A stretch of DNA of 64,000 nucleotides from an uncultured Bacilli bacterium (GTDB taxonomy: Bacteria > Bacillota_I > Bacilli_A > RF39 > UBA660), in contig CAKOXC010000002.1 of assembly GCA_934129945.1 (NCBI GenBank), positions 53,747 to 117,746 on the forward strand, given 5' to 3'. Under the pieces are notes generated by a model. It did not search any database. It had not been told where the DNA came from and saw only the letters and a list, made by a program, of their open reading frames with translations. Numbering within the stretch: position 1 is the stretch's first letter; each line of letters opens with the position of its first letter. Both the position numbers and the translations under genes were made by a program. Shown piece by piece: positions 1-64,000 of this stretch.

Positions 1-976
1 ATAATGCTGCGTCATTAAGTTTGAGTTTTTCAAGAGCTTCCTTTAATGCTTCATATTTATTTGGCTCAACGGGAAATATTCCAGAATACACCATTGGTTT
101 CATAGGTTTATAACCATCTAAAGGTTCTTTTGCAAGGTTATTTCTAACAGTAATTGTATCTCCTACTGCTACAGAAGTTATATCTTTTATTGAAGCGGTA
201 ACATATCCAACTTCGCCAGAAATTAATTCTTTTTTATTAACATCTTTAGGAGTATGAAATCCAAGTTCAACAACTTCAAACTCTTTACCACTTGCCATCA
301 TTTTTATTGTATCTTTTACTTTTATTTTGCCATCTACAATTTTTACTAGAGCAACAACACCTTTGTAAGAATCAAAATAACTATCAAAAATTAGAGCTCT
401 TGTTGGTTTATCATTTGCAATTTTAGGAGCTTCAATTCTTTCAATTACAGCTTCAATAAGTTCTTTTACTCCGACTCCTGTTTTGCCACTACATAAAAGA
501 ATCTCTTCTTCTTTAAATCCTAAAACATTTTTCAACTCTTCTTTTACTTTAGGAACATTAGCATTTGGTAAATCAATCTTATTTATGACAGGTATTATTG
601 TTAAATCATTTTCTAAAGCTAAATATAAATTAGCAAGTGTTTGAGCTTCTATACCTTGCGCTGCATCAACGACTAAAATTGCCCCTTCACAAGCAGCAAG
701 GCTTCTAGAAACTTCATATGTAAAATCAACATGACCCGGTGTATCTATTAAATTTAAAATATAATCTTCATTTTTATAATGATAATTAAGACGAACTGCA
801 TTTAATTTTATAGTTATTCCACGTTCACGTTCAAGATCCATATTATCTAAAAGTTGATCTTTCATTTCTCTTTTAGAAACACTTCCTGTTAATTCTAAAA
901 TTCTATCTGCTAAAGTACTCTTACCATGGTCTATATGAGCAATTATTGAAAAGTTTCTTATGTTTTCTTGCTTCAT
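1..976 (-). CDS. lepA: Elongation factor 4 (LepA), N-terminal ~325 aa; gene continues beyond the window start
   Basis: Translation from ATG at 976 gives [28 protein letters not shown]..., the canonical LepA N-terminus with GTPase G1 motif. Frame open to position 1. Not in the ORF track because it is partial. Confidence 0.85.
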
Positions 977-1015
977 TTTGAACATCACCATATTTATTAT
1001 ACCTTAAAAATGGTG

Positions 1016-1372
1016 TTACGAAAACATTTTTTTAAGTACTTTACCAACTTTACCTAGTTCTTCTGTAAAAAGTTTTTCCACAAAATTAGAAAAATTATCC
1101 CCGGCATTACTAGCTATACACGAATAATCTTTTGTATTATTTTCTGTATATTTTTCTAAATCTATATCACGATTGTTTTTTACATCATCCTCGAATTTTT
1201 TTATATTTTCATTAGTTAACACTATTTTTTCATTCACTTTATTTTCATAATATCCACTTTCACCAGCTATAAATAAACTAATATAAACTATAAATAAAAT
1301 AAACAATATAGTTAATACTGGATTATGTTTCTTCTTTTTCATTATCTTCATCCACGATTCTTTTATAAACAT
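1016..1372 (-). CDS. small membrane protein, YqxA-like by position between spoIIP and lepA
   Basis: 118 aa with N-terminal TM. Synteny gpr-spoIIP-yqxA-lepA as in Bacillus. No motif recognised. Confidence 0.35.
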   Translation of the reverse strand: MFIKESWMKIMKKKKHNPVLTILFILFIVYISLFIAGESGYYENKVNEKIVLTNENIKKFEDDVKNNRDIDLEKYTENNTKDYSCIASNAGDNFSNFVEKLFTEELGKVGKVLKKMFS

Positions 1373-2279
1373 TTGCCAAAACTTCTAAAGAATTCTTGAC
1401 ACTATTAATATCATTATATGGCCCTCCCACTTCAATTAGAACTGCATTGCTTGAGATATCTTGATTAAATATTCCTGAATTAGTTTTAATATCAATACCT
1501 CTTGTGATAAGAGGATTAAACTCTTTCAAATAATTGTTTATTCTATTTGCCATTTCTAAATTTCGTTCATAACCATCATGACCTTTTCCTAAAACTATCA
1601 TAAGCTTTACATAATCTTTGTTATCAATAGTCACTTTAGCAATATTTAAGGGAATTGAATCACGATGTAAATCTATAACATATTTAATGGTTGGGTTTTT
1701 AGAAAGAGTATCACTTGCTAGCATTTTAGAAGCTTTATATGAAGAGCGATAATTCCACCCATTGATATTAAGAATTTCTTTGATATCATTTTTTTCAACT
1801 ATTGCTTGTATTCCTAAATCACTTAACTTATTTTGAAGTATTAAACTTGCATGTAAGACTGTTGGGGTTACATTATATTCATTTGTATTAACGCTTTGAT
1901 ATTCTTCAGTTTGATGTGTATTATAAATATAAATTAATGGTGAATCATAATTTTCTTCCTTAATAACTGTTTCATCAGTAGCCTTACTAACATTTTCTGT
2001 CTTTTTAACATTATCTTCTTTATCTAAATTAATTCCTAAAGTATAATTAACAATAAAACTTAATCCATTTTTAGAAAAAATACTTTTAAATTCTTTTGGA
2101 TTATTATTTAGCATAATATCGATTACTTCATTTTCATTAATTTCTTTCGTTAATTTTTCGTATACTACATTAAAAACTAATAGAACAACACATAAAACAA
2201 TTGTTAAAAATAAAATAAATTTAATAGAAATTAGTGTAATATTTTTTCTTGCTTTAAATTTTCTTGCCATACTTTTCAC
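1323..2279 (-). CDS. spoIIP: stage II sporulation protein P (SpoIIP) family
   Basis: N-terminal TM, motifs PLIYIYNTHQTEEY and GIFNQDISSNAVLIEVGG typical of SpoIIP. Conserved position upstream of lepA. Confidence 0.7.
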   Translation of the reverse strand: MKSMARKFKARKNITLISIKFILFLTIVLCVVLLVFNVVYEKLTKEINENEVIDIMLNNNPKEFKSIFSKNGLSFIVNYTLGINLDKEDNVKKTENVSKATDETVIKEENYDSPLIYIYNTHQTEEYQSVNTNEYNVTPTVLHASLILQNKLSDLGIQAIVEKNDIKEILNINGWNYRSSYKASKMLASDTLSKNPTIKYVIDLHRDSIPLNIAKVTIDNKDYVKLMIVLGKGHDGYERNLEMANRINNYLKEFNPLITRGIDIKTNSGIFNQDISSNAVLIEVGGPYNDINSVKNSLEVLANVYKRIVDEDNEKEET

Positions 2280-2340
2280 CTTAATTATATTTTAAAATAT
2301 AAAGAACGAATAAAATGTCAAATTATGTTTTTAATTTTTA

Positions 2341-2369
2341 TTGTTAAATAATATTTTATATTGTATAAT
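2341..2369 (+). promoter_or_regulatory. sigma-A-type promoter TTGTTA-17nt-TATAAT driving the ATPase gene
   Basis: Hexamers read directly at 2341-2346 and 2364-2369. Short leader containing AATAAGATAGGG. Confidence 0.4.
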
Positions 2370-2402
2370 AAATATTAGAATAAGATAGGGATTGTGATAC
2401 AT

Positions 2403-3722
2403 ATGTTAAGAGAATTTGATTATGAAAATATGCCAGTAGCTGATATAGTAAATGAAATAATCATTGATGCTGTTAAAAGAGGAGCTTCTGATATTCACTT
2501 AGACCCAAGGCCTGAGTTTTTAATGGTAAGAATTCGTATTGATGGTGAATTAGTTGATTATACTACCCTTCCTTTAGGAATTAAAAATCATATAACTACA
2601 AAAATTAAAATACTAGCTAGTATGAATATTACTGAATCTCGTCTTCCACAAGATGGTGCTATTAAAACTACTATAGAAAATAGAAGTCTAGATTTACGTG
2701 TATCTACTCTACCTACTGTTTATGGTGAAAAAGTTGTTATTCGTATTTTGGATTATACTAGAAGTATGGAAGGACTTGAAAATTTAGGATTTTCTGAAGA
2801 AAGTTTAGAAAAACTAAAAAAAATAATTGCAAACCCTAATGGTATTATTCTTGTTACAGGAGCCACTGGAACTGGTAAATCTACTACTGTTTATGCGATA
2901 TTAGATAAATTAAACACTAAAGAAAGAAATATTATTACTGTAGAAGATCCAGTAGAAATGAAAATTGAAGGTATTAATCAAGTTCAAACCATGAGCGACA
3001 TTGGTCTTACATTTGCAACAGCTCTAAGAAGCATATTGCGTCAAGACCCTGATACAATAATGATTGGAGAAATTCGTGATGATGAAACAGCACGTATTGC
3101 TATTCGTGCCGCTATTACTGGGCATTTAGTACTTTCTACAATTCATACAAATAATTCTTTAAATACTATAGAGCGTTTACTTGATATGGATGTTGAAAGA
3201 TACTTACTTGGCTCTGCTTTAACTGGAATTGTATCGCAAAGATTAACTAAAAAATTATGTCCAAAATGTCGTACCTCAAGAAACACTACTCCATATGAAA
3301 AAGCAATATTTAAAAAAGCTTTAGGAATGGATATAAATGAAATATATGAACCTGTTGGATGCGATGAATGTTTAAACGGTTATAAAGGACGTATTGCTAT
3401 TCAAGAAGTTCTTTCAGTTAATCAAGAAGTAAGAGATGCTATTTTATCAAATATTAGAAAAGATAAATTAAGAGAAATAATTTATAAAAAAGGACATACT
3501 ATCACACTTCTTCAAGATGGACTTGAAAAAGTAATTAATGGATTAACATCATTTGATGAAGTATTAAGAGTTATTGAAGTAGATAGTGATTTTGGTGAAG
3601 ACGAAAAAGATATTAAAGATGCTATTTTGGGTAAAGAAAAACCGAATAACAACGAAAATATAGAAGATAATAATAATTTAGAAAATTTAAGTATTGAAAA
3701 AGTAGAGACATTAGATTTTTAG
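2403..3722 (+). CDS. type II/IV secretion - type IV pilus/competence assembly ATPase (GspE/PilB/ComGA family)
   Basis: Walker A GATGTGKST, GspE N-terminal signature (ADIVNEIIIDAVKRGASDIHLDP), C-terminal tetracysteine CPKC...CDEC. ORF track starts at GTG 2394; first ATG at 2403. Confidence 0.8.
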   Translation: MLREFDYENMPVADIVNEIIIDAVKRGASDIHLDPRPEFLMVRIRIDGELVDYTTLPLGIKNHITTKIKILASMNITESRLPQDGAIKTTIENRSLDLRVSTLPTVYGEKVVIRILDYTRSMEGLENLGFSEESLEKLKKIIANPNGIILVTGATGTGKSTTVYAILDKLNTKERNIITVEDPVEMKIEGINQVQTMSDIGLTFATALRSILRQDPDTIMIGEIRDDETARIAIRAAITGHLVLSTIHTNNSLNTIERLLDMDVERYLLGSALTGIVSQRLTKKLCPKCRTSRNTTPYEKAIFKKALGMDINEIYEPVGCDECLNGYKGRIAIQEVLSVNQEVRDAILSNIRKDKLREIIYKKGHTITLLQDGLEKVINGLTSFDEVLRVIEVDSDFGEDEKDIKDAILGKEKPNNNENIEDNNNLENLSIEKVETLDF

Positions 3723-3726
3723 TTCT

Positions 3727-5496
3727 CTACTTTTTATTTATATTATTTAAATATTCTTTTAAATTATCAGCAATATTTTTAGGAATTATTTTTTCTAATT
3801 CTTCAGTCGGAGCCTCTTTCATCTTAGCAACACTACCAAATTTTTTAATAAGTTCTTTCTTTCTTTTTTCGCCAATTCCATCTATATTATCTAAAACTGA
3901 TGAAATACTACCTTTACTTCTTATTTGACGGTGATAATTTATTGTAAATCTATGAACTTCATCTTGCATTCTAGTTAAATAATGGAAAACATTAGATGTT
4001 TTTACAAGTGGTATTTCTTCTAAAGTATCTCCATCAATTAAATCATTAGTCATATGCTTATCATTTTTTCTTAATCCACAAATTTTAATATCAAGATTTA
4101 ACATTTGCATTATTTCTTTACAAGCATTAATTTGATTAATTCCACCATCAACGATAATTAAATCAGGCTTTTCTAAATGTTCTAAAAGCATACGATAATA
4201 TCTTCTATAAAGTACTTCTTTCATGGTATTATAATCATCATTTTTATCAATACTTATTTTAAATTTACGATATTCTTTTTTTGCAGGAACGCCATTTTTA
4301 AAGACAACCATTGCACTTACAGAAAAATCACCAAATAAGTTAGAGTTATCAAATAAATCAATCCTATTTAAATGTTTGAGATTTAATAATTCTCTTAATT
4401 CTTCATTTGCTTTTTCAGTTCTTTCTTCGTCTTTTTCAATTAAAGTCATTTCATTATCTAAATTTATTTTTGCATTCATAAATGCCATATCAAGAAGTTC
4501 TTTCTTTTTACCTTTTAATGGTGTTGTAAATGTCGTATTTAACATGTTAGAAAGTAATTCTTTATCACATAATTCGTCTAAAAAGATTTCTTTAGGTATT
4601 TCATGACGTGAATAAAACTTTATTAAATACTCCTCTATTTCTTCTTTTAATTCACCTACAATTGGAAAAATGTCATTATGCCCTCCAACTAATTTACCAT
4701 TGCGGATAAAAAAGATTTGAGCACTAACATAGCCATTATTTAAATAGTAACCAAATATATCTCTATTAATTAAGTCATGTAATTCTACTTTTTGTTTTGT
4801 TAGAACAATTTCAACATAATCTAAATCTTTTTTTAATTCTAAGGCCATTTCAAAATTTAAATTTTCACTACATTCTTCAATTTTTTTTAAAAGTCTATTC
4901 TTTAATACATTTTCATTTCCATTTAGAAAAGATAATATTTCTTTTTCCATTTCTTCTAATTTACTATGGTCATAGTTTTTAGTGCAATAACCTAAACATT
5001 GTCCAATGTGATAATATAAGCATACTTCTTTTGGCATTGAATCACATTTTTTTAATGGATATATTCTATTTAATAAATTAACTATTTTTCGAGCAGCATA
5101 AGCATTGGGATACGGACCAAATAATTTTTTATTTTCACTTTTCTTAATATTAGTATATCTTGAAACTTTTAATTTTGGATAAGGATTTTTAATGTATTCT
5201 ATATAAGGATATGTTTTATCATCTTTAAGTAAAATATTATATTTTGGATCATACTTTTTAATTAGATTAATTTCTATAATAAAAGCTTCTAGTTCACTAC
5301 TGGCAACTATATAAGTAAAATCAGCTATTTCACTTATCATTTTAGCTGTTTTGCCAGTATGGGTTCCACGAAAATATGAAGATAATCTTTTCTTTAAGTC
5401 TTTTGCTTTACCCACATAAATTATAACACCATCAGAATTCTTCATTTGATAAGATCCTGGTTTATGAGGAACTAAACTAAGTTTTTCTTTAAACAT
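3727..5496 (-). CDS. uvrC: excinuclease ABC subunit C
   Basis: 589 aa. GIY-YIG N-terminus (SYQMKNSDGVIIYVGKAKDLKKRLSSY), UvrC family length and C-terminal HhH region. Confidence 0.9.
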   Translation of the reverse strand: MFKEKLSLVPHKPGSYQMKNSDGVIIYVGKAKDLKKRLSSYFRGTHTGKTAKMISEIADFTYIVASSELEAFIIEINLIKKYDPKYNILLKDDKTYPYIEYIKNPYPKLKVSRYTNIKKSENKKLFGPYPNAYAARKIVNLLNRIYPLKKCDSMPKEVCLYYHIGQCLGYCTKNYDHSKLEEMEKEILSFLNGNENVLKNRLLKKIEECSENLNFEMALELKKDLDYVEIVLTKQKVELHDLINRDIFGYYLNNGYVSAQIFFIRNGKLVGGHNDIFPIVGELKEEIEEYLIKFYSRHEIPKEIFLDELCDKELLSNMLNTTFTTPLKGKKKELLDMAFMNAKINLDNEMTLIEKDEERTEKANEELRELLNLKHLNRIDLFDNSNLFGDFSVSAMVVFKNGVPAKKEYRKFKISIDKNDDYNTMKEVLYRRYYRMLLEHLEKPDLIIVDGGINQINACKEIMQMLNLDIKICGLRKNDKHMTNDLIDGDTLEEIPLVKTSNVFHYLTRMQDEVHRFTINYHRQIRSKGSISSVLDNIDGIGEKRKKELIKKFGSVAKMKEAPTEELEKIIPKNIADNLKEYLNNINKK

Positions 5497-5500
5497 AATA

Positions 5501-5959
5501 TCACTTTCTTTCAGTAATTATATAATTATATAAAGATTCACATCCTTTATAAATATTAGTAAAACATTCATCAAAATTTCTATAATACCAAGGATCAATA
5601 ATTTCTTTGGTATCTTTTGTATATTCTAGTAATAAATGGACTTTATTATCTTTATCTCTAGCAAATTTTTCTTTTAAACTTTTTAAATTATTATTATCAA
5701 AGCAAATTATATAATCAAATTTTTGATAATCTACATCGGTTATTTGGCGAGCATAATGAGAAAGTATTTCAATATTATTTTTCTCTAAAGTCTTTTGTGT
5801 CATATAATACATAGAATTTCCAATTTCTTCTGTACTAGTTGCACATGAATCAATCATAAAGTTTTTATCTTTATTTAATTTAACAATATGTTCCATAACC
5901 ATTTGCGCCATAGGGCTTCTGCAGATATTACCATAACATACAAATAATATTTTATGCAT
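5501..5959 (-). CDS. low-molecular-weight protein-tyrosine phosphatase
   Basis: P-loop CYGNICRSPMAQ near N-terminus, 152 aa, DPWY motif near C-terminus. Confidence 0.75.
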   Translation of the reverse strand: MHKILFVCYGNICRSPMAQMVMEHIVKLNKDKNFMIDSCATSTEEIGNSMYYMTQKTLEKNNIEILSHYARQITDVDYQKFDYIICFDNNNLKSLKEKFARDKDNKVHLLLEYTKDTKEIIDPWYYRNFDECFTNIYKGCESLYNYIITERK

Positions 5960-6005
5960 TTTAAAATCACCTGATAATATTCTAACACATTTTAAGCTAA
6001 TATTT

Positions 6006-6263
6006 CTATTTTCTTAAAACTCTTTTTTTATCAGGAAAATCACTTCTTTTTTCATTAATATTTAAAGCACAAAACTTAAATTCTGTACCTTTTCTATCCC
6101 ACATACAATATTCATTTATAGAACTATTAAAACATATATGATCAAGTTGAGGGTGAAGATTTAAATCCGTTATATATAATATTTCTTCTGTTTCGAGTAA
6201 ATATTCTCTTTCCTCAATATATTTTAACATGTTTCTTGAATCAATAATTTCTTCTTGTGTCAT
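6006..6263 (-). CDS. hypothetical protein (85 aa)
   Basis: Good SD AAGGAG 7 nt upstream of ATG. No recognisable domain. Confidence 0.4.
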   Translation of the reverse strand: MTQEEIIDSRNMLKYIEEREYLLETEEILYITDLNLHPQLDHICFNSSINEYCMWDRKGTEFKFCALNINEKRSDFPDKKRVLRK

Positions 6264-6350
6264 AAAAAACTCCTTATTACATTTTATGTTTTAATAACTT
6301 TTAGTTTTGTATTTTTATCTTTATATAGTATAATTATTTCGGGTGATATT

Positions 6351-6704
6351 ATGCAACCAGAATATTCTTATACTTATGAAATTAAAAAATCTAAATTTAT
6401 CGGTTTATATTTCAAAGTTAATAATAAAAATGAAATTGATAATATTTTAAATTGTATTTATAAAGAACATAAGAAAGCAAGACATTTTCCCTATGCATAT
6501 AAAATTGATACTTTAATTAAAAAAACTGATGACAAAGAACCAAGTGGTACTGCTGGAACTCCAATCTACAATGTTATAGAAAGAAATAATCTAAATAATT
6601 GTTTGATTATTGTTGTTAGATATTTTGGTGGCATTAAACTTGGTAGTGGTGGTCTTTTAAGAGCTTATTCTAAGACTGCTAATGAATTAATAAAGCCACG
6701 ATAA
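6351..6704 (+). CDS. yigZ: IMPACT/YigZ family protein
   Basis: Motifs IKKSKFIG, EPSGTAGTP, VVRYFGGIKLGSGGLLRAY. Likely true start ATG 6351 (SD GGGTGA) rather than track start 6255. Confidence 0.65.
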   Translation: MQPEYSYTYEIKKSKFIGLYFKVNNKNEIDNILNCIYKEHKKARHFPYAYKIDTLIKKTDDKEPSGTAGTPIYNVIERNNLNNCLIIVVRYFGGIKLGSGGLLRAYSKTANELIKPR

Positions 6705-6726
6705 AACTACCGTGGGCTTTTTTATT
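6694..6726. terminator. intrinsic terminator hairpin between convergent yigZ and trxA
   Basis: CCACG-ataaaactac-CGTGG stem followed by T-run; overlaps yigZ stop. Confidence 0.55.
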
Positions 6727-7018
6727 CTACCATTTTTTTAATTTCTTCTATATCTTTAAAGCCAATTGATTTGTTTACAAGTTCTCCATCTTTAAATACA
6801 ATTAAAGTAGGAATACTCATTACGCCAAATTCTCTAGCTAATTCTGGATGCATATCAGTATTAACTTTTAAGATATCAACAAAATCAACTGTCTCAAGTA
6901 AACTTCCTAGCATTTTACAAGGTCCACACCAATCAGCATAAAAATCTACTAATATTGTTCCTTTACTTGTTAGTTCTTTAAAATCTTCTTTTTCTAAATA
7001 TTTAATCATTTGTTTCAT
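6722..7018 (-). CDS. trxA: thioredoxin
   Basis: 98 aa, active site WCGPCK. Confidence 0.9.
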   Translation of the reverse strand: MKQMIKYLEKEDFKELTSKGTILVDFYADWCGPCKMLGSLLETVDFVDILKVNTDMHPELAREFGVMSIPTLIVFKDGELVNKSIGFKDIEEIKKMVE

Positions 7019-7706
7019 ACCTTTCTATTAGTTTGTTAGAACCCTTAATATTAATTTTACCATTATCAACTAATTTATGTGCATTATCAGTTGTAATTAT
7101 ATCATATTTTAACAATGTATTTAAAGCTTCATAATCTTTATTGCTACTATTATTATCGCCTAAATTTCTAATTTCATTAAAAGCATTATAAGAGTTCTTA
7201 AATCCTGTAGTAAATGGTGTTTTACTTAAAATAATATTAGTATATTTACTATCTTTTAATACTGTACTTGAAAAACTAAATTGAGAAAAAATGAAAAGTA
7301 GTACAAATAAGAATACATATGCTTCTAAAAAACCTACTGCTATTCCAATTAGTTTTGATGGTAAAGTAAGTATTATTGAGTGGTCTACAATTTTACTAAG
7401 GATACCAGTAATTTTTAATATAACACTTAAAAGTACTGATAAAACACCTAATACTATTAAAAAAGCAATTGCTTCATAAATCAAAATATTTATTACCGTT
7501 ATACCATTAAATATGCCCCCAAGTTTAAAAAATGGTAAATACGTATATAAAAATACTGATAAAGGATTTTTCAAATAGTAAGCAATAATTATTATTAATA
7601 TTGTTCCAATTAAAGTTGCAAGTGTTTGAATTGCTCCTCTTTTAAATCCTAATACAGCACCAGCTAATAAAAACAAAATTATTATTACATCTATAACATT
7701 TATCAT
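7002..7706 (-). CDS. cvpA: CvpA-family membrane protein
   Basis: N-terminus MINVIDVIIILFLLAGAVLGFKRGAI typical of CvpA. Multiple TM segments. Confidence 0.55.
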   Translation of the reverse strand: MINVIDVIIILFLLAGAVLGFKRGAIQTLATLIGTILIIIIAYYLKNPLSVFLYTYLPFFKLGGIFNGITVINILIYEAIAFLIVLGVLSVLLSVILKITGILSKIVDHSIILTLPSKLIGIAVGFLEAYVFLFVLLFIFSQFSFSSTVLKDSKYTNIILSKTPFTTGFKNSYNAFNEIRNLGDNNSSNKDYEALNTLLKYDIITTDNAHKLVDNGKINIKGSNKLIERYETND

Positions 7707-7800
7707 ATTATTTCCTACCCTTCTATTTCTTAATTATAATATAAAAATAATGAAAATAAAAGAAATTTATGATAAAATACTCTAAAGGACAAGTGATTAT

Positions 7801-8748
7801 ATGACAATAGTTTTTAAAGTTAGTGAAAATGTACAAAAGAAAATGGAAGAGTTTTATAAAGATTTATATCGAGATAAATTCCCACCATACTCTATTTTTC
7901 AAGCTCAAAGTGCTGATGTAATTATTACTTTATATGAAAGTGGCAAAGTCATGTTTCAAGGAGTTTCAGCTGATATAGAGGCAAATATCTGGAAAGATCA
8001 AGAAAGACACTTAAATAATAGAGATATTGATAAAGAACTTAAAAAGATTGAAGATAAAAAAGAAGAAAAGAAAAAAGAAAATAATTTAAATTTTTATAAT
8101 ATGTCTACTATTGGTAGCGATGAAGTTGGAACTGGAGATTATTTTGGCCCTATTGTTGTAACTGCTACTTATGTAAGCAAGAAAGATGAAATATTTTTAA
8201 GAGATTTGGGTGTCAAAGATTCTAAAGCTCTTACAGATGAAAAAATAATTGAAATTGCTAAAGAATTAATAAAAAAAGTTAATTATAAGACATTTATTCT
8301 AACTAACAAAGATTTTAACGATTATACTAAAAAAGGATATAACATGAATAAGATAAAAGCAATTCTTCATAATAAAGTATTATATTCTATAAAAGAAAAT
8401 CATATGAACGATTATGATAAGATAGTTGTTGACCAATTTGTTTATCCTAAGAAATATTTTGAACATATAAACGAAGCCACTAACAAAGTGACCGATATTT
8501 CCTTCACGCCCCGTGCTGAAAGCAAATGTTTATCAGTTGCTTGCTCTTCTATAATTAGTAGATATATCTTTCTTCATGAAATGGATAAATTATCAAAAGA
8601 ACTTAATATTACTCTACCTAAGGGAGCAAATGATATAGTTGATGATATAGGATTTGAAATTGTTAAAAAATATGGTTTTGATAAGTTATATGAAGTTGCT
8701 AAAATAAATTTTAAAAATACAGAAAAAATTAAAGATAAGATGGAATAA
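7801..8748 (+). CDS. rnhC: ribonuclease HIII
   Basis: 315 aa, N-terminal DUF3378-like region then RNase HII/III catalytic motif DEVGTGDYFGPIVV. Confidence 0.8.
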   Translation: MTIVFKVSENVQKKMEEFYKDLYRDKFPPYSIFQAQSADVIITLYESGKVMFQGVSADIEANIWKDQERHLNNRDIDKELKKIEDKKEEKKKENNLNFYNMSTIGSDEVGTGDYFGPIVVTATYVSKKDEIFLRDLGVKDSKALTDEKIIEIAKELIKKVNYKTFILTNKDFNDYTKKGYNMNKIKAILHNKVLYSIKENHMNDYDKIVVDQFVYPKKYFEHINEATNKVTDISFTPRAESKCLSVACSSIISRYIFLHEMDKLSKELNITLPKGANDIVDDIGFEIVKKYGFDKLYEVAKINFKNTEKIKDKME

Positions 8749-8762
8749 TATTTTCCATCTTT

Positions 8763-9704
8763 TTAATTAAACATCTTTAATAAATAAGTTTTAAATAGTG
8801 TAATTTTATCAAAGTATATTGATTTCATTTGAATATCACATTCATTTAGATTTAAAATGTTATTTTCAAGTTCATCATAAGTATATTTAAAACTATTTTT
8901 TAGCATTTTTTCCACTTGCCAATTCTGCAATTTCAATTCACGAGAAATACTCATTAAATCTCTTTTATCATCATATAAAGTTTTTGTGCAATATAATAAA
9001 CGATATTCACGTGCAAGAAGAATTACCAAAGAAATTGGTTCTACTTTCAGAAGGGATAAATCATCAAGTAATTTAAAAGCTTTTTCTAAATCATTATTTA
9101 TAACCGCTTCTATAAATTTAAAATTATTATCATCAATATTATTAGAAATAATTTTTTTTACATCATTAAATGATATTTTACAAGGATTATCATAATATAA
9201 TTTTAACTTTTCTAGTTCATTATATATTAAATCATAATTATTTAAACAATTATTTATTATATAATTTATACTATCACTTTCAATCGAAAAGCCATCGCTT
9301 TTTAAATTATTTCTAATTTTGTTAGCCAAATCGTTAAAACTTAGTTTTGGAATTTCAATATACGAATATTTTTCTTTAATTAACTTAGTTACTTTTTTTC
9401 TTGTATCACATTTATCATTATAAGTAAAAATTAATATAGTATTTTCATTAGGACTCTCTAAATATTTTAATAATAGTTCTGTCTTTTTTTCTGCAATCTT
9501 ACCACTTCCAAAGATATTTGCATTTTTAACTACTATTACTCTTTTATCATTGAACATAGAAACATATTGAGCTTCAATTAAAATATCTTCTAACTCTACA
9601 TTATTCAAATCAAAAGTTTCAATGTTTGCCTCTTTTTTTAATATTTTTTTTAATTCTTCATCTATTAATTTAATACTATCACTTGTAATCAAATATATAT
9701 TCAT
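8763..9704 (-). CDS. holA: DNA polymerase III delta subunit
   Basis: 313 aa. Position downstream of comE operon mirrors Bacillus comEA-comEC-holA. Delta-subunit-like fold inferred from size and context only. Confidence 0.55.
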   Translation of the reverse strand: MNIYLITSDSIKLIDEELKKILKKEANIETFDLNNVELEDILIEAQYVSMFNDKRVIVVKNANIFGSGKIAEKKTELLLKYLESPNENTILIFTYNDKCDTRKKVTKLIKEKYSYIEIPKLSFNDLANKIRNNLKSDGFSIESDSINYIINNCLNNYDLIYNELEKLKLYYDNPCKISFNDVKKIISNNIDDNNFKFIEAVINNDLEKAFKLLDDLSLLKVEPISLVILLAREYRLLYCTKTLYDDKRDLMSISRELKLQNWQVEKMLKNSFKYTYDELENNILNLNECDIQMKSIYFDKITLFKTYLLKMFN

Positions 9705-9791
9705 ATAACCACCACTTTAATTTTACCAAATTTTTACTATTAAATAAATAATATTAATTTCTTTTGTGATCTTTTAATAGGATAACTTATC

Positions 9792-10681
9792 TTATAATAA
9801 TTTATATTTTCTAGCAATTATTCTATCATCAGAGCAATATTTTATTATATATTCATTATCTTGTTTACATATTATCACTCCAACCGTTTTATTTTCTTCA
9901 ATTGTTTTAATATTTGAATTAATATAATTCATATACATCATAATCTGGCCTATATGCTCTTTTTTTAATTCTGTTACTTTTAATTCAACTACTACATAAC
10001 ACTTATATTTTATATTATAAAGTAATAAATCAATATAATTATATCGGTCATCTAATTTAATTTTATATTCACCACCTATAAAACTAAATGAATTACCAAG
10101 TTCTTTCATAAAAGATTCAATATCTTCCAAAATTAAATTATGTAATGCTTTCTCAGTAACTATTTCAGTATTATTTCTATTTCTAATTAGTATGGGATTT
10201 GGTACTAAATCTTTACTTTAATTTTATCTTTAGAAACTATTTTATTTTTAGTTTCAATTGGCATTCTTTGATATTCCTTGTTTTTAATTTTTTCTCTTAA
10301 TTCTCTTTTAGATAAATTTCTTTCATATGCAATATTAATATAATATATCAATTCATTATCGTCTTTAATTGATAATAATTCAGAATAATGGCTCCAAGAC
10401 AATTTGGTCGCCAGTGGCGACCATTTTTCATTTTTGAATATTCTATAATATTGTCTAATACGTCTCAATGTTCTCTCGTTATACTTTTTCCCAAACTCAA
10501 TAGCCAGTCTATTTGAATAATCATTTAAAATATTATCTCCATACTTACTGCCAGCTTCATCCAGCAATTTACCAACTTCAAAGTATATAATAACTTTATG
10601 CCTTTCTTTTGAATAATCTTTTACTTTTGAATATATTTCATTATCAATTAATTTGTTTTTTATCTCATTGTAATAATTCAT
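9792..10681 (-). pseudogene. YhcG-like (DUF1016) PD-(D/E)XK nuclease split into two ORFs by a frameshift
   Basis: N-terminal DUF1016-like ORF (10205..10681) and C-terminal PDDEXK-like ORF (9792..10130, motif IDLLLYN...VVVELK) lie in different frames. The downstream frame is open back to 10217. A 17-nt local duplication around AAAGAT explains the shift. Confidence 0.6.
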
Positions 10682-10724
10682 GTCTACTCCTTTCTATAGA
10701 CTATAATTTGCAATTCTTAATTTA

Positions 10725-11543
10725 TTATTTTAATTCATTATTATCTTTTTCTAATTCTTTTAAACTTTTTTCTGGTGTTTTTAATTCTTCTGGCATAGTT
10801 CCTCCCAATCTTTTAATACTATTTCTAACTTCTTTACCTACTTCAAAATGAACAGAATTTGCAGTATATTCATTATCCACATTGTCTCTTTTTAATTTAG
10901 CATCAGTTTGAGCAATTCTAAATATATTATCTGCAAGTTCTTCACTACCCATATTATCTAATATATCTTCTCTATATCTAAGTTTCTTTCTTTTAAAAAT
11001 AACATCGGCTGTTTCACCATTATAAAGTCCTTTATATCCCGCATTATGAAATCTTGCTAAATCTTTTACACCAATTTTCACTGCTGTTTTATTTAAATTA
11101 AAATTTCCTTTTCTTGCTTGATTTCTTCTATATAATCTTTTTTCATTTTCTGTCAATTCATTATAATTTTTTTCACTTAGTTCTTGTTTTCTTGTTTGAA
11201 TGGCAAAATAAGTTTGACCTAAAGCAATTATCTTCTTTTTAGGATTAGCATTTTGAACTATTAAATAGCATATATATCTAGTTAATTTATAATCCTTGAT
11301 AAATTCTTCTTTACCTTTGCCATTTTTTATTGGCTTCCTGACTTCAGGAAGCCAATATAAATTATCATTGCTACTATTTTTGTAAGATGCAACTGCTTTC
11401 TTAATTACGTTATTAAAATTTTCCCACTTGCTATATTCAAGCAATGGCATTAATTCTCTTGCTAACCAATATTCTTCACCATTTTTATCTATATGTTTAA
11501 CATTTTCAAATACTTTTTCTGTGTATTTCTTCAATCCATTCAT
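10725..11543 (-). CDS. DinD-like (DNA-damage-inducible protein D family) protein, copy 1
   Basis: Paralog of 58451..59305 (about 60% identical by eye). Likely start ATG 11543 with SD AAAGGAGG. Family assignment from memory of DinD/Bro-N-like proteins. Confidence 0.5.
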   Translation of the reverse strand: MNGLKKYTEKVFENVKHIDKNGEEYWLARELMPLLEYSKWENFNNVIKKAVASYKNSSNDNLYWLPEVRKPIKNGKGKEEFIKDYKLTRYICYLIVQNANPKKKIIALGQTYFAIQTRKQELSEKNYNELTENEKRLYRRNQARKGNFNLNKTAVKIGVKDLARFHNAGYKGLYNGETADVIFKRKKLRYREDILDNMGSEELADNIFRIAQTDAKLKRDNVDNEYTANSVHFEVGKEVRNSIKRLGGTMPEELKTPEKSLKELEKDNNELK

Positions 11544-11559
11544 TTTATCATCCTCCTTT

Positions 11560-13596
11560 CTATGGACTACAAGTCTCAATTTTTAATTTATTATTTTTAA
11601 TTTTAAACATAATACTACCATTTTTATCTGTTCTATATATTTTTGAATCCTGTAATGTATCTAAAACTTCTTTATTCGGATGGCCATACCCATTATTCTT
11701 TCCAACACTGATTATGGAATATTTAGGATTTATATAATCAATAAATTCTTTTCCACTGCTTGTCTTAGAACCATGGTGTCCAATTTTTAATACATCGATA
11801 TCAGATAAATCATAATTATTTATTATATCCTTTTCTCTTGCTATTCCAGCATCTCCCATAAATAAAAATTTATAATTATTTAACTTTGTATAAATAACAT
11901 TGCTATTATTATTTTCATTATCATATTCTTTTGTATTTAAAAAATATAATTTACTATTATTAATATCTAAATTCTGAATACAAGAAGAATATTTAATATT
12001 ATTTTTATCTAATAAATTCATCAAATTTATTTCTAAATCATTATAAGATCCACAATTAAATACCACTTGTTCTACTTTAAAGTCACTAACTAAATTGACT
12101 GCTTCTCCCATATGATCGTAGTCTCCATGAGTAATTATTAATTTTGTAATTTTAGTAATACCAAAACTTTTTAAAAATGTAATTAATTGCTCTGAATCTT
12201 TATATTCTTTTGTTTTTTCTTGCCAGGATTCTTTTTGATAGGTAGTTTTACCACCTGTATCAATCATTACTACGTCTTTGTGTTTTGGACTTATAATTAC
12301 TTCACAATCACCTTGACCTGCATCTAAATAATAAATATAATAGTTGCTATTAAATAAATAACTAAATTTAGTTATTACTACTAAGACTGGTAAAAATAGC
12401 AATAATTTTTTGTTCTTTGTTTTTATAAATAAAATCAGGAAAACATAATATATTAAAATTATAATTAAATTCATTTTACCAGTAGTTATTATAAAAGCTA
12501 ATTTTTCTAATAAAAAATTACTGTATTCTAGTATTACTATTAAGATATGTAAAATACTATCTAAAAATGGAAAAATAAAAGAAAGTAATAAAAATGGGTA
12601 AAGAATATATGAAACAAATGGTACTATTAAAATATTAATAAATATTGAGATTAAATTAAATTCAAAATTATTGTAAAGAGTTATTGGTAAAGACAATAAA
12701 AAAGCAAATATTGAAAGACTTATAATACATTTTGGTTTAATTAAAAATAAACCAAGTGTTATTATAAATGAATATTGGAATCCAACATCTAATATTAAAA
12801 ATGGATTTATTAAAATTAAAATAAAGGCTGTATAAAAAAGTAATTTTGAATTATTAAAATCTTTGAATAAATTTATATTTTTTAAAGTATAAAATATAGT
12901 AACTCTTAAAACAGAAGACGTAAACATTACTAAAAAACTATAAATATATAAAAATATTACGATGAATTTATTATTGAACTTTAATTTATTAAATATAAGA
13001 ATAAGCATGCTTATATGCATGCCTGAAATAGCAAATAAATGGGTTATTCCATTGGTTTTATATAAATTGTATACATTACTCTCTAAAAGGCTTTTATCAC
13101 CTAGGATAAAGGTATAAAAATATTTAGAATCCTTTCTATTATCAATCATTTTTATGATAAAATTCTTTAATTTATAAAAAATATTATTCTTTTTAATTAT
13201 TTTAACTGTCTTTGTATTCATGATAAGATTTATATTTTTAGATTTTAAATATTTTTTATAATTAAAGTTATTAGTAATAGTATTATTAACTGGTTCATTA
13301 ACTGAACCAGTAGTTTTTATAGTATATCCTAACTCAAGATTATTCTCTAAATACTTTTTTTCACTTTCTGTTTTTATATAGTAATTTGCTATTATTTTTT
13401 GTTTATTCTTTAACTGCATTGAAAGTTTATCACCATCTATTTTATAAGCTACTAAAACACCATTAAATTTATCTATATTTAAATTAGAATTTTTTATATT
13501 AAAATTTAGTATAATATAAACAGATAACATTATAAATAAAATAATTAATGTAATATTAGATTGTAATATTTGATTTAATTTTTTCAAACAATGCAT
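11560..13596 (-). CDS. comEC: DNA internalization competence protein ComEC/Rec2
   Basis: 678 aa. N-terminal polytopic membrane region plus C-terminal metallo-beta-lactamase motif (ITHGDYDHMGEA). Overlaps comEA. Confidence 0.85.
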   Translation of the reverse strand: MHCLKKLNQILQSNITLIILFIMLSVYIILNFNIKNSNLNIDKFNGVLVAYKIDGDKLSMQLKNKQKIIANYYIKTESEKKYLENNLELGYTIKTTGSVNEPVNNTITNNFNYKKYLKSKNINLIMNTKTVKIIKKNNIFYKLKNFIIKMIDNRKDSKYFYTFILGDKSLLESNVYNLYKTNGITHLFAISGMHISMLILIFNKLKFNNKFIVIFLYIYSFLVMFTSSVLRVTIFYTLKNINLFKDFNNSKLLFYTAFILILINPFLILDVGFQYSFIITLGLFLIKPKCIISLSIFAFLLSLPITLYNNFEFNLISIFINILIVPFVSYILYPFLLLSFIFPFLDSILHILIVILEYSNFLLEKLAFIITTGKMNLIIILIYYVFLILFIKTKNKKLLLFLPVLVVITKFSYLFNSNYYIYYLDAGQGDCEVIISPKHKDVVMIDTGGKTTYQKESWQEKTKEYKDSEQLITFLKSFGITKITKLIITHGDYDHMGEAVNLVSDFKVEQVVFNCGSYNDLEINLMNLLDKNNIKYSSCIQNLDINNSKLYFLNTKEYDNENNNSNVIYTKLNNYKFLFMGDAGIAREKDIINNYDLSDIDVLKIGHHGSKTSSGKEFIDYINPKYSIISVGKNNGYGHPNKEVLDTLQDSKIYRTDKNGSIMFKIKNNKLKIETCSP

Positions 13597-14317
13597 CTCC
13601 TATACCTGAAACATTTTTTATATCATCAATTGTTTTAAAAGACCCATTAGTATTGCGATATTCAATAATAGCAGTAGCTTTCGATTCACCAATTGAATTT
13701 AATGTCATCAGTTCTTCTTTTGTTGCTGAATTAATTGAAATTAATTTATTTGTATTTTGGCTACCAGAACTTACTTGTTCATTGGATTTTACAGAATTAG
13801 AGTTATCTAAGCTTTTACTTGTAGTTGTATTACTGTTAATAATAGATGCATTATTTTCATTGCATTCATTTATGATAACACTATCACTTGTACATTCACT
13901 ATTACTTGATAAACTATTTCCTTTAGTAATCTGAAGTAACTCATTTTTTGTAAATACTTTAATAACCATTTGATCCTCTAATTTTTTACTTAAATTAAGA
14001 TTACTCGTATCAGCATTCTTTTTTAATCCTCCAGCTAAATTTATTAAATCAATCACATTACTTGTATTTTCCAATTCATAAACACCTGGATTTTTAATAG
14101 CTCCTTTTACATCAACTTTTATTTTATCATTTTGTTTCTTTTCTTCTTCTACATTTTCTTTTAAAGTTTGAATATTTTGATTAGTAGTTTCATTTTTTAT
14201 TGTTCTAACATTAAATGAACGATAAATGAGCACAATTATCCCTGTTAAAAGAAATATAAATAACGATAAACAAATAATATTAAAATAATAGTCAATTATT
14301 TCTTTTATTTTATTCAT
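13556..14317 (-). CDS. comEA: competence protein ComEA (DNA receptor)
   Basis: N-terminal TM, SH3-like/KNPGVY motif, C-terminal tandem helix-hairpin-helix (ISINSATKEELMTLNSIGESKATAII...). Confidence 0.8.
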   Translation of the reverse strand: MNKIKEIIDYYFNIICLSLFIFLLTGIIVLIYRSFNVRTIKNETTNQNIQTLKENVEEEKKQNDKIKVDVKGAIKNPGVYELENTSNVIDLINLAGGLKKNADTSNLNLSKKLEDQMVIKVFTKNELLQITKGNSLSSNSECTSDSVIINECNENNASIINSNTTTSKSLDNSNSVKSNEQVSSGSQNTNKLISINSATKEELMTLNSIGESKATAIIEYRNTNGSFKTIDDIKNVSGIGDALFEKIKSNITI

Positions 14318-14321
14318 TTTT

Positions 14322-14396
14322 TCACCCCCTTCTACTATCTTATTACAAAAAAATGTCTCATTTCCTTTTTTTTCTTATTAATTTCTTAAAAAAATC
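14322..14396 (-). promoter_or_regulatory. conserved promoter/leader cassette, copy 1 (upstream of comEA)
   Basis: Minus-strand reading AAGAAATTAATAAGAAAAAAAAGGAAATGAGACATTTTTTTGTAATAAGATAGTAGAAGGGGG then ATG. Near-identical to copies at 15270..15342 and 34978..35050. Confidence 0.6.
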
Positions 14397-14418
14397 ATTA
14401 AAAAAAAGCAAATATTAA

Positions 14419-15261
14419 CTATTTTGCTATTTTTTTGATTTCAGTAATATTTAGTCCTGTTAATCTAGAAATACTTTCTAAAGGTATTTTTTCATCAAGC
14501 ATTTTCTTTGCTATTTCTATTTGCTTTTGATTAGATCCTTTTTCAATACCTTCTTCAATACCCTCTAATCTTTCACTATTTAAAATCATTTCTTGATCTT
14601 CTTCTGGATCAAATAATATCTCGGCAAATTCTTCTGCACTTAATTTCTTCTTAAACTTTTCCATTATCTTACCCCTTATCTTACTTCCTTGTACAAGTTC
14701 TTCCATTTTTTTAATACTTGTACAATTTAGCATCGCAAGATTCTTTTCTTTCTCGCTAATATTATTATAATCCATTTCTTTATATTTGCCTAGATATATT
14801 TCATGTATTGTTATTTTTTCATCTCTTACTTTATTTTTCTCATCATACATTCTTTTGGTTGTATTTATTATATCTTCATCTATTTCACATAAATAGTTAT
14901 TTATATTTATTTGATATAACTTAAATTCTTTTTTATAGTTCTTATCATATTTAAATATTTGTAATATTACTTTTGCTACATAACATAAATTTCTATTATC
15001 TAGATAATCTCTTTTAAAATTATTAGCTTCAATATTTAAAAATGTATTTGATTCTTTATCTCTTAAACATAAATCTACTCTATTTCTTGTATCTTTTATA
15101 TTTATAACCATCAATTCTTCACTCGTTAAATCAAAGCTATTTAAATCTAACTCGAAGTAATCTTTAAATATTTCATTTAATAATTCTCTAAATTCACTAC
15201 ATTCTTTAAACATACTTTTAAATATACAATCAGTAAGTAATGAGACTTTTTTCATTTGCAT
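14419..15261 (-). CDS. Rpn-family recombination-promoting nuclease / putative transposase (PD-(D/E)XK, YhgA-like), copy 1
   Basis: N-terminal D-x-I-F-K-x-x-F motif (DCIFKSMF), C-terminal EGIEEGIEKG...IAKKML repeat region typical of Rpn/YhgA-like proteins. Confidence 0.55.
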   Translation of the reverse strand: MQMKKVSLLTDCIFKSMFKECSEFRELLNEIFKDYFELDLNSFDLTSEELMVINIKDTRNRVDLCLRDKESNTFLNIEANNFKRDYLDNRNLCYVAKVILQIFKYDKNYKKEFKLYQININNYLCEIDEDIINTTKRMYDEKNKVRDEKITIHEIYLGKYKEMDYNNISEKEKNLAMLNCTSIKKMEELVQGSKIRGKIMEKFKKKLSAEEFAEILFDPEEDQEMILNSERLEGIEEGIEKGSNQKQIEIAKKMLDEKIPLESISRLTGLNITEIKKIAK

Positions 15262-15269
15262 TATTATTG

Positions 15270-15342
15270 CACCTCCTACTATCTTATTACAAAAAAATGT
15301 CTCATTTCCTTTTTTTTCTTATTAATTTCTTAAAAAAATAGC
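15270..15342 (-). promoter_or_regulatory. conserved promoter/leader cassette, copy 2 (upstream of Rpn-family gene)
   Basis: Same ~65-nt core as copy 1, followed by SD GGAGGTG and ATG at 15261. Confidence 0.6.
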
Positions 15343-15356
15343 AATTTCTTGCTAAT
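15331..15356 (-). terminator. intrinsic terminator downstream of SEDS gene
   Basis: TAGCAA-gaaa-TTGCTA hairpin followed by T7 on the minus strand. Confidence 0.55.
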
Positions 15357-15369
15357 TTTTTAAAAGTTT

Positions 15370-16524
15370 CTACTTTAGTACCATTTCTTGCTTTTCTTTA
15401 GCAATATTATTTTCAATTGAGACCCTTTGAACTACAAATAGCATTACAATTATATTTATTGTAAAACTTCCTCCATAGCTTAATAATGGTAAAGGAACTC
15501 CTGTTAAAGGGATAACAGCAAGACTTCCTAAAAAATTAATTAATAAATGCATAAATATTAGTGCAAAAGTTCCATAAGCTAAAATTGAACCTCGAAGCGT
15601 ATATGATTTTTTAGCAACCCTTAATATACGGTAAAGTATATATAAATATCCTAATATCATTAAAATTCCAAATATAAGTCCTAACTCTTCAACAATGATG
15701 GCAAAGATAAAGTCAGTATGAGCTTCAGGTAGATATAAATATTTTTGAGTGGAATTACCGAGTCCTACCCCAAATAATCTACCATTATGCATTGCAATAA
15801 AACCATTACATACCTGATATCCGGTATCTTCTTTATATCTCTTACATGGTTCTTTAAATTTAAATCTAGCCATTTGAGTCTCATTAAAAAAATCATTACC
15901 AGAATTTATAAATACAATACCACCAATTATTAAAGCAATTCCTAAAAATTTTAACAATCTTGTAAAATTATTTTTTTCAATAGGTAAAATAATAAATATT
16001 AAAAAAGTTATTCCTGCAAGAATTACGGCACCACCAAAATCTGGCTGCATACAAATAAGTAAAAACATCACTATAGCAACTGCTATAGGAATTAAATAAT
16101 TATACACATTAGTATTTTTTTTCTTTAAAATTCGATCATAAAAAACTGCCATATAAATTATAATAATTGATTTAGCAAATTCAGTAGGTTGCAAATTAAA
16201 GAATCCTATTTTATACCAACTTTGAGCACCATTAGATATTCTACCATAAATAAATAATCCAGCTAAAGCTGCAAGTATTCCTAAAACTAAAAATGGTGTA
16301 AAATACTTATATTTACTGGTTGGAAGTTTTAAAATTACAATTCCTATTATAAAAGATACTATAATAAATAACAATTGACGAATAAAAAAGTAATATGTTG
16401 AAACATGATACCTTAAAACAGCAGATACAGAAGACGCACTAAGTATCATAATAAGACCAAATACAGAATATAAAATTGTAAAAAATAATAATGGCTTATC
16501 CATTTTAGACAACATCTTCTTCAT
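15370..16524 (-). CDS. SEDS-family peptidoglycan glycosyltransferase (FtsW/RodA/SpoVE)
   Basis: 384 aa, 10 predicted TMs. N-terminus MDKPLLFFTILYSVFGLIMILSASSV characteristic of FtsW/RodA. Confidence 0.8.
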   Translation of the reverse strand: MKKMLSKMDKPLLFFTILYSVFGLIMILSASSVSAVLRYHVSTYYFFIRQLLFIIVSFIIGIVILKLPTSKYKYFTPFLVLGILAALAGLFIYGRISNGAQSWYKIGFFNLQPTEFAKSIIIIYMAVFYDRILKKKNTNVYNYLIPIAVAIVMFLLICMQPDFGGAVILAGITFLIFIILPIEKNNFTRLLKFLGIALIIGGIVFINSGNDFFNETQMARFKFKEPCKRYKEDTGYQVCNGFIAMHNGRLFGVGLGNSTQKYLYLPEAHTDFIFAIIVEELGLIFGILMILGYLYILYRILRVAKKSYTLRGSILAYGTFALIFMHLLINFLGSLAVIPLTGVPLPLLSYGGSFTINIIVMLFVVQRVSIENNIAKEKQEMVLK

Positions 16525-16661
16525 TTTCTACTCTCACCTATAATAATAATACCATATTTATCTAATATTTAAAAACTTATTTAAATAAATTGGGATTTTT
16601 TAATGTCAAAATTGACATTTAACTAATAAACTATATTAGATACATAAAGGAGGTAATAAGT

Positions 16662-16850
16662 ATGTATTATTATGGAAACAATGGTTTCTATGGTGGAAGC
16701 CAAATGCCTTATTCTAATCCTTGCTGTAATACAGGTTATGCAGGATATACATCTGGTTACGGAATTGGCGCAGCAATATGGATAGTTCTATTTATCCTTC
16801 TAGTAATAATAATCGGCGCTGGTTGGAACTGGGGAAATAATAACAACTAA
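16662..16850 (+). CDS. YjcZ-like small sporulation membrane protein
   Basis: 62 aa Gly/Tyr-rich N-terminus then hydrophobic segment AIWIVLFILLVIIIGAGW. Strong SD AAGGAGG. Confidence 0.45.
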   Translation: MYYYGNNGFYGGSQMPYSNPCCNTGYAGYTSGYGIGAAIWIVLFILLVIIIGAGWNWGNNNN

Positions 16851-16880
16851 AAAAATATCTCTTAATTGAGATATTTTTTA
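16849..16880. terminator. bidirectional intrinsic terminator between yjcZ-like gene and pilin gene
   Basis: AAATATCTC-ttaatt-GAGATATTT flanked by A-run and T-run. Confidence 0.6.
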
Positions 16881-16884
16881 ATTA

Positions 16885-17355
16885 TTACTCAAGTTTCGTA
16901 GCACCTGTTACTCCGCCACAATCTTTACTTACAGTCTTAGAACCTTTTGATGAAACTTTATCAGTAGTAATATCTGGTTTTGCATTTTCTATAATATAAT
17001 TGTTATTAGCAAACCATATAGTATAATCTGTAGTACCACTAGACGGATCAATTACTAACTTAACACTACCGGTATATGAATTATCATTCTTCTCCAAAAA
17101 ACCATTTTTTAAGTAATCATAAGTTATGCAAAAAGTATTTCCACTTTTGCCTTGCATAACTGCATCTGCATATGCTGTTTGAGCTGCTCTAATAACCTCA
17201 TTTGCCTCAACTGCAAATGAATTTTTTCTAGCTTTTTCCATTGAACTTAATACTGCTGGCATAGCTATTAAAATAATTATTGCAAGTACTACGATTACTG
17301 CTAATAACTCTACTAATGTAAAACCTTTTTTATTTTTTAAATTTAATTTGTTCAT
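16885..17355 (-). CDS. type IV pilin / competence pseudopilin (ComGC-like) with class III signal peptide
   Basis: Prepilin motif KGFTLVELLAVIVVLAIIILIA (G|FTLVE). 156 aa. Own sigma-A-like promoter TTGACT-18-TATAAT at 17385-17414. Confidence 0.75.
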   Translation of the reverse strand: MNKLNLKNKKGFTLVELLAVIVVLAIIILIAMPAVLSSMEKARKNSFAVEANEVIRAAQTAYADAVMQGKSGNTFCITYDYLKNGFLEKNDNSYTGSVKLVIDPSSGTTDYTIWFANNNYIIENAKPDITTDKVSSKGSKTVSKDCGGVTGATKLE

Positions 17356-17448
17356 TTCTTCACACGTCCTTACCTTACATTAAGATTATATAACATTTTT
17401 TTATCTTAAGTCAAGGTTAGAATTTTAAAAAAATAAAAGATTATTCTT

Positions 17449-17670
17449 TTATTTTAAAATATTTAATATATTACTTACTAAATCTATATTATCCACAACT
17501 TCACCAATTTTATCAGTTGCTCTTATTTTATATTGTTCTTTCATAGTTTTAACAAATTTATCATAATTTAGAGGATTTCTATTCAAATACTTGTACCATT
17601 CAGAATTTAATTTTAAATATCCCATCATTTTAGGATCATTTTTTAACTTAGTTTGAATATCTATTCGCAT
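17449..17670 (-). CDS. YlbE-like small protein
   Basis: 73 aa; motif ...EWYKYLNRNP... resembles Bacillus YlbE. Adjacent to YlbD-like ORF. Confidence 0.3.
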   Translation of the reverse strand: MRIDIQTKLKNDPKMMGYLKLNSEWYKYLNRNPLNYDKFVKTMKEQYKIRATDKIGEVVDNIDLVSNILNILK

Positions 17671-18018
17671 TTAATCCTCAAAAAATTTATTAATAGGTCG
17701 TGGATTAATAGGTCCTTTAGCTAAATTAGTAGCTACTTCACCACCTTTTTTACCAGCTAATTCTTGTACTACCCCTATTGCTTTTTGAGCAGTATTTATA
17801 TGTTTTTGAATAGATTCAGTATTAATATTTCCAAGAATATCCTGAAAACTATTAACAGTAGGTTTTGATGAAGTTATGTAAGAACTCCAAGCTTTTGCAT
17901 CATCACCATAAATATCATAAATTTCATAAAACTTTTGCCATGTCATATCACCGTTTTTAATAAATCCTACAAGTTCTGGATGATTTCTAGCAAATAATTT
18001 AAAATTCTCTTTTGACAT
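17671..18018 (-). CDS. YlbD-like protein (putative spore coat-associated)
   Basis: 115 aa, adjacency to YlbE-like gene as in Bacillus. Weak. Confidence 0.3.
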   Translation of the reverse strand: MSKENFKLFARNHPELVGFIKNGDMTWQKFYEIYDIYGDDAKAWSSYITSSKPTVNSFQDILGNINTESIQKHINTAQKAIGVVQELAGKKGGEVATNLAKGPINPRPINKFFED

Positions 18019-18066
18019 ACTATCACCTATAAAATTATATTAAAAAAAGTCCTTAATAGAACTTTT

Positions 18067-20595
18067 TTATAATTTAAAATCATCTAAGAAATCATCCATT
18101 GTAAATTCTTTAACTTCTTCTTTCTTGACTTGAGATTCTTCAATACTCTCTACTGGTTTCTTTTTAATATAAGATTTTTTTTCTGTTTTAATAAATATTT
18201 CTTCAAGATTATATTTAGAAATAGAAGAACCAGTTGAAGCTAAATCCATTATTGAAATATCACTATTTTTAATTTCTTTTATTTCATTATCAAATTCTAA
18301 ACATATAATATCTCTTGAATTAGTAATAAAAGCTTTAATTATATAATAAACAGCCGATTTAACTTTTTTCATCAGTAAATTACCTTTTTTAGCTCTACTT
18401 AACGTAGTAAGTTCTGATATTTTAATTCTTTTAGCTGTTCTATTGTTAGTAAATACGTTCAAATATTCATCATTATCACTAAAACTACTTAAACTTACTA
18501 ATTCATCATCTTTTAAATTAATTCCTTTAACACCAGCAGCTTTAGGGCCAACAACAGGTATTTCTAAAGAATTATATTTTAAGTAATAACCATTTTTCGT
18601 AACAAGAACGACATTAGTATTGTCTTTTTCTACACTTACAAGTTCATCATCGTCTTTTAATTTAATAGCAGTGATTGGCTTAGAATATCTTGAAACAATA
18701 AAGTCTTCTAATTTAGATTTTTTTACTAAACCATTTTTAGTTGCAAGAATAATAATATCATCTTTATTTTCTAATACTAATGAAGAAATTATCTTTTCTT
18801 CTGGAGAAATCATTACAACACTATTAACATGCTTTCCAAGTTCTTTCCATTTAACTTCTGGTATTGCATGAACTGGAATAAATAAATATCTACCTTGGTT
18901 TGTAAATAAAATAATATTATCAAGAGTACTTACTTCATAGAATCCCTTAACAAAATCTCCTGGTTTCATCATTGTTTTTTCACCATTTGATGAATTATAA
19001 CTTTTAAGACTTACTTTTTTAATATATCCTTCGTTTGTTACAATAACAATAACATTTTCTTTAGGAATCATACTCTTCATATCAAGTTTAATTTCAGTAA
19101 TTTCATCCTTAATTTCAGTACGCCTTTCATTACCGTATTCTTTTTTAATAGCTTTAAGTTCTGTCTTCATAACATATTTTAAAGCGTCTTCATTATTAAG
19201 AATTTGAGTCCAAACACTAATATTTTTTTCTAACTTAGCCATTTCTGCTTTGATTTCTTCAATATCAGTATTCGTCAAGCGATATAATTGTAATTCTACA
19301 ATAGCTTTAGCTTGATCAAATGTAAATTCATACTTACTAACCAAGTTATTTATAGCATCACTTTTATTCTTACTAGCTCTAATTGTAGCAATTACTTCAT
19401 CTAAAATACTTATTGCTTTTAATAATCCTTCTAAAATATGAAATCTAAAATTTGCTTCATTTAGATCAAATCTAGTTCTTCTTGTTATTACTTCTTTTTG
19501 ATGAGCTATAAAAGCATCTAAAATATCTAATATTCCAACTAATTTAGGTCTTCTATTTACAATAGCAACCATATTAAAATTATAATTTATCTGTAAATCA
19601 GTGTTTTTATATAAATAATTTAATATAAGTTCAGCATCTGCTTGAGGTTTAAGATCTATAACAAGTCTTGCTAAATTAGCATGATCTGATTCATCAATAA
19701 CATCATTAATTCCTTCAATTTTCTTATCAGCTTTAATATCAAGTATTTTTTTGACCAATTGTTCTTTAACAACTTCATAAGGTATTGAATGAATAATAAT
19801 TTGTTTCTTATTTTTACTTGTTACTATTTCTGCTTTAGCTTTAACAATAACTTTTCCTTTTCCTTTAGTATAAGCTTCTATTAATCCAGTTTTACCTTCA
19901 ACAACTCCACCTGTTGGAAAATCAGGACCTTTTAAGACTTCCATAACTGTTTCAAGACGGCAATTAGGTGAATCTATTCTCTTTATTGTAGCATCTATTA
20001 CTTCACTTAAATTATGAGGCGGTATATTTGTAGCATAACCTGCTGAAATACCTGTAGATCCATTTACTAAAAGATTAGGAAATCCTGCCGGCAAAACAGT
20101 AGGTTCTAATTCAGTATCATCAAAGTTATAAGTCATTTCAACTGTGTCTTTTTTTATGTCTTTAAGCATAACTTCAGCAAACTTCGATAATCTAGCTTCT
20201 GTATAACGCATAGCTGCTGGCCCATCACCATCAATTGATCCATTATTACCATGAATATCTATAAATGTTTCACGCATCTTCCATTTTTGGCTCATACGAA
20301 TTAAAGCGTCATATATAGAAGAATCACCATGTGGGTGAAATTTTCCCATGATATCTCCAACTGCACGAGCACTTTTACGATATGGTTTATCATATGTAAA
20401 ATGAGATGCAAACATAGCATACAAAATTCTTCTTTGAACTGGTTTTAAGCCATCACGAACATCGGGTAATGCTCTTTCTTGAATAATTTCTTTTGAATAT
20501 CTCCCAAAGCAAACTCCCATTATTTCTTCTAAAGAATAATCATATATTTTTTCAACTATAGTTTGTTCTTCTTTTTTCTTTGCCATGTTTATCAC
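18067..20595 (-). CDS. parC: DNA topoisomerase IV subunit A
   Basis: 842 aa. Active-site region RALPDVRDGLKPVQRRILYAM (Q rather than GyrA-type H). No GyrA-box seen. Immediately downstream of parE. Confidence 0.8.
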   Translation of the reverse strand: MINMAKKKEEQTIVEKIYDYSLEEIMGVCFGRYSKEIIQERALPDVRDGLKPVQRRILYAMFASHFTYDKPYRKSARAVGDIMGKFHPHGDSSIYDALIRMSQKWKMRETFIDIHGNNGSIDGDGPAAMRYTEARLSKFAEVMLKDIKKDTVEMTYNFDDTELEPTVLPAGFPNLLVNGSTGISAGYATNIPPHNLSEVIDATIKRIDSPNCRLETVMEVLKGPDFPTGGVVEGKTGLIEAYTKGKGKVIVKAKAEIVTSKNKKQIIIHSIPYEVVKEQLVKKILDIKADKKIEGINDVIDESDHANLARLVIDLKPQADAELILNYLYKNTDLQINYNFNMVAIVNRRPKLVGILDILDAFIAHQKEVITRRTRFDLNEANFRFHILEGLLKAISILDEVIATIRASKNKSDAINNLVSKYEFTFDQAKAIVELQLYRLTNTDIEEIKAEMAKLEKNISVWTQILNNEDALKYVMKTELKAIKKEYGNERRTEIKDEITEIKLDMKSMIPKENVIVIVTNEGYIKKVSLKSYNSSNGEKTMMKPGDFVKGFYEVSTLDNIILFTNQGRYLFIPVHAIPEVKWKELGKHVNSVVMISPEEKIISSLVLENKDDIIILATKNGLVKKSKLEDFIVSRYSKPITAIKLKDDDELVSVEKDNTNVVLVTKNGYYLKYNSLEIPVVGPKAAGVKGINLKDDELVSLSSFSDNDEYLNVFTNNRTAKRIKISELTTLSRAKKGNLLMKKVKSAVYYIIKAFITNSRDIICLEFDNEIKEIKNSDISIMDLASTGSSISKYNLEEIFIKTEKKSYIKKKPVESIEESQVKKEEVKEFTMDDFLDDFKL

Positions 20596-22506
20596 CTACT
20601 TCCTAAAATCGTCTTCCAATGTAAAGTCAACATTTTCATTAATCCATTCTTTACGTGGTTCAACCTGATCTCCCATTAAAACATGAATTCTTTTTTCTGC
20701 TAAAGCAGCATCAGTTATTGAAACTCGCATAAGTCTTCTATTAGCTGGATCCATAGTTGTTTCATAAAGCTCATCAGCATTCATTTCACCAAGTCCTTTG
20801 AAACGTTGAATCTTTGTTGTACCTTTAATTTTCTTCTTCATTTCTTCTAATTCTTCATCTGTAGCTATATATTCTTTACCATGAGATGTTTCAATTGAGT
20901 ATAAAGGTGGTGTAGCAATATAAAGCATTCCCTCTTCAATTAAAGGTCTCATAAAGCGATAGAAGAATGTTATTAATAATATTTGAATATGAGATCCATC
21001 AACATCGGCATCGGTCATTATTATAATTTTTCCATAATTACTTTCGCGATAATCAAATTCTTGACCAAGTCCAGCACCAATTGCATATTCTATTAGTTTT
21101 AACTCAGCATTACCATTTATTTCATTTGCACTTGCTTTTTCACAATTTAAAACTTTACCACGAAGTGGAAGTATTGCTTGAGTTTCTCTATTTCTAAATA
21201 ATTTAGCTGAACCACCGGCACTATCTCCTTCGACTAAGAATAATTCGTTTTTCATATAATTTTTTCCTGTAGCTCTTGCTAATTTTTCACTAACTACTTT
21301 TTCACGAGTATTCTTACCTTTACCATTACGGGCAGCTTCTCTTGCTTTTCTTGCGGCTTCACGAGCTAACTTACTTTTTTGAGCTTTTTCAATAATATTC
21401 AAAGCTATTTCTTTATTTTCTTCTAAAAAGAACTTAATGTTATCATAAGTTATTGTTTCAGTAACATTACGTGCTTCTGGAGTACCAAGTTTACCTTTAG
21501 TTTGGCCTTCAAATTGTAATAGATTTTCCGGTATCTTAAGACTTATAACAGCAGTAAGTCCTTCTCTAACATCACTACCATCAAAAGACCCATCTTTCGT
21601 TTTAATCAAATTATATTCTTTAGCATAATCATTAAAAGCTTTGGTAATACCTGTTTTAAAACCAACTTCATGACTACCACCATCACCAGTTTTAACATTA
21701 TTAACAAAAGATATTATACTTTCATTGTAGGAATCAGTATATTGTAAAGCTATATCTACTTCAATAGTATTTTTCATTCCTGTATAATGCAATACTTTAT
21801 TCAAAGTGTTTTTGCCTTCATTAATATATTCTACAAAATTAGTAATACCTTTTTCATAGTGAAAATGGGCTTCTCTCTTATCAAGTTCATCAATTACATC
21901 AATAGTTAGACTAGGTAGTAAAAAGGCACTTTCTTGCATTCTTTCACAGATTGTTGTATATGAGAAATTACAATTTTTAAATATTGAATAATCTGGTAAA
22001 AAAGTAACTGTTGTACCAGTCTTTTTAGACTCACCAATAGTTTTTAAAGGAGATTCTACTTTACCACCATCACAAAATCTAATATTAGATATTTTACCTT
22101 CACGATATATTATTATATCCATTCTTTTAGATAAAGCATTTACTACAGAGCCACCAACACCATGTAGTCCACCAGATACTTTATAATTACCTTCTTCAAA
22201 CTTACCACCAGCATGCAAAATAGTATAAATAACTTCTGGAGTTGATTTACCACTTTCGTGCATACCAATAGGTACACCACGGCCATTATCTGATATAGTA
22301 ATTGACATATCTTTATTTAAAGTAATTTTAATATGATCTCCATAGCCATTAATTACTTCGTCAATAGAATTATCTACTATTTCCCAAACTAAATGATGAA
22401 GTCCACGTTTATCAGTAGATCCAATATACATACCAGGTCTTTTTCTAACAGCTTCAAGTCCTTCTAATATTTTTATAGACGATGCATCATATTTTTTTTC
22501 TGCCAT
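20596..22506 (-). CDS. parE: DNA topoisomerase IV subunit B
   Basis: 636 aa. GHKL ATPase plus TOPRIM motifs (GLHHLVWEIVDNSIDE, EGDSAGG, PLRGKVLN). Confidence 0.8.
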   Translation of the reverse strand: MAEKKYDASSIKILEGLEAVRKRPGMYIGSTDKRGLHHLVWEIVDNSIDEVINGYGDHIKITLNKDMSITISDNGRGVPIGMHESGKSTPEVIYTILHAGGKFEEGNYKVSGGLHGVGGSVVNALSKRMDIIIYREGKISNIRFCDGGKVESPLKTIGESKKTGTTVTFLPDYSIFKNCNFSYTTICERMQESAFLLPSLTIDVIDELDKREAHFHYEKGITNFVEYINEGKNTLNKVLHYTGMKNTIEVDIALQYTDSYNESIISFVNNVKTGDGGSHEVGFKTGITKAFNDYAKEYNLIKTKDGSFDGSDVREGLTAVISLKIPENLLQFEGQTKGKLGTPEARNVTETITYDNIKFFLEENKEIALNIIEKAQKSKLAREAARKAREAARNGKGKNTREKVVSEKLARATGKNYMKNELFLVEGDSAGGSAKLFRNRETQAILPLRGKVLNCEKASANEINGNAELKLIEYAIGAGLGQEFDYRESNYGKIIIMTDADVDGSHIQILLITFFYRFMRPLIEEGMLYIATPPLYSIETSHGKEYIATDEELEEMKKKIKGTTKIQRFKGLGEMNADELYETTMDPANRRLMRVSITDAALAEKRIHVLMGDQVEPRKEWINENVDFTLEDDFRK

Positions 22507-22795
22507 TTTATCACTACTCTCTATTTAATTCTCTTTTTCTATTCTAAAATAAAAACCAGTAAAAAATCAAGTTTTTCACTAGCTTTTTATTCTTTTTATT
22601 CTCATACCCTAGTAAAAGTATATCAAATTTTTAACTTTTTTTCAAATTTAATTAATGCCATAATTAATTTTCCCTGAAAATTTTAAAATTAAAATTTTTA
22701 GGATTTTCTTCCACTTTTTCCATCCCTTGCTTTAAAAAAAAGAGCGAGGAGTGTTCTTAAAAGCAAAAGGGTTAAATTTGAATCAAAGATTCAAA

Positions 22796-24694
22796 TTACT
22801 TTGTAAGAACTAGGCGAAGTCCAATGCCACCATCGGCACCACCAGTGTGATGAATGAAGGAGAACTGACCCGCAAGTACACCATTGCCGTAACGGCCGCC
22901 TCGATGGAACCAAGAGTACGAAGAATTGGCAAAGTAAGAATTGTCAGCATACCAACCATTGTGTGGGCGATTATTACTATCTGCATCTTGATAATAATAA
23001 AATGGTCCCATCTCTCCTGTTGCATCTCCTAAGATTCTCTTACTATATGTTGTCCAATCACTATTTGCATCATATTCATCATAATATTTAGAATTGTATG
23101 ATTTTAATGATGAACTATCAAATCCTGAATCCTTATACGTTTCACTTCTAAGTGATGCCATATACTCCAAAGCTCCACCGCTCATATCATATATTCCTGT
23201 TATATTTCCTGTTGTACTTGCTTTATATCCTGTACTTGTATTATATGGTAAAGTTACACTTGCATCTGTTCCATAGGTTCCGGGGACTTTGGTTTGATCA
23301 GCACTATCTGTTGCTGCATATCCTGTTATGTAATTTGAATTATTATTTATTCTAACTTCAGTATTTATTCCATATTTTGAATGAGATAGATATGCTACTG
23401 CTCCCCATTCTGTATTTTTCATCATATGTGAGTCATTATCTCTTTTATAATTATATGCTGTTTCAAACATTGTTTTTACATTTATATTTCTTAATGATGT
23501 TTGATTTGGTTTTACTGTTATATTTGCTGTACTTCCGGTTGTTTCAAATTTTGCTACCCATAATCCATTTGTATTCATTGAAATAAATGCAGGTGAAGTC
23601 ATATAATCTCCAACCTTACAATTACCACTTGCTCCACTTGTCATTGGTGTTGTACATTCTCCATTATTTGAATCATTTGTATTTGTTGTGCCAAATTTTA
23701 TTTGAATTTCTTTTGCATTACTTGTCGTTGGCTTACTAGATGTATACCCATCAGTTTCACCTAAATTAAATATTTGATATGAATATTTTGGTATCCATAC
23801 AAAGTATGATTCAATATTATCTTCTGGTATTGTATCCCCATTATTATATATTTTAGAACTATCTGCTAAAATAACTGCATTGGCCCATTTCTTATCTTCA
23901 TATTTATACCACTCTATATTAGTATCTGCCTTTGTTACTGTTCCATCATCAGCTATTGCTACTGGTATTAAATTATCACTTAATACTGGATCTGTTCCAT
24001 TAAGTAATGCTTCTTTGTATTCAGCTTTAACGCTAGAATCAGTACTACTTGTTACTATTACTTTACCAGTAAATGATTTACCCATAGTTGATAAATCTTC
24101 AACACTTTCATCCATCCAAACATATAGTTTATATGTCTTTGACTGTCCTTTTGATACTACAGAACTATTATCACTATTCATAGTAGCTTTTGTTAGACTT
24201 CCACTAGTTAATATATATGAATTTAATATATTGTAAGTATTATTATTTTCATCAGTATAAGTATAATTATTATATTCATCATATTTTTTTGTACTTCCTA
24301 TTATCTTAGGACCTACTGTGTTGCCTTTTTCGTCAACCAGTTTGTAATCAAGATAATTATCTAAATCACTACTTCCAGTAGTGTTTAATGTTACATTATA
24401 ATACATATCAATTGAACAATTATTAGTTATTGTAAAAGTATATGGGGTATTTTTCATTGCATCAGTTTCGCTCATCGGATAAGTATTTGTTAAATTAATT
24501 GGATTTTCATCAGTTAATTCAAAAGAAAAACATCCACTTTTTATTTTATTAGTTGATTTTTGAGCATAATTTTTTTGCCAATATGCATAAGATACACCTG
24601 TAAATATTACCATAATAAATATAAATGCTAAAACTCCGATTAATGTTATTGGTAATATATTATCTTTATTAAATTTTAAATTTATTTTTTTCAT
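22796..24694 (-). CDS. Ser/Thr/Asn-rich membrane-anchored surface protein with C-terminal FGE-sulfatase (SUMF1/DUF323)-like domain
   Basis: N-terminal TM (ILPITLIGVLAFIFIMVIF). C-terminal motifs GIYDMSGGALEYMAS, HRGGRYGNGVLAGQF, GIGLRLVL resemble the FGE fold (DMxGNVWEW, RGGSW, GFRC). Start is one of three consecutive ATGs at 24694-24700 after SD AGAAGG. The 3' ~250 nt are strikingly GC-rich. Confidence 0.5.
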   Translation of the reverse strand: MKKINLKFNKDNILPITLIGVLAFIFIMVIFTGVSYAYWQKNYAQKSTNKIKSGCFSFELTDENPINLTNTYPMSETDAMKNTPYTFTITNNCSIDMYYNVTLNTTGSSDLDNYLDYKLVDEKGNTVGPKIIGSTKKYDEYNNYTYTDENNNTYNILNSYILTSGSLTKATMNSDNSSVVSKGQSKTYKLYVWMDESVEDLSTMGKSFTGKVIVTSSTDSSVKAEYKEALLNGTDPVLSDNLIPVAIADDGTVTKADTNIEWYKYEDKKWANAVILADSSKIYNNGDTIPEDNIESYFVWIPKYSYQIFNLGETDGYTSSKPTTSNAKEIQIKFGTTNTNDSNNGECTTPMTSGASGNCKVGDYMTSPAFISMNTNGLWVAKFETTGSTANITVKPNQTSLRNINVKTMFETAYNYKRDNDSHMMKNTEWGAVAYLSHSKYGINTEVRINNNSNYITGYAATDSADQTKVPGTYGTDASVTLPYNTSTGYKASTTGNITGIYDMSGGALEYMASLRSETYKDSGFDSSSLKSYNSKYYDEYDANSDWTTYSKRILGDATGEMGPFYYYQDADSNNRPHNGWYADNSYFANSSYSWFHRGGRYGNGVLAGQFSFIHHTGGADGGIGLRLVLTK

Positions 24695-24799
24695 CATCAT
24701 ACCTTCTACTCTATAAATTATTATACTAAATAAGGAATAGTAATTCAACTGAAAAACTATTTTAAATTACTAGAAATTGTTATATTTTCACCATTAAAT

Positions 24800-24846
24800 A
24801 CCGTATAATGGTATTTGCTGGTGAAAATCAATAAAAAACTCTATCA
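24800..24846. repeat. near-perfect 19-bp inverted repeat TTTTCACCA(TT)AAATACC-tataa-GGTATTT(GC)TGGTGAAAA
   Basis: Read directly; no adjacent T-run, so more operator-like than terminator-like. Confidence 0.5.
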
Positions 24847-24878
24847 GTTAAGATAAAGTTTTCAGGCATTTTCAACCG

Positions 24879-24972
24879 AGATTACTTATAACTCGCACCA
24901 CTCGGAAGCGACTAACATTTCGCGATTGGAATCACTTATAACCCGCACCATCCATAAGCGGCTAACATGTTC
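24879..24972 (+). repeat. two tandem ~44-nt relatively GC-rich direct repeats (about 85% identical) separated by 7 nt
   Basis: R1 GATTACTTATAACTCGCACCACTCGGAAGCGACTAACATTTCG; R2 AATCACTTATAACCCGCACCATCCATAAGCGGCTAACATGTTCG. The internal 4-bp stem TCGC/GCGA versus CCGC/GCGG shows a compensatory change. Confidence 0.5.
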
Positions 24973-24978
24973 GAATAA

Positions 24979-25980
24979 TTATTTTTCTATGTAATCAATT
25001 CCTAAATGTTCATAAGCTTTTTTCTCTGCAACTCTACCACGTAGTGTTCTTTTAATAAAGCCTTCTTGTAATAAATATGGTTCTATAACATCTTCAATAG
25101 TAGTCTGTTCTTCCCCAATTGATGTAGCAATAGTAGCAACACCTACTGGACCGCCATTAAATTTATTAATTAAAGCAAGTAAATACTCTTTATCTATGGC
25201 ATCCAGTCCTAAATCATCAACCTTTAGTCTTTTTAGAGCATCCATAGTTATTTCTTTAGTTATAATACTACCATTTTCTACTAAAGCAAAATCTCTAACT
25301 CTTTTAAATAATCTATTAGCTATTCTAGGAGTTTTTCTACTTCTTTTAGCAAGTTCAATTACAGCGTCTTCTTCAATTGGCATTCCAAGTACTCGACTAG
25401 TTCTTTTAATAATATTTGCAAGTTCTTCTGTAGAATAGTAATTTAGTTTTGAAACAATACCAAAACGATCTCTTAAAGGTGAAGATATATCACCAGAACG
25501 AGTTGTTGCCCCAACTAGTGTAAATGGTGGTAAATCTATTTTTAAACTTCTACTTTTTCCATCTGTTCCAATTATTATATCAAGTTCAAAATCTTCCATT
25601 GCTGGATATAATATTTCTTCGATATATCTAGGCATTCTATGAATTTCGTCTATGAAAAGCACATCTCCTGGTTCAAGATTAGATAATATTGCTGCCAAAT
25701 CTCCTGGTTTTTCTATTGATGGACCACTTGCGGTTTTTAGATTACTCCCAAGTTCATTAGCAATAATATGAGCTAGTGTTGTTTTACCTAAACCAGGAGG
25801 GCCATAAAGTAAAACATGATCTAATACTTCATCTCTCATTTTACATGCTTTAATAAAAACTCTTATATTTTCTTTAACTTCACTTTGTCCAACATATTCA
25901 TCTAAATATTCAGGTCTTATATTGTTTTCAAAATTATCAGTTGTTATTTCTTCTTGATCTAATATTCTTTCTTCCATCAT
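24979..25980 (-). CDS. ruvB: Holliday junction branch migration ATPase RuvB
   Basis: 333 aa, Walker [10 protein letters not shown], RuvB family. Confidence 0.9.
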
Positions 25981-25988
25981 ATCATTCC

Positions 25989-26552
25989 TTATTTCAATAA
26001 TAATTTAAGTGCTTCTTTTATTTGTTGCTCAATCTTTAATTCACTACTGATGTTAGGTAATATCCTTTTAATATCTTGTCTCTTATAGCCAAGAGCTTCT
26101 AGAGCTTCAATTAATTCATTTAAACTATCATCAGTTGTATCCTTTTTATCAAAATCTAATTTTCCTTTTAAATCTAAAATAATTTGTCTTGCTATTTTTT
26201 CACCAATTTTAGGAAACTTTGTTAAATATAAAATATTTTCTCTATCAATAGCATCAACTATTCCAGACACGCTACCTGTAGCAAGCATTGGCATAGCCAT
26301 TTTAGGCCCTAATCCCTTAACCCCAATTAGTCGCATAAATAAATCTTTTTCTTCTTCACTTTTAAAGCCATATAAACTATATTCGTCTTCTCTAATATAG
26401 TTATAAAGATAAACTTTAAAATTTTGTCCTATTTCAAAGCTAAATGGGTTAGCAACATATATTTGATAACCAATTTTGTTATTATCTAAAACTATATAAT
26501 TACTTTTTGCATCTATAATTGTTCCTTGTATATAATTGTACATTACTATCAC
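25989..26552 (-). CDS. ruvA: Holliday junction DNA helicase RuvA
   Basis: 187 aa. HhH region [10 protein letters not shown], adjacent to ruvB. Confidence 0.85.
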
Positions 26553-26624
26553 ATCCTATTTAATAGTAACATAAGAAACTTTGTTCGTCAATTAGTGAAA
26601 GAAAAAATCACGATTTTATCGTGA

Positions 26625-26966
26625 TTAGTTTCTTTCTTTAACTTTGTATTCTCTACGCATTCCTTTAATGAAGTTAAGTTTAGCACGTCTAACAAGACCT
26701 TTTTTAACTACTACTATTTTATCAATAGTTGGAGCGTTAACTGGGAATATTCTTGTAATACCAATTCCATAAGATTTTTTACGAACTGAGAAAGTTTCAG
26801 AAACTCCACTACCTTTTTTAGCAATTACTAATCCTTCAAAAGCTTGGATTCTTTCTTTTTTACCTTCTTTTACCCATACATCTACACGTACAGTATCTCC
26901 AACACGGAATTCAGGAATATCTTTTTTAATGTGCTTTTCATTAATTTTATCTACTAAATTAGCCAT
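26625..26966 (-). CDS. rplS: 50S ribosomal protein L19
   Basis: 113 aa. DIPEFRVGDTVRVDVWVKEGKKERIQAFEGLVIAKK matches L19. Confidence 0.9.
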   Translation of the reverse strand: MANLVDKINEKHIKKDIPEFRVGDTVRVDVWVKEGKKERIQAFEGLVIAKKGSGVSETFSVRKKSYGIGITRIFPVNAPTIDKIVVVKKGLVRRAKLNFIKGMRREYKVKERN

Positions 26967-27051
26967 TATATATCTTCCTTTCTATAAATATCTTGTATAA
27001 TCATAAAAATATATTTCAGCGGATTATATGTGCTTTTTAACAAGCAAATGT

Positions 27052-27080
27052 ATTATATCAAATAAACTTTGAAAATGCAA
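27052..27080 (-). promoter_or_regulatory. sigma-A promoter for rplS: TTGCAT-17-TATAAT
   Basis: -35 at 27075-27080 and -10 at 27052-27057 on the minus strand. ~80-nt leader may correspond to an L19 ribosomal leader. Confidence 0.5.
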
Positions 27081-27096
27081 ATAGATATTTTAAAAT
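27069..27096 (+). promoter_or_regulatory. sigma-A-like promoter TTGAAA-16-TAAAAT on plus strand, back-to-back with rplS promoter
   Basis: Hexamers at 27069-27074 and 27091-27096. Drives the short plus-strand transcript ending at terminator 27179-27214. Confidence 0.4.
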
Positions 27097-27103
27097 TGCA
27101 TTA

Positions 27104-27214
27104 CAATAAAGTTTATGTTATTATTAATTTAGTGAGAAGCAGATTTCTTTAGGGAATGATGCTAACCACATGGGTTATGCATCTTTATTCAGTCAGAATA
27201 AAGATGCTTTTTTT
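27104..27214 (+). ncRNA. candidate ~110-nt small RNA delimited by promoter and strong terminator; convergent with small hydrophobic peptide gene
   Basis: No convincing ORF (longest about 22 codons without SD). Ends 1 nt from the stop codon of minus-strand peptide ORF. Confidence 0.35.
27179..27214 (+). terminator. strong intrinsic terminator: 12-bp stem GCATCTTTATTC/GAATAAAGATGC, 5-nt loop, T7
   Basis: Read directly. Confidence 0.7.
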
Positions 27215-27215
27215 A

Positions 27216-27308
27216 TTATACTAATATAAATATCAATTTATAAATTATATATAATAATATGATTATTAAGATAAATAATCCGAAGATTAAAAAATCTTTT
27301 TTAGTCAT
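27216..27308 (-). CDS. 30-aa hydrophobic peptide MTKKDFLIFGLFILIIILLYIIYKLIFILV (candidate type I toxin-like / small membrane peptide)
   Basis: Strong SD AAAGGAAGTGA 6-9 nt upstream of ATG. Consensus promoter TTGAAA-16-TATAAT about 95 nt upstream. Not in the ORF track (too short). Confidence 0.45.
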   Translation of the reverse strand: MTKKDFLIFGLFILIIILLYIIYKLIFILV

Positions 27309-27400
27309 ATATAATCACTTCCTTTACTACTTTTAAACCCCCTGAATTAAATCCCTAGATAAGAAAGTGATTAGCATCTTTTTCTGCTTCTCGAAAATGT

Positions 27401-27428
27401 ATTATATAGTAATTTTTTGATATTTCAA
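27401..27428 (-). promoter_or_regulatory. sigma-A consensus promoter TTGAAA-16-TATAAT for small peptide mRNA
   Basis: -35 at 27423-27428, -10 at 27401-27406 on the minus strand. Confidence 0.5.
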
Positions 27429-27465
27429 GGCTTTCGACAAATACTGACAAATGTTTTATTAAAAC

Positions 27466-27492
27466 ATTAAAAAATTAGCAATTTTTGCTAAT
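27466..27492 (-). terminator. intrinsic terminator after orf120: ATTAGCAA-aaa-TTGCTAAT + T6
   Basis: Read on the minus strand immediately after the stop at 27493. A second perfect palindrome AATGTTTTATTAAAACATT lies at 27449-27467. Confidence 0.6.
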
Positions 27493-27855
27493 TTATCTTC
27501 CAATTGTTTTTGAATCATATATTTCTTTTAATTGAAGTTTATTATTTGAAATACCAATTTTATTTAAATAAGAATTAAAATTATAATCATCAATTTTTTC
27601 AAACTTATTTTTTGAATTTAAATCTATTAACAGATATTCATCAATATTTTCTTTAATATCTATTAATATAAAATAATAATCATTAATTCCATATAGATCT
27701 AATGTATTTATTATTTTATTATCAATTCCTGCCATATTTAAATCCATAGACATTCTTTTATAAATATCTTTTGGCTCTTTGCTTAAGTCATTCCTAAATT
27801 GTATTTCTTGTAAAACCTTATTAACAACCATTTCAATTATCAAAACATTATTCAT
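27493..27855 (-). CDS. hypothetical protein (120 aa) inserted between trmD and rplS
   Basis: No recognisable domain. Overlaps upstream orf151 stop by 1 nt (coupled). Confidence 0.45.
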   Translation of the reverse strand: MNNVLIIEMVVNKVLQEIQFRNDLSKEPKDIYKRMSMDLNMAGIDNKIINTLDLYGINDYYFILIDIKENIDEYLLIDLNSKNKFEKIDDYNFNSYLNKIGISNNKLQLKEIYDSKTIGR

Positions 27856-28310
27856 TATCTTCCTCTTCCTTTCTTCTCTTCAACTTCAAAATTTTCTTCT
27901 ATATTATTTAAAGTATTTATGTAAACTATCTTTGCTCTAAGTTCATTTTCTAAAATTCTTAAACTTTTTATATATTTCTTTTCTTTTTCTTTTTCTAAAA
28001 ACTTTTGATATTTATTTAAAATAATAGAGCGTAATTTAGCTATTTCATCAAGTGCTATTGTAGCATCAGTAGAAGTATTATCATCATCGCTATTTATAAC
28101 ATCATAAGTTATAGCTGCTAATCTTTTAAAATTTTTATCTATTTTTTTTGATAATATTATATCAATCATAGAATGATTAAAGATAGTTATCTTATTTATA
28201 TCTGCATCTGTATGAGTAATTCTTGGCCTAAAATCATACCCATCATTATTAATACTCAATTTAACAATATCAATTTCTTCATCATGTTTTTTTATTAAAA
28301 AACTAGACAT
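27855..28310 (-). CDS. hypothetical protein (151 aa) immediately downstream of trmD
   Basis: Starts 9 nt after trmD stop. Acidic; no recognisable domain. Confidence 0.45.
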   Translation of the reverse strand: MSSFLIKKHDEEIDIVKLSINNDGYDFRPRITHTDADINKITIFNHSMIDIILSKKIDKNFKRLAAITYDVINSDDDNTSTDATIALDEIAKLRSIILNKYQKFLEKEKEKKYIKSLRILENELRAKIVYINTLNNIEENFEVEEKKGRGR

Positions 28311-28318
28311 ATTCTCAC

Positions 28319-28981
28319 CTACTTCAATAAATCACTTCTACGTTTTTTTGTTTTTTCTATTCTACTATTTTCTCTAAATTCTTTTATTTTTTTATGATCA
28401 CCACTTAAAAGAACATCTGGTACTTTCATTCCCCTATATTCTCTTGGTTTTGTATATGTTTCATAATCAAGTAAATCATTAGTAAAACTTTCATCATCCA
28501 AGCTTTCTTTTGTTATAACTCCGTCAATTAATCTTGTTATACTATCAACTAAAATCATCGCTGGTATTTCTCCGCCAGTAAGTATATAATCTCCAATACT
28601 TATTTCATAGTCACACAATGTTCTTATTCTTTCATCAAATCCTTCGTAATGACCACAAATAATTATTAAATGTTTTATTTTACTAAATTTATATGCTGTT
28701 TTTTGATTATAATTATTTCCATCAGGTGTCATCATTACTATAATACTATCTTCAGTTCTTATATCATCAATACAATCAAAAATAGGCTCGCACCTTAAAA
28801 CCATACCAGCTCCACCGCCATATGGTGTGTCATCAACTTGATTATTTGATAACTTAGAATATTTTCTAAAATCTATTAAATTAATTTCTACTTTTTTAGC
28901 ATCTATAGCTCTTTTAATAATTGATTCCTTTAATATGCCTTCAAACATATTTGGAAATAAAGTCAAGATATCTATCTTCAT
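28319..28981 (-). CDS. trmD: tRNA (guanine37-N1)-methyltransferase
   Basis: 220 aa, MKIDILTLFPNMFEG... TrmD signature. Confidence 0.9.
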   Translation of the reverse strand: MKIDILTLFPNMFEGILKESIIKRAIDAKKVEINLIDFRKYSKLSNNQVDDTPYGGGAGMVLRCEPIFDCIDDIRTEDSIIVMMTPDGNNYNQKTAYKFSKIKHLIIICGHYEGFDERIRTLCDYEISIGDYILTGGEIPAMILVDSITRLIDGVITKESLDDESFTNDLLDYETYTKPREYRGMKVPDVLLSGDHKKIKEFRENSRIEKTKKRRSDLLK

Positions 28982-29469
28982 AAAATCAAATCCTTAGCAT
29001 TTTCTGTATAGACAATTTTATTTTTTAAATCTACTTTTCTTATATAATAGTCATTATAAGGAATATAAAAATTTTTTTGCCCCTCAATAATTAACAATAT
29101 ATTGCCATTATTATACATAAAATCTTTTAATTTTCCTAGTATTTTTTCATTTTCTTTTATTTCAAAATCTATTAAATCTTCTAATATATAGTTATTATCT
29201 TCAATTTCTAAATCTTCTCTATTTATATAAACATTATTTCCTTTATATTTTAGGACTTCATTAATATTATTTATTCCTTCTAAAGTTACCATATCAAATT
29301 CTTTATGTTTGCGATATGTTTTAATAATTTCTTTTTCTTTATTAGGACCAATATACAGAGTAAAATCTTTTTTAAATACTAAATCCTTTTTTAAAAAATC
29401 AGAAAGAATTCTAATTTCGCCTTTAATACCATGAGTATTCACAATTTTTCCTACATATATATACTTCAT
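28978..29469 (-). CDS. rimM: 16S rRNA processing protein RimM
   Basis: 163 aa, VGKIVNTHGIKGEIRI motif, upstream of trmD. Confidence 0.85.
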   Translation of the reverse strand: MKYIYVGKIVNTHGIKGEIRILSDFLKKDLVFKKDFTLYIGPNKEKEIIKTYRKHKEFDMVTLEGINNINEVLKYKGNNVYINREDLEIEDNNYILEDLIDFEIKENEKILGKLKDFMYNNGNILLIIEGQKNFYIPYNDYYIRKVDLKNKIVYTENAKDLIL

Positions 29470-30173
29470 TTTTTTACCCCCAATTCATACATTAAAATGG
29501 ATGCAGCAACACCAGCATTTAAACTCTCACATTCTTTATTCATTTTAATTGTTATATTTTTATCACAAAGATTCAAAATATCTTCTTTAATACCATTTCC
29601 TTCATTTCCTATTACTAATGCTATCTTAGAATCATTTTCAAAATATCCCTTGCCATTAACTGTTGTAGCATAAATGGTATAACCATTTTCCTTTAATTTA
29701 GGTATTATTTCAATCAATTTTTTTCTTACAATATTAATATTAAATATCATGCCTTCACTAGATCTTATTACTTTATCATTATATAAATCTACACAATCAT
29801 CAGATAGAATTATTGTACTAATATTAAATGCTACAGCACTTCTTATGATTGTTCCTAAATTTCCAGGATCTTGAATATTATCTAGAATTAAAATTTTATC
29901 TCCTTCAACTTTTTTTTCTTCTATTTTTTTTACTACTGCTATTTCTTTAGTACCACTTTTTTGACTAGATAGTTTTTTTAATATTTCAGGATTTACTGTA
30001 TAATCATAAGTCTCATTAAGTCCAATGGTTGAGACAACCATTTGTTTTTTTAAAGCTTCTTTTATTAAATGGTCACCTTCAATAAGAAAAAGACCTGCCT
30101 CATCACGATATTTTTTTTCTTTTAATTTATTCCAATTTTTTACTTTTGCATTGGATAATGATTCAATTTTCAT
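29466..30173 (-). CDS. SpoU/TrmH-family RNA 2'-O-methyltransferase
   Basis: LFLIEGDHLIKEA and ILILDNIQDPGNLGTIIRSA motifs. Confidence 0.75.
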   Translation of the reverse strand: MKIESLSNAKVKNWNKLKEKKYRDEAGLFLIEGDHLIKEALKKQMVVSTIGLNETYDYTVNPEILKKLSSQKSGTKEIAVVKKIEEKKVEGDKILILDNIQDPGNLGTIIRSAVAFNISTIILSDDCVDLYNDKVIRSSEGMIFNINIVRKKLIEIIPKLKENGYTIYATTVNGKGYFENDSKIALVIGNEGNGIKEDILNLCDKNITIKMNKECESLNAGVAASILMYELGVKK

Positions 30174-30805
30174 TAAACTTCCCTCAATTCTTTTCTAGCT
30201 TCTTTATATTTAGGATAATATTTACTTACATGCTTCCAAAATCTTGCACTGTGATTTGCTTCATAAAAATGACATAGTTCATGTATTATAACATAATCTA
30301 AAAGATGTGGTTCTTTTTTTAATAATTCTGAATTTAAAGTTATATTTCTTTTTGTTATATTATTGACTCCCCATCTAGTTTTCATTTTTCTAATTTTTAA
30401 AGTAAATTTTGGAATATTATTAAAGTATGGGACTATTCTATTTACTTCATTTCCGAATATTCTTATACATTCTTTATCATAAAATTTTTTTAAAGCTTTG
30501 TCATCTTTAGCAAAAACTAGATCATTGTCAAAATAAACATTTTTTGTTGCATTATCATAAATTATAGTATATTTTTTACCTAGATAATTAAAAAATAAGT
30601 CATTTTGCATTTCTTTATTATTTCTCAAGTACATCTTATATAATGAATCTTCATTATTTTTTATAAGTTCTTGAATTCTTTTTAAACTCACTAAGCGATT
30701 ACATGTAACAACTAAATTACCATTTTTAAATCTAAAATAAATATTTTTGTTATTTTTTCTAATAATTTCTACGTTAATAATTTCATTATTTAATTCAATT
30801 TGCAT
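30173..30805 (-). CDS. YgjP-like M48/DUF45 (WLM/SprT-like) metal-dependent hydrolase
   Basis: C-terminal HELCHxxxxNHSARFW motif. Confidence 0.65.
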   Translation of the reverse strand: MQIELNNEIINVEIIRKNNKNIYFRFKNGNLVVTCNRLVSLKRIQELIKNNEDSLYKMYLRNNKEMQNDLFFNYLGKKYTIIYDNATKNVYFDNDLVFAKDDKALKKFYDKECIRIFGNEVNRIVPYFNNIPKFTLKIRKMKTRWGVNNITKRNITLNSELLKKEPHLLDYVIIHELCHFYEANHSARFWKHVSKYYPKYKEARKELREV

Positions 30806-30813
30806 ATAATCAC

Positions 30814-31239
30814 CTAATTATTTAAAATTAATGTTTCTCTAAAAGGATTAAAACCTAATGAAAGATAAAAGTTTTTAGCGACAATATTGTCACTCATGAC
30901 ATTAATTAAGATTTTGTGAATATTTTTTTCATTAATCACTTTTATTATTTCTGTTACCAATGTTGTTGCAACTTTTTTATTTCTATAACATTCATCAACA
31001 TATAAAGCATCAATTACTGCATCTTCAGCATTTATAATTACATAAACATACCCAACAATTTTATTTTCTTCCTCACATAGGTAAATAATATTGTTCTTCC
31101 CTAAAACATTTTGATAAAAATTTTGTACTTTAAAATTTTTATCTATACTTTTATCATATTTTCTTTCATCCATTATCAATTTTGTAAGCATTGTATCCAA
31201 AATACTACAATCTTCAACATTTGCAAATCTAAAAGTCAT
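30814..31239 (-). CDS. GNAT family N-acetyltransferase
   Basis: 141 aa. Acetyl-CoA binding region YVDECYRNKKVATTL, GNAT fold pattern. Confidence 0.65.
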   Translation of the reverse strand: MTFRFANVEDCSILDTMLTKLIMDERKYDKSIDKNFKVQNFYQNVLGKNNIIYLCEEENKIVGYVYVIINAEDAVIDALYVDECYRNKKVATTLVTEIIKVINEKNIHKILINVMSDNIVAKNFYLSLGFNPFRETLILNN

Positions 31240-31313
31240 TTTTACACCTCATATTTATATTTTATCATAAAAAAAGCAATTGAAGAAACTATTTATCAAT
31301 TACCTTTGTTGTT

Positions 31314-32198
31314 TTAATTTAATTCATTTTGTTTTTTTATCTCATTTATCTTTTCAATTGATAAATTTGTTATTTTAGAAATTGCGTTAATAGCAATTTC
31401 TTCATTTAACATATTTTTTATCGTTTTGATTTTTTCTTGTTCTTGTCCTAATTTAAGTCCTTTTTCTTCACCAAGCTTAATGCCTTTTTCATATCCTGTA
31501 TCTTCTGCTTCTCTTATTAATGAGTTTTGCATCTTTCTTTGATCTTCTTCATGACTCATATATTCTTGAAAAAATGGATCGTTATTTAATATTGTTACAC
31601 TCTCTACATATTTTTCTGATATCTTATCACTTTTTGGCATTTTCTTTAACTCCCCTTCATTTAAATCTAACATTACTAAAAGTTCATTTTCTTTTATCTT
31701 TTTTTCATCCTTACTATACCAAATTTTTTTATAATATTCCATATTTATTTCTATTATTAGTAAATTTTTTACATACACATTTCCATTTTTATCAATTATT
31801 CTAAATTCTCTTTTGCTTTCTTCATAATCGAGTCCCCATGTCAAATTTATTTGAATTATATCAATATCTTGATTACATGTATCACCAACTAAAGCATTAG
31901 TTGAATATACATTACAAATATATGCGGTATTTCTTATATACACATATTCATTAATACTTGCATTTATCTCTATTTCTATCTTTTTATTTGTAGCAAGTAT
32001 TAAGGCGTCTACTCTTTTTGATTTTATTATATTATTACCTACTATTAACTCTGTTGGAAGTATTTTTTTTATTTCTATTTTCACTTTTAATATATCTTCT
32101 AGTAAGGATTCTAGTAAATCTTCATTCTTGGGATTTAAAAATACTTCTTTAAATGTTCTATCATAACGACAACTGTAAAATTTTTGCACCAAAATCAC
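31314..32198 (-). CDS. Rpn-family recombination-promoting nuclease / putative transposase, copy 2 (GTG start)
   Basis: DRTFKEVF N-terminal motif, C-terminal EKGIKLGEEKGLKLGQEQ...IKNMLNE repeats. Begins at GTG with tightly spaced SD. Confidence 0.5.
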   Translation of the reverse strand: MILVQKFYSCRYDRTFKEVFLNPKNEDLLESLLEDILKVKIEIKKILPTELIVGNNIIKSKRVDALILATNKKIEIEINASINEYVYIRNTAYICNVYSTNALVGDTCNQDIDIIQINLTWGLDYEESKREFRIIDKNGNVYVKNLLIIEINMEYYKKIWYSKDEKKIKENELLVMLDLNEGELKKMPKSDKISEKYVESVTILNNDPFFQEYMSHEEDQRKMQNSLIREAEDTGYEKGIKLGEEKGLKLGQEQEKIKTIKNMLNEEIAINAISKITNLSIEKINEIKKQNELN

Positions 32199-32210
32199 CC
32201 TTTCTATCTA

Positions 32211-32243
32211 ATATAAAAAGAGAACATTAAAATTCTCTTTTTA
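32211..32243 (-). terminator. intrinsic terminator closing the bacteriocin operon
   Basis: AAAGAGAA-8nt loop-TTCTCTTT then T-rich run on the minus strand, immediately after peptide B stop. Confidence 0.5.
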
Positions 32244-32396
32244 ACAAAAATTTCTGTTAATCGCTCTTCTTATAGTAGATCCAACAGTTCTTCCAAATTC
32301 TAAAATTGTGTTTACAGCTCTTGCAGCAGCATTTATGTAAGTAGCAGTCCAACTACCACCAGTAATATTAATTAACTCATTTCTTTCTATTTTCAT
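32241..32396 (-). CDS. double-glycine leader bacteriocin-like peptide B (51 aa): MKIERNELINITGG|SWTATYINAAARAVNTILEFGRTVGSTIRRAINRNFC
   Basis: Manually translated. Leader fits LSxxELxxIxGG consensus. ATG overlaps stop of peptide A (TAATG). Not in the ORF track. Confidence 0.6.
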   Translation of the reverse strand: MKIERNELINITGGSWTATYINAAARAVNTILEFGRTVGSTIRRAINRNFC

Positions 32397-32530
32397 TATT
32401 TATTACACTTTAATGGTCTCATAAAGCCATCAAATACTCCTACTATAAAAATTCCAAATCCTGCTATTGCTAACCATAACCCTTTGCCACCACCTGTGAC
32501 ACTGTTTAAATAATCATTACTAAGTTTCAT
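32396..32530 (-). CDS. double-glycine leader bacteriocin-like peptide A (44 aa): MKLSNDYLNSVTGG|GKGLWLAIAGFGIFIVGVFDGFMRPLKCNK
   Basis: Manually translated. Hydrophobic mature part with GxxxG motifs. ATG overlaps stop of orf139 (TAATG). Confidence 0.6.
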   Translation of the reverse strand: MKLSNDYLNSVTGGGKGLWLAIAGFGIFIVGVFDGFMRPLKCNK

Positions 32531-32949
32531 TAACCTAAAACTCCCTTCATTATTTTTTTAATTATCAAATCTTTATTGTAATAAAAAGTTATTTCTACTA
32601 TTTCATTATTTTCTTTCTTCGTTTTATTAGTAAATTGAATCTCTTGAACATTAATATTTCCGTTGCTATAAATATCACTATATTTAAAAGAGTCTAAGAC
32701 AAATAAAGAATTATTAATTTTATATTGATAACTTTGTGATATTTTTTTAGCATTTAAAACATTTTCTGTTAATACAATGTAATTATCTTTTATGATTCCA
32801 TTAGTTATGTATTTATTAGGGATTTTAAAAAAAAGGAAAAAACTAATAATTGACATAACTATGATTAAATAAAAAATAAATATAATTTTCAATTTTTTAT
32901 GTTTTCCATAAACAAAATTCAAATCTTCTAAATTAAGCATTTGCTCCAC
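32530..32949 (-). CDS. single-TM accessory/immunity-like protein of bacteriocin operon (139 aa)
   Basis: One N-terminal TM. Overlaps ABC gene stop and peptide A start; function inferred from position only. Confidence 0.4.
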   Translation of the reverse strand: MEQMLNLEDLNFVYGKHKKLKIIFIFYLIIVMSIISFFLFFKIPNKYITNGIIKDNYIVLTENVLNAKKISQSYQYKINNSLFVLDSFKYSDIYSNGNINVQEIQFTNKTKKENNEIVEITFYYNKDLIIKKIMKGVLG

Positions 32950-34975
32950 CTATTTCTAATACTTCATCAAAATATTCTTCATAATCCTTATGTGTAACAT
33001 AAATTATTGTTTTATTTTTAAGCTTTAAATTAAGTTCTTTTATTATATCTATTTCTAAATTTCTATTAACCTCGCTTAAGGCTTCATCAAGTATCAAAAT
33101 TGATGAATTTTTATATAGAGCTCTTGCAAGGATAATTCTTTGTTTTTCTCCGCCAGATAAATTGTTAAAATTTTTATTAATAAAAGTTTCATAGCGTAAC
33201 GGCTTTTTGCAAACTAATTCTTCTAAATGACATAATTTACATATTTCAGTAAATTTTTTTATATTAAATTCATTATTTAATATAATGTTATTTTTAATAG
33301 TATCGTCAAATAAAAATTCATTTTGTGATAAATATGTAATATTTGATCTAATAGTAGCTAATGGGTAATCAAATATATCTACATTATCTATTGTAATAGT
33401 ACCTTTTTGTAATTCATAGGTTCTATTTAGTAATTTGCAAAACGTCGATTTACCAATTCCACTTTTTCCTTTTATCATAACATGAGAATTTTTTTTGATT
33501 GTGAGGTTGACATCATTTATTATATTGGTATAGTTGTTATAGGAAAATCCTACATTTTTGGCGATTATATCGCCATTTAAAAATGGTTCTTTTAATTCTA
33601 AGTTTTCTTCTTTATTATCCATAAACTCAATATTTTTTTCTAAAGAAGCTTTTAAATAATTACATTTTGGGATTAATTCCATAAAAGATTTAATCGGATC
33701 TATTAAATAAACAAAGACAGATTCAAATGTAATAAAATTTACCAAAGTTATTTTGTCATGAAATAGTAGATAAAAACCAAAAGTTATCAATGTATAATGC
33801 ATTAAATCAAGTACACCATTTTTAAAACTATTTATTAAATTCATAGAACTATTAATTTTAAAAATAGATTTTAAATAATTTATAATGTTTTTTTGCATTT
33901 TAATAATAAAATGACTTTCTAAATTATTATTTTTAATTGATTCAAAAGCATTACAAGATTCACTAATACTTTCATTAAACTTTTCATTACATTCAATGTT
34001 TCTTCTAATTATTCTATAAATAAATTTACTTGTTATTAATGCTATTAAAAGGTAGGAAGTGACAAAAAAACATAATATCATTAATAATTTTGAATTTATA
34101 AAATATAGAACAATAAAAGAACATATAGCTAAAAATAAATTCATAATAGTGCTTATAACTACTTCAGATATTACTTCATGTAGATTATTAAGTTCTAAAA
34201 CTCGAGTTATAATTTCACCTGATGATCTATTTTTAACAATTTTAGAAGGAAGATTAAAAAATTTTTCAAAAAATGCTTCGTTTAAATTATAATTAATATC
34301 TTTTATCAAATAATTCTTATAATAATTACTAATAAATTCAAATATTAATTTACTAAAATATAAAAACAAAAATAAGAATGCTACTGGTTTTAAATAATTT
34401 TGATTATCTAGATTATTGAAACATAATTTAAAATACATACTATTTAAGATGGTTAGAAATGTTATTATAAAACCAGTAATAATAATATTTATAAAAAGTT
34501 TTTTATTATTTTTTATAATATTAGAAATAAACTTGTAAATATTCGTCTCTTCTCTTTTTATAATATTATCTTCTTTAGGATATGCAACTATCACTACTCC
34601 CGTAAAAATTTCATAAAAATCTTGATATTTTATTTTTACTATTCCTTTATAAGGATCCATGAGAGTAATAAAATTTTTACTTAATTTGTAACAAACTACA
34701 TAATGGTTTAAACCATTTTTTAAGGACAAGTGAACAATTGCTGGTAGATTTAATTCTTTATCAATCTTATCTACTTTTAATCCATAGGAATCAAAGCCAT
34801 ATTTTTTTATTGCTTCAACCAAATTATAAGCTGTAGTTCCTGAAATATTGGTATAACAATCATTATGAATTATTTCAAGTGGCACATAACCATTATAATA
34901 TTTTAGTAATGACAAAATACAACATGGTCCGCAGTCTTTGATATCTCTTTGTTTTACTACTTCTATTTTTTGCAT
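32933..34975 (-). CDS. bacteriocin-type ABC exporter with N-terminal C39 peptidase domain (LagD/ComA family)
   Basis: N-terminal QRDIKDCGPCCILSLLKYY (C39 Cys), 6-TM region, C-terminal Walker A GKSGIGKST and LSGGEKQRIILARAL. True start probably ATG 34975 (SD AGAAGGGAGA); track start 35038 reads through the conserved promoter cassette. Confidence 0.8.
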   Translation of the reverse strand: MQKIEVVKQRDIKDCGPCCILSLLKYYNGYVPLEIIHNDCYTNISGTTAYNLVEAIKKYGFDSYGLKVDKIDKELNLPAIVHLSLKNGLNHYVVCYKLSKNFITLMDPYKGIVKIKYQDFYEIFTGVVIVAYPKEDNIIKREETNIYKFISNIIKNNKKLFINIIITGFIITFLTILNSMYFKLCFNNLDNQNYLKPVAFLFLFLYFSKLIFEFISNYYKNYLIKDINYNLNEAFFEKFFNLPSKIVKNRSSGEIITRVLELNNLHEVISEVVISTIMNLFLAICSFIVLYFINSKLLMILCFFVTSYLLIALITSKFIYRIIRRNIECNEKFNESISESCNAFESIKNNNLESHFIIKMQKNIINYLKSIFKINSSMNLINSFKNGVLDLMHYTLITFGFYLLFHDKITLVNFITFESVFVYLIDPIKSFMELIPKCNYLKASLEKNIEFMDNKEENLELKEPFLNGDIIAKNVGFSYNNYTNIINDVNLTIKKNSHVMIKGKSGIGKSTFCKLLNRTYELQKGTITIDNVDIFDYPLATIRSNITYLSQNEFLFDDTIKNNIILNNEFNIKKFTEICKLCHLEELVCKKPLRYETFINKNFNNLSGGEKQRIILARALYKNSSILILDEALSEVNRNLEIDIIKELNLKLKNKTIIYVTHKDYEEYFDEVLEIGGANA

Positions 34976-34977
34976 AT

Positions 34978-35050
34978 TTTTTCTCCCTTCTACTATCTTA
35001 TTACAAAAAAATATCTCATTTCCTTTTTTTTCTTGCAAATTTCTTTAAAA
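34978..35050 (-). promoter_or_regulatory. conserved promoter/leader cassette, copy 3 (upstream of C39-ABC/bacteriocin operon)
   Basis: AAGAAATTTGCAAGAAAAAAAAGGAAATGAGATATTTTTTTGTAATAAGATAGTAGAAGGGAGA then ATG; matches copies 1 and 2. Confidence 0.6.
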
Positions 35051-35053
35051 AAT

Positions 35054-35080
35054 TTAAAAAAATCGTCATTTTCGACGATT
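35054..35080 (-). terminator. intrinsic terminator of upstream membrane-protein gene
   Basis: AATCGTC-gaaaat-GACGATT then T7 on the minus strand. Confidence 0.55.
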
Positions 35081-35797
35081 TTTCTTCTTTTTTGTATTAT
35101 TTTTGTCTTTTTTCATCAAAGAAATTTCTTTTTGTTTGTCTTTACTTAAATTAGGAAAAGCTTTTAATAATCTACCTGGGAATATTTTAAATTTTGCCAT
35201 TCTTTCTTTTAATGTTTTTTCAAATAATAAAGGTATTTTACTTAATTTTTCACTTTTAAGTTCTTCTACTATTATTAATCTGTTACGAAGATTAAATGCA
35301 ACAACACAAGAATATATAATATCAGAAAGTAACAATATAGTTATTAAAATTAATGAAATATTAAAAATGTTGTGTGGTATAAGCATAATAAATTTATCAA
35401 CTAATGGTTCAACTAAATAAATAATTGCTAAAGAACCAAAACCAAACATAATCGAATTTAGTAAACATATTCTTCCATTGATATTATACTTATAATTATT
35501 ATAATCCCACCACATATTATGAAATATTTTTTCAAGTAAAAAACTAGTAAAGTATTCTAATGCAGAACATATAATCATTCCAAACACAAAAACAACTAAT
35601 GGATCACTTTTATATCTTGATAATGCAAATAATATAAATATTGCTCCAAATCCATAGATTGGAATTAATGGTCCACATAAAAAACCTCTAGGACTAAATT
35701 TTTTATCAAGAATAGCACAAAATAATGTTTCACAGATAAACCCGATAAAACTATATAAAAGAAATGTTGTATATAAATAAATAAATACTTTCATCAT
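35066..35797 (-). CDS. polytopic membrane protein (possibly DUF1113/CmpB-like putative ABC-transporter type IV family)
   Basis: 243 aa, about 6 TMs, lysine-rich C-terminal tail. Family assignment tentative. Confidence 0.35.
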   Translation of the reverse strand: MMKVFIYLYTTFLLYSFIGFICETLFCAILDKKFSPRGFLCGPLIPIYGFGAIFILFALSRYKSDPLVVFVFGMIICSALEYFTSFLLEKIFHNMWWDYNNYKYNINGRICLLNSIMFGFGSLAIIYLVEPLVDKFIMLIPHNIFNISLILITILLLSDIIYSCVVAFNLRNRLIIVEELKSEKLSKIPLLFEKTLKERMAKFKIFPGRLLKAFPNLSKDKQKEISLMKKDKNNTKKKKNRRK

Positions 35798-35895
35798 TAG
35801 CTCCCTCTATTTAATAACATTATATCACAAAAATATTTTTTTAGAATAAATAATACTACACATACATATTATGTATTAGATTATTGGAGGAAATT

Positions 35896-36390
35896 ATGAT
35901 AAATAAACAAAGCTTGTGGTTTGTAACACTATTTAGTATGATTTTAGTTTTAAGTATTTATTATGTAACAATGAAAGATGATACACTTGCAACCATTAAA
36001 TCTTTAGATGATATTAAAGAAACTGAAGAAGTTAATGTAACATCAAGTAGTGCTCTTGTTGCTTTAAGAGTTGCAGATGATGAGGAAGTTCTTAAAGAAA
36101 TGGAAGACCTTCAAACAGTTTTACTTGATGATACATCAACAATTGAAGAAAAAAATAACGCTTATGAATCATTACAAACAATCAATACTACTAAAGGTAA
36201 AGAAACTGAAATAGAAGAAAAAATATTAAAAGAATTTAGTTTAGATTCATTTGTTAAAATTAAAAATGATCGAATAAGTATAACAATTGGAAGTAATGAA
36301 CATGATACAAAATTAGCTAATAAAATAATGAATACAGTTCAAAGTATGTATGATGTTAAAATGTATATAACAATTAAATTCCAAAAATAA
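35896..36390 (+). CDS. membrane-anchored hypothetical protein (possibly SpoIIIAH-like sporulation protein)
   Basis: N-terminal TM, acidic middle region. First ATG 35896 with SD GGAGG. Weak similarity pattern only. Confidence 0.3.
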   Translation: MINKQSLWFVTLFSMILVLSIYYVTMKDDTLATIKSLDDIKETEEVNVTSSSALVALRVADDEEVLKEMEDLQTVLLDDTSTIEEKNNAYESLQTINTTKGKETEIEEKILKEFSLDSFVKIKNDRISITIGSNEHDTKLANKIMNTVQSMYDVKMYITIKFQK

Positions 36391-36474
36391 ACTATTTTAG
36401 GCATTAGTTCTCACTTTAGTAAAATACATTCATAATATAAAATAGGTGTATTAAGAAGAAAGTGAGGGAATTTC

Positions 36475-36681
36475 TTGAAAAATAGTATATTAACGAATCG
36501 TGAAAAAGAAGTTTTCGAGTTATTAGTTTTAAATAAATCTACGAAAGAAATTGCTGATTTTTTAGGTATAAGTGAAAAAACTGTCAGAAATCATATATCT
36601 AATGCTATTCAAAAATTAGAAGTAAAAGGAAGAGCTCAAGCTGTTGTAGAATTATTAAAACTTGGTGAGATCACTTTATAA
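36475..36681 (+). CDS. gerE: GerE / LuxR-family HTH transcriptional regulator
   Basis: 68 aa. LTNREKEVFELLVLNKSTKEIADFLGISEKTVRNHISNAIQKLEVKGRAQAVVELLKLGE is near-identical in pattern to Bacillus GerE. Confidence 0.75.
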   Translation: MKNSILTNREKEVFELLVLNKSTKEIADFLGISEKTVRNHISNAIQKLEVKGRAQAVVELLKLGEITL

Positions 36682-36749
36682 AGATGAAAATTTTCATCTT
36701 TTTTTGTTCTTAAAATCTAAATTAATAATATATTTTATTAGGTGATAAA

Positions 36750-37703
36750 ATGATTAAAAAATCAGCTACAAAACGAATTATAATTGCTTCTATTGCTTTG
36801 TTAATACTTCTTATTACTTATATGTTTCCTGCAACTAATGGTTCTAATAATATAAATCAGTCATTATCTTATATCGAGCCAAATAAAACTACAATTTACC
36901 TTGTAGATAACTCTAATATGGTTGCTAGAGTTAAAACTATTACTAAAGAAAATAAAGATACCATAAAAAAAGCTAGAGAGATTATAAATGCTTTAATTAT
37001 TAATAGTCAAGCTTCTAAATACAATCCTTCTGGATTTAAAGCAATCATTCCTGAAGGAACTAAAATACTTTCTATAAGTTTATCTGAAAATATTTTAAAG
37101 ATTAATTTCAATGAAAAATTTCTAAACATTGACAAAAATAATGAAGAAAAAATGCTTGAAGCTCTAATCTACTCTCTTACTGAAATAAGTGATATAAAAG
37201 GGATAATGATTTTTGTAAATAATAATATTTTAGAAGAATTACCTAATTCAAAAACAAAACTTCCAGATGTTTTAGATAGAAAATATGGAATAAATAAAAT
37301 ATATGAAATTGATGATATAAAAAATACAAGTGCTACTACAATTTATTATTTAAGTGAATTTGAAAATACTAAATATTATACTCCTGTTACATTCATTAAT
37401 AATGATAGCGAAGACAAAATTGAAGTAATTATTGAAAAATTAAAATCTTCGCCAATAAATCAAACTAATTTAATGAGTTATCTTGCTTCTAATGCTGAAT
37501 TATTAGATTATGAAATAAACGAAAATACAGTAAGTTTAACTTTTAATAATTATATATTTGAAGAATTTAGTAATAAAGACATTTTAGAAGAAGTAAAATA
37601 TACAATAGGTTTATCAATAAAAGATAATTATGCTGTAGATGAAGTGGTTTTTAATGCAAATAACGAAAAAATAGCAAATTTTACACTAAATAGTCTTGAA
37701 TAA
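36750..37703 (+). CDS. GerM-like lipoprotein (two GerMN-type domains)
   Basis: N-terminal signal/anchor, size and repeat organisation, location next to gerE. Confidence 0.4.
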   Translation: MIKKSATKRIIIASIALLILLITYMFPATNGSNNINQSLSYIEPNKTTIYLVDNSNMVARVKTITKENKDTIKKAREIINALIINSQASKYNPSGFKAIIPEGTKILSISLSENILKINFNEKFLNIDKNNEEKMLEALIYSLTEISDIKGIMIFVNNNILEELPNSKTKLPDVLDRKYGINKIYEIDDIKNTSATTIYYLSEFENTKYYTPVTFINNDSEDKIEVIIEKLKSSPINQTNLMSYLASNAELLDYEINENTVSLTFNNYIFEEFSNKDILEEVKYTIGLSIKDNYAVDEVVFNANNEKIANFTLNSLE

Positions 37704-37744
37704 TTTTAAAATTTATTATATAATCAGTTTGTTACAGCTGATTT

Positions 37745-37821
37745 GTCCTCATAGCTCAGCTGGATAGAGCATACGCCTTCTAAGCGTACGGTCGCAAGTT
37801 CGAATCTTGCTGGGGACACCA
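37745..37821 (+). tRNA. tRNA-Arg (anticodon TCT)
   Basis: Cloverleaf read by hand. Acceptor stem GTCCTCA/TGGGGAC with one G-U pair, anticodon loop CTTCTAA, T-loop GTTCGAATC, encoded CCA. Confidence 0.85.
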
Positions 37822-37832
37822 CTTAAGAAATT

Positions 37833-37858
37833 AACGTCTTATAAAAGGCGTTTTTTTA
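37833..37858 (+). terminator. intrinsic terminator after tRNA-Arg
   Basis: AACGTCTT-ataa-AAGGCGTT + T7. Confidence 0.6.
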
Positions 37859-37887
37859 TTTTCCTTTTTACATACAAAAAAAGAGCC

Positions 37888-38448
37888 TTAAGCTCTTCCT
37901 GAATATTTTCCATCTTTAGTTGATATAATTATTTTTTCACCTTGTGCTATAAATAATGGAACTTTAACAACATATCCTGTTTCTATAGTTGCATCTTTCA
38001 TAGCATTATTTGTTGTATTTCCTTTAACTGCTTCAGTAGTTTCAACAACTTCATATTCAATCTTTTCAGGTAATGTAATACCAATAATTTCACCATTGTA
38101 ATATTCAATTTGAATATCAAGATTTTCTTTCAAATATTTAACTTGATCTTCTAAAGTTTTAGCAGGTATTTCAACTTGTTCATATGTTTCAGTATTCATA
38201 AACACATAATTATCACCAGCACTATATAAGTAAGTCATTCCTACTCTATCAATATGTGCTTTTTCAATTTTTAAATTAGTATTATATGTATCTTCAACAA
38301 TTGAACCAGTACGTAAATTCTTCAATTTAATTCTAACAAATGCAGGACCTTTTCCAGGTTTGACATGTTGGAATTCAAGGATTTGACATAAATTACCATC
38401 CATAATTATTGTCATACCATTTTTAATATCATTAATATTTATATTCAT
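37888..38448 (-). CDS. efp: elongation factor P
   Basis: 186 aa, KPGKGPAFVRIKLKNLRTG motif. Confidence 0.9.
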   Translation of the reverse strand: MNININDIKNGMTIIMDGNLCQILEFQHVKPGKGPAFVRIKLKNLRTGSIVEDTYNTNLKIEKAHIDRVGMTYLYSAGDNYVFMNTETYEQVEIPAKTLEDQVKYLKENLDIQIEYYNGEIIGITLPEKIEYEVVETTEAVKGNTTNNAMKDATIETGYVVKVPLFIAQGEKIIISTKDGKYSGRA

Positions 38449-38457
38449 AAACTCACC

Positions 38458-38640
38458 TTACTTATTTGTAGTCCTTTTTAAATTCTTTTTTAAAACTACT
38501 TTATTTCTATTATTTTGATTTTTTAAAGAAACTTTTCTTTCTATAGTAACAATTGGTTCTTGGCTTTGCATTTTAATTAATTTTTCATAATTAATAGTAC
38601 TAACAAACCCATCATTATACATTGGATAATTTTGTTTCAT
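38458..38640 (-). CDS. hypothetical small basic protein (60 aa)
   Basis: Start overlaps rpmG stop. No domain recognised; may not be real. Confidence 0.25.
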   Translation of the reverse strand: MKQNYPMYNDGFVSTINYEKLIKMQSQEPIVTIERKVSLKNQNNRNKVVLKKNLKRTTNK

Positions 38641-38813
38641 TATTTAGCTAATTTTGTTTCTTTAAAAGTAGTTTGTTTTTTACATTTTGGACAATATTTG
38701 TTAATTTCTAATTTTTCAGTAGTATTTTTTTTATTTTTAATAGTAGGTCTTCTATTAAATCCACATTCTGTACATTTTAATCCTAAGAATGCTCTGTTTT
38801 CATTTTTTGCCAT
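38640..38813 (-). CDS. rpmG: 50S ribosomal protein L33
   Basis: Zn-ribbon CTECG...CPKC, strong SD AAAGGAGG before ATG 38813. Track ORF starts earlier at 38858. Confidence 0.8.
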
Positions 38814-38898
38814 ATTTACTTGCCTCCTTTTTTCACACATTAGTATTTTATCAAACATTTATCTATTTTTCAAATAAAATATAGCAATTTTAAAGATT

Positions 38899-40848
38899 TT
38901 AGTAGTTATCATAGATTAATTTAGTTATTTCATTACTTAAATATCTATTTATATAAGCCATATTTCCCTTCTTACCATCATAATGACCTATATTGGGACT
39001 TACAACTACAACTGTATATTTGGGATCATCAAATGGAGCAAACATTGCATATGTTGAAGTAATAGTTTTTACATCATTAACACCATCATTATTTAAATCT
39101 AGGAAAGATTCGCTGGTACCAGTTTTACCAGCTGGTTTATATGAAGTATTTGTATAACCATAACCTGTACCTAAATATAAAACTTGTCTTAATCCTTCTT
39201 TTATTCGATTATAATAAATACTTTGCATATCTATTTTATTTAATATAACCGGCTTATATGAATAAATAACTTCACTTTTTTCATTAGTTACATAATCAAC
39301 TAAATTCAACTTATAACGTATGCCATTATTTGCAATAGTATTCATATATTGCCCTAAAGAAAGAATTGTATAAGTATCATACTGACCTATCGCTAAATTC
39401 AAAAGTAAGTCACCTGCTATTTTACCTCCCCTAAGCCCTGTTGGTTCATTTGGTAAATCTATGCCAGTAGTATTTCCTAATCCATACTGTTTAAAAACAT
39501 CTCTATATAAATTAAAATTATCTTCATTAACATCAAGTTTCATATTATAACTATATTTATTCCCCGTAGATTTTATAGCAAGTAAAAATTGATAATAATT
39601 AGAACTAGTTTTTAATGCTGTAATATCATCAATATACCCTAAGTTTTTATATGAACATTTCTCTGGATTTAAATATAATTTAACACAAGAATCTTTTATT
39701 TTTTTGCCTATATCAATTAAATTATTTTGATACCCTACGGTCATAGAAGCACCTTTTACTACACTACCAGGTGTAAATGAAGAATTTATAACATTAAATG
39801 ATGTATCTTGAAATTCATTATTATTGGTAATTTTTTTACCAGCAATTGCTTTAACTAACCCAGTTTTAGAATCTATAACTAAAACATAACTACCGTCATA
39901 ATACTTTGTATTAGTCATTTTTTTACCTTTTATTATATTATTTTCTATTATTTCATTTATTTCTTCTTGCATATCTATATCTATTGAAAGATGAATATCG
40001 TTACCCTTTGAACTTTCTTCTAATAAAGTAAGGGTTTTATCATTATTTAATTTATAAACTGCTTTTTTACCTTTTAAATATTCATCGTATTGGTATTCTA
40101 AATTTGATAAACCTACAATATCTGTAAGCTCATAACCCTTTTTTAAGTAATATTCTTTATTTTCCTTAGAAATGGGACCAATATTGCCAAAAATATCTCT
40201 TAAAGTATCATAATTATATTTTCTTTCCCAAGTCATTTCACCAGTTATACCTTTTAAATTCATTTCAATTATTTTAGCATATTCATTTTCGTTAATATTT
40301 TTAGCAATTATTTTTTTATCATAAGAATACCCTTTATTCATTAGATTATAAATTTTGGCAGCTTTTTTATCAAGCAATGTAAATTTATTAAGTAATTCTT
40401 CATTAATTCTCTCGTATTTTAATTTATTCAAATCATAACTATCAAGTTTTCTTTCATTATACAACTGATATTCTTTTTTCTTAATTAAATCATTTCCATC
40501 ATTATTTAAAGCTAAATAAAATTTTTTTAATTCATAAATATTTGCATCAGAAATATCAGTAATATTACTTGCTAATTTATAAGCTAATTTTATTTCATCT
40601 TTTACATTGATATTACTTTTATTATAAATAATACAGTTTATACCGACATTATCAACTAAAACTTTATTATTAACATCTAATATTCTTCCACGAGGTGCAT
40701 CCAGTCCTTCAACTTTTATATTAGTTTTGATATCTAGTAATTCTTTATAATAATTATTTTTTAATATGGATAAGTTAAAAATGCGACTTATAGCTAAAGC
40801 AAAGATAACTGTTAAAGAAAATATAATCTTTTTCAATTTAATCACCAT
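38899..40848 (-). CDS. class B penicillin-binding protein (PBP2/FtsI/SpoVD-type transpeptidase)
   Basis: 649 aa, N-terminal TM. SxxK (TPGSVVK) and KTGT motifs. Confidence 0.8.
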   Translation of the reverse strand: MVIKLKKIIFSLTVIFALAISRIFNLSILKNNYYKELLDIKTNIKVEGLDAPRGRILDVNNKVLVDNVGINCIIYNKSNINVKDEIKLAYKLASNITDISDANIYELKKFYLALNNDGNDLIKKKEYQLYNERKLDSYDLNKLKYERINEELLNKFTLLDKKAAKIYNLMNKGYSYDKKIIAKNINENEYAKIIEMNLKGITGEMTWERKYNYDTLRDIFGNIGPISKENKEYYLKKGYELTDIVGLSNLEYQYDEYLKGKKAVYKLNNDKTLTLLEESSKGNDIHLSIDIDMQEEINEIIENNIIKGKKMTNTKYYDGSYVLVIDSKTGLVKAIAGKKITNNNEFQDTSFNVINSSFTPGSVVKGASMTVGYQNNLIDIGKKIKDSCVKLYLNPEKCSYKNLGYIDDITALKTSSNYYQFLLAIKSTGNKYSYNMKLDVNEDNFNLYRDVFKQYGLGNTTGIDLPNEPTGLRGGKIAGDLLLNLAIGQYDTYTILSLGQYMNTIANNGIRYKLNLVDYVTNEKSEVIYSYKPVILNKIDMQSIYYNRIKEGLRQVLYLGTGYGYTNTSYKPAGKTGTSESFLDLNNDGVNDVKTITSTYAMFAPFDDPKYTVVVVSPNIGHYDGKKGNMAYINRYLSNEITKLIYDNY

Positions 40849-40898
40849 TATTAGTATTTTATTTTAATTTAAAAACATACAATATTATAGGTGATTTT

Positions 40899-41159
40899 AT
40901 GTATAATATTATTGAAAGATACATTAAAAATTTAAGCAAAGAACAAGTTAATAACTTTGCCTTAAAAAATAATGTAAATTTGAGTGGTTTAGAATTAGAT
41001 TTTTTATATGTTTTTATAAAGAAAAATTATAAAGAAGTTTTAGCAAACCCTAGTCTTTTAAATCTTGATAGATATAAAACAAAGTTCTCCGAAGAAAACT
41101 TTGTCAAAATCAAAAAACTATTTAATGAATATTTATCTAAATATGGTTCTTATTTATAA
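40899..41159 (+). CDS. hypothetical protein (86 aa)
   Basis: No motif recognised. Confidence 0.35.
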   Translation: MYNIIERYIKNLSKEQVNNFALKNNVNLSGLELDFLYVFIKKNYKEVLANPSLLNLDRYKTKFSEENFVKIKKLFNEYLSKYGSYL

Positions 41160-42064
41160 TAATTTTTAATATCTTCATATAAATTTTCATTAAATTTACT
41201 ATTTTTAAACATTTCTATTTCAAATTTATATGGTGGATATATTCTTGTTGAATCATCTTTTGATTCTCCAGTATATGGTGTTTCTAATATTTTAGGAACA
41301 TCTTTTAATTTGTCATGATGAACAATATAATTTAAAGTTTCAAAGCCAATTGTACCAAAGCCAATGTTTTCATGTCTATCTTTATGAGAAGCAATTTCAT
41401 TTTTACTATCATTAATATGAATACATTTAATTTTATCAAGACCAATTCTTTTTTCAAATTCTTCCAAATACTCATCAAAATTACTCATTGATACTCCAGA
41501 ATCATTTAAGTGGCATGTATCAAGACAAACTCCAATTCTATTTTTAGCAGAAACATTTTTTACCATGTATTCTATTTCAGCAATATTTGACCCACATTCG
41601 CTTCCTTTTCCAGCCATAGTTTCAAGTAAAATCATACATTTACTATCATCAGTTAAGATAAAGTTTAGGGCTTCTATTATATTATCAAGAGCAATTGTTT
41701 TATCCATTTTCAAAGCATTCCCAGGATGTAGCACCATGTATTTAACACCCAATAAATCACATCTTTTTAATTCTTGTTTAATAAAACTAATACTAAAATT
41801 CCATTTTTCTTCTACCTCTTTATTAGCTAGATTTACAATATATGGGGCATGACAAATAACATTATCTATATTTATATTATTTTCTTTCATTAATTTTAAA
41901 GCTTCATTTGTATAATTTTCATTAATTTCTTTTCTTACTGTATTTTGAGGTGCTCCAGTATAAAACATAAATGTATTTGCATTATAGCTAATAGCTTCTT
42001 TAGCACTTGCTAAAAGTTGAGTATTTCCAAATGAAACATGAGAACCTATTATCATATCAACCAC
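41150..42064 (-). CDS. nfo: endonuclease IV (AP endonuclease, Nfo)
   Basis: 304 aa. IGSHVSF N-terminus, TIM-barrel xylose-isomerase-like metal ligands (HAPY, HPG, CLDTCH). Confidence 0.85.
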   Translation of the reverse strand: MVDMIIGSHVSFGNTQLLASAKEAISYNANTFMFYTGAPQNTVRKEINENYTNEALKLMKENNINIDNVICHAPYIVNLANKEVEEKWNFSISFIKQELKRCDLLGVKYMVLHPGNALKMDKTIALDNIIEALNFILTDDSKCMILLETMAGKGSECGSNIAEIEYMVKNVSAKNRIGVCLDTCHLNDSGVSMSNFDEYLEEFEKRIGLDKIKCIHINDSKNEIASHKDRHENIGFGTIGFETLNYIVHHDKLKDVPKILETPYTGESKDDSTRIYPPYKFEIEMFKNSKFNENLYEDIKNYYK

Positions 42065-42155
42065 TTCCTCGACTATTAGATTATATCAAAAATTTTCTTA
42101 ATTGTAAAAAGAATAATTTTATGTTACAATAATGGCGATTTGGAGGTTGACAAAT

Positions 42156-42707
42156 ATGGAATTACCAAAAATTAAAATTTTAGACGAAAAGAATAAAATA
42201 TTGCATCAAAAAAGTGTAGAAGTAAAATTTCCTTTAAGTGCAAAAGAAAAGCAAGATATTAAAGATATGCTTTTATATTTAAAAATGAGTCAAATTGACG
42301 AAGAAAGAGAAAAATATGATTTAAGAGCTGGTATGGGACTTGCCTATGTTCAAATTGGTGTTTTAAAAAGAATATTTGTTATCGTTGATGAATATGAAGA
42401 AGGTAAATTTAAAAATTATGTTGTAATTAACCCAGAAATTAAAAGTATGAGTGAAGAATTAGTTTATGTTGGGGAAGGTGAAGGATGCTTAAGCATTAAT
42501 CGTGATGTTGAAGGCATTGTTCCAAGACATGCTAGAATCACAGTAGATGCTTATGACGAGGATGGAAATCCCTATACTATTCGTGTTAGAGAAGAAATTG
42601 CTATAGCATTCCAACATGAAATGGATCATCTAGATGGCATTTTATTTCCTGATAGAATTGATAAAAAGAATCCTTTTAAAGATGCAGAATTAATGCGTGA
42701 AATATAA
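42156..42707 (+). CDS. def: peptide deformylase
   Basis: Motifs GMGLAYVQIG, EGCLS, HEMDHLDG. Start ATG 42156 after SD GGAGG (track start 42132). Confidence 0.85.
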   Translation: MELPKIKILDEKNKILHQKSVEVKFPLSAKEKQDIKDMLLYLKMSQIDEEREKYDLRAGMGLAYVQIGVLKRIFVIVDEYEEGKFKNYVVINPEIKSMSEELVYVGEGEGCLSINRDVEGIVPRHARITVDAYDEDGNPYTIRVREEIAIAFQHEMDHLDGILFPDRIDKKNPFKDAELMREI

Positions 42708-42735
42708 AAAATATGAGAAAATAATCTCATATTTT

Positions 42736-43248
42736 TTATTTTGCTAAAACTAATCGAAGACCAATGCTGCTGCCAGCACCACCAGTGATATAAATGAAGC
42801 CGAACTGACCTGCAAGCACACCATTGTCGGAAGTGCCGCCTCGACCGAACCAAGGGTAAGAAGAATCGGCAAAGTTAGAATTGTCATCGTACCAATTATT
42901 ATGTATTCTTGTTTTACTATCGGTATCCTGATAGTAATACAAAGGTCCCATTTCTCCTGTTGCATCTCCTAAAATTCTCTTACTATAAGTAGTTTCAGCA
43001 CTTGAACTATTATATTCGTCATAGTATTTTGAATTGTATGCTTTTAATGATGAATTATCAAATTCAGAACTTCCATATGTTTTACTTCGAAGAGATGCCA
43101 TATATTCCCAAGTTCCACCACTCATATCATAAATTCCTGTGATATTTCCTGTTGTACTTGCTTTATATCCTGTGGTTGTATTATATGGTAAAGTTACACT
43201 TGCATCAGATCCAGCTTCTCCAGGGTATTTACTTATTTTTAGAATCAA
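42736..43248 (-). pseudogene. truncated paralog (C-terminal 160 aa) of the FGE-domain surface protein, fused into the 3' end of dtd
   Basis: About 80% nt identity to 22796-23290. Homology begins at PG..G.DASVTLPYN. The ORF's first 8 codons overlap the dtd 3' end in another frame. GC-rich like the parental 3' end. Confidence 0.55.
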
Positions 43249-43672
43249 TAATTATGGTTGTCGGGCCATCATTTACTATTTCTACTTGCATATTTGCACC
43301 AAATATACCATTTTTTACTTCAACATGTTCTTTTAATAATCTAGTAAATTCTTCATAAAGAGGCATTGCCTCCTCACTTTTTAATGCTTTTATATAAGAA
43401 GGCCTGTTTCCTTTTTTGGCATCTGCATAAAGTGTAAATTGACTAATTAAAAGAATACTTCCAAAGACATCTAAAATACTTTTATTCATCACATGGTTTT
43501 CATCATCAAAAACTCTTAAATTTATAACTTTATTAACCATGTATTTAATATCTTCAATATTATCACCATAAGTAAATCCAACTAAAATACATAATCCTTT
43601 ATCTATTTTATTAACCAGTTTATTATCAACTGTTACACTGCTTCTTTTAACTTTTTGAATCACAACTTTCAT
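43229..43672 (-). CDS. dtd: D-aminoacyl-tRNA deacylase
   Basis: 147 aa, SQFTLYAD and NDGPTT motifs. Confidence 0.85.
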   Translation of the reverse strand: MKVVIQKVKRSSVTVDNKLVNKIDKGLCILVGFTYGDNIEDIKYMVNKVINLRVFDDENHVMNKSILDVFGSILLISQFTLYADAKKGNRPSYIKALKSEEAMPLYEEFTRLLKEHVEVKNGIFGANMQVEIVNDGPTTIIIDSKNK

Positions 43673-45816
43673 TATCTAATTACCACTTTCTTAACAAAAG
43701 AAAAATTATATAAATCATTAATAAAATTGTTTAATTCAACATTATTTTTAATTTTTACAGTAAGATCATAAACAATTTTATCAGTATATTCTTTGGCTTT
43801 TATTGATTCAACATAAACATTTTTTATACTAGCTTTTTGAACTATATCAAGTAAATAATTTCCACCGATTGCAACTTCAATAGCTAAATCAGAATAATAA
43901 TAATCTTCGACATTTTCATTCCATTTAACTTCAATCAATCTTTCATGTTTGTCTTTAATATTTTCACAATTTTTCTTATGAACTGTAATACCTTCACCTT
44001 TTGTTATATAGCCAATTATTTTATCACCTTTTACCGGTTTACAACATTTGGCAAGGTTAATTCTAATATCATCGTTACCAGCTACTACTACATTACTCTT
44101 ATAATTAATTTTACTAATTATATTATTACTTACTCTCTCAATTAAAGCATCTGTAACTGTTTTTTTATCATCTTTAGTAAGACTCACTATATAACCTACT
44201 GTATAACGTAGAGTTCCAATAGCAACATATAAATCATCAACACTATCTAATTTTAAATCTTTTAATATTTTTCCGATATTAGCATCATTTAAAACTTCAT
44301 TAAAACTTAATTTTTTCTTACGTAATTCTTTTTCGATAATTTCTTTACCACGATTGATATATTCAATTCTATCTTGTTTGCTAAAAAATGATTTTATTTT
44401 ATTTCTTGCATGAGAAGTTTTAACAAAATCTAGCCACTCTTTACTAGGTGTAGAGTTACTATTTGTTTTTATTGATACTTTTTGACCATCTTGTAATTCA
44501 TAATTAAGTGGTACAATATTATCATCAACTATTGCCCCAACCATTTTATCTCCAACTGCAGAATGAATACGATAAGCAAAATCTACTGGTGTTGCTCCGC
44601 TTGGAAGTTCTACAACATCTCCTCTTGGTGTAAAAACATAAATAACGTCACTTAATATCTCATTATTTACTTCTGTAACAAATTCATTATCATCATCTTT
44701 AGAAGTTTCAATCATATTTCTAAAAATTTCTAATTTTTGTTCCATAATATTTTGAATTTTTTTCGTGCCTTTTTCTTTATAAGACCAGTGTGATGCTATT
44801 CCTTTTTCAGCTATTTCATCCATATCATATGTTCTAAGTTGAACTTCAAAACGATATCCTCCAACACCATATATACCGGTATGAAGTGATTGATACATAT
44901 TTTCTTTTGGTTTAGCTATGTAGTCTTTAAATCTTTTGGGAATTGGATGATATTTTGAATGAATTAAACCTATAGCTGTATAACAATCACTTTCTGTTTC
45001 AAGAATAACTCTTAATGCTAAGATATCATAAATATCATTCCAACGTTTGCCTTTATTTAATTTAGTATAAATACTATAAACACTTTTAACTCTTGATTTT
45101 ATCTTAAATTTTAATCCATGTTCTATTAATAAATCAGATATTTCATCCTCCATTTGATTTAATATTTCTTTTAAATCAGTATTATTTTCTTTTAATTTAT
45201 TTTCTATTTCTTTATAAATATCCGGCTTAGTATAATACAAGCATAAATTTTCTAATTCGCTTTTAAAATAATTTATCCCTAATCTATGAGCTATAGGAAT
45301 TAAAACCATCATTGTTTCATTTGCTTTTTTCCTTTGTTTTTCAGGTTCTAATGCCCAAATAGTTCTCATATTATGTAATCTATCAGCAAGTTTAATAAAT
45401 ATTACTCTTATATCTGATGCTAATCCAACTAATACTTTTCTTAAATAAATAGCAGATGTTTCAGATTCGTTAGGTAATTCTAATTTATTTATTTTAGAAA
45501 TTGTATCAACTATATCTGCAACTGTTTCTCCAAATAATTCTTCTAATTCTTCTTTAGTTTTATCAGCATGATTTATAGTTTCATGTAATAATGCTGCCAT
45601 TATCGTTATATAATCAACATTTAGATCACTTAAAATATATGCCACATTTAAAGGATGTGTTATATAATCTTCATTTGATAATCTTTTTTTACCTTCATGG
45701 GCTTTATTTGCATAATCATATGCTTCTTTTATTTTTATAAGCATATCTTCATCATAATTATCTTTAATTTTTTCATATAAAATATCATAAGTTATGTTCT
45801 CTATCTCTGTTTTCAT
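43672..45816 (-). CDS. relA: bifunctional (p)ppGpp synthetase/hydrolase RelA/SpoT
   Basis: 714 aa. HD domain, RelA_SpoT synthetase, TGS and ACT regions. Confidence 0.9.
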   Translation of the reverse strand: MKTEIENITYDILYEKIKDNYDEDMLIKIKEAYDYANKAHEGKKRLSNEDYITHPLNVAYILSDLNVDYITIMAALLHETINHADKTKEELEELFGETVADIVDTISKINKLELPNESETSAIYLRKVLVGLASDIRVIFIKLADRLHNMRTIWALEPEKQRKKANETMMVLIPIAHRLGINYFKSELENLCLYYTKPDIYKEIENKLKENNTDLKEILNQMEDEISDLLIEHGLKFKIKSRVKSVYSIYTKLNKGKRWNDIYDILALRVILETESDCYTAIGLIHSKYHPIPKRFKDYIAKPKENMYQSLHTGIYGVGGYRFEVQLRTYDMDEIAEKGIASHWSYKEKGTKKIQNIMEQKLEIFRNMIETSKDDDNEFVTEVNNEILSDVIYVFTPRGDVVELPSGATPVDFAYRIHSAVGDKMVGAIVDDNIVPLNYELQDGQKVSIKTNSNSTPSKEWLDFVKTSHARNKIKSFFSKQDRIEYINRGKEIIEKELRKKKLSFNEVLNDANIGKILKDLKLDSVDDLYVAIGTLRYTVGYIVSLTKDDKKTVTDALIERVSNNIISKINYKSNVVVAGNDDIRINLAKCCKPVKGDKIIGYITKGEGITVHKKNCENIKDKHERLIEVKWNENVEDYYYSDLAIEVAIGGNYLLDIVQKASIKNVYVESIKAKEYTDKIVYDLTVKIKNNVELNNFINDLYNFSFVKKVVIR

Positions 45817-45825
45817 TTATTCACC

Positions 45826-46095
45826 TTATTCTTCTTCATTACTTATTCTAGAATCTGTTATTTGACGTGCAACATAATTTCCAATTAAATCGTTATCAGT
45901 ATTTAAAATATCGCTTACCATATCACTTAATGTCAAATTATTAGAATTTTGCCAAATATTATCTTTAATATAATTCCAAATATCTATTTCTTTTATATAA
46001 GAATATTTTGATAGTTTCATTTCTCTTTTTTTAGATTTTAAGGCAGGTAACAACAATTGGTATAAATCTTTCAAACTATTTATTTCACTATTCAT
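45826..46095 (-). CDS. comN: ComN/YrzD-like post-transcriptional regulator
   Basis: LLPALKSK...IWNYI...LSDMVSDIL pattern matches Bacillus ComN. Divergent from spoVB-like gene as in Bacillus. Confidence 0.5.
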   Translation of the reverse strand: MNSEINSLKDLYQLLLPALKSKKREMKLSKYSYIKEIDIWNYIKDNIWQNSNNLTLSDMVSDILNTDNDLIGNYVARQITDSRISNEEE

Positions 46096-46171
46096 GTAAT
46101 CACGTCCTATATTTTTTTAAATTTCATATATTTATTATATATCATTTATTAAAAGTTTTAAAGGAGGTTGT

Positions 46172-47458
46172 ATGAAAAATAATAAGTTTATAGTGTCAAC
46201 TTTAATTCTAATAATTGGTGGAATGTTCACTAAATTATTGGGATTTATTATAAAAATAATTTACACTCGTATAATTGGTGAAGATGCCATCAGTTTATAT
46301 ATGCTTGTAATGCCTACATATTCTTTATTAATTACTATAGCTTCTCTAGCTTTACCTATAGCTATATCAAAACTAGTTGCAGAAGGAAAAAATAGTATTA
46401 AGTTAGCAATTAACACTGGAGTTATTATATTATTTACTAACTTTGTAATAATATTGACAATGTTTTTAACATCTTCCTTTATTGCAACAAATTTACTTAA
46501 TGAGCCTAGATGTAAACCTCTTTTAATTGCATGTTCCCTAACCCTACCATTCATTAGTATATCATCACTAATCAAAGGTTATTTTTTTGGTAAGCAAAAA
46601 GTTTATCCATATGCAATTTCTAATATTTTAGAGCAAGTAGTAAGATTAGTTATTATATCTTTAGTTTTACCAATTTTAATAAAAAAAGGTATTATTTATG
46701 CTGTACTTGGTTTAATTCTTTTATCAATAATTTCTGAAATTTCTTCAATTATTATTTTTATGTTTTTTCTTCCTAAAAAATTTGTTATTCATAAAGAAGA
46801 GCTTATACCCAGCAAATATTATATTAAAGAAATACTTGGTGTTTCTATTCCTACTGTTTCATCAAAAATTATTGGTAACATTGGATTCTTTTTTGAGCCA
46901 ATTATTTTAACTAACGTTTTAATGTTTTGTGGTTATAATTCTACTTATATTATTCGTGAATATGGAGCATATAATGCATATAGTTTAGCGCTTCTTACAA
47001 TGCCAGGATTTTTTATAAACGCTTTATGTCAAGCAATCGTACCTGAAGTTTCTAAATATTTACATAATAAAAAAATGATTAAAAGAAGAGTTATTCAAGC
47101 CTTAACATTTTCATTTGTTATTGGTTTTATTTCTTCAATAATCATCTTTATATTTAGAGATTTATTACTTAGTGTTGTTTATAATACAACTACTGGTGCT
47201 AACTATATTAGTGTTTTAGCACCAGTGTTTGTTCTCTTTTACTTAGAAGCACCACTCATGAGTACTTTGCAGGCAATTGGTAAATCTATGCTAACCATGA
47301 AAATAACAACTTTTGGAGTAATTGTAAAATTATTAAGTCTTTTCTTATTATCCCTTTGTCACATTGGTATTTATAGTTTAGTTTACTCTGAAATAATTAA
47401 TATCATTTTTGTAGTTTTAATAAATGCTTTTTATATAAAAAAATATATATTTAATTAA
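46172..47458 (+). CDS. MOP-superfamily polysaccharide/lipid II flippase (SpoVB/MurJ/Wzx-like)
   Basis: 428 aa, about 12 TMs. Position corresponds to spoVB next to comN. Confidence 0.6.
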   Translation: MKNNKFIVSTLILIIGGMFTKLLGFIIKIIYTRIIGEDAISLYMLVMPTYSLLITIASLALPIAISKLVAEGKNSIKLAINTGVIILFTNFVIILTMFLTSSFIATNLLNEPRCKPLLIACSLTLPFISISSLIKGYFFGKQKVYPYAISNILEQVVRLVIISLVLPILIKKGIIYAVLGLILLSIISEISSIIIFMFFLPKKFVIHKEELIPSKYYIKEILGVSIPTVSSKIIGNIGFFFEPIILTNVLMFCGYNSTYIIREYGAYNAYSLALLTMPGFFINALCQAIVPEVSKYLHNKKMIKRRVIQALTFSFVIGFISSIIIFIFRDLLLSVVYNTTTGANYISVLAPVFVLFYLEAPLMSTLQAIGKSMLTMKITTFGVIVKLLSLFLLSLCHIGIYSLVYSEIINIIFVVLINAFYIKKYIFN

Positions 47459-48335
47459 GTTTACTTCTGGGATGATTCTTTAAATATTCTTGTCTTAATA
47501 CATCGTTAGTTATATGAGTATATATTCCTGTTGTAGACAAAGACTCATGTCCTAAAAGCTGTTGGATACTTTTTATATCAGCACCTCCATTAAGCATGTG
47601 TGTTGCAAATGTATGTCTTAACACATGGGGTGATATTTTATGCTTAATTGCTGCTTCGTTTACCATTTTGTCAATAATATATTCAACTCCTCTAGTTGTA
47701 ATTTTAGAACCGTTATTATTTAAAATTAAATATTCTGATAATTTATTATTGAGTAAATATTTTCTCGAATCATTTATATATTTTTCAAGTACTTCTTGTA
47801 AGTAATCACCATAATAAACAATTCTTTCTTTTTTACCTTTTCCTAAAATATTTATTGTTTTTTTATCAAATTCAATATCATTAATTTTTAAATTAACTAG
47901 TTCTGAAACACGAATACCAGTGTCATATAAAAGTTCTAATATACACCTATTTCTAAGTCCTAAAGGGGTTTTAGTATCCGCAGAATCAAATAATTTATTT
48001 ATTTCTTCATAATTTAAAAAATCAGGTAATTTTTTATCTTTTTTGGGATTAGAGATATTTTTAAAAGGATTATTCAAAACAACTTTTTCTTCAGTTAAAA
48101 ATTTATAATAACTTCTTAAAGAGCTTAAATTTTTACTAATACTATTTTTTTTATATTTTAAACTATCTAAATATTTTAAATAATTTCTAATCATATCAAT
48201 ATTTATTTTTTTATAGTCCAAATGGTTATCATTAAGATAATCTAAAAATTTAGTTATTTCATAATCATAACCATTAATTGTTAAATCAGAATAATTATAT
48301 TCATATTTTAATTTTTCTAAAAATTTTTCTTTCAT
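47451..48335 (-). CDS. xerC: tyrosine recombinase XerC/XerD (CodV-like)
   Basis: R...HxxR...Y active-site pattern (HVLRHTFATHML, GHESLSTTGIYTHI). Position near topA as Bacillus codV. Confidence 0.75.
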   Translation of the reverse strand: MKEKFLEKLKYEYNYSDLTINGYDYEITKFLDYLNDNHLDYKKINIDMIRNYLKYLDSLKYKKNSISKNLSSLRSYYKFLTEEKVVLNNPFKNISNPKKDKKLPDFLNYEEINKLFDSADTKTPLGLRNRCILELLYDTGIRVSELVNLKINDIEFDKKTINILGKGKKERIVYYGDYLQEVLEKYINDSRKYLLNNKLSEYLILNNNGSKITTRGVEYIIDKMVNEAAIKHKISPHVLRHTFATHMLNGGADIKSIQQLLGHESLSTTGIYTHITNDVLRQEYLKNHPRSKLN

Positions 48336-48394
48336 ATTATCACTATATATAGTTTATCACATTTTTTAAAAAAAGAAAAAAGTTACCAAAGTAA

Positions 48395-48925
48395 CTATTT
48401 TAATTCTAATTTTTTCACACTATTTTTTAATAATATATCATTATAAATATAATCTTTTAATAATCTTTTTGATAGGTAACTTAAACGTTGTAAGGAATCA
48501 AATATTTGAATAAGTGATCCATTTTTTAGAATATAGGTAAAACTTTTTAAATCTTCTTTAATATAATTCTTTTTTTCAAAATAATTATTAATTTGATTTA
48601 AAATATTTTTATTATTTGCATATTCATAAATAAATTCAACTACATTTAAATTTATATAATCAACATCATCAGCAGTGTATACTTTTAATTCACGATTCTT
48701 TTTATTATCGAAATAATAAATAACAAAATCAATATTTGAAATATCTTCAGGAAAGTATATATTACTTCTTTTTAATGATTCAATTAAATCTAATTTTGTA
48801 TGTTTTAAAGTAAAATCATCAATAGATTCAAGCGAATTTAAATTATCTTCTTCAGCCATAATATCTAAAAATTCTTTACATAATGGATAATAAGAATTAT
48901 TGTTTAGTTTTATTGCAAAATTCAT
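48395..48925 (-). CDS. hypothetical protein (176 aa)
   Basis: No recognisable domain. Lies where trmFO sits in Bacillus. Confidence 0.35.
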   Translation of the reverse strand: MNFAIKLNNNSYYPLCKEFLDIMAEEDNLNSLESIDDFTLKHTKLDLIESLKRSNIYFPEDISNIDFVIYYFDNKKNRELKVYTADDVDYINLNVVEFIYEYANNKNILNQINNYFEKKNYIKEDLKSFTYILKNGSLIQIFDSLQRLSYLSKRLLKDYIYNDILLKNSVKKLELK

Positions 48926-49292
48926 ATAACACTCCCCTTCCCGAGAAAAATATTATATCATTTTCAAAAATTTAAATCAAGAACATACCTCAAAAACATT
49001 TTTTATTAAAAGTATCTACCAAAAGGTCTTTGATTCGCTTCAAAATATTTTATAGCATTTTTAACATCGTTATCACACTTAGTTTTGTTAAAATAATAAT
49101 TTTCTAATGAAAATAGTAGATATTTATTTTCTCTTGATATCGGATTTGGAATTTTCAGGTATATTTTCAATAAAGTATAAGTCAAATACTTCTACTAAAA
49201 TATAATCAGATTTTATTAACATCATAAAAATCACCATGGCCTTTAATATTTAAAATTGCTATTAATATACCATGAATATTAAATAATATCAA

Positions 49293-49328
49293 TCAAAAAA
49301 AATCTCACATTTTTTAATTTGTGAGATT
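49293..49328 (-). terminator. intrinsic terminator of topA
   Basis: AATCTCACA-10nt-TGTGAGATT then T8 on the minus strand, overlapping the topA stop. Confidence 0.6.
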
Positions 49329-51357
49329 AATTTTCTTTTTTGTAATCACATGAATTACAAACTATTTCTTTTTTCTTTTCAACAAGTAAATCCTTGCAGT
49401 TTGGACATATTTCTCCAGTTGGTTTATACCAAGATGCATAATCACATTTTGGATAATTGCTGCATCCATAAAAAGCTTTACCTCTTCTTGTTTTTCTTTC
49501 GATAATATTTCCTTCACATTTAGGGCATTTTGCTAAATTTTCTACTATCTTTTCTTCTTTTTTAATATATTTACATTCAGGATAATTAGAACAAGCTACA
49601 AATTTACCATATCTTCCATTTCTAATTACTAAATCACTACCACAATTTGGACATACTTCACCAGTTTTTTCTGCTTCTGCTTTTTCCATATTTGTAAATG
49701 CATCTTCAACAAGTGGTTCAAATTCATTATAAAAATCTTTTAGAACTTTTACATTATTTTCTTTAGATTCAGCTATTAAATCCAAATCATCTTCCATTTT
49801 AGCTGTATATTCAACATTAATTATTGATGAAAAATATTCTTGAAGTTTTTCAGTAGTTTTTATTCCAATCTCAGTTGGATGGAATTTTTTCTCTATCAAA
49901 GTAACATAGCTGCGATCTTTTAAAGTTTTTAATGTATTTGCATAAGTACTTGGTCTACCAATACCTAATTCTTCCATTTCTTTAATTAAAGAACTTTCAG
50001 TATAACGTGGTAATGGTTTTGTAAAATGTTGTATTTTATCAATTTTACTAGCTACTAATACTTTACTTTCATAATTAGCAAAGTCTGGTAATACTACATC
50101 TTTTGCATCTTCATAAGAACTAAATACTTTTAAATACCCATCAAAAGTTACTACACTACCTGTAGCTTTAAAATTATATCCATTATTTTCAAGAATTAAT
50201 GTTGTTGCATTAGTTTTAGCATTAGCCATCAATGATGCTAGTGCACGATAATAAATTAAACTATATAATTTGTATTCATCATTAGATAAAAAACTTTTAA
50301 TACTTTCTGGAGTTCTTTTGATACTGGTTGGCCTTATACCTTCATGAGCATCTTGGTCAGTTTCTTTTTTCTTAGTTTTTTTTACAACTCCAACATATTC
50401 TTGACCATAATTATTTTTGATAAATTCAAATGTTTCATTTATAAATACTGGTGAAACTCTTTCTGAATCTGTACGCATATATGTTATTAATCCGACAGTT
50501 TCTGATTTTAAATCAATTCCTTCATACAATTTTTGAGCTATACTCATTGTTTTTGATGATGAAAAACCTAATTTATTTACTGCAGCTTGTTGTAATGTAG
50601 AAGTTTTAAACACTGGCTTAGACGCCTTAGTTTTTTCTTGTGTTTTACATGAGTCAATATTAAATGATTTAGATAATTTATCTAATATATTATCTGCCTC
50701 AACTAAAGATTTTATTTCAATTTTTTTACCATTATATTTATCTAATTCTGCTTTAAAATCATTAAAGTCTGCTTCAATAGTATAATATTCTTCTTCAACA
50801 AACTTTTCTATTTCACGTTCACGATCAACAATAAGTTTTAAAACTGCACTTTGTACACGTCCAGCACTTTTACCCCCAGTTTTAGATTGCATTAATTTAG
50901 ACAATCTAAATCCTATTATTCTGTCTAAAATTCTTCTTGTTTCTTGGCTTTTTACTAAATCCATATCTATTTTACGAGCATTGTTAAAAGATTCTAGTAC
51001 AACATTTTTAGTAATTTCATTAAATACTATTCTCTCATAATCTTTATCATTTATATCTAAAGCTTCTTTTAAATGCCAAGATATTGCTTCTCCCTCACGG
51101 TCTGGGTCAGTCGCAAGATAAATCTTATCACTATTTTTTACATCTTTAATTAATGCTGTAATTAATTTTTTCTTTCCTTTTATAGGAATATAATTTGGTT
51201 TGAAATCATTTTCTACATCGACCCCTAAACCAAATTTACCACTAGTTGCTAGGTCTCTTATATGTCCAACACTTGCAACTACTTTATAATCTTTACCTAA
51301 ATATTTTTCAATAGTACTGCTTTTATGAGGAGATTCCACTATAACTAAGTTTTTCAT
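49327..51357 (-). CDS. topA: DNA topoisomerase I
   Basis: 676 aa. TOPRIM N-terminus (MKNLVIVESPHKSSTIEKYLG), C-terminal Zn-ribbon repeats CPNCGS/CPKCEG. Confidence 0.9.
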   Translation of the reverse strand: MKNLVIVESPHKSSTIEKYLGKDYKVVASVGHIRDLATSGKFGLGVDVENDFKPNYIPIKGKKKLITALIKDVKNSDKIYLATDPDREGEAISWHLKEALDINDKDYERIVFNEITKNVVLESFNNARKIDMDLVKSQETRRILDRIIGFRLSKLMQSKTGGKSAGRVQSAVLKLIVDREREIEKFVEEEYYTIEADFNDFKAELDKYNGKKIEIKSLVEADNILDKLSKSFNIDSCKTQEKTKASKPVFKTSTLQQAAVNKLGFSSSKTMSIAQKLYEGIDLKSETVGLITYMRTDSERVSPVFINETFEFIKNNYGQEYVGVVKKTKKKETDQDAHEGIRPTSIKRTPESIKSFLSNDEYKLYSLIYYRALASLMANAKTNATTLILENNGYNFKATGSVVTFDGYLKVFSSYEDAKDVVLPDFANYESKVLVASKIDKIQHFTKPLPRYTESSLIKEMEELGIGRPSTYANTLKTLKDRSYVTLIEKKFHPTEIGIKTTEKLQEYFSSIINVEYTAKMEDDLDLIAESKENNVKVLKDFYNEFEPLVEDAFTNMEKAEAEKTGEVCPNCGSDLVIRNGRYGKFVACSNYPECKYIKKEEKIVENLAKCPKCEGNIIERKTRRGKAFYGCSNYPKCDYASWYKPTGEICPNCKDLLVEKKKEIVCNSCDYKKEN

Positions 51358-51368
51358 ACATTTCCTTT

Positions 51369-53384
51369 CTAATCTTCAGTATTTACTTCGTATTTATTTT
51401 TTTCATTAAATAAGTGTTCAAAATAATTTGTTTTTATTGCTAAATTACTATATTTAATCATATTATCAACATCAGTATTAATGTTAACTATTTCATCATT
51501 AGTATATCTATCATCATTAAAGTATGACATTCTACCAGTAGATGCATAATAGAACCCAACTGGAGTTTGCCATGATCCATCAGCAAACACTACTCTATTT
51601 TGATAACTTGATGACAATAAGTCAGTTCCCATATAAAGTCTAGGGTCATAATCTAAGTTAAATAAGTTAGCTACTGTAGGAAGTACATTTACATATGAAG
51701 TATATTCACTATATGTCTTTGGAGTCATTTTTGAGTTATAAATTACAAATGGTGTTCTATCTACTTCATTATATTTATTAATACCATCACCAAGAACTTT
51801 TGAAATATCAGAATTAGTTAAACCATAAGGATAATGATCGGCATATAAAACTATAACAGTATCATCAAGAATACCTTTTTCTTCTAATATTTTTAAAATT
51901 TCTCCTAATGAGTCATCTAATACTTTTAATTTTGACATATATCTTTTTACATTAGATGGATATCCAGTATTATCAAATGAATCATAATATATTTTAGAAA
52001 GTTCACTATCAGTATAATATGGTTGATGAGGACTAACAGTTGTAATCCAAGCCATAAATGGTGAATTTTGAGTAAATATCTCACTAGATTTATCCATTAA
52101 TAATACATCACTTGGCCACTCTTTATATTCATTATTATATGAAATTCCTAAATCACTTACACCATAATATTTACTACTTCCCATATTTTTATGAATAGTA
52201 GAACGATAATAATATTTTTCTGTATAATTATGGTATGAAGTTGTTGTATAGCCTTTATTGTTAAATAATCCAAAAATACTTTCTTCATATTTATTATTCA
52301 TATATACATTGGCAGTACATGTTCTATAAATACTATATAAACTTATCATACCTGTCATTTCATTATTACCTGTAGAACATGAATTTCTTGGTGAATAAGC
52401 ATTTTCCCAATACCAACCGTTTTTATATAATTTAGCAAAATTTGGATAGATATTTTCATCTAATAATATATTATTAACTGATTCCATCATAATTACAATT
52501 AAATTTTTACCTTCAAACATTCCAGTATATTCATTTTTATCAGTAACATTACGTGACATAAAATAATTATTTAAAGTTTTATAATCTATATTAGCTTCAT
52601 TATTATTTAAATTTTGCCATGCAGTATCATCAACCGTTCTTGTATAATCTGTAATTTCAGTATTACCATTATTTTTACTTACAAATTTAACTTCATTACT
52701 TGTTTCATTAACTGGAAATAGTGCTGTTTTAATATCAAGGATTCCAAACATTTCTACTCCAAATTGGTTTACAGCAATATTTGGATTACTTGGATTTTTA
52801 AATAAAGTTTTTGTCTTAACAAGCTGAATCTCATTTTGCATAAATCTCAAACTTAATGAGGCATAATAAAAACCACTAAAAAGTACTAAAAATACTAATG
52901 CAATAATTCTTGCAATATTATCTTCTTTTTTTGTATAAATATTAAGCTTTTTATCTTTTAAAATAAATTTTTCTAATATTTTATATATTATCAATAATAC
53001 TAAAGGTATTGTAATTATATAAAAAATACCATTAAAACTTGCTATATAGTCACGAACATATTCCTTAACAGCTCCAAGTTGACTAGAAGTATTAATTGAA
53101 ATATATACTCCTAAATAATTTTCAAATCCGGCTTGAGCTATTGCATAAATTGTTGCAATTATTACTATTAAAAATGTTAAAATATTAGCTATCCATTTTT
53201 TACAAAATGATAATAATATACTTAAAAATAAAGAAATAATAGATATTCCCATAAATATTCTTAAACTAGACCAATCTAATACAGATGTATTTTCTACTGC
53301 TTTAAAAATCATTTCTATTCCAAACAAACTAATTGTTAGAATTAGATAATTTTTTAAGATATTATTTGTTAATATTTTTTTCAT
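51369..53384 (-). CDS. LtaS-family lipoteichoic acid synthase / sulfatase-like membrane protein
   Basis: 671 aa. 5 N-terminal TMs plus extracellular alkaline-phosphatase-like domain (YADHYPYG). Confidence 0.6.
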   Translation of the reverse strand: MKKILTNNILKNYLILTISLFGIEMIFKAVENTSVLDWSSLRIFMGISIISLFLSILLSFCKKWIANILTFLIVIIATIYAIAQAGFENYLGVYISINTSSQLGAVKEYVRDYIASFNGIFYIITIPLVLLIIYKILEKFILKDKKLNIYTKKEDNIARIIALVFLVLFSGFYYASLSLRFMQNEIQLVKTKTLFKNPSNPNIAVNQFGVEMFGILDIKTALFPVNETSNEVKFVSKNNGNTEITDYTRTVDDTAWQNLNNNEANIDYKTLNNYFMSRNVTDKNEYTGMFEGKNLIVIMMESVNNILLDENIYPNFAKLYKNGWYWENAYSPRNSCSTGNNEMTGMISLYSIYRTCTANVYMNNKYEESIFGLFNNKGYTTTSYHNYTEKYYYRSTIHKNMGSSKYYGVSDLGISYNNEYKEWPSDVLLMDKSSEIFTQNSPFMAWITTVSPHQPYYTDSELSKIYYDSFDNTGYPSNVKRYMSKLKVLDDSLGEILKILEEKGILDDTVIVLYADHYPYGLTNSDISKVLGDGINKYNEVDRTPFVIYNSKMTPKTYSEYTSYVNVLPTVANLFNLDYDPRLYMGTDLLSSSYQNRVVFADGSWQTPVGFYYASTGRMSYFNDDRYTNDEIVNINTDVDNMIKYSNLAIKTNYFEHLFNEKNKYEVNTED

Positions 53385-54030
53385 TATTCACTTCGCCACC
53401 TCTTATTATTAAATCACTTACTGGCTTATATGTAAACCTATAATTTTCTAAAGGGCCAAATTTTTGTAAATTCTGTAAATGTTCTTTAGTTGGATAACCT
53501 TTATGTTTTTTAAAACCATACATAGGATATTTTTCATCAAGTTCATACATCATTCTATCCCTCGTTACTTTTGCTATAACACTTGCAGCTGCTATTGATA
53601 AAGATAATGCATCTCCATGAATTATACTAGTTGAAGGCATTTCTAAATTAAGAGGCATTGCATCAATTAAAACATGTTCTGGTTTTATATCTAGTTTAGA
53701 AATTGCTTCATACATGGCAAGTTTACTAGCTTCATAAATGTTTACCTCATCAATAATTTCAGCATCAATTACCCCTACTCCAATAGATATAGCATCTTTT
53801 TTTAATATATCGTAAAATAAATCTCTTTTCTTTTCTGATAGTTTTTTAGAATCAGTAAGTCCTTCTAATTTATAATTTTTAGGAAGTATTACTGCTGCAG
53901 CTACAACTGGTCCAACTAAAGGCCCACGTCCTACTTCATCAACACCTGCTATTAATTCTATGCCATTTTCATATAATTCTTTCTCATATTTCAATAAATC
54001 AATTTCTTCTTTTTCTAACTTCTTTTTCAT
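53362..54030 (-). CDS. rnhB: ribonuclease HII
   Basis: GVDEVGRGPLVGPVVAAAVIL motif. Confidence 0.85.
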   Translation of the reverse strand: MKKKLEKEEIDLLKYEKELYENGIELIAGVDEVGRGPLVGPVVAAAVILPKNYKLEGLTDSKKLSEKKRDLFYDILKKDAISIGVGVIDAEIIDEVNIYEASKLAMYEAISKLDIKPEHVLIDAMPLNLEMPSTSIIHGDALSLSIAAASVIAKVTRDRMMYELDEKYPMYGFKKHKGYPTKEHLQNLQKFGPLENYRFTYKPVSDLIIRGGEVNNEKNINK

Positions 54031-54033
54031 ATT

Positions 54034-54897
54034 TTACTTTCTATCAAATGTTATTCCTTTAATATATTCATTTTTCATATCATTAACTATTCTAGTAGAA
54101 ACTTTATCATAGTCAACTTCATTGTTTTTTATAGCACCAATTTTTTTACCAATAGTTTCATAAGTTTTTTCTATATCACGAACATTATTTATTCCATAAC
54201 GTTCTTCTAAAATTTTAGGATAATAGTCATGTAACATATTTAAAATATGAATTGCAACATCATCCATTGGTAATATTTCTTCTTTTATAGCAGTAGTAGC
54301 TGCTAAATTTAAAGCAACTTTTTCATTATCCATTTTAGGCCATAAAATACCTGGTGTATCTAATAATAAAATATCACTGGACGTTTTAAGCCAAACTAAA
54401 TTTTTAGTTACACCAGGCTTGTTACCTGTAACTGCAACTTTCCTTCCAGCCATTTTATTAATTAATGTTGATTTACCAACATTTGGTATTCCAATTACTA
54501 AAGCTCTTATTTCTTTTTCTTTAAGACCTTTATTTATTCTTTTTTCTTGAAGTTCTTGCATCATTTCATGAGTAACATCTATTATTTTTTTATAGTCATC
54601 ATTATTATTTAAATCAGCTAAAATTACTTTAGCTCCCATATTTTCATAATATGATACCCAATAACTAGTAGCTCTTAAATCGCATAGATCTTTTTTTGTC
54701 ATTATAATAATTCTTGGTTTACCTTGAATCAAATTATAAATATCTTTAATCTTAGAAGAATATGGAATTCTAGCATCAACAAGTTCATATACTATGTCAA
54801 TTAAATTATATTTTTCTTGAATTAATCTTCTAGTTTTAGCCATGTGACCTGGAAACCAATTTATATTTGTTTTATTTTCATTATTCATTATTTTCAC
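54034..54897 (-). CDS. rbgA: ribosome biogenesis GTPase A (YlqF/RbgA)
   Basis: INWFPGHMAK, circularly permuted GTPase motifs; upstream of rnhB as in Bacillus. Confidence 0.85.
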   Translation of the reverse strand: MKIMNNENKTNINWFPGHMAKTRRLIQEKYNLIDIVYELVDARIPYSSKIKDIYNLIQGKPRIIIMTKKDLCDLRATSYWVSYYENMGAKVILADLNNNDDYKKIIDVTHEMMQELQEKRINKGLKEKEIRALVIGIPNVGKSTLINKMAGRKVAVTGNKPGVTKNLVWLKTSSDILLLDTPGILWPKMDNEKVALNLAATTAIKEEILPMDDVAIHILNMLHDYYPKILEERYGINNVRDIEKTYETIGKKIGAIKNNEVDYDKVSTRIVNDMKNEYIKGITFDRK

Positions 54898-54993
54898 TTC
54901 CTTTTATTAATTAATAATTCTAATTGCTTCTTTTCTATCAGAATCTTTTTCTTTACTGCTTAAATCTATATAATTAGTATTAATCTGTCTAGA

Positions 54994-55134
54994 TCACCTA
55001 TCTACAAATGCTTTTGGTATTGTTAAACTTCCGTCTTGATTAATCATACATTTGCTAAAAAGATGCTTTTGCCATCTTGACCATCTATCATATTCATAAG
55101 CAGCAAGCTTTTCAATTATATCATTATTTTTCAT
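54994..55134 (-). CDS. small ORF (46 aa) with SD AGGTG, ending at TGA but open in-frame for 28 further codons to TAATAA
   Basis: Manual translation MKNNDIIEKLAAYEYDRWSRWQKHLFSKCMINQDGSLTIPKAFVDR*SRQINTNYIDLSSKEKDSDRKEAIRIIN. Confidence 0.25.
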   Translation of the reverse strand: MKNNDIIEKLAAYEYDRWSRWQKHLFSKCMINQDGSLTIPKAFVDR

Positions 55135-55298
55135 AAAACACCTATTTAATTAATATTTCTTTCATCATTTTTTCTCTTTATTTTCATTTAAATAATTCTT
55201 TGTAATAATTACATCATATTTATATATTAAACCATCAGGAGAATTTTTCTAATTGGTTAGTCCTATATGCTCTTTTACTAATTTTGCTCTATTATATA

Positions 55299-55778
55299 CT
55301 AATTCAGCAGCAGGATATCCACTCTTTCACTTATTCTTATTGCTTTGATACGTTCTAATAATTTGTCAAAATATTTTGTATCATATTTATTTCCATATAT
55401 AAAACGTTCATCATTTAATGCAAATCCCTTAGTCATATATTCTTTTAGTATTTTTGTAGCCCATATTCTAAATTCTGTTGCTTTTTTCGAATTTACTCTA
55501 TATCCTACTGCAATTATGGCATCTAAACTATAAATAATTGTGTTATAGTTTTTTCCATCATCAGCAGTTAACGAGCATTTCTCGGTAACTGATTTTTTAT
55601 CTAACTCATTATCTTCAAATATATGTTTTAAGTGTAAGCTTATATTATCGGTAGAACATTCAAAAACTTTTGACATTCCTTTTTGTGATAACCATAAAGT
55701 TTCATCTTTATAAATAGCATCTACTATAATATTACCTTCATTATTTTTATATATAATTAATTTATTGTCTTCCATCAA
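55299..55778 (-). pseudogene. RhuM-family (virulence-associated) protein, N-terminal half only
   Basis: 159 aa matching the RhuM N-terminal ~150 aa (ETLWLSQKGMSKVF...LDAIIAVGYRVNSKKATEFRIWATKILKEY). Full-length family about 330 aa; no C-terminal remnant downstream. Confidence 0.55.
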
Positions 55779-56023
55779 TAATCTCCTTTCTATTAATTTT
55801 TTTAAATCAATCTTAATATTTTTATATTTATCAATATAAATACATTTTGCTTTATTTTCTAGTTATAGTTTACTTCTTAAATTCATAAATCCTTTTAATT
55901 ATATCATAAAAAAGATAGATTTTAAATCTACCTAAATACTAATTATTAAAATCTAAATATTTTATATTCATTAATTATCGCTACCACATTATTCTTATAC
56001 TATTCATATGCTATATAGTTTTT

Positions 56024-57088
56024 TTAAAATCTTAAAAATCTTCTTAATCTGGATTTAACATTTTGCTTTTCTTTTGTTTCTATTTCTTTAAAATTTATAT
56101 CATTAGATGTTGTTTCAATAACATTTAATCTTTCGCTCACATTTTCTAATAGAGCATCCAAATCTTTGTGCATTTTAATATCCCAACATATATCTCTAAA
56201 ATCTTTAGAACCTGGTCTAAGATTTAATGTTATACAATGAGATACTTTATCTAATCCTATGGCATAAATGCAAAGTAAAATTTCATAAAATTTATCATTT
56301 TTATGTTCTATCATCTCATCAATTAATTGAGTATATAAATTACTTTCAATAAAATTTTCATCAGTCATAACTGGATAAAGTAAAAAATCTATTTCAGGAT
56401 TTTCTACCAATTTTTTCATATTAACTAAATGACGGTTATCATTAAGAGAAATACTATTTTGAGCAAGATAACCGATTGAATGTTTCGGATAAGAAGTTAA
56501 ACTTTGTAATCTACTAGAGTCGACACTTGCTATTAGTTGCATATCTTGTCTATGATAAGGACTATTAATTGAATCTTCATTCTTTGCAATAGTTGCTAGA
56601 TTATCCCATACAGTCCTAGACAAATCATTATCGCGTAATTCTTTTTTCACATCATGAGATTCTACTAATAATTTTAAATCTTCTTCATGAAAAGGACTAT
56701 CAATAAAAATTGAGTCACCTAAAATCCATAAGCAATAACGTGCTGTTTTCATTTTAGATGCCATTTCTATATCTTTATAAAAATTTTTACTTTTAAAAAA
56801 TTCCTTATTAAATAAATTATCTAAAAGATGATCACAACCACCATTTTCAGTATTTTTTAAAGTAGTTATAGCTTTTATTTTAGAAGGAAAATCTTCAATA
56901 CTTAAAAGTTCTCTATCTAACAAAAATTGTAAAGAAAATCTTATTTCCTTATTATCTATATCTAAATTAATAATACTATTTTTTTCTACTTCATTTAAAG
57001 AATCAATCCATTTTTTCATATCATCAAAATTTTCAAAAAAACTATCTAATTCATATCTTTTTAATTGTTTTATAACTTTATCTTTCAT
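56024..57088 (-). CDS. hypothetical protein (354 aa), accessory region
   Basis: No recognisable domain. Confidence 0.4.
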   Translation of the reverse strand: MKDKVIKQLKRYELDSFFENFDDMKKWIDSLNEVEKNSIINLDIDNKEIRFSLQFLLDRELLSIEDFPSKIKAITTLKNTENGGCDHLLDNLFNKEFFKSKNFYKDIEMASKMKTARYCLWILGDSIFIDSPFHEEDLKLLVESHDVKKELRDNDLSRTVWDNLATIAKNEDSINSPYHRQDMQLIASVDSSRLQSLTSYPKHSIGYLAQNSISLNDNRHLVNMKKLVENPEIDFLLYPVMTDENFIESNLYTQLIDEMIEHKNDKFYEILLCIYAIGLDKVSHCITLNLRPGSKDFRDICWDIKMHKDLDALLENVSERLNVIETTSNDINFKEIETKEKQNVKSRLRRFLRF

Positions 57089-57374
57089 CTATAAACCTCC
57101 TTAAATCATATTTTAATCTATTATTTTAATAATTGCAAATTTTTTTTGAATTTCATATTCACTTACTAAACGATAACTTGAAATAGATTTTTATAAATAT
57201 CCAAAGAAATAAAATTTTGTAATAATTTTAAAATTTTAGTTACTTCTTCAAATACATGTGATTTTAATTTAAAAATTAACATAAATTTAGAATTTCCCCA
57301 AAGTATAGTAATTTTAATTCTAATTGATTTTAAAATTGTAATATGTTAGTATATACTGACAGGAGGTTATTTTA

Positions 57375-57686
57375 ATGAAATATGATGGATACTATTTAGT
57401 GGAAGTATTAATACCTGAAACGTATTCTTTGTCAATGAAATCTGGATGTATTAATTATTGTCTATGTACTAAAGACGGTGATAAATTTCACGATATTATC
57501 ACTAATAATTCTTATTGTAAAGACTCTGGATTTGGAAACCCAGAAGTAATGGATTATATACCATTTTCTGAATTTTATAATAGATTAGGGTTAAAAAGGA
57601 TAATTGTTAAAAAACGTGCTGAAAGCAACGAAGCATATAAACTAGTAAAAGAGCATAAAAAAGTATTAAAGAAAGCAAATAAATGA
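57375..57686 (+). CDS. hypothetical Cys-rich protein (103 aa)
   Basis: SD GGAGG. Followed by intrinsic terminator. Confidence 0.4.
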   Translation: MKYDGYYLVEVLIPETYSLSMKSGCINYCLCTKDGDKFHDIITNNSYCKDSGFGNPEVMDYIPFSEFYNRLGLKRIIVKKRAESNEAYKLVKEHKKVLKKANK

Positions 57687-57709
57687 AATTATTATTAAAT
57701 AAAAGTATA

Positions 57710-57737
57710 AGAGCCTCTTACATCAGAGGCTTTTTAT
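57710..57737 (+). terminator. intrinsic terminator AGAGCCTCT-tacatc-AGAGGCT + T5
   Basis: Read directly. Confidence 0.55.
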
Positions 57738-57909
57738 GTTAAAAAGAATATATTTTATAATTTATCATCTTTATTTGCATTTATAAAACATTATCATTTA
57801 TTAAAATTTTTAATTATATTATATATTAAAAATAAGATAAATTAAAATCTATCTAGCTACTAAAAATTAAAATTTAATTTTTTTAGTTTTTTAAATTTAA
57901 AAACAAAAT

Positions 57910-58442
57910 TTATTTTGAAACATTAAATATCTTAGTTATTTCATTAATTAATTTTGGATCATTTGTCATATTAATGTATCTTCTATTCATAACTTTATCG
58001 TTAATCTCATACTTATCATCAGTACATAATATTTCATAGCATACACCATTATCTTCATAATATTTATTCGTTTCATGAAAACCATTTTTTAAATAGAAAT
58101 TTTTACGTCTAACACTTATATTATCAACAGGTGAATCAATTGATAAAAATAATACTTTATATTTTTCTTTCAAATCCATTAATATTCTAGAACAATAATT
58201 TTGACTTCTTAAATCAGGCACAACTGCTAAATACATAAGGTAATATGCATTACTACAATTAACAAGATAACACATTCCTATTAATTTATCATTATCAATT
58301 ATACCGTATAAAACTGAATTATTTTCTTTAGAACACTCTTCTAATATCCAAAAAGGAAATCTTTCTTCTTTAGGAAACGAATTTAAATATAATTTTTTTA
58401 TTTCATTTGCATATTCAATGTTATTTATATATTTAAAGACAT
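57910..58442 (-). pseudogene. GNAT acetyltransferase with frameshift immediately after the start codon
   Basis: ATG 58442 with perfect SD GGAGGAATA gives MSLNI*. The long frame (NVFKYINNIEYANEIKKLYLNSFPKEERFP...MCYLVN...) is offset by one nt and has no start until 58275. Confidence 0.45.
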
Positions 58443-58450
58443 TATTCCTC

Positions 58451-59305
58451 CTATTTTATTCCTTCAAGTTTCTTTTGCGCTTTTATTTCTAATTTTTTCT
58501 TTTCTTTTTCAAGCTCTTTTAAACTTTTTTCTGGTGTTGGCATTTCTTCAGGCATTATTCCACCAATATCTGCGATTGCTTTTCTAACTTTTTTCCCAAC
58601 CTCATAATGTACATCTTTTGCTTCTTTTTCTCCTTGTACATTATCTTTTAAAAGTTTTTGTTTTGTTTGATTTATTCTAAATAAATTAGCAACTAATTCA
58701 TCTTCATTCATATTATCCAAAATATCTTCTCTATAACGTAATTTTTTTCTTTTAAAAATATCGTCAGCAGTTTCTCCATTATATAATCCTTTATATCCTG
58801 CATTATGAAATTCAGCCATATTTTTAACGCCAGCAGATGAAGCGACCTTTTGTAATGTATAATTACCTTGTCTTGTTAACTTTCTTTGATAAAATCTTTT
58901 TTCATCATCTGATAATGAATCATATTCTTGCTCTGTTATTTCTTGTTTTCTTGTTTGTATAGCAAAATATGTTTGTCCTAAAGCAACAACTTCTTTATTT
59001 GGATCAGCATTTTGTACTATTAAATAACATATATATCTTGAAAGTTTATAATCTTTAATAATTTCTTCTTTGCCTTTACCAGTTTTTATTGGCTTGTTGA
59101 CCTCAACAACCCAATCTTCTTCGCTTGAAACGCTGTTATTTGCTGCTAAAACTGCTTTATCTATTACTTTTTGAAAATTTCTCCAGTCTTTATATTCCAA
59201 TACTTTTTGTAATTCACGCGCATACCAATATTCATTTTCATATTCATCTATATGTTTAATATTCTCAAAAATATTGTTAGTATATCTATCTCCAAGTTTC
59301 TTCAT
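58451..59305 (-). CDS. DinD-like protein, copy 2
   Basis: 284 aa paralog of 10725..11543. Confidence 0.5.
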   Translation of the reverse strand: MKKLGDRYTNNIFENIKHIDEYENEYWYARELQKVLEYKDWRNFQKVIDKAVLAANNSVSSEEDWVVEVNKPIKTGKGKEEIIKDYKLSRYICYLIVQNADPNKEVVALGQTYFAIQTRKQEITEQEYDSLSDDEKRFYQRKLTRQGNYTLQKVASSAGVKNMAEFHNAGYKGLYNGETADDIFKRKKLRYREDILDNMNEDELVANLFRINQTKQKLLKDNVQGEKEAKDVHYEVGKKVRKAIADIGGIMPEEMPTPEKSLKELEKEKKKLEIKAQKKLEGIK

Positions 59306-59383
59306 TACTATCTCCTTTTTTATTGATTTATATAAAAGTTTTCCATAAGTCGATTTTTACATCTATAATCCAATTTTTTTGTA

Positions 59384-59983
59384 TTAATTAATTTTGTTTA
59401 ATTTATTGTAACTTCCTGTTTTTGATAAAACTTTATACCCTTCTTTTTGTCTTAATTTTTTTCTTTCATCTACATCAAGTACTAATACTTTCTCTGCTAT
59501 ATCAATATGTAATACTCCGTCTAAATGATCAAGTTCATGAGAAAGTACGGTTGATTCAAATCCTTCAAAAACATCTTCATGTTTTTCACCATTTAAATCA
59601 ATATAATCAACTAAAATCTTATATGGTCTTTTTACTAGTCCTGTATTATTAAGACAGCTAGCACAAGCTTCCCAGTATTCAGTTAATCCTTCACGTAATT
59701 TTACAACAGGATTTATTAAAACCCTTGCCTCATTATATTTTTCGTCGTCTTCAGTAGCAGTATCTTCTTGCATTTTATTTATTATATCAAGATTAGTATT
59801 CTTTAAATAAATTAACCTCTTAGGAATTCCAAGTTGAACAGCTGCCATAGCCATAACTCTATTTTCCTTACAGTATTTCTCTAATATCTTTATATCATTT
59901 AGTAAATCTTCATCATTAAGAACTACTTCCTTTGATATTTGTCTCAAAAATTCTTCATCATCATAAATTGTTATAGCCTTCAT
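59384..59983 (-). CDS. peptide deformylase paralog (atypical motif 2)
   Basis: Motif 1 MAAVQLGIP, motif 3 HELDHLDG present. Motif 2 reads EACAS instead of EGCLS. Confidence 0.6.
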   Translation of the reverse strand: MKAITIYDDEEFLRQISKEVVLNDEDLLNDIKILEKYCKENRVMAMAAVQLGIPKRLIYLKNTNLDIINKMQEDTATEDDEKYNEARVLINPVVKLREGLTEYWEACASCLNNTGLVKRPYKILVDYIDLNGEKHEDVFEGFESTVLSHELDHLDGVLHIDIAEKVLVLDVDERKKLRQKEGYKVLSKTGSYNKLNKIN

Positions 59984-60429
59984 TTTATAATCTCCATTTC
60001 TTCAAATAATTTTTCTATTCTATTATAATATATAACTTAAAAACCATAAATATCAAATTAAACACTAAATCAAATTTTGTCCGAATATCACAGGCATCTG
60101 TAACTATTTTATAACTAGTTTTTTTGTTCAACTTTTTTATTTGATGGTTGAAGTTGATTAAATAAATTTGAAAAACATAAGTTAACCAGAATGTATTTTT
60201 TTCTTGAAATCAATATAATCGGACTGTAAAATATAATACCATTACAGGAAAAATTATAGATAAGAAAGAATAAAATTATAACCACGTTTTTTACAACAGT
60301 AAAAATGAAACGTTGTAAAAATATAATAATATTCATAATTATTATCACTATATAAATATAATGTTGGTAGTGAACAACTAATTCCATTCTAAGAAACTGT
60401 ATAAGCTAATTTAACTTCATTTTCTATAT

Positions 60430-60610
60430 TATTTAAATATGATTCATTATTTTCAATTTCCAACCTGTTATATTTACTAATTTCATGTAATACCTTTTCT
60501 ACATTATATAATCATTTATATCTTGCATTATGAAATTCAGCCATATTTTTAATATCAACAACTAAACCAACTTTTTGAAGTGTATAATTACCCTGCTTGT
60601 TCTAATTTAC
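60430..60610 (-). pseudogene. remnant of a third DinD-like gene (internally deleted)
   Basis: 60511-60605 is about 80% identical to 58790-58880 of copy 2 (AEFHNAGYKG region). 60440-60510 weakly matches the N-terminal region. Confidence 0.45.
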
Positions 60611-60676
60611 TAAAATTTTAATCATGATAAAATATTAATATCCTACATGTTTTATTAATATTTTAAAAATTTATGA

Positions 60677-62362
60677 TTATTTTTGAACTTTTCCATTATT
60701 TATATGGATTATTTCATCAAAATTTTTAATTAATTCCATATCATGACTAATCACAATAATGGTTTTATTTGTTGCAAGTTCATCTAGTAGTTCTTTAATA
60801 TATTCTGTATTTTCTTTATCTAAAGCACTTGTAGGTTCATCAAATAAAATAATTTTTGATTTTTTTACGATTGCTCTTGCTATTGCTATCCTTTGTTTTT
60901 GACCACCTGATAAATTTGTTGATTTATCATTTATTATTGTATTATAACCTTCAGGCATCTTTAATACAAATTCGTCTAATTTAGCTTTTTGACAGGCATC
61001 TTCAAAATCCTCTTTGGTAGCATTCTTGTTTGATAATAGAATATTATCTTTTATACTTATATTAAAAATAAAGGGATCTTGATATACAACAGATATATTA
61101 TTAATTATAGATTCTTTGTCTAATTCCTTCAAATCAACATTATCGATTTTTATGCTTCCTTTATAATCATCATAATAATGTAACATCAACTTCATAATTG
61201 TTGTTTTTCCAGATCCACTTTTTCCTATCAATGCTGTCTTTTTGTTTGGCTTTATTTTAAATGAAATATTTTTTATTACAAATTTAGAATTGTTGTATTC
61301 AAAATTTACATTGTCAAATTCTATATTTCCTTTGACTTTATCTAATTTTTTTGTCCCAAATCTCTCTTCTTTTATTTCATTATTTGATAATATTTTCATA
61401 TTTTTTTCAATATTTTTGATAAAACTTGGAACATCAATACTATTTTCTATAATATGATTAAAATATATATTTATAATATTACTTATATATGTACTTAATA
61501 AAATTACTTTAGTTGTATCAAAATCAAATTTTGAAATCAATATTATTAAAATTAATATCAAAAATAAATCTGATAACTTCCAAATGTCCCATCTTATAAC
61601 ATTTGTAGTTACCCAATAATTTGCTTTTTTATCTTTTAAACTACAAAGTTCATCATTAATATCTTTATATTTTTTTACATATGTCTTTTCAGCGTCTAAA
61701 ACTTTTAATTCTTTAAATCCTAATATTGTTTGGTTTAACAAGGTTGATGCTTCATATGTTTTTTCATATTCTAAATTAGTAACTTTTTTTGTTTTTGAAA
61801 TGTAGACTCTTGTTAATATTGTTAACAGTAATAAAACTATTGCTACTAATAACCAAATTATAAAATCGATAAAAAATATAATTATAAACAAAATAATTAA
61901 ATATAAAACTTTTGTCACAGCCCATAAATATTTTGTTAATATGCTAATCATTTGTTCATTTGCATTTTCGACTGTCGTAAATAACTCTCCAACATTTATT
62001 TTTTCAAAGTCTGAATGTGACATTTTTATAATTTTTTTATAAAGATTTATTCTTATTTTTTGAGCAAATTTTATACTAACCTTTTTAGATATTTTATGAT
62101 GATAATAATGTAAAATATTAAGGCCAATAAATGACACTATCATATAGATGATTATATATTTAATTGCTGTATCAAAATTTTTTTCTATTACATTTGATAA
62201 TGAATATGATAAAGTTGTATTTGTTACAATTTCAGATAAAATAAATAGCACCATTAAAATTAAAGATATTATATACCATTTTTTATATTCCTTTGTATAA
62301 TCAAGTACACTTTTTATAGCCGTTATAAAACTCATATTATTATTTTTAGTACTTTTATTCAT
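60677..62362 (-). CDS. ABC exporter, fused permease-ATPase (MsbA/MdlB-like)
   Basis: 561 aa, 5-6 TMs. Walker A GKSGSGKTT, signature LSGGQKQRIAIARA, Walker B ILFDEPTSALD. Confidence 0.8.
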   Translation of the reverse strand: MNKSTKNNNMSFITAIKSVLDYTKEYKKWYIISLILMVLFILSEIVTNTTLSYSLSNVIEKNFDTAIKYIIIYMIVSFIGLNILHYYHHKISKKVSIKFAQKIRINLYKKIIKMSHSDFEKINVGELFTTVENANEQMISILTKYLWAVTKVLYLIILFIIIFFIDFIIWLLVAIVLLLLTILTRVYISKTKKVTNLEYEKTYEASTLLNQTILGFKELKVLDAEKTYVKKYKDINDELCSLKDKKANYWVTTNVIRWDIWKLSDLFLILILIILISKFDFDTTKVILLSTYISNIINIYFNHIIENSIDVPSFIKNIEKNMKILSNNEIKEERFGTKKLDKVKGNIEFDNVNFEYNNSKFVIKNISFKIKPNKKTALIGKSGSGKTTIMKLMLHYYDDYKGSIKIDNVDLKELDKESIINNISVVYQDPFIFNISIKDNILLSNKNATKEDFEDACQKAKLDEFVLKMPEGYNTIINDKSTNLSGGQKQRIAIARAIVKKSKIILFDEPTSALDKENTEYIKELLDELATNKTIIVISHDMELIKNFDEIIHINNGKVQK

Positions 62363-62459
62363 AAAACTAAATTCCTTTCCTAATTTTATATCAGCATATC
62401 ATAAAATTGATTAGTTTTACAAGACCTCCTAAACATAAATATTTTATTAAAATAATTCA

Positions 62460-63035
62460 TTATTTTAATAATAGTAAATTTTTCTCTTGAATTTCATATT
62501 CACTGATTAAATAATGATATTTATTTGCTTGAGCAAGTAAATCACTCTTTTTTAATTCAAATAATAATTTTATGTCTTCTTTTGAAAATAATTTTAATAT
62601 TTTTTGAAGCTCATTTTGTTCTAATTTACCAAAATTTAAATCATGATAAACTATTAATTTAGATACTTTATTTTTTAAATCATCAGGAATATTAAACTTA
62701 TTACAGAACTTTAGAAATATTTCATTTGATTTATTCCAATGATTATAAAAATGACCAACTTTATTTTCGTCTTCTTTATAAACATAAGGTTTACCTATAT
62801 CATGAAATAAAGCTGCAAGTCTTAATGTTAAATTATTAGAAACACCATCAACTACATGAAGAATATGTTCATAAACATCATAAGTGTGCCATTCATTATT
62901 TTGATTAAATCCCTTAGATTTTTCTAATTCTGGAATTAATAGAAAAATTTCTTTTTCATGATCTTTTATTAATTTACTAGGCTTATCACTCAATAAAATA
63001 TTAAATAAATTTTTAACATTGTCCATTCTTTTCAA
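62460..63035 (-). CDS. HD-domain phosphohydrolase
   Basis: H...HD motif (ALFHDIGKP). Confidence 0.65.
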   Translation of the reverse strand: MKRMDNVKNLFNILLSDKPSKLIKDHEKEIFLLIPELEKSKGFNQNNEWHTYDVYEHILHVVDGVSNNLTLRLAALFHDIGKPYVYKEDENKVGHFYNHWNKSNEIFLKFCNKFNIPDDLKNKVSKLIVYHDLNFGKLEQNELQKILKLFSKEDIKLLFELKKSDLLAQANKYHYLISEYEIQEKNLLLLK

Positions 63036-63079
63036 CTCACTTTTATAAACTATATTAATAATATCATATCTATTTATTT

Positions 63080-64000
63080 TTAGATATTAAATTCATAATT
63101 CAAGTCTATATTTTTAGTTTTTTCATTTATTATTAAACTGTTTGTTGTAAGTAGTAAACTTGCAATAGAAATAGCACTATTTAAAGAAGATATTAATACT
63201 TTTGTAGAATCTAAAACAGTAGTATCATCAATATTTTCAAACTTATCAGTGACAAGATTATATACTTTTTTATAATTGCTTTTTACTATTTCATTTTTTA
63301 TTTCATTATAATCAAGCATAGCATTATCAATTATTTTTTTAAATGGTTTTTCTAATATATTTTTCAAAATAAATTTTTCATTTAATTTTGCTGCTACTTC
63401 TAAGTATGAAATACCTCCACCTATAGATACTCCTTCATCAAGAGAAAAAATAGCATTAATTGCATCATCAAAATGCATTTTAGTTTCTCGTATTTCTGTA
63501 TTTGTTTTACCACCAACTTCTATTAAAGCAAGGCCATTTTTTAACATTGATTTTCTTCTTTGATAAAATTCAATATCAAAATCATTAGTTAAATCATTAA
63601 TGGCTAAATTAATTTTATTTACATAATCTTTAATATTAATATCAAAATATATAGTAGTTTTTTCTTTATTAATTTTAATTTCTTTTAAAATTCCAAAATA
63701 ATAATCTTCTTTAAATATTTTAGCGCCACTTATTTTCACTATATCCTGAGATATTAAAAACTTTCTAATTCCATATTCAGGATTTTTTAACAAATAAATA
63801 TTTAAATCACTATCATAGTTTATGGCTAAAACATTATTAATTAAATCTTCATCATAATCATCTGCTAAAATCACTAAATCTTTTTTTCTATCAAGGCATT
63901 CATTAATAATATCACTTACAGTTTCTAAATCTTCTATTTTATTATTAGTTACTAAAATGTAAGGATTTTTTAACTCTATCAAATTACTATCTTTAAAAAA
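63080..64000 (-). CDS. highly divergent GroEL/Cpn60-family paralog, C-terminal ~300 aa; gene runs off window end
   Basis: Alignable with GroEL residues about 200-525: NPYILVTNNKIEDL vs SPFILLADKKISNI; GLALIEVGGKTNTEIRETKMHFDDAINAIFSLDEGVSIGGG vs [49 protein letters not shown] vs ILDPTKV. No GGM tail. Much more divergent than a housekeeping groEL. Confidence 0.6.
   Translation of the reverse strand, partial: FFKDSNLIELKNPYILVTNNKIEDLETVSDIINECLDRKKDLVILADDYDEDLINNVLAINYDSDLNIYLLKNPEYGIRKFLISQDIVKISGAKIFKEDYYFGILKEIKINKEKTTIYFDINIKDYVNKINLAINDLTNDFDIEFYQRRKSMLKNGLALIEVGGKTNTEIRETKMHFDDAINAIFSLDEGVSIGGGISYLEVAAKLNEKFILKNILEKPFKKIIDNAMLDYNEIKNEIVKSNYKKVYNLVTDKFENIDDTTVLDSTKVLISSLNSAISIASLLLTTNSLIINEKTKNIDLNYEFNI

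What the first reader, a model, noticed from the sequence alone, without database searches (positions are those of the whole stretch)
63080..64000. Highly divergent GroEL/Cpn60 paralog at the window edge
The 300 C-terminal residues align unambiguously with GroEL apical and equatorial regions. They are far more divergent than housekeeping GroEL sequences ever are, lack the GGM C-terminal tail, and several ATP-site-proximal residues are replaced. Divergent chaperonin paralogs in Firmicutes are rare and functionally uncharacterised. The N-terminal part and any groES partner lie beyond the window.
Basis: partly seen in the sequence, partly recalled or inferred. Interest (0 to 1): 0.55.

Follow-up and report, generated by a model that had tools for sequence, protein, structure and literature searches.

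The report
GroEL-like gene in a radical-SAM operon
The window edge holds the last 306 codons of a real, full-length but very divergent GroEL-type chaperonin gene that has no GroES partner. In every relative examined it is the third, overlapping gene of a probably DNA-damage-controlled radical-SAM/DUF4130 operon, so it is likely a chaperonin recruited to a specialised job.

Summary
Window 63080-64000 (minus strand) encodes the C-terminal 306 residues plus stop of a GroEL homologue (E 1e-33 to solved GroELs, about 28-30% identity, no GGM tail). Metagenome contigs 99.96-100% identical to the window extend it. The gene is intact (505 aa, GDGTTT ATP motif present). Upstream there is no groES. Instead there is a TIGR03916 radical-SAM gene and a TIGR03915/DUF4130 gene, joined by 8- and 4-nt overlaps. 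This trio recurs in all 42 related loci that have upstream DNA. Canonical groEL loci almost always carry groES and a CIRCE heat-shock operator; trio promoters have neither, and most carry a LexA-box-like palindrome. The divergence is specific to this gene: other housekeeping proteins in the window pass curated cut-offs, while this protein scores 253 bits against a GroEL cut-off of 582. The ATPase core is kept. GroES/substrate-groove residues, the R197-E386 salt bridge and inter-ring contacts are not conserved. Best reading: a GroES-independent GroEL derivative dedicated to the radical-SAM nucleic-acid module. I could not test whether a canonical groESL exists in the same genome, so "paralog" is unproven. 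I found no prior description.

The parts
63080..64000 (-). C-terminal 306 codons plus stop (63080-63082) of the 505-aa GroEL-like gene. They correspond to E. coli GroEL residues about 205-525: apical, intermediate and C-terminal equatorial domains. The first 199 codons lie beyond the window end. On identical contig L084 the gene is 10001-11518, and L084 position x corresponds to window position 74598 - x.
   Evidence: ORF; Cpn60/GroEL homology; 306/306 identity to P0176; identical contigs extend the window; AF2 model of the 92%-identical relative P0001: pLDDT 88.9, TM 0.87 to GroEL chain 5opx_A
62460..63026 (-). HD/HDIG-domain gene (188 aa), 53 nt downstream on the same strand. No terminator-like site lies between the two genes, so it may be co-transcribed in this species. 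It follows the chaperonin gene only in close relatives (L082, L084-L089) and is not part of the conserved trio.
   Evidence: HDIG 28.7 bits, cut-off 27.6; no terminator-like site in L084 7700-12400; downstream genes differ among loci

Best explanation
The window edge carries the 3' 60% of a specialised, GroES-independent member of the group I chaperonin (GroEL/Cpn60) superfamily. It is the third, translationally coupled gene of a radical-SAM (TIGR03916) - DUF4130 (TIGR03915) - GroEL-like operon.

Shown:
- The gene is intact and under purifying selection.
- It has the three-domain GroEL fold and a complete ATP-hydrolysis core.
- It has lost several features that tie canonical GroEL to GroES, to generalist substrate binding and to double-ring allostery.
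- It is invariably fused into this operon, and never sits next to groES or behind a CIRCE heat-shock operator.

Inferred:
- The operon is transcribed from one promoter carrying a LexA-type (Cheo-box-like) operator, so it would be DNA-damage inducible.
- The GroEL-like protein acts as an ATP-driven, co-chaperonin-independent dedicated chaperone or assembly factor for the Fe-S radical-SAM/DUF4130 nucleic-acid repair or modification complex. It would be made in fixed proportion to its clients.
- It arose once by duplication of a canonical groEL and then diverged progressively.
For: (1) Operon. In 30 of 32 GTDB and Logan loci, a DUF4130 gene and (where the contig reaches) a radical-SAM gene lie directly upstream on the same strand; the other 2 start inside the chaperonin gene. 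The same holds for L083, L084-L088, L092-L095 and for L096-L097 from a separate metagenome scan. In 23 of 23 complete trios both junctions overlap by 1-50 nt. In the window species the junction is ATGA.

(2) Neighbour identity in the window species. The radical-SAM protein scores 588.5 bits on TIGR03916 (cut-off 343.5). The DUF4130 protein scores 198.4 bits on TIGR03915 (cut-off 112.25).

(3) No co-chaperonin. GroES is found in 0 of the 32 trio loci then held and not in the window, but in 46 of 49 canonical loci of the same scan. In the second scan GroES is in 72 of 78 canonical loci; the 6 without it have no upstream DNA on the contig.

(4) Regulation. CIRCE precedes groES in 42 of 49 canonical loci and no trio. 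A strict RAAC-N4-GTTY palindrome lies 26-56 nt upstream of the radical-SAM start in 16 of 26 loci. That is 117-fold enriched over the rest of those loci (p 1e-28). In the window species CGAACAAATGTATT sits in the spacer of a TTGTAA-18-TATAAT promoter. TIGR03916/TIGR03915 operons are LexA-regulated in Verrucomicrobia (PMC4951493).

(5) The divergence is gene-specific. ParC 987/813, ParE 911/900, TopA 724/456, UvrC 550/285 and RelA/SpoT 666/499 (bits/cut-off) all pass equivalog or subfamily cut-offs. P0176 scores 253.5 against 582.1 on TIGR02348 and is below every GroEL model cut-off. A GroES-linked GroEL from another 27% GC gut organism (P0077) passes at 599 bits. A basal trio-linked member (P0084) scores 448.

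(6) Residues. Kept: G32, P33, D52, G53, D87-G-T-T-T, T385, E388, D398, G414, G416, D495. Canonical invariants not kept: Y199->L/I, L234->S/A, V264->S, N265->L/Y, R268->E/D/N, R197 and E386, R36, G374, V464, A109. No GGM tail.

(7) The apical domain is the least conserved part within the family: 29% identity against 45% for the equatorial domain. In canonical GroELs these are 62% and 59%.

(8) Across the same genomes the radical-SAM protein is 69% conserved, DUF4130 47% and the GroEL-like protein 41%. The distances are correlated (rho 0.80-0.84), which fits co-inheritance.

(9) dN/dS is 0.27 against the 92%-identical relative.

(10) The clade is monophyletic in 89 of 100 NJ bootstraps. Its nearest neighbours, P0084 and P0090, are also trio-linked.

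(11) The AF2 model (pLDDT 88.9) superposes on GroEL chains with TM up to 0.87. It keeps the N- and C-terminal strands and the stem loop that build the ring interface in GroEL.
Against: - There is no experimental or structural evidence that the protein binds the radical-SAM/DUF4130 pair. Operon membership shows linkage, not mechanism.
- Oligomeric state could not be tested.
- The operator is assigned to LexA only by resemblance to the Cheo box and by literature on other phyla. No lexA promoter from this lineage was available. The one recA promoter found (L016) has only an imperfect copy. In the window species the right half-site is degenerate (GTAT).
- Ten of 26 loci lack a strict palindrome.
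- Some groove hydrophobics persist (Y203, F204, L237->I, L259->I/V, V263->L), so some GroES-like or substrate binding cannot be excluded.
- Duplication is unproven because coexistence with canonical groESL was not tested.
- The NJ tree is prone to long-branch and composition artefacts.
Confidence: 0.6

Rival explanations
1. It is the organism's only GroEL: the ordinary housekeeping orthologue, fast-evolving in a small AT-rich genome. It happens to sit behind the radical-SAM/DUF4130 genes, and groES is elsewhere or lost.
For: - No canonical groES or groEL was seen in the window, its 10-kb extension, or about 470 kb of related loci.
- The genome has about 24% GC, and at least one other protein in the window (peptide deformylase, 76 bits against a cut-off of 125) is also below its cut-off.
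- Some relatives of Bacilli (Mollicutes) are known to have lost or reshaped GroEL (own knowledge).
- The ATPase core is intact.
Against: - Housekeeping enzymes in the same window pass curated cut-offs, while this protein reaches only 43% of the GroEL equivalog cut-off.
- A GroES-linked GroEL from a comparably AT-rich organism still passes the cut-off.
- The gene evolves faster than both of its operon partners in every genome pair but a few. That is the opposite of housekeeping GroEL behaviour.
- GroES-docking, groove and allosteric residues that are invariant in canonical GroELs are replaced.
- No CIRCE precedes any trio, although the lineage uses CIRCE elsewhere (L060, upstream of an Hsp20 gene).
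- The overlap-coupled trio is conserved where all flanking genes differ.
- One trio-bearing organism (L093) carries cotJ-type spore-coat genes. Loss of groESL would be unusual in such a Firmicute (inference).
Confidence: 0.12
2. It is not a folding chaperone. It is an integral ATP-driven subunit of the radical-SAM machine: a ring or scaffold that positions, encloses or remodels the nucleic-acid or nucleoprotein substrate, or gates the oxygen-sensitive radical chemistry.
For: - Strict translational coupling implies fixed stoichiometry with the two enzymes.
- The apical domain has been remodelled rather than merely decayed. Family-specific conserved motifs exist, such as NPEYG in place of the canonical APGFGD, and an LLC motif near the N-terminus.
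- The ATPase core is kept.
- A 2026 preprint models DUF4130 and the radical-SAM protein as a tight heterodimer with a narrow channel suited to single-stranded nucleic acid.
Against: - No nucleic-acid-binding motif or added domain was seen. The protein is colinear with GroEL throughout.
- The radical-SAM/DUF4130 pair works without any such partner in about 20% of bacterial genomes (TIGR03916 description quoted in PMC4951493).
- The low conservation of the GroEL-like protein (41%) fits a permissive helper better than a precise machine part.
Confidence: 0.2
3. It is a decaying relic of a duplicated groEL that hitch-hikes in the operon with little or no function.
For: - Constraint is relaxed relative to canonical GroEL: dN/dS 0.27 and 41% mean identity within the clade.
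- Many canonical invariants are lost.
Against: - The reading frame is intact and full-length in roughly 60 or more clusters at 50% identity, and in all loci examined.
- The ATP-site residues are invariant across the clade.
- The model is confident and well folded.
- Overlapping start and stop codons are maintained across deep divergence.
Confidence: 0.05

Closest known systems
Canonical bacterial GroEL (Cpn60; TIGR02348) with GroES
   Same: Same superfamily and three-domain fold. Same ATP-binding and hydrolysis residues: GP, D52, D87GTTT, D398, GGG region, D495. Similar length (505 against about 545 aa).
   Different: - Scores 253 bits against a cut-off of 582 and is about 30% identical.
- No adjacent groES, no CIRCE, no GGM tail.
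- Y199, L234, V264, N265, R268, R197/E386, G374 and the inter-ring residues are not conserved.
- Sits in a radical-SAM/DUF4130 operon.
Chlamydial variant chaperonins GroEL2 and GroEL3 (NF038370, NF038369)
   Same: These are also divergent extra GroEL copies without their own GroES and with altered canonical residues. They are the closest analogy for a specialised GroEL paralogue (own knowledge of the family; the models exist in NCBIfam).
   Different: Not members of the same subfamily: 61 and 80 bits against cut-offs of 600. Different phylum and different gene context.
Phage-encoded GroEL-like chaperonins (e.g. Pseudomonas phage EL, PDB 6tmt)
   Same: GroEL homologues that function without a co-chaperonin for a narrow set of clients (own knowledge). 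This is the closest analogy for how the protein may work.
   Different: Sequence similarity is no higher than to cellular GroELs. The best phage hits are 28-30% identical, and 6tmt matches only residues 144-203 at E 4e-7. The trio is flanked by chromosomal housekeeping genes.
TIGR03916 / TIGR03915 (radical SAM 'rSAM_link_UDG' + DUF4130) putative DNA repair/modification pair
   Same: The two genes immediately upstream are full-length, high-scoring members. As in other phyla, the operon carries a LexA-box-like site.
   Different: The pair is described as a two-gene unit, often with a UDG domain fused to DUF4130. Here DUF4130 is about 250 aa with no UDG domain, and a GroEL-like gene is appended. 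I found no paper describing this three-gene form.

Membership tests
Cpn60/TCP-1 chaperonin superfamily (Pfam PF00118) | Significant match to the family profile above the gathering score | tested here: met
   The window fragment scores 49.4 bits (cut-off 34.3), E 3.8e-13. All full-length relatives carry PF00118.
Cpn60/TCP-1 chaperonin superfamily (Pfam PF00118) | Three-domain equatorial-intermediate-apical fold | tested here: met
   AF2 model of P0001 (92% identical): pLDDT 88.9, pTM 0.79. Foldseek TM 0.82-0.87 to GroES-bound GroEL chains and 0.62 to apo GroEL.
Housekeeping GroEL (TIGR02348 / NF000592 / NF009487) | Score above the curated equivalog or subfamily cut-off | tested here: not met
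   P0176 scores 253.5 against 582.1, 276.2 against 397, and 277.4 against 352.
Housekeeping GroEL (TIGR02348 / NF000592 / NF009487) | ATP-binding and hydrolysis residues (GDGTTT, D52, D398, GGG, D495) | tested here: met
   These residues are invariant or nearly so across 49 family sequences. G415 varies across the family but is G in the window protein.
Housekeeping GroEL (TIGR02348 / NF000592 / NF009487) | Adjacent groES (Cpn10) co-chaperonin gene | tested here: not met
   No locus with upstream DNA has GroES upstream (42 loci; direct GroES searches covered L001-L030, L046, L060, the window and L096-L097, the rest rest on gene calls). Canonical controls: 46 of 49 and 72 of 78 loci have GroES.
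Housekeeping GroEL (TIGR02348 / NF000592 / NF009487) | Conserved apical GroES/substrate-binding residues (Y199, Y203, F204, L234, L237, L259, V263, V264) and N265/R268 | tested here: not met
   Y199->L/I, L234->S/A/E, V264->S/A, N265->L/Y/I and R268->E/D/N. Y203, F204, L237(I), L259(I/V) and V263(L) remain hydrophobic.
Housekeeping GroEL (TIGR02348 / NF000592 / NF009487) | C-terminal Gly-Gly-Met repeat tail | tested here: not met
   The protein ends ...NEKTKNIDLNYEFNI. Every family member printed lacks a GGM tail.
Housekeeping GroEL (TIGR02348 / NF000592 / NF009487) | Heat-shock control (CIRCE/HrcA in Firmicutes and many other phyla) | tested here: not met
   No CIRCE within 3 mismatches in the window or in L084. 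None precedes any trio, against 42 of 49 canonical loci.
Housekeeping GroEL (TIGR02348 / NF000592 / NF009487) | Double heptameric ring with inter-ring contacts (A109, R452, E461, S463, V464) and the R197-E386 allosteric salt bridge | tested here: inconclusive
   The contact residues are not conserved. Oligomeric state cannot be predicted with the tools available.
Chlamydial variant GroEL2/GroEL3 (NF038370/NF038369) | Score above the model cut-off (600 bits) | tested here: not met
   60.8 and 80.0 bits.
TIGR03916/TIGR03915 radical-SAM DNA repair/modification operon (as an accessory third gene) | Adjacent, co-oriented TIGR03916 and TIGR03915 genes | tested here: met
   L084 8045-9256 (588.5 bits, cut-off 343.5) and 9249-10004 (198.4 bits, cut-off 112.25), overlapping each other and the GroEL-like gene. 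The same arrangement is found in all related loci.
TIGR03916/TIGR03915 radical-SAM DNA repair/modification operon (as an accessory third gene) | SOS (LexA) regulation | tested here: inconclusive
   A Cheo-box-like palindrome is strongly enriched at the operon promoter. No lexA promoter or binding data exist for this lineage.
Known anti-phage defence systems (PADLOC-DB) | Any of the three proteins matches a defence-system model | tested here: not met
   No hits at E <= 0.01 for the three proteins.

The most novel reading that the evidence does not exclude
A GroEL-derived ATPase has become a fixed subunit or dedicated chaperone of a DNA-damage-inducible radical-SAM nucleic-acid repair or modification system. 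This would be the first chaperonin hard-wired into a DNA-damage operon. It would also give an experimental handle on the uncharacterised TIGR03916/TIGR03915 system, which occurs in about a fifth of bacterial genomes.
Probability: 0.3. Interest if true: 0.8.

Novelty: new variant of a known kind. Interest (0 to 1): 0.62.

Why it matters
GroEL is among the most conserved and best-studied bacterial proteins. Specialised, GroES-less derivatives are rare, and most have unknown clients. Here the genomic context names the likely clients: a radical-SAM enzyme and its DUF4130 partner. It also suggests a likely condition, DNA damage. That makes a client-specific chaperonin directly testable.

The finding also adds a third component to the TIGR03916/TIGR03915 system, whose chemistry is still unknown. 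The lineage-specific helper may be useful for producing the enzymes in soluble, Fe-S-loaded form.

On the practical side, these proteins fall below NCBI's GroEL cut-offs. They should not be annotated or used as cpn60 markers as if they were housekeeping GroEL.

Tried and rejected
- **Co-chaperonin search.** phmmer with E. coli and B. subtilis GroES against all six-frame ORFs of the window and loci found none near any family member. tblastn in a second set gave the same result.
- **CIRCE heat-shock operator.** None in the window or L084. The only family-locus hit (L060 19205) lies in front of an Hsp20 gene, 7.7 kb from the chaperonin gene.
- **Defence-system idea.** No PADLOC hits.
- **Phage origin.** Phage GroELs are no closer than cellular ones (28-30%).
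- **P0077 as a possible canonical GroEL of the same organism.** P0077 is the top non-family hit in the representative search and is GroES-linked. I rejected the idea because its tetranucleotide correlation to the window is 0.58, against 0.79-0.85 for same-genome chunks. Its relatives are Clostridia-type GroELs at 52-54% identity.
- **Organism's GTDB lineage via 'Candidatus Ventrenecus'.** NCBI taxonomy gives only 'Bacteria incertae sedis'. The paper text and supplement held no entry.
- **Metagenome-contig scan.** The aim was to catch a contig carrying both a trio and a canonical groESL. Both are trio-linked and neither has groESL.
- **Operator PWM scan of the window.** Only chance-level hits (3 found, 1.2 expected). 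The window holds no lexA or recA to cross-validate the box.
- **Literature.** Searches for DUF4130, TIGR03916/TIGR03915, RF39+GroEL, and GroEL + radical SAM + SOS found no description of this arrangement.
Full report
**1. What is in the window**

Positions 63080-64000 on the minus strand form one open reading frame of 306 codons. It ends at a stop at 63080-63082 and runs off the window end. The translation matches three independent libraries:
- Pfam Cpn60_TCP1: 49.4 bits, gathering score 34.3.
- NCBIfam GroEL models, over model positions about 208-526: E 1e-47.
- Solved GroEL structures, over residues about 209-523: E 1e-33 to 1e-31.

Identity to canonical GroELs is about 28-31%. Canonical GroELs from different phyla in my sample average 60%. 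There is no GGM tail.

**2. Recovering the rest of the gene**

A protein search found full-length relatives of 505-514 aa. Within the 90% cluster of the best hit, member P0176 (505 aa) is identical to the window at 306 of 306 residues. Contigs carrying P0176 (L084-L089) are 99.96-100% identical to window 53080-64000 at the nucleotide level and continue beyond position 64000.

The gene is complete and not a fragment. Its N-terminal part carries GP, D52 and the GDGTTT motif.

Upstream there is no groES. Reading upstream from the chaperonin gene on L084:
- A 251-aa DUF4130 gene at L084 9249-10004. Its stop overlaps the chaperonin start as ATGA.
- A 403-aa radical-SAM gene at 8045-9256, overlapping the DUF4130 gene by 8 nt.
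- Then unrelated genes: an ADP-ribosylglycohydrolase, a signal peptidase, a MatE-family gene, ProRS and ExoVII.

The two upstream proteins are high-scoring members of TIGR03916 (588.5 bits, cut-off 343.5) and TIGR03915 (198.4 bits, cut-off 112.25).

**3. The arrangement is a conserved unit**

A scan of GTDB species genomes with a family alignment returned 31 divergent relatives. They come from gut MAGs labelled uncultured Bacilli or Tenericutes (human Hadza, rabbit, mouse, chicken). The scan also returned about 49 canonical GroELs as a built-in control.
- Clustering the ORFs of the divergent loci showed DUF4130 directly upstream in 30 of 32 loci. The other two start inside the chaperonin gene. 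The radical-SAM gene is present wherever the contig reaches it. All other flanking genes differ from locus to locus.
- In 23 of 23 complete trios both junctions overlap by 1-50 nt.
- The same trio was found at P0003 (68% identity), P0073, and P0084 and P0090, the nearest neighbours of the clade. It was also found at both family members from an independent metagenome scan.
- GroES is in none of the 32 trio loci then held, but in 46 of 49 and 72 of 78 canonical loci. Most of the canonical exceptions, including all six in the second scan, lack upstream DNA.

**4. Regulation**

The CIRCE/HrcA operator precedes groES in 42 of 49 canonical loci. It precedes no trio. The lineage does use CIRCE, since L060 has one in front of an Hsp20 gene.

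Instead, a palindrome of the form [C/T][G/A]AAC-AWWT-GTTT[G/A] lies 26-56 nt upstream of the radical-SAM start.
- In its strict form, RAAC-N4-GTTY, it occurs in 16 of 26 loci. That is 117-fold enriched over the rest of those loci (Fisher p 1e-28).
- With a position weight matrix, all strong hits in 472 kb except two lie at this promoter. One of those two (L007) is probably also at the radical-SAM promoter, because I likely called that gene's start too far upstream.
- In the window species the site, CGAACAAATGTATT, sits in the spacer of a TTGTAA-18-TATAAT promoter.

The architecture is that of the Gram-positive LexA (Cheo) box, CGAAC-N4-GTTCG (own knowledge). TIGR03916/TIGR03915 operons have been shown or predicted to be LexA-regulated in other phyla (PMC4951493; PMC3765255). 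I treat SOS control as likely but inferred. The only recA promoter available (L016) has an imperfect copy, and no lexA promoter was available.

**5. The divergence is specific to this gene**

In the same window, other housekeeping proteins pass their curated cut-offs:

| Protein | Bits | Cut-off |
|---|---|---|
| ParC | 987 | 813 |
| ParE | 911 | 900 |
| TopA | 724 | 456 |
| UvrC | 550 | 285 |
| RelA/SpoT | 666 | 499 |
| ComEC | 217 | 190 |

GroEL-type proteins on TIGR02348 (cut-off 582) show graded divergence from a canonical ancestor:

| Protein | Context | Bits |
|---|---|---|
| P0077 | GroES-linked, from another 27% GC gut organism | 599 |
| P0084 | basal trio-linked member | 448 |
| P0176 | the window protein | 253.5 |

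P0176 is below every GroEL model cut-off.

Other measures point the same way:
- Across 23 genomes the radical-SAM protein averages 69% pairwise identity, DUF4130 47% and the GroEL-like protein 41%. The chaperonin is the most divergent of the three in 98-100% of genome pairs.
- Within the clade the apical domain is least conserved (29%) and the equatorial domain most (45%). Canonical GroELs are uniformly about 60%.
- The gene is still under purifying selection, with dN/dS 0.27 against the 92% relative.
- It is intact in roughly 60 or more clusters at 50% identity.

**6. What is kept and what is lost**

Kept in essentially all 49 family sequences:
- G32, P33, D52, G53, D87-G-T-T-T, T385, E388, D398, G414, G416 and D495, which make up the nucleotide-binding and hydrolysis core.
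- The hinge glycines G192 and G410.

Not kept, although invariant in the canonical controls:
- Y199 (->L/I), L234 (->S/A/E), V264 (->S/A), N265 (->L/Y/I) and R268 (->E/D/N) in the GroES/substrate groove.
- R197 and E386, the inter-subunit allosteric salt bridge.
- R36 and G374.
- The inter-ring contacts A109, R452 and V464.
- The E434 region is deleted, and the GGM tail is absent.

An AlphaFold2 model of the 92%-identical relative P0001 (pLDDT 88.9) has the full three-domain fold. It retains the N- and C-terminal strands and the stem loop. It superposes best on GroES-bound, open-state GroEL chains (TM 0.82-0.87) and less well on apo GroEL (0.62). I draw no functional conclusion from which state was predicted.

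**7. Phylogeny**

In a neighbour-joining tree the trio-linked sequences are monophyletic in 89 of 100 bootstraps. Their mean internal distance is 1.22, against 0.55 among canonical GroELs of many phyla. Their nearest neighbours are also trio-linked. The deeper placement is unreliable because of long branches and composition. The pattern fits a single recruitment of a groEL copy into the operon followed by rapid divergence.

**8. Interpretation**

Shown:
- This is a GroEL-superfamily ATPase that no longer has the hallmarks of the GroEL/GroES folding machine.
- It is genetically welded to a radical-SAM/DUF4130 pair.

That pair is uncharacterised. It has been predicted to be a DNA or nucleic-acid repair or modification enzyme, and a 2026 preprint models it as a tight heterodimer.

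Inferred:
- The protein works without a co-chaperonin as a dedicated ATP-driven chaperone or assembly factor for those two proteins.
- It is probably induced with them by DNA damage.

The closest functional analogies are phage-encoded GroELs that act without GroES and the chlamydial GroEL2/3 variants. It is a member of neither group by sequence.

Rival readings are treated separately: sole housekeeping GroEL, integral non-chaperone subunit, or decaying relic. The first is weakened by sections 3-6. It cannot be excluded, because I could not search whole genomes.

**9. Limits**

- Whether a canonical groESL coexists in these genomes is untested.
- The host lineage is known only as AT-rich gut 'Bacilli/Tenericutes' MAGs with cell-wall genes. 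PBP2B and LtaS are in the window, and sortase and PBP5 are in L001.
- Oligomeric state, client binding and LexA binding were not testable with these tools.
- I found no paper describing a GroEL-like gene in this operon. The held library is incomplete.

**10. Verdict**

The feature is a new variant of a known kind: a GroES-less GroEL derivative in a conserved, probably SOS-controlled radical-SAM operon. Interest is moderate to high because the genomic context points to likely clients, which makes the function testable.

Noticed in passing
L084 8008-8021 (would be window 66577-66590, beyond the window end); the equivalent position in 16 of 26 related loci: A Cheo-box-like palindrome (CGAACAAATGTATT here; CAAACAAATGTTTG in relatives) lies inside the promoter of the radical-SAM gene. 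It is 117-fold enriched there compared with the rest of the loci. It is probably a LexA operator with the outer G/C positions relaxed to A/T in this AT-rich lineage.
   Followed up: partly
L060 19205-19231: This is the only CIRCE element in any family locus. It lies in front of a divergently oriented small heat-shock protein (Hsp20-type, 18773-19165, minus strand). The lineage therefore has an HrcA/CIRCE regulon that does not include the GroEL-like gene.
   Followed up: partly
L090 5745-7575 (protein P0077): Another AT-rich (27% GC) gut organism has a groES-groEL pair whose GroEL also lacks a GGM tail and is only about 45% identical to Lactobacillales GroELs. It still just passes the TIGR02348 cut-off (599 against 582). 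It served as a control for composition-driven divergence. It is not the same organism as the window (tetranucleotide r 0.58).
   Followed up: yes
window 60496-60601 and 58771-58877: A direct repeat of about 105 nt at 84-86% identity. One copy lies inside the dinD-like (DNA damage-inducible protein D / Bro-N) gene at 58451-59305. The other lies in the spacer upstream of the ABC-transporter gene and is probably a remnant of a second dinD-like copy.
   Followed up: partly
window 22796-24748 (minus strand): A 650-aa ORF with no NCBIfam match at E <= 1e-20. It lies in the most GC-rich part of the window (0.31 against about 0.24), next to parE/parC.
   Followed up: no
window 59384-59983 (minus strand): A peptide deformylase homologue that scores below its curated cut-offs (76 bits against 125; 199 aa with an insertion relative to the 161-167-position models). 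This is another unusually divergent housekeeping-type gene close to the chaperonin gene.
   Followed up: no
L093 10451-11504: A trio-bearing organism (assembly GCA_964525365.1) encodes CotJA/CotJB and a Mn-catalase (CotJC-like). The trio is therefore also present in a likely spore-forming Firmicute, not only in reduced 'Tenericutes-like' genomes.
   Followed up: no
window 37745-37821 (plus strand): The only tRNA gene in the 64-kb window: tRNA-Arg(TCT).
   Followed up: no
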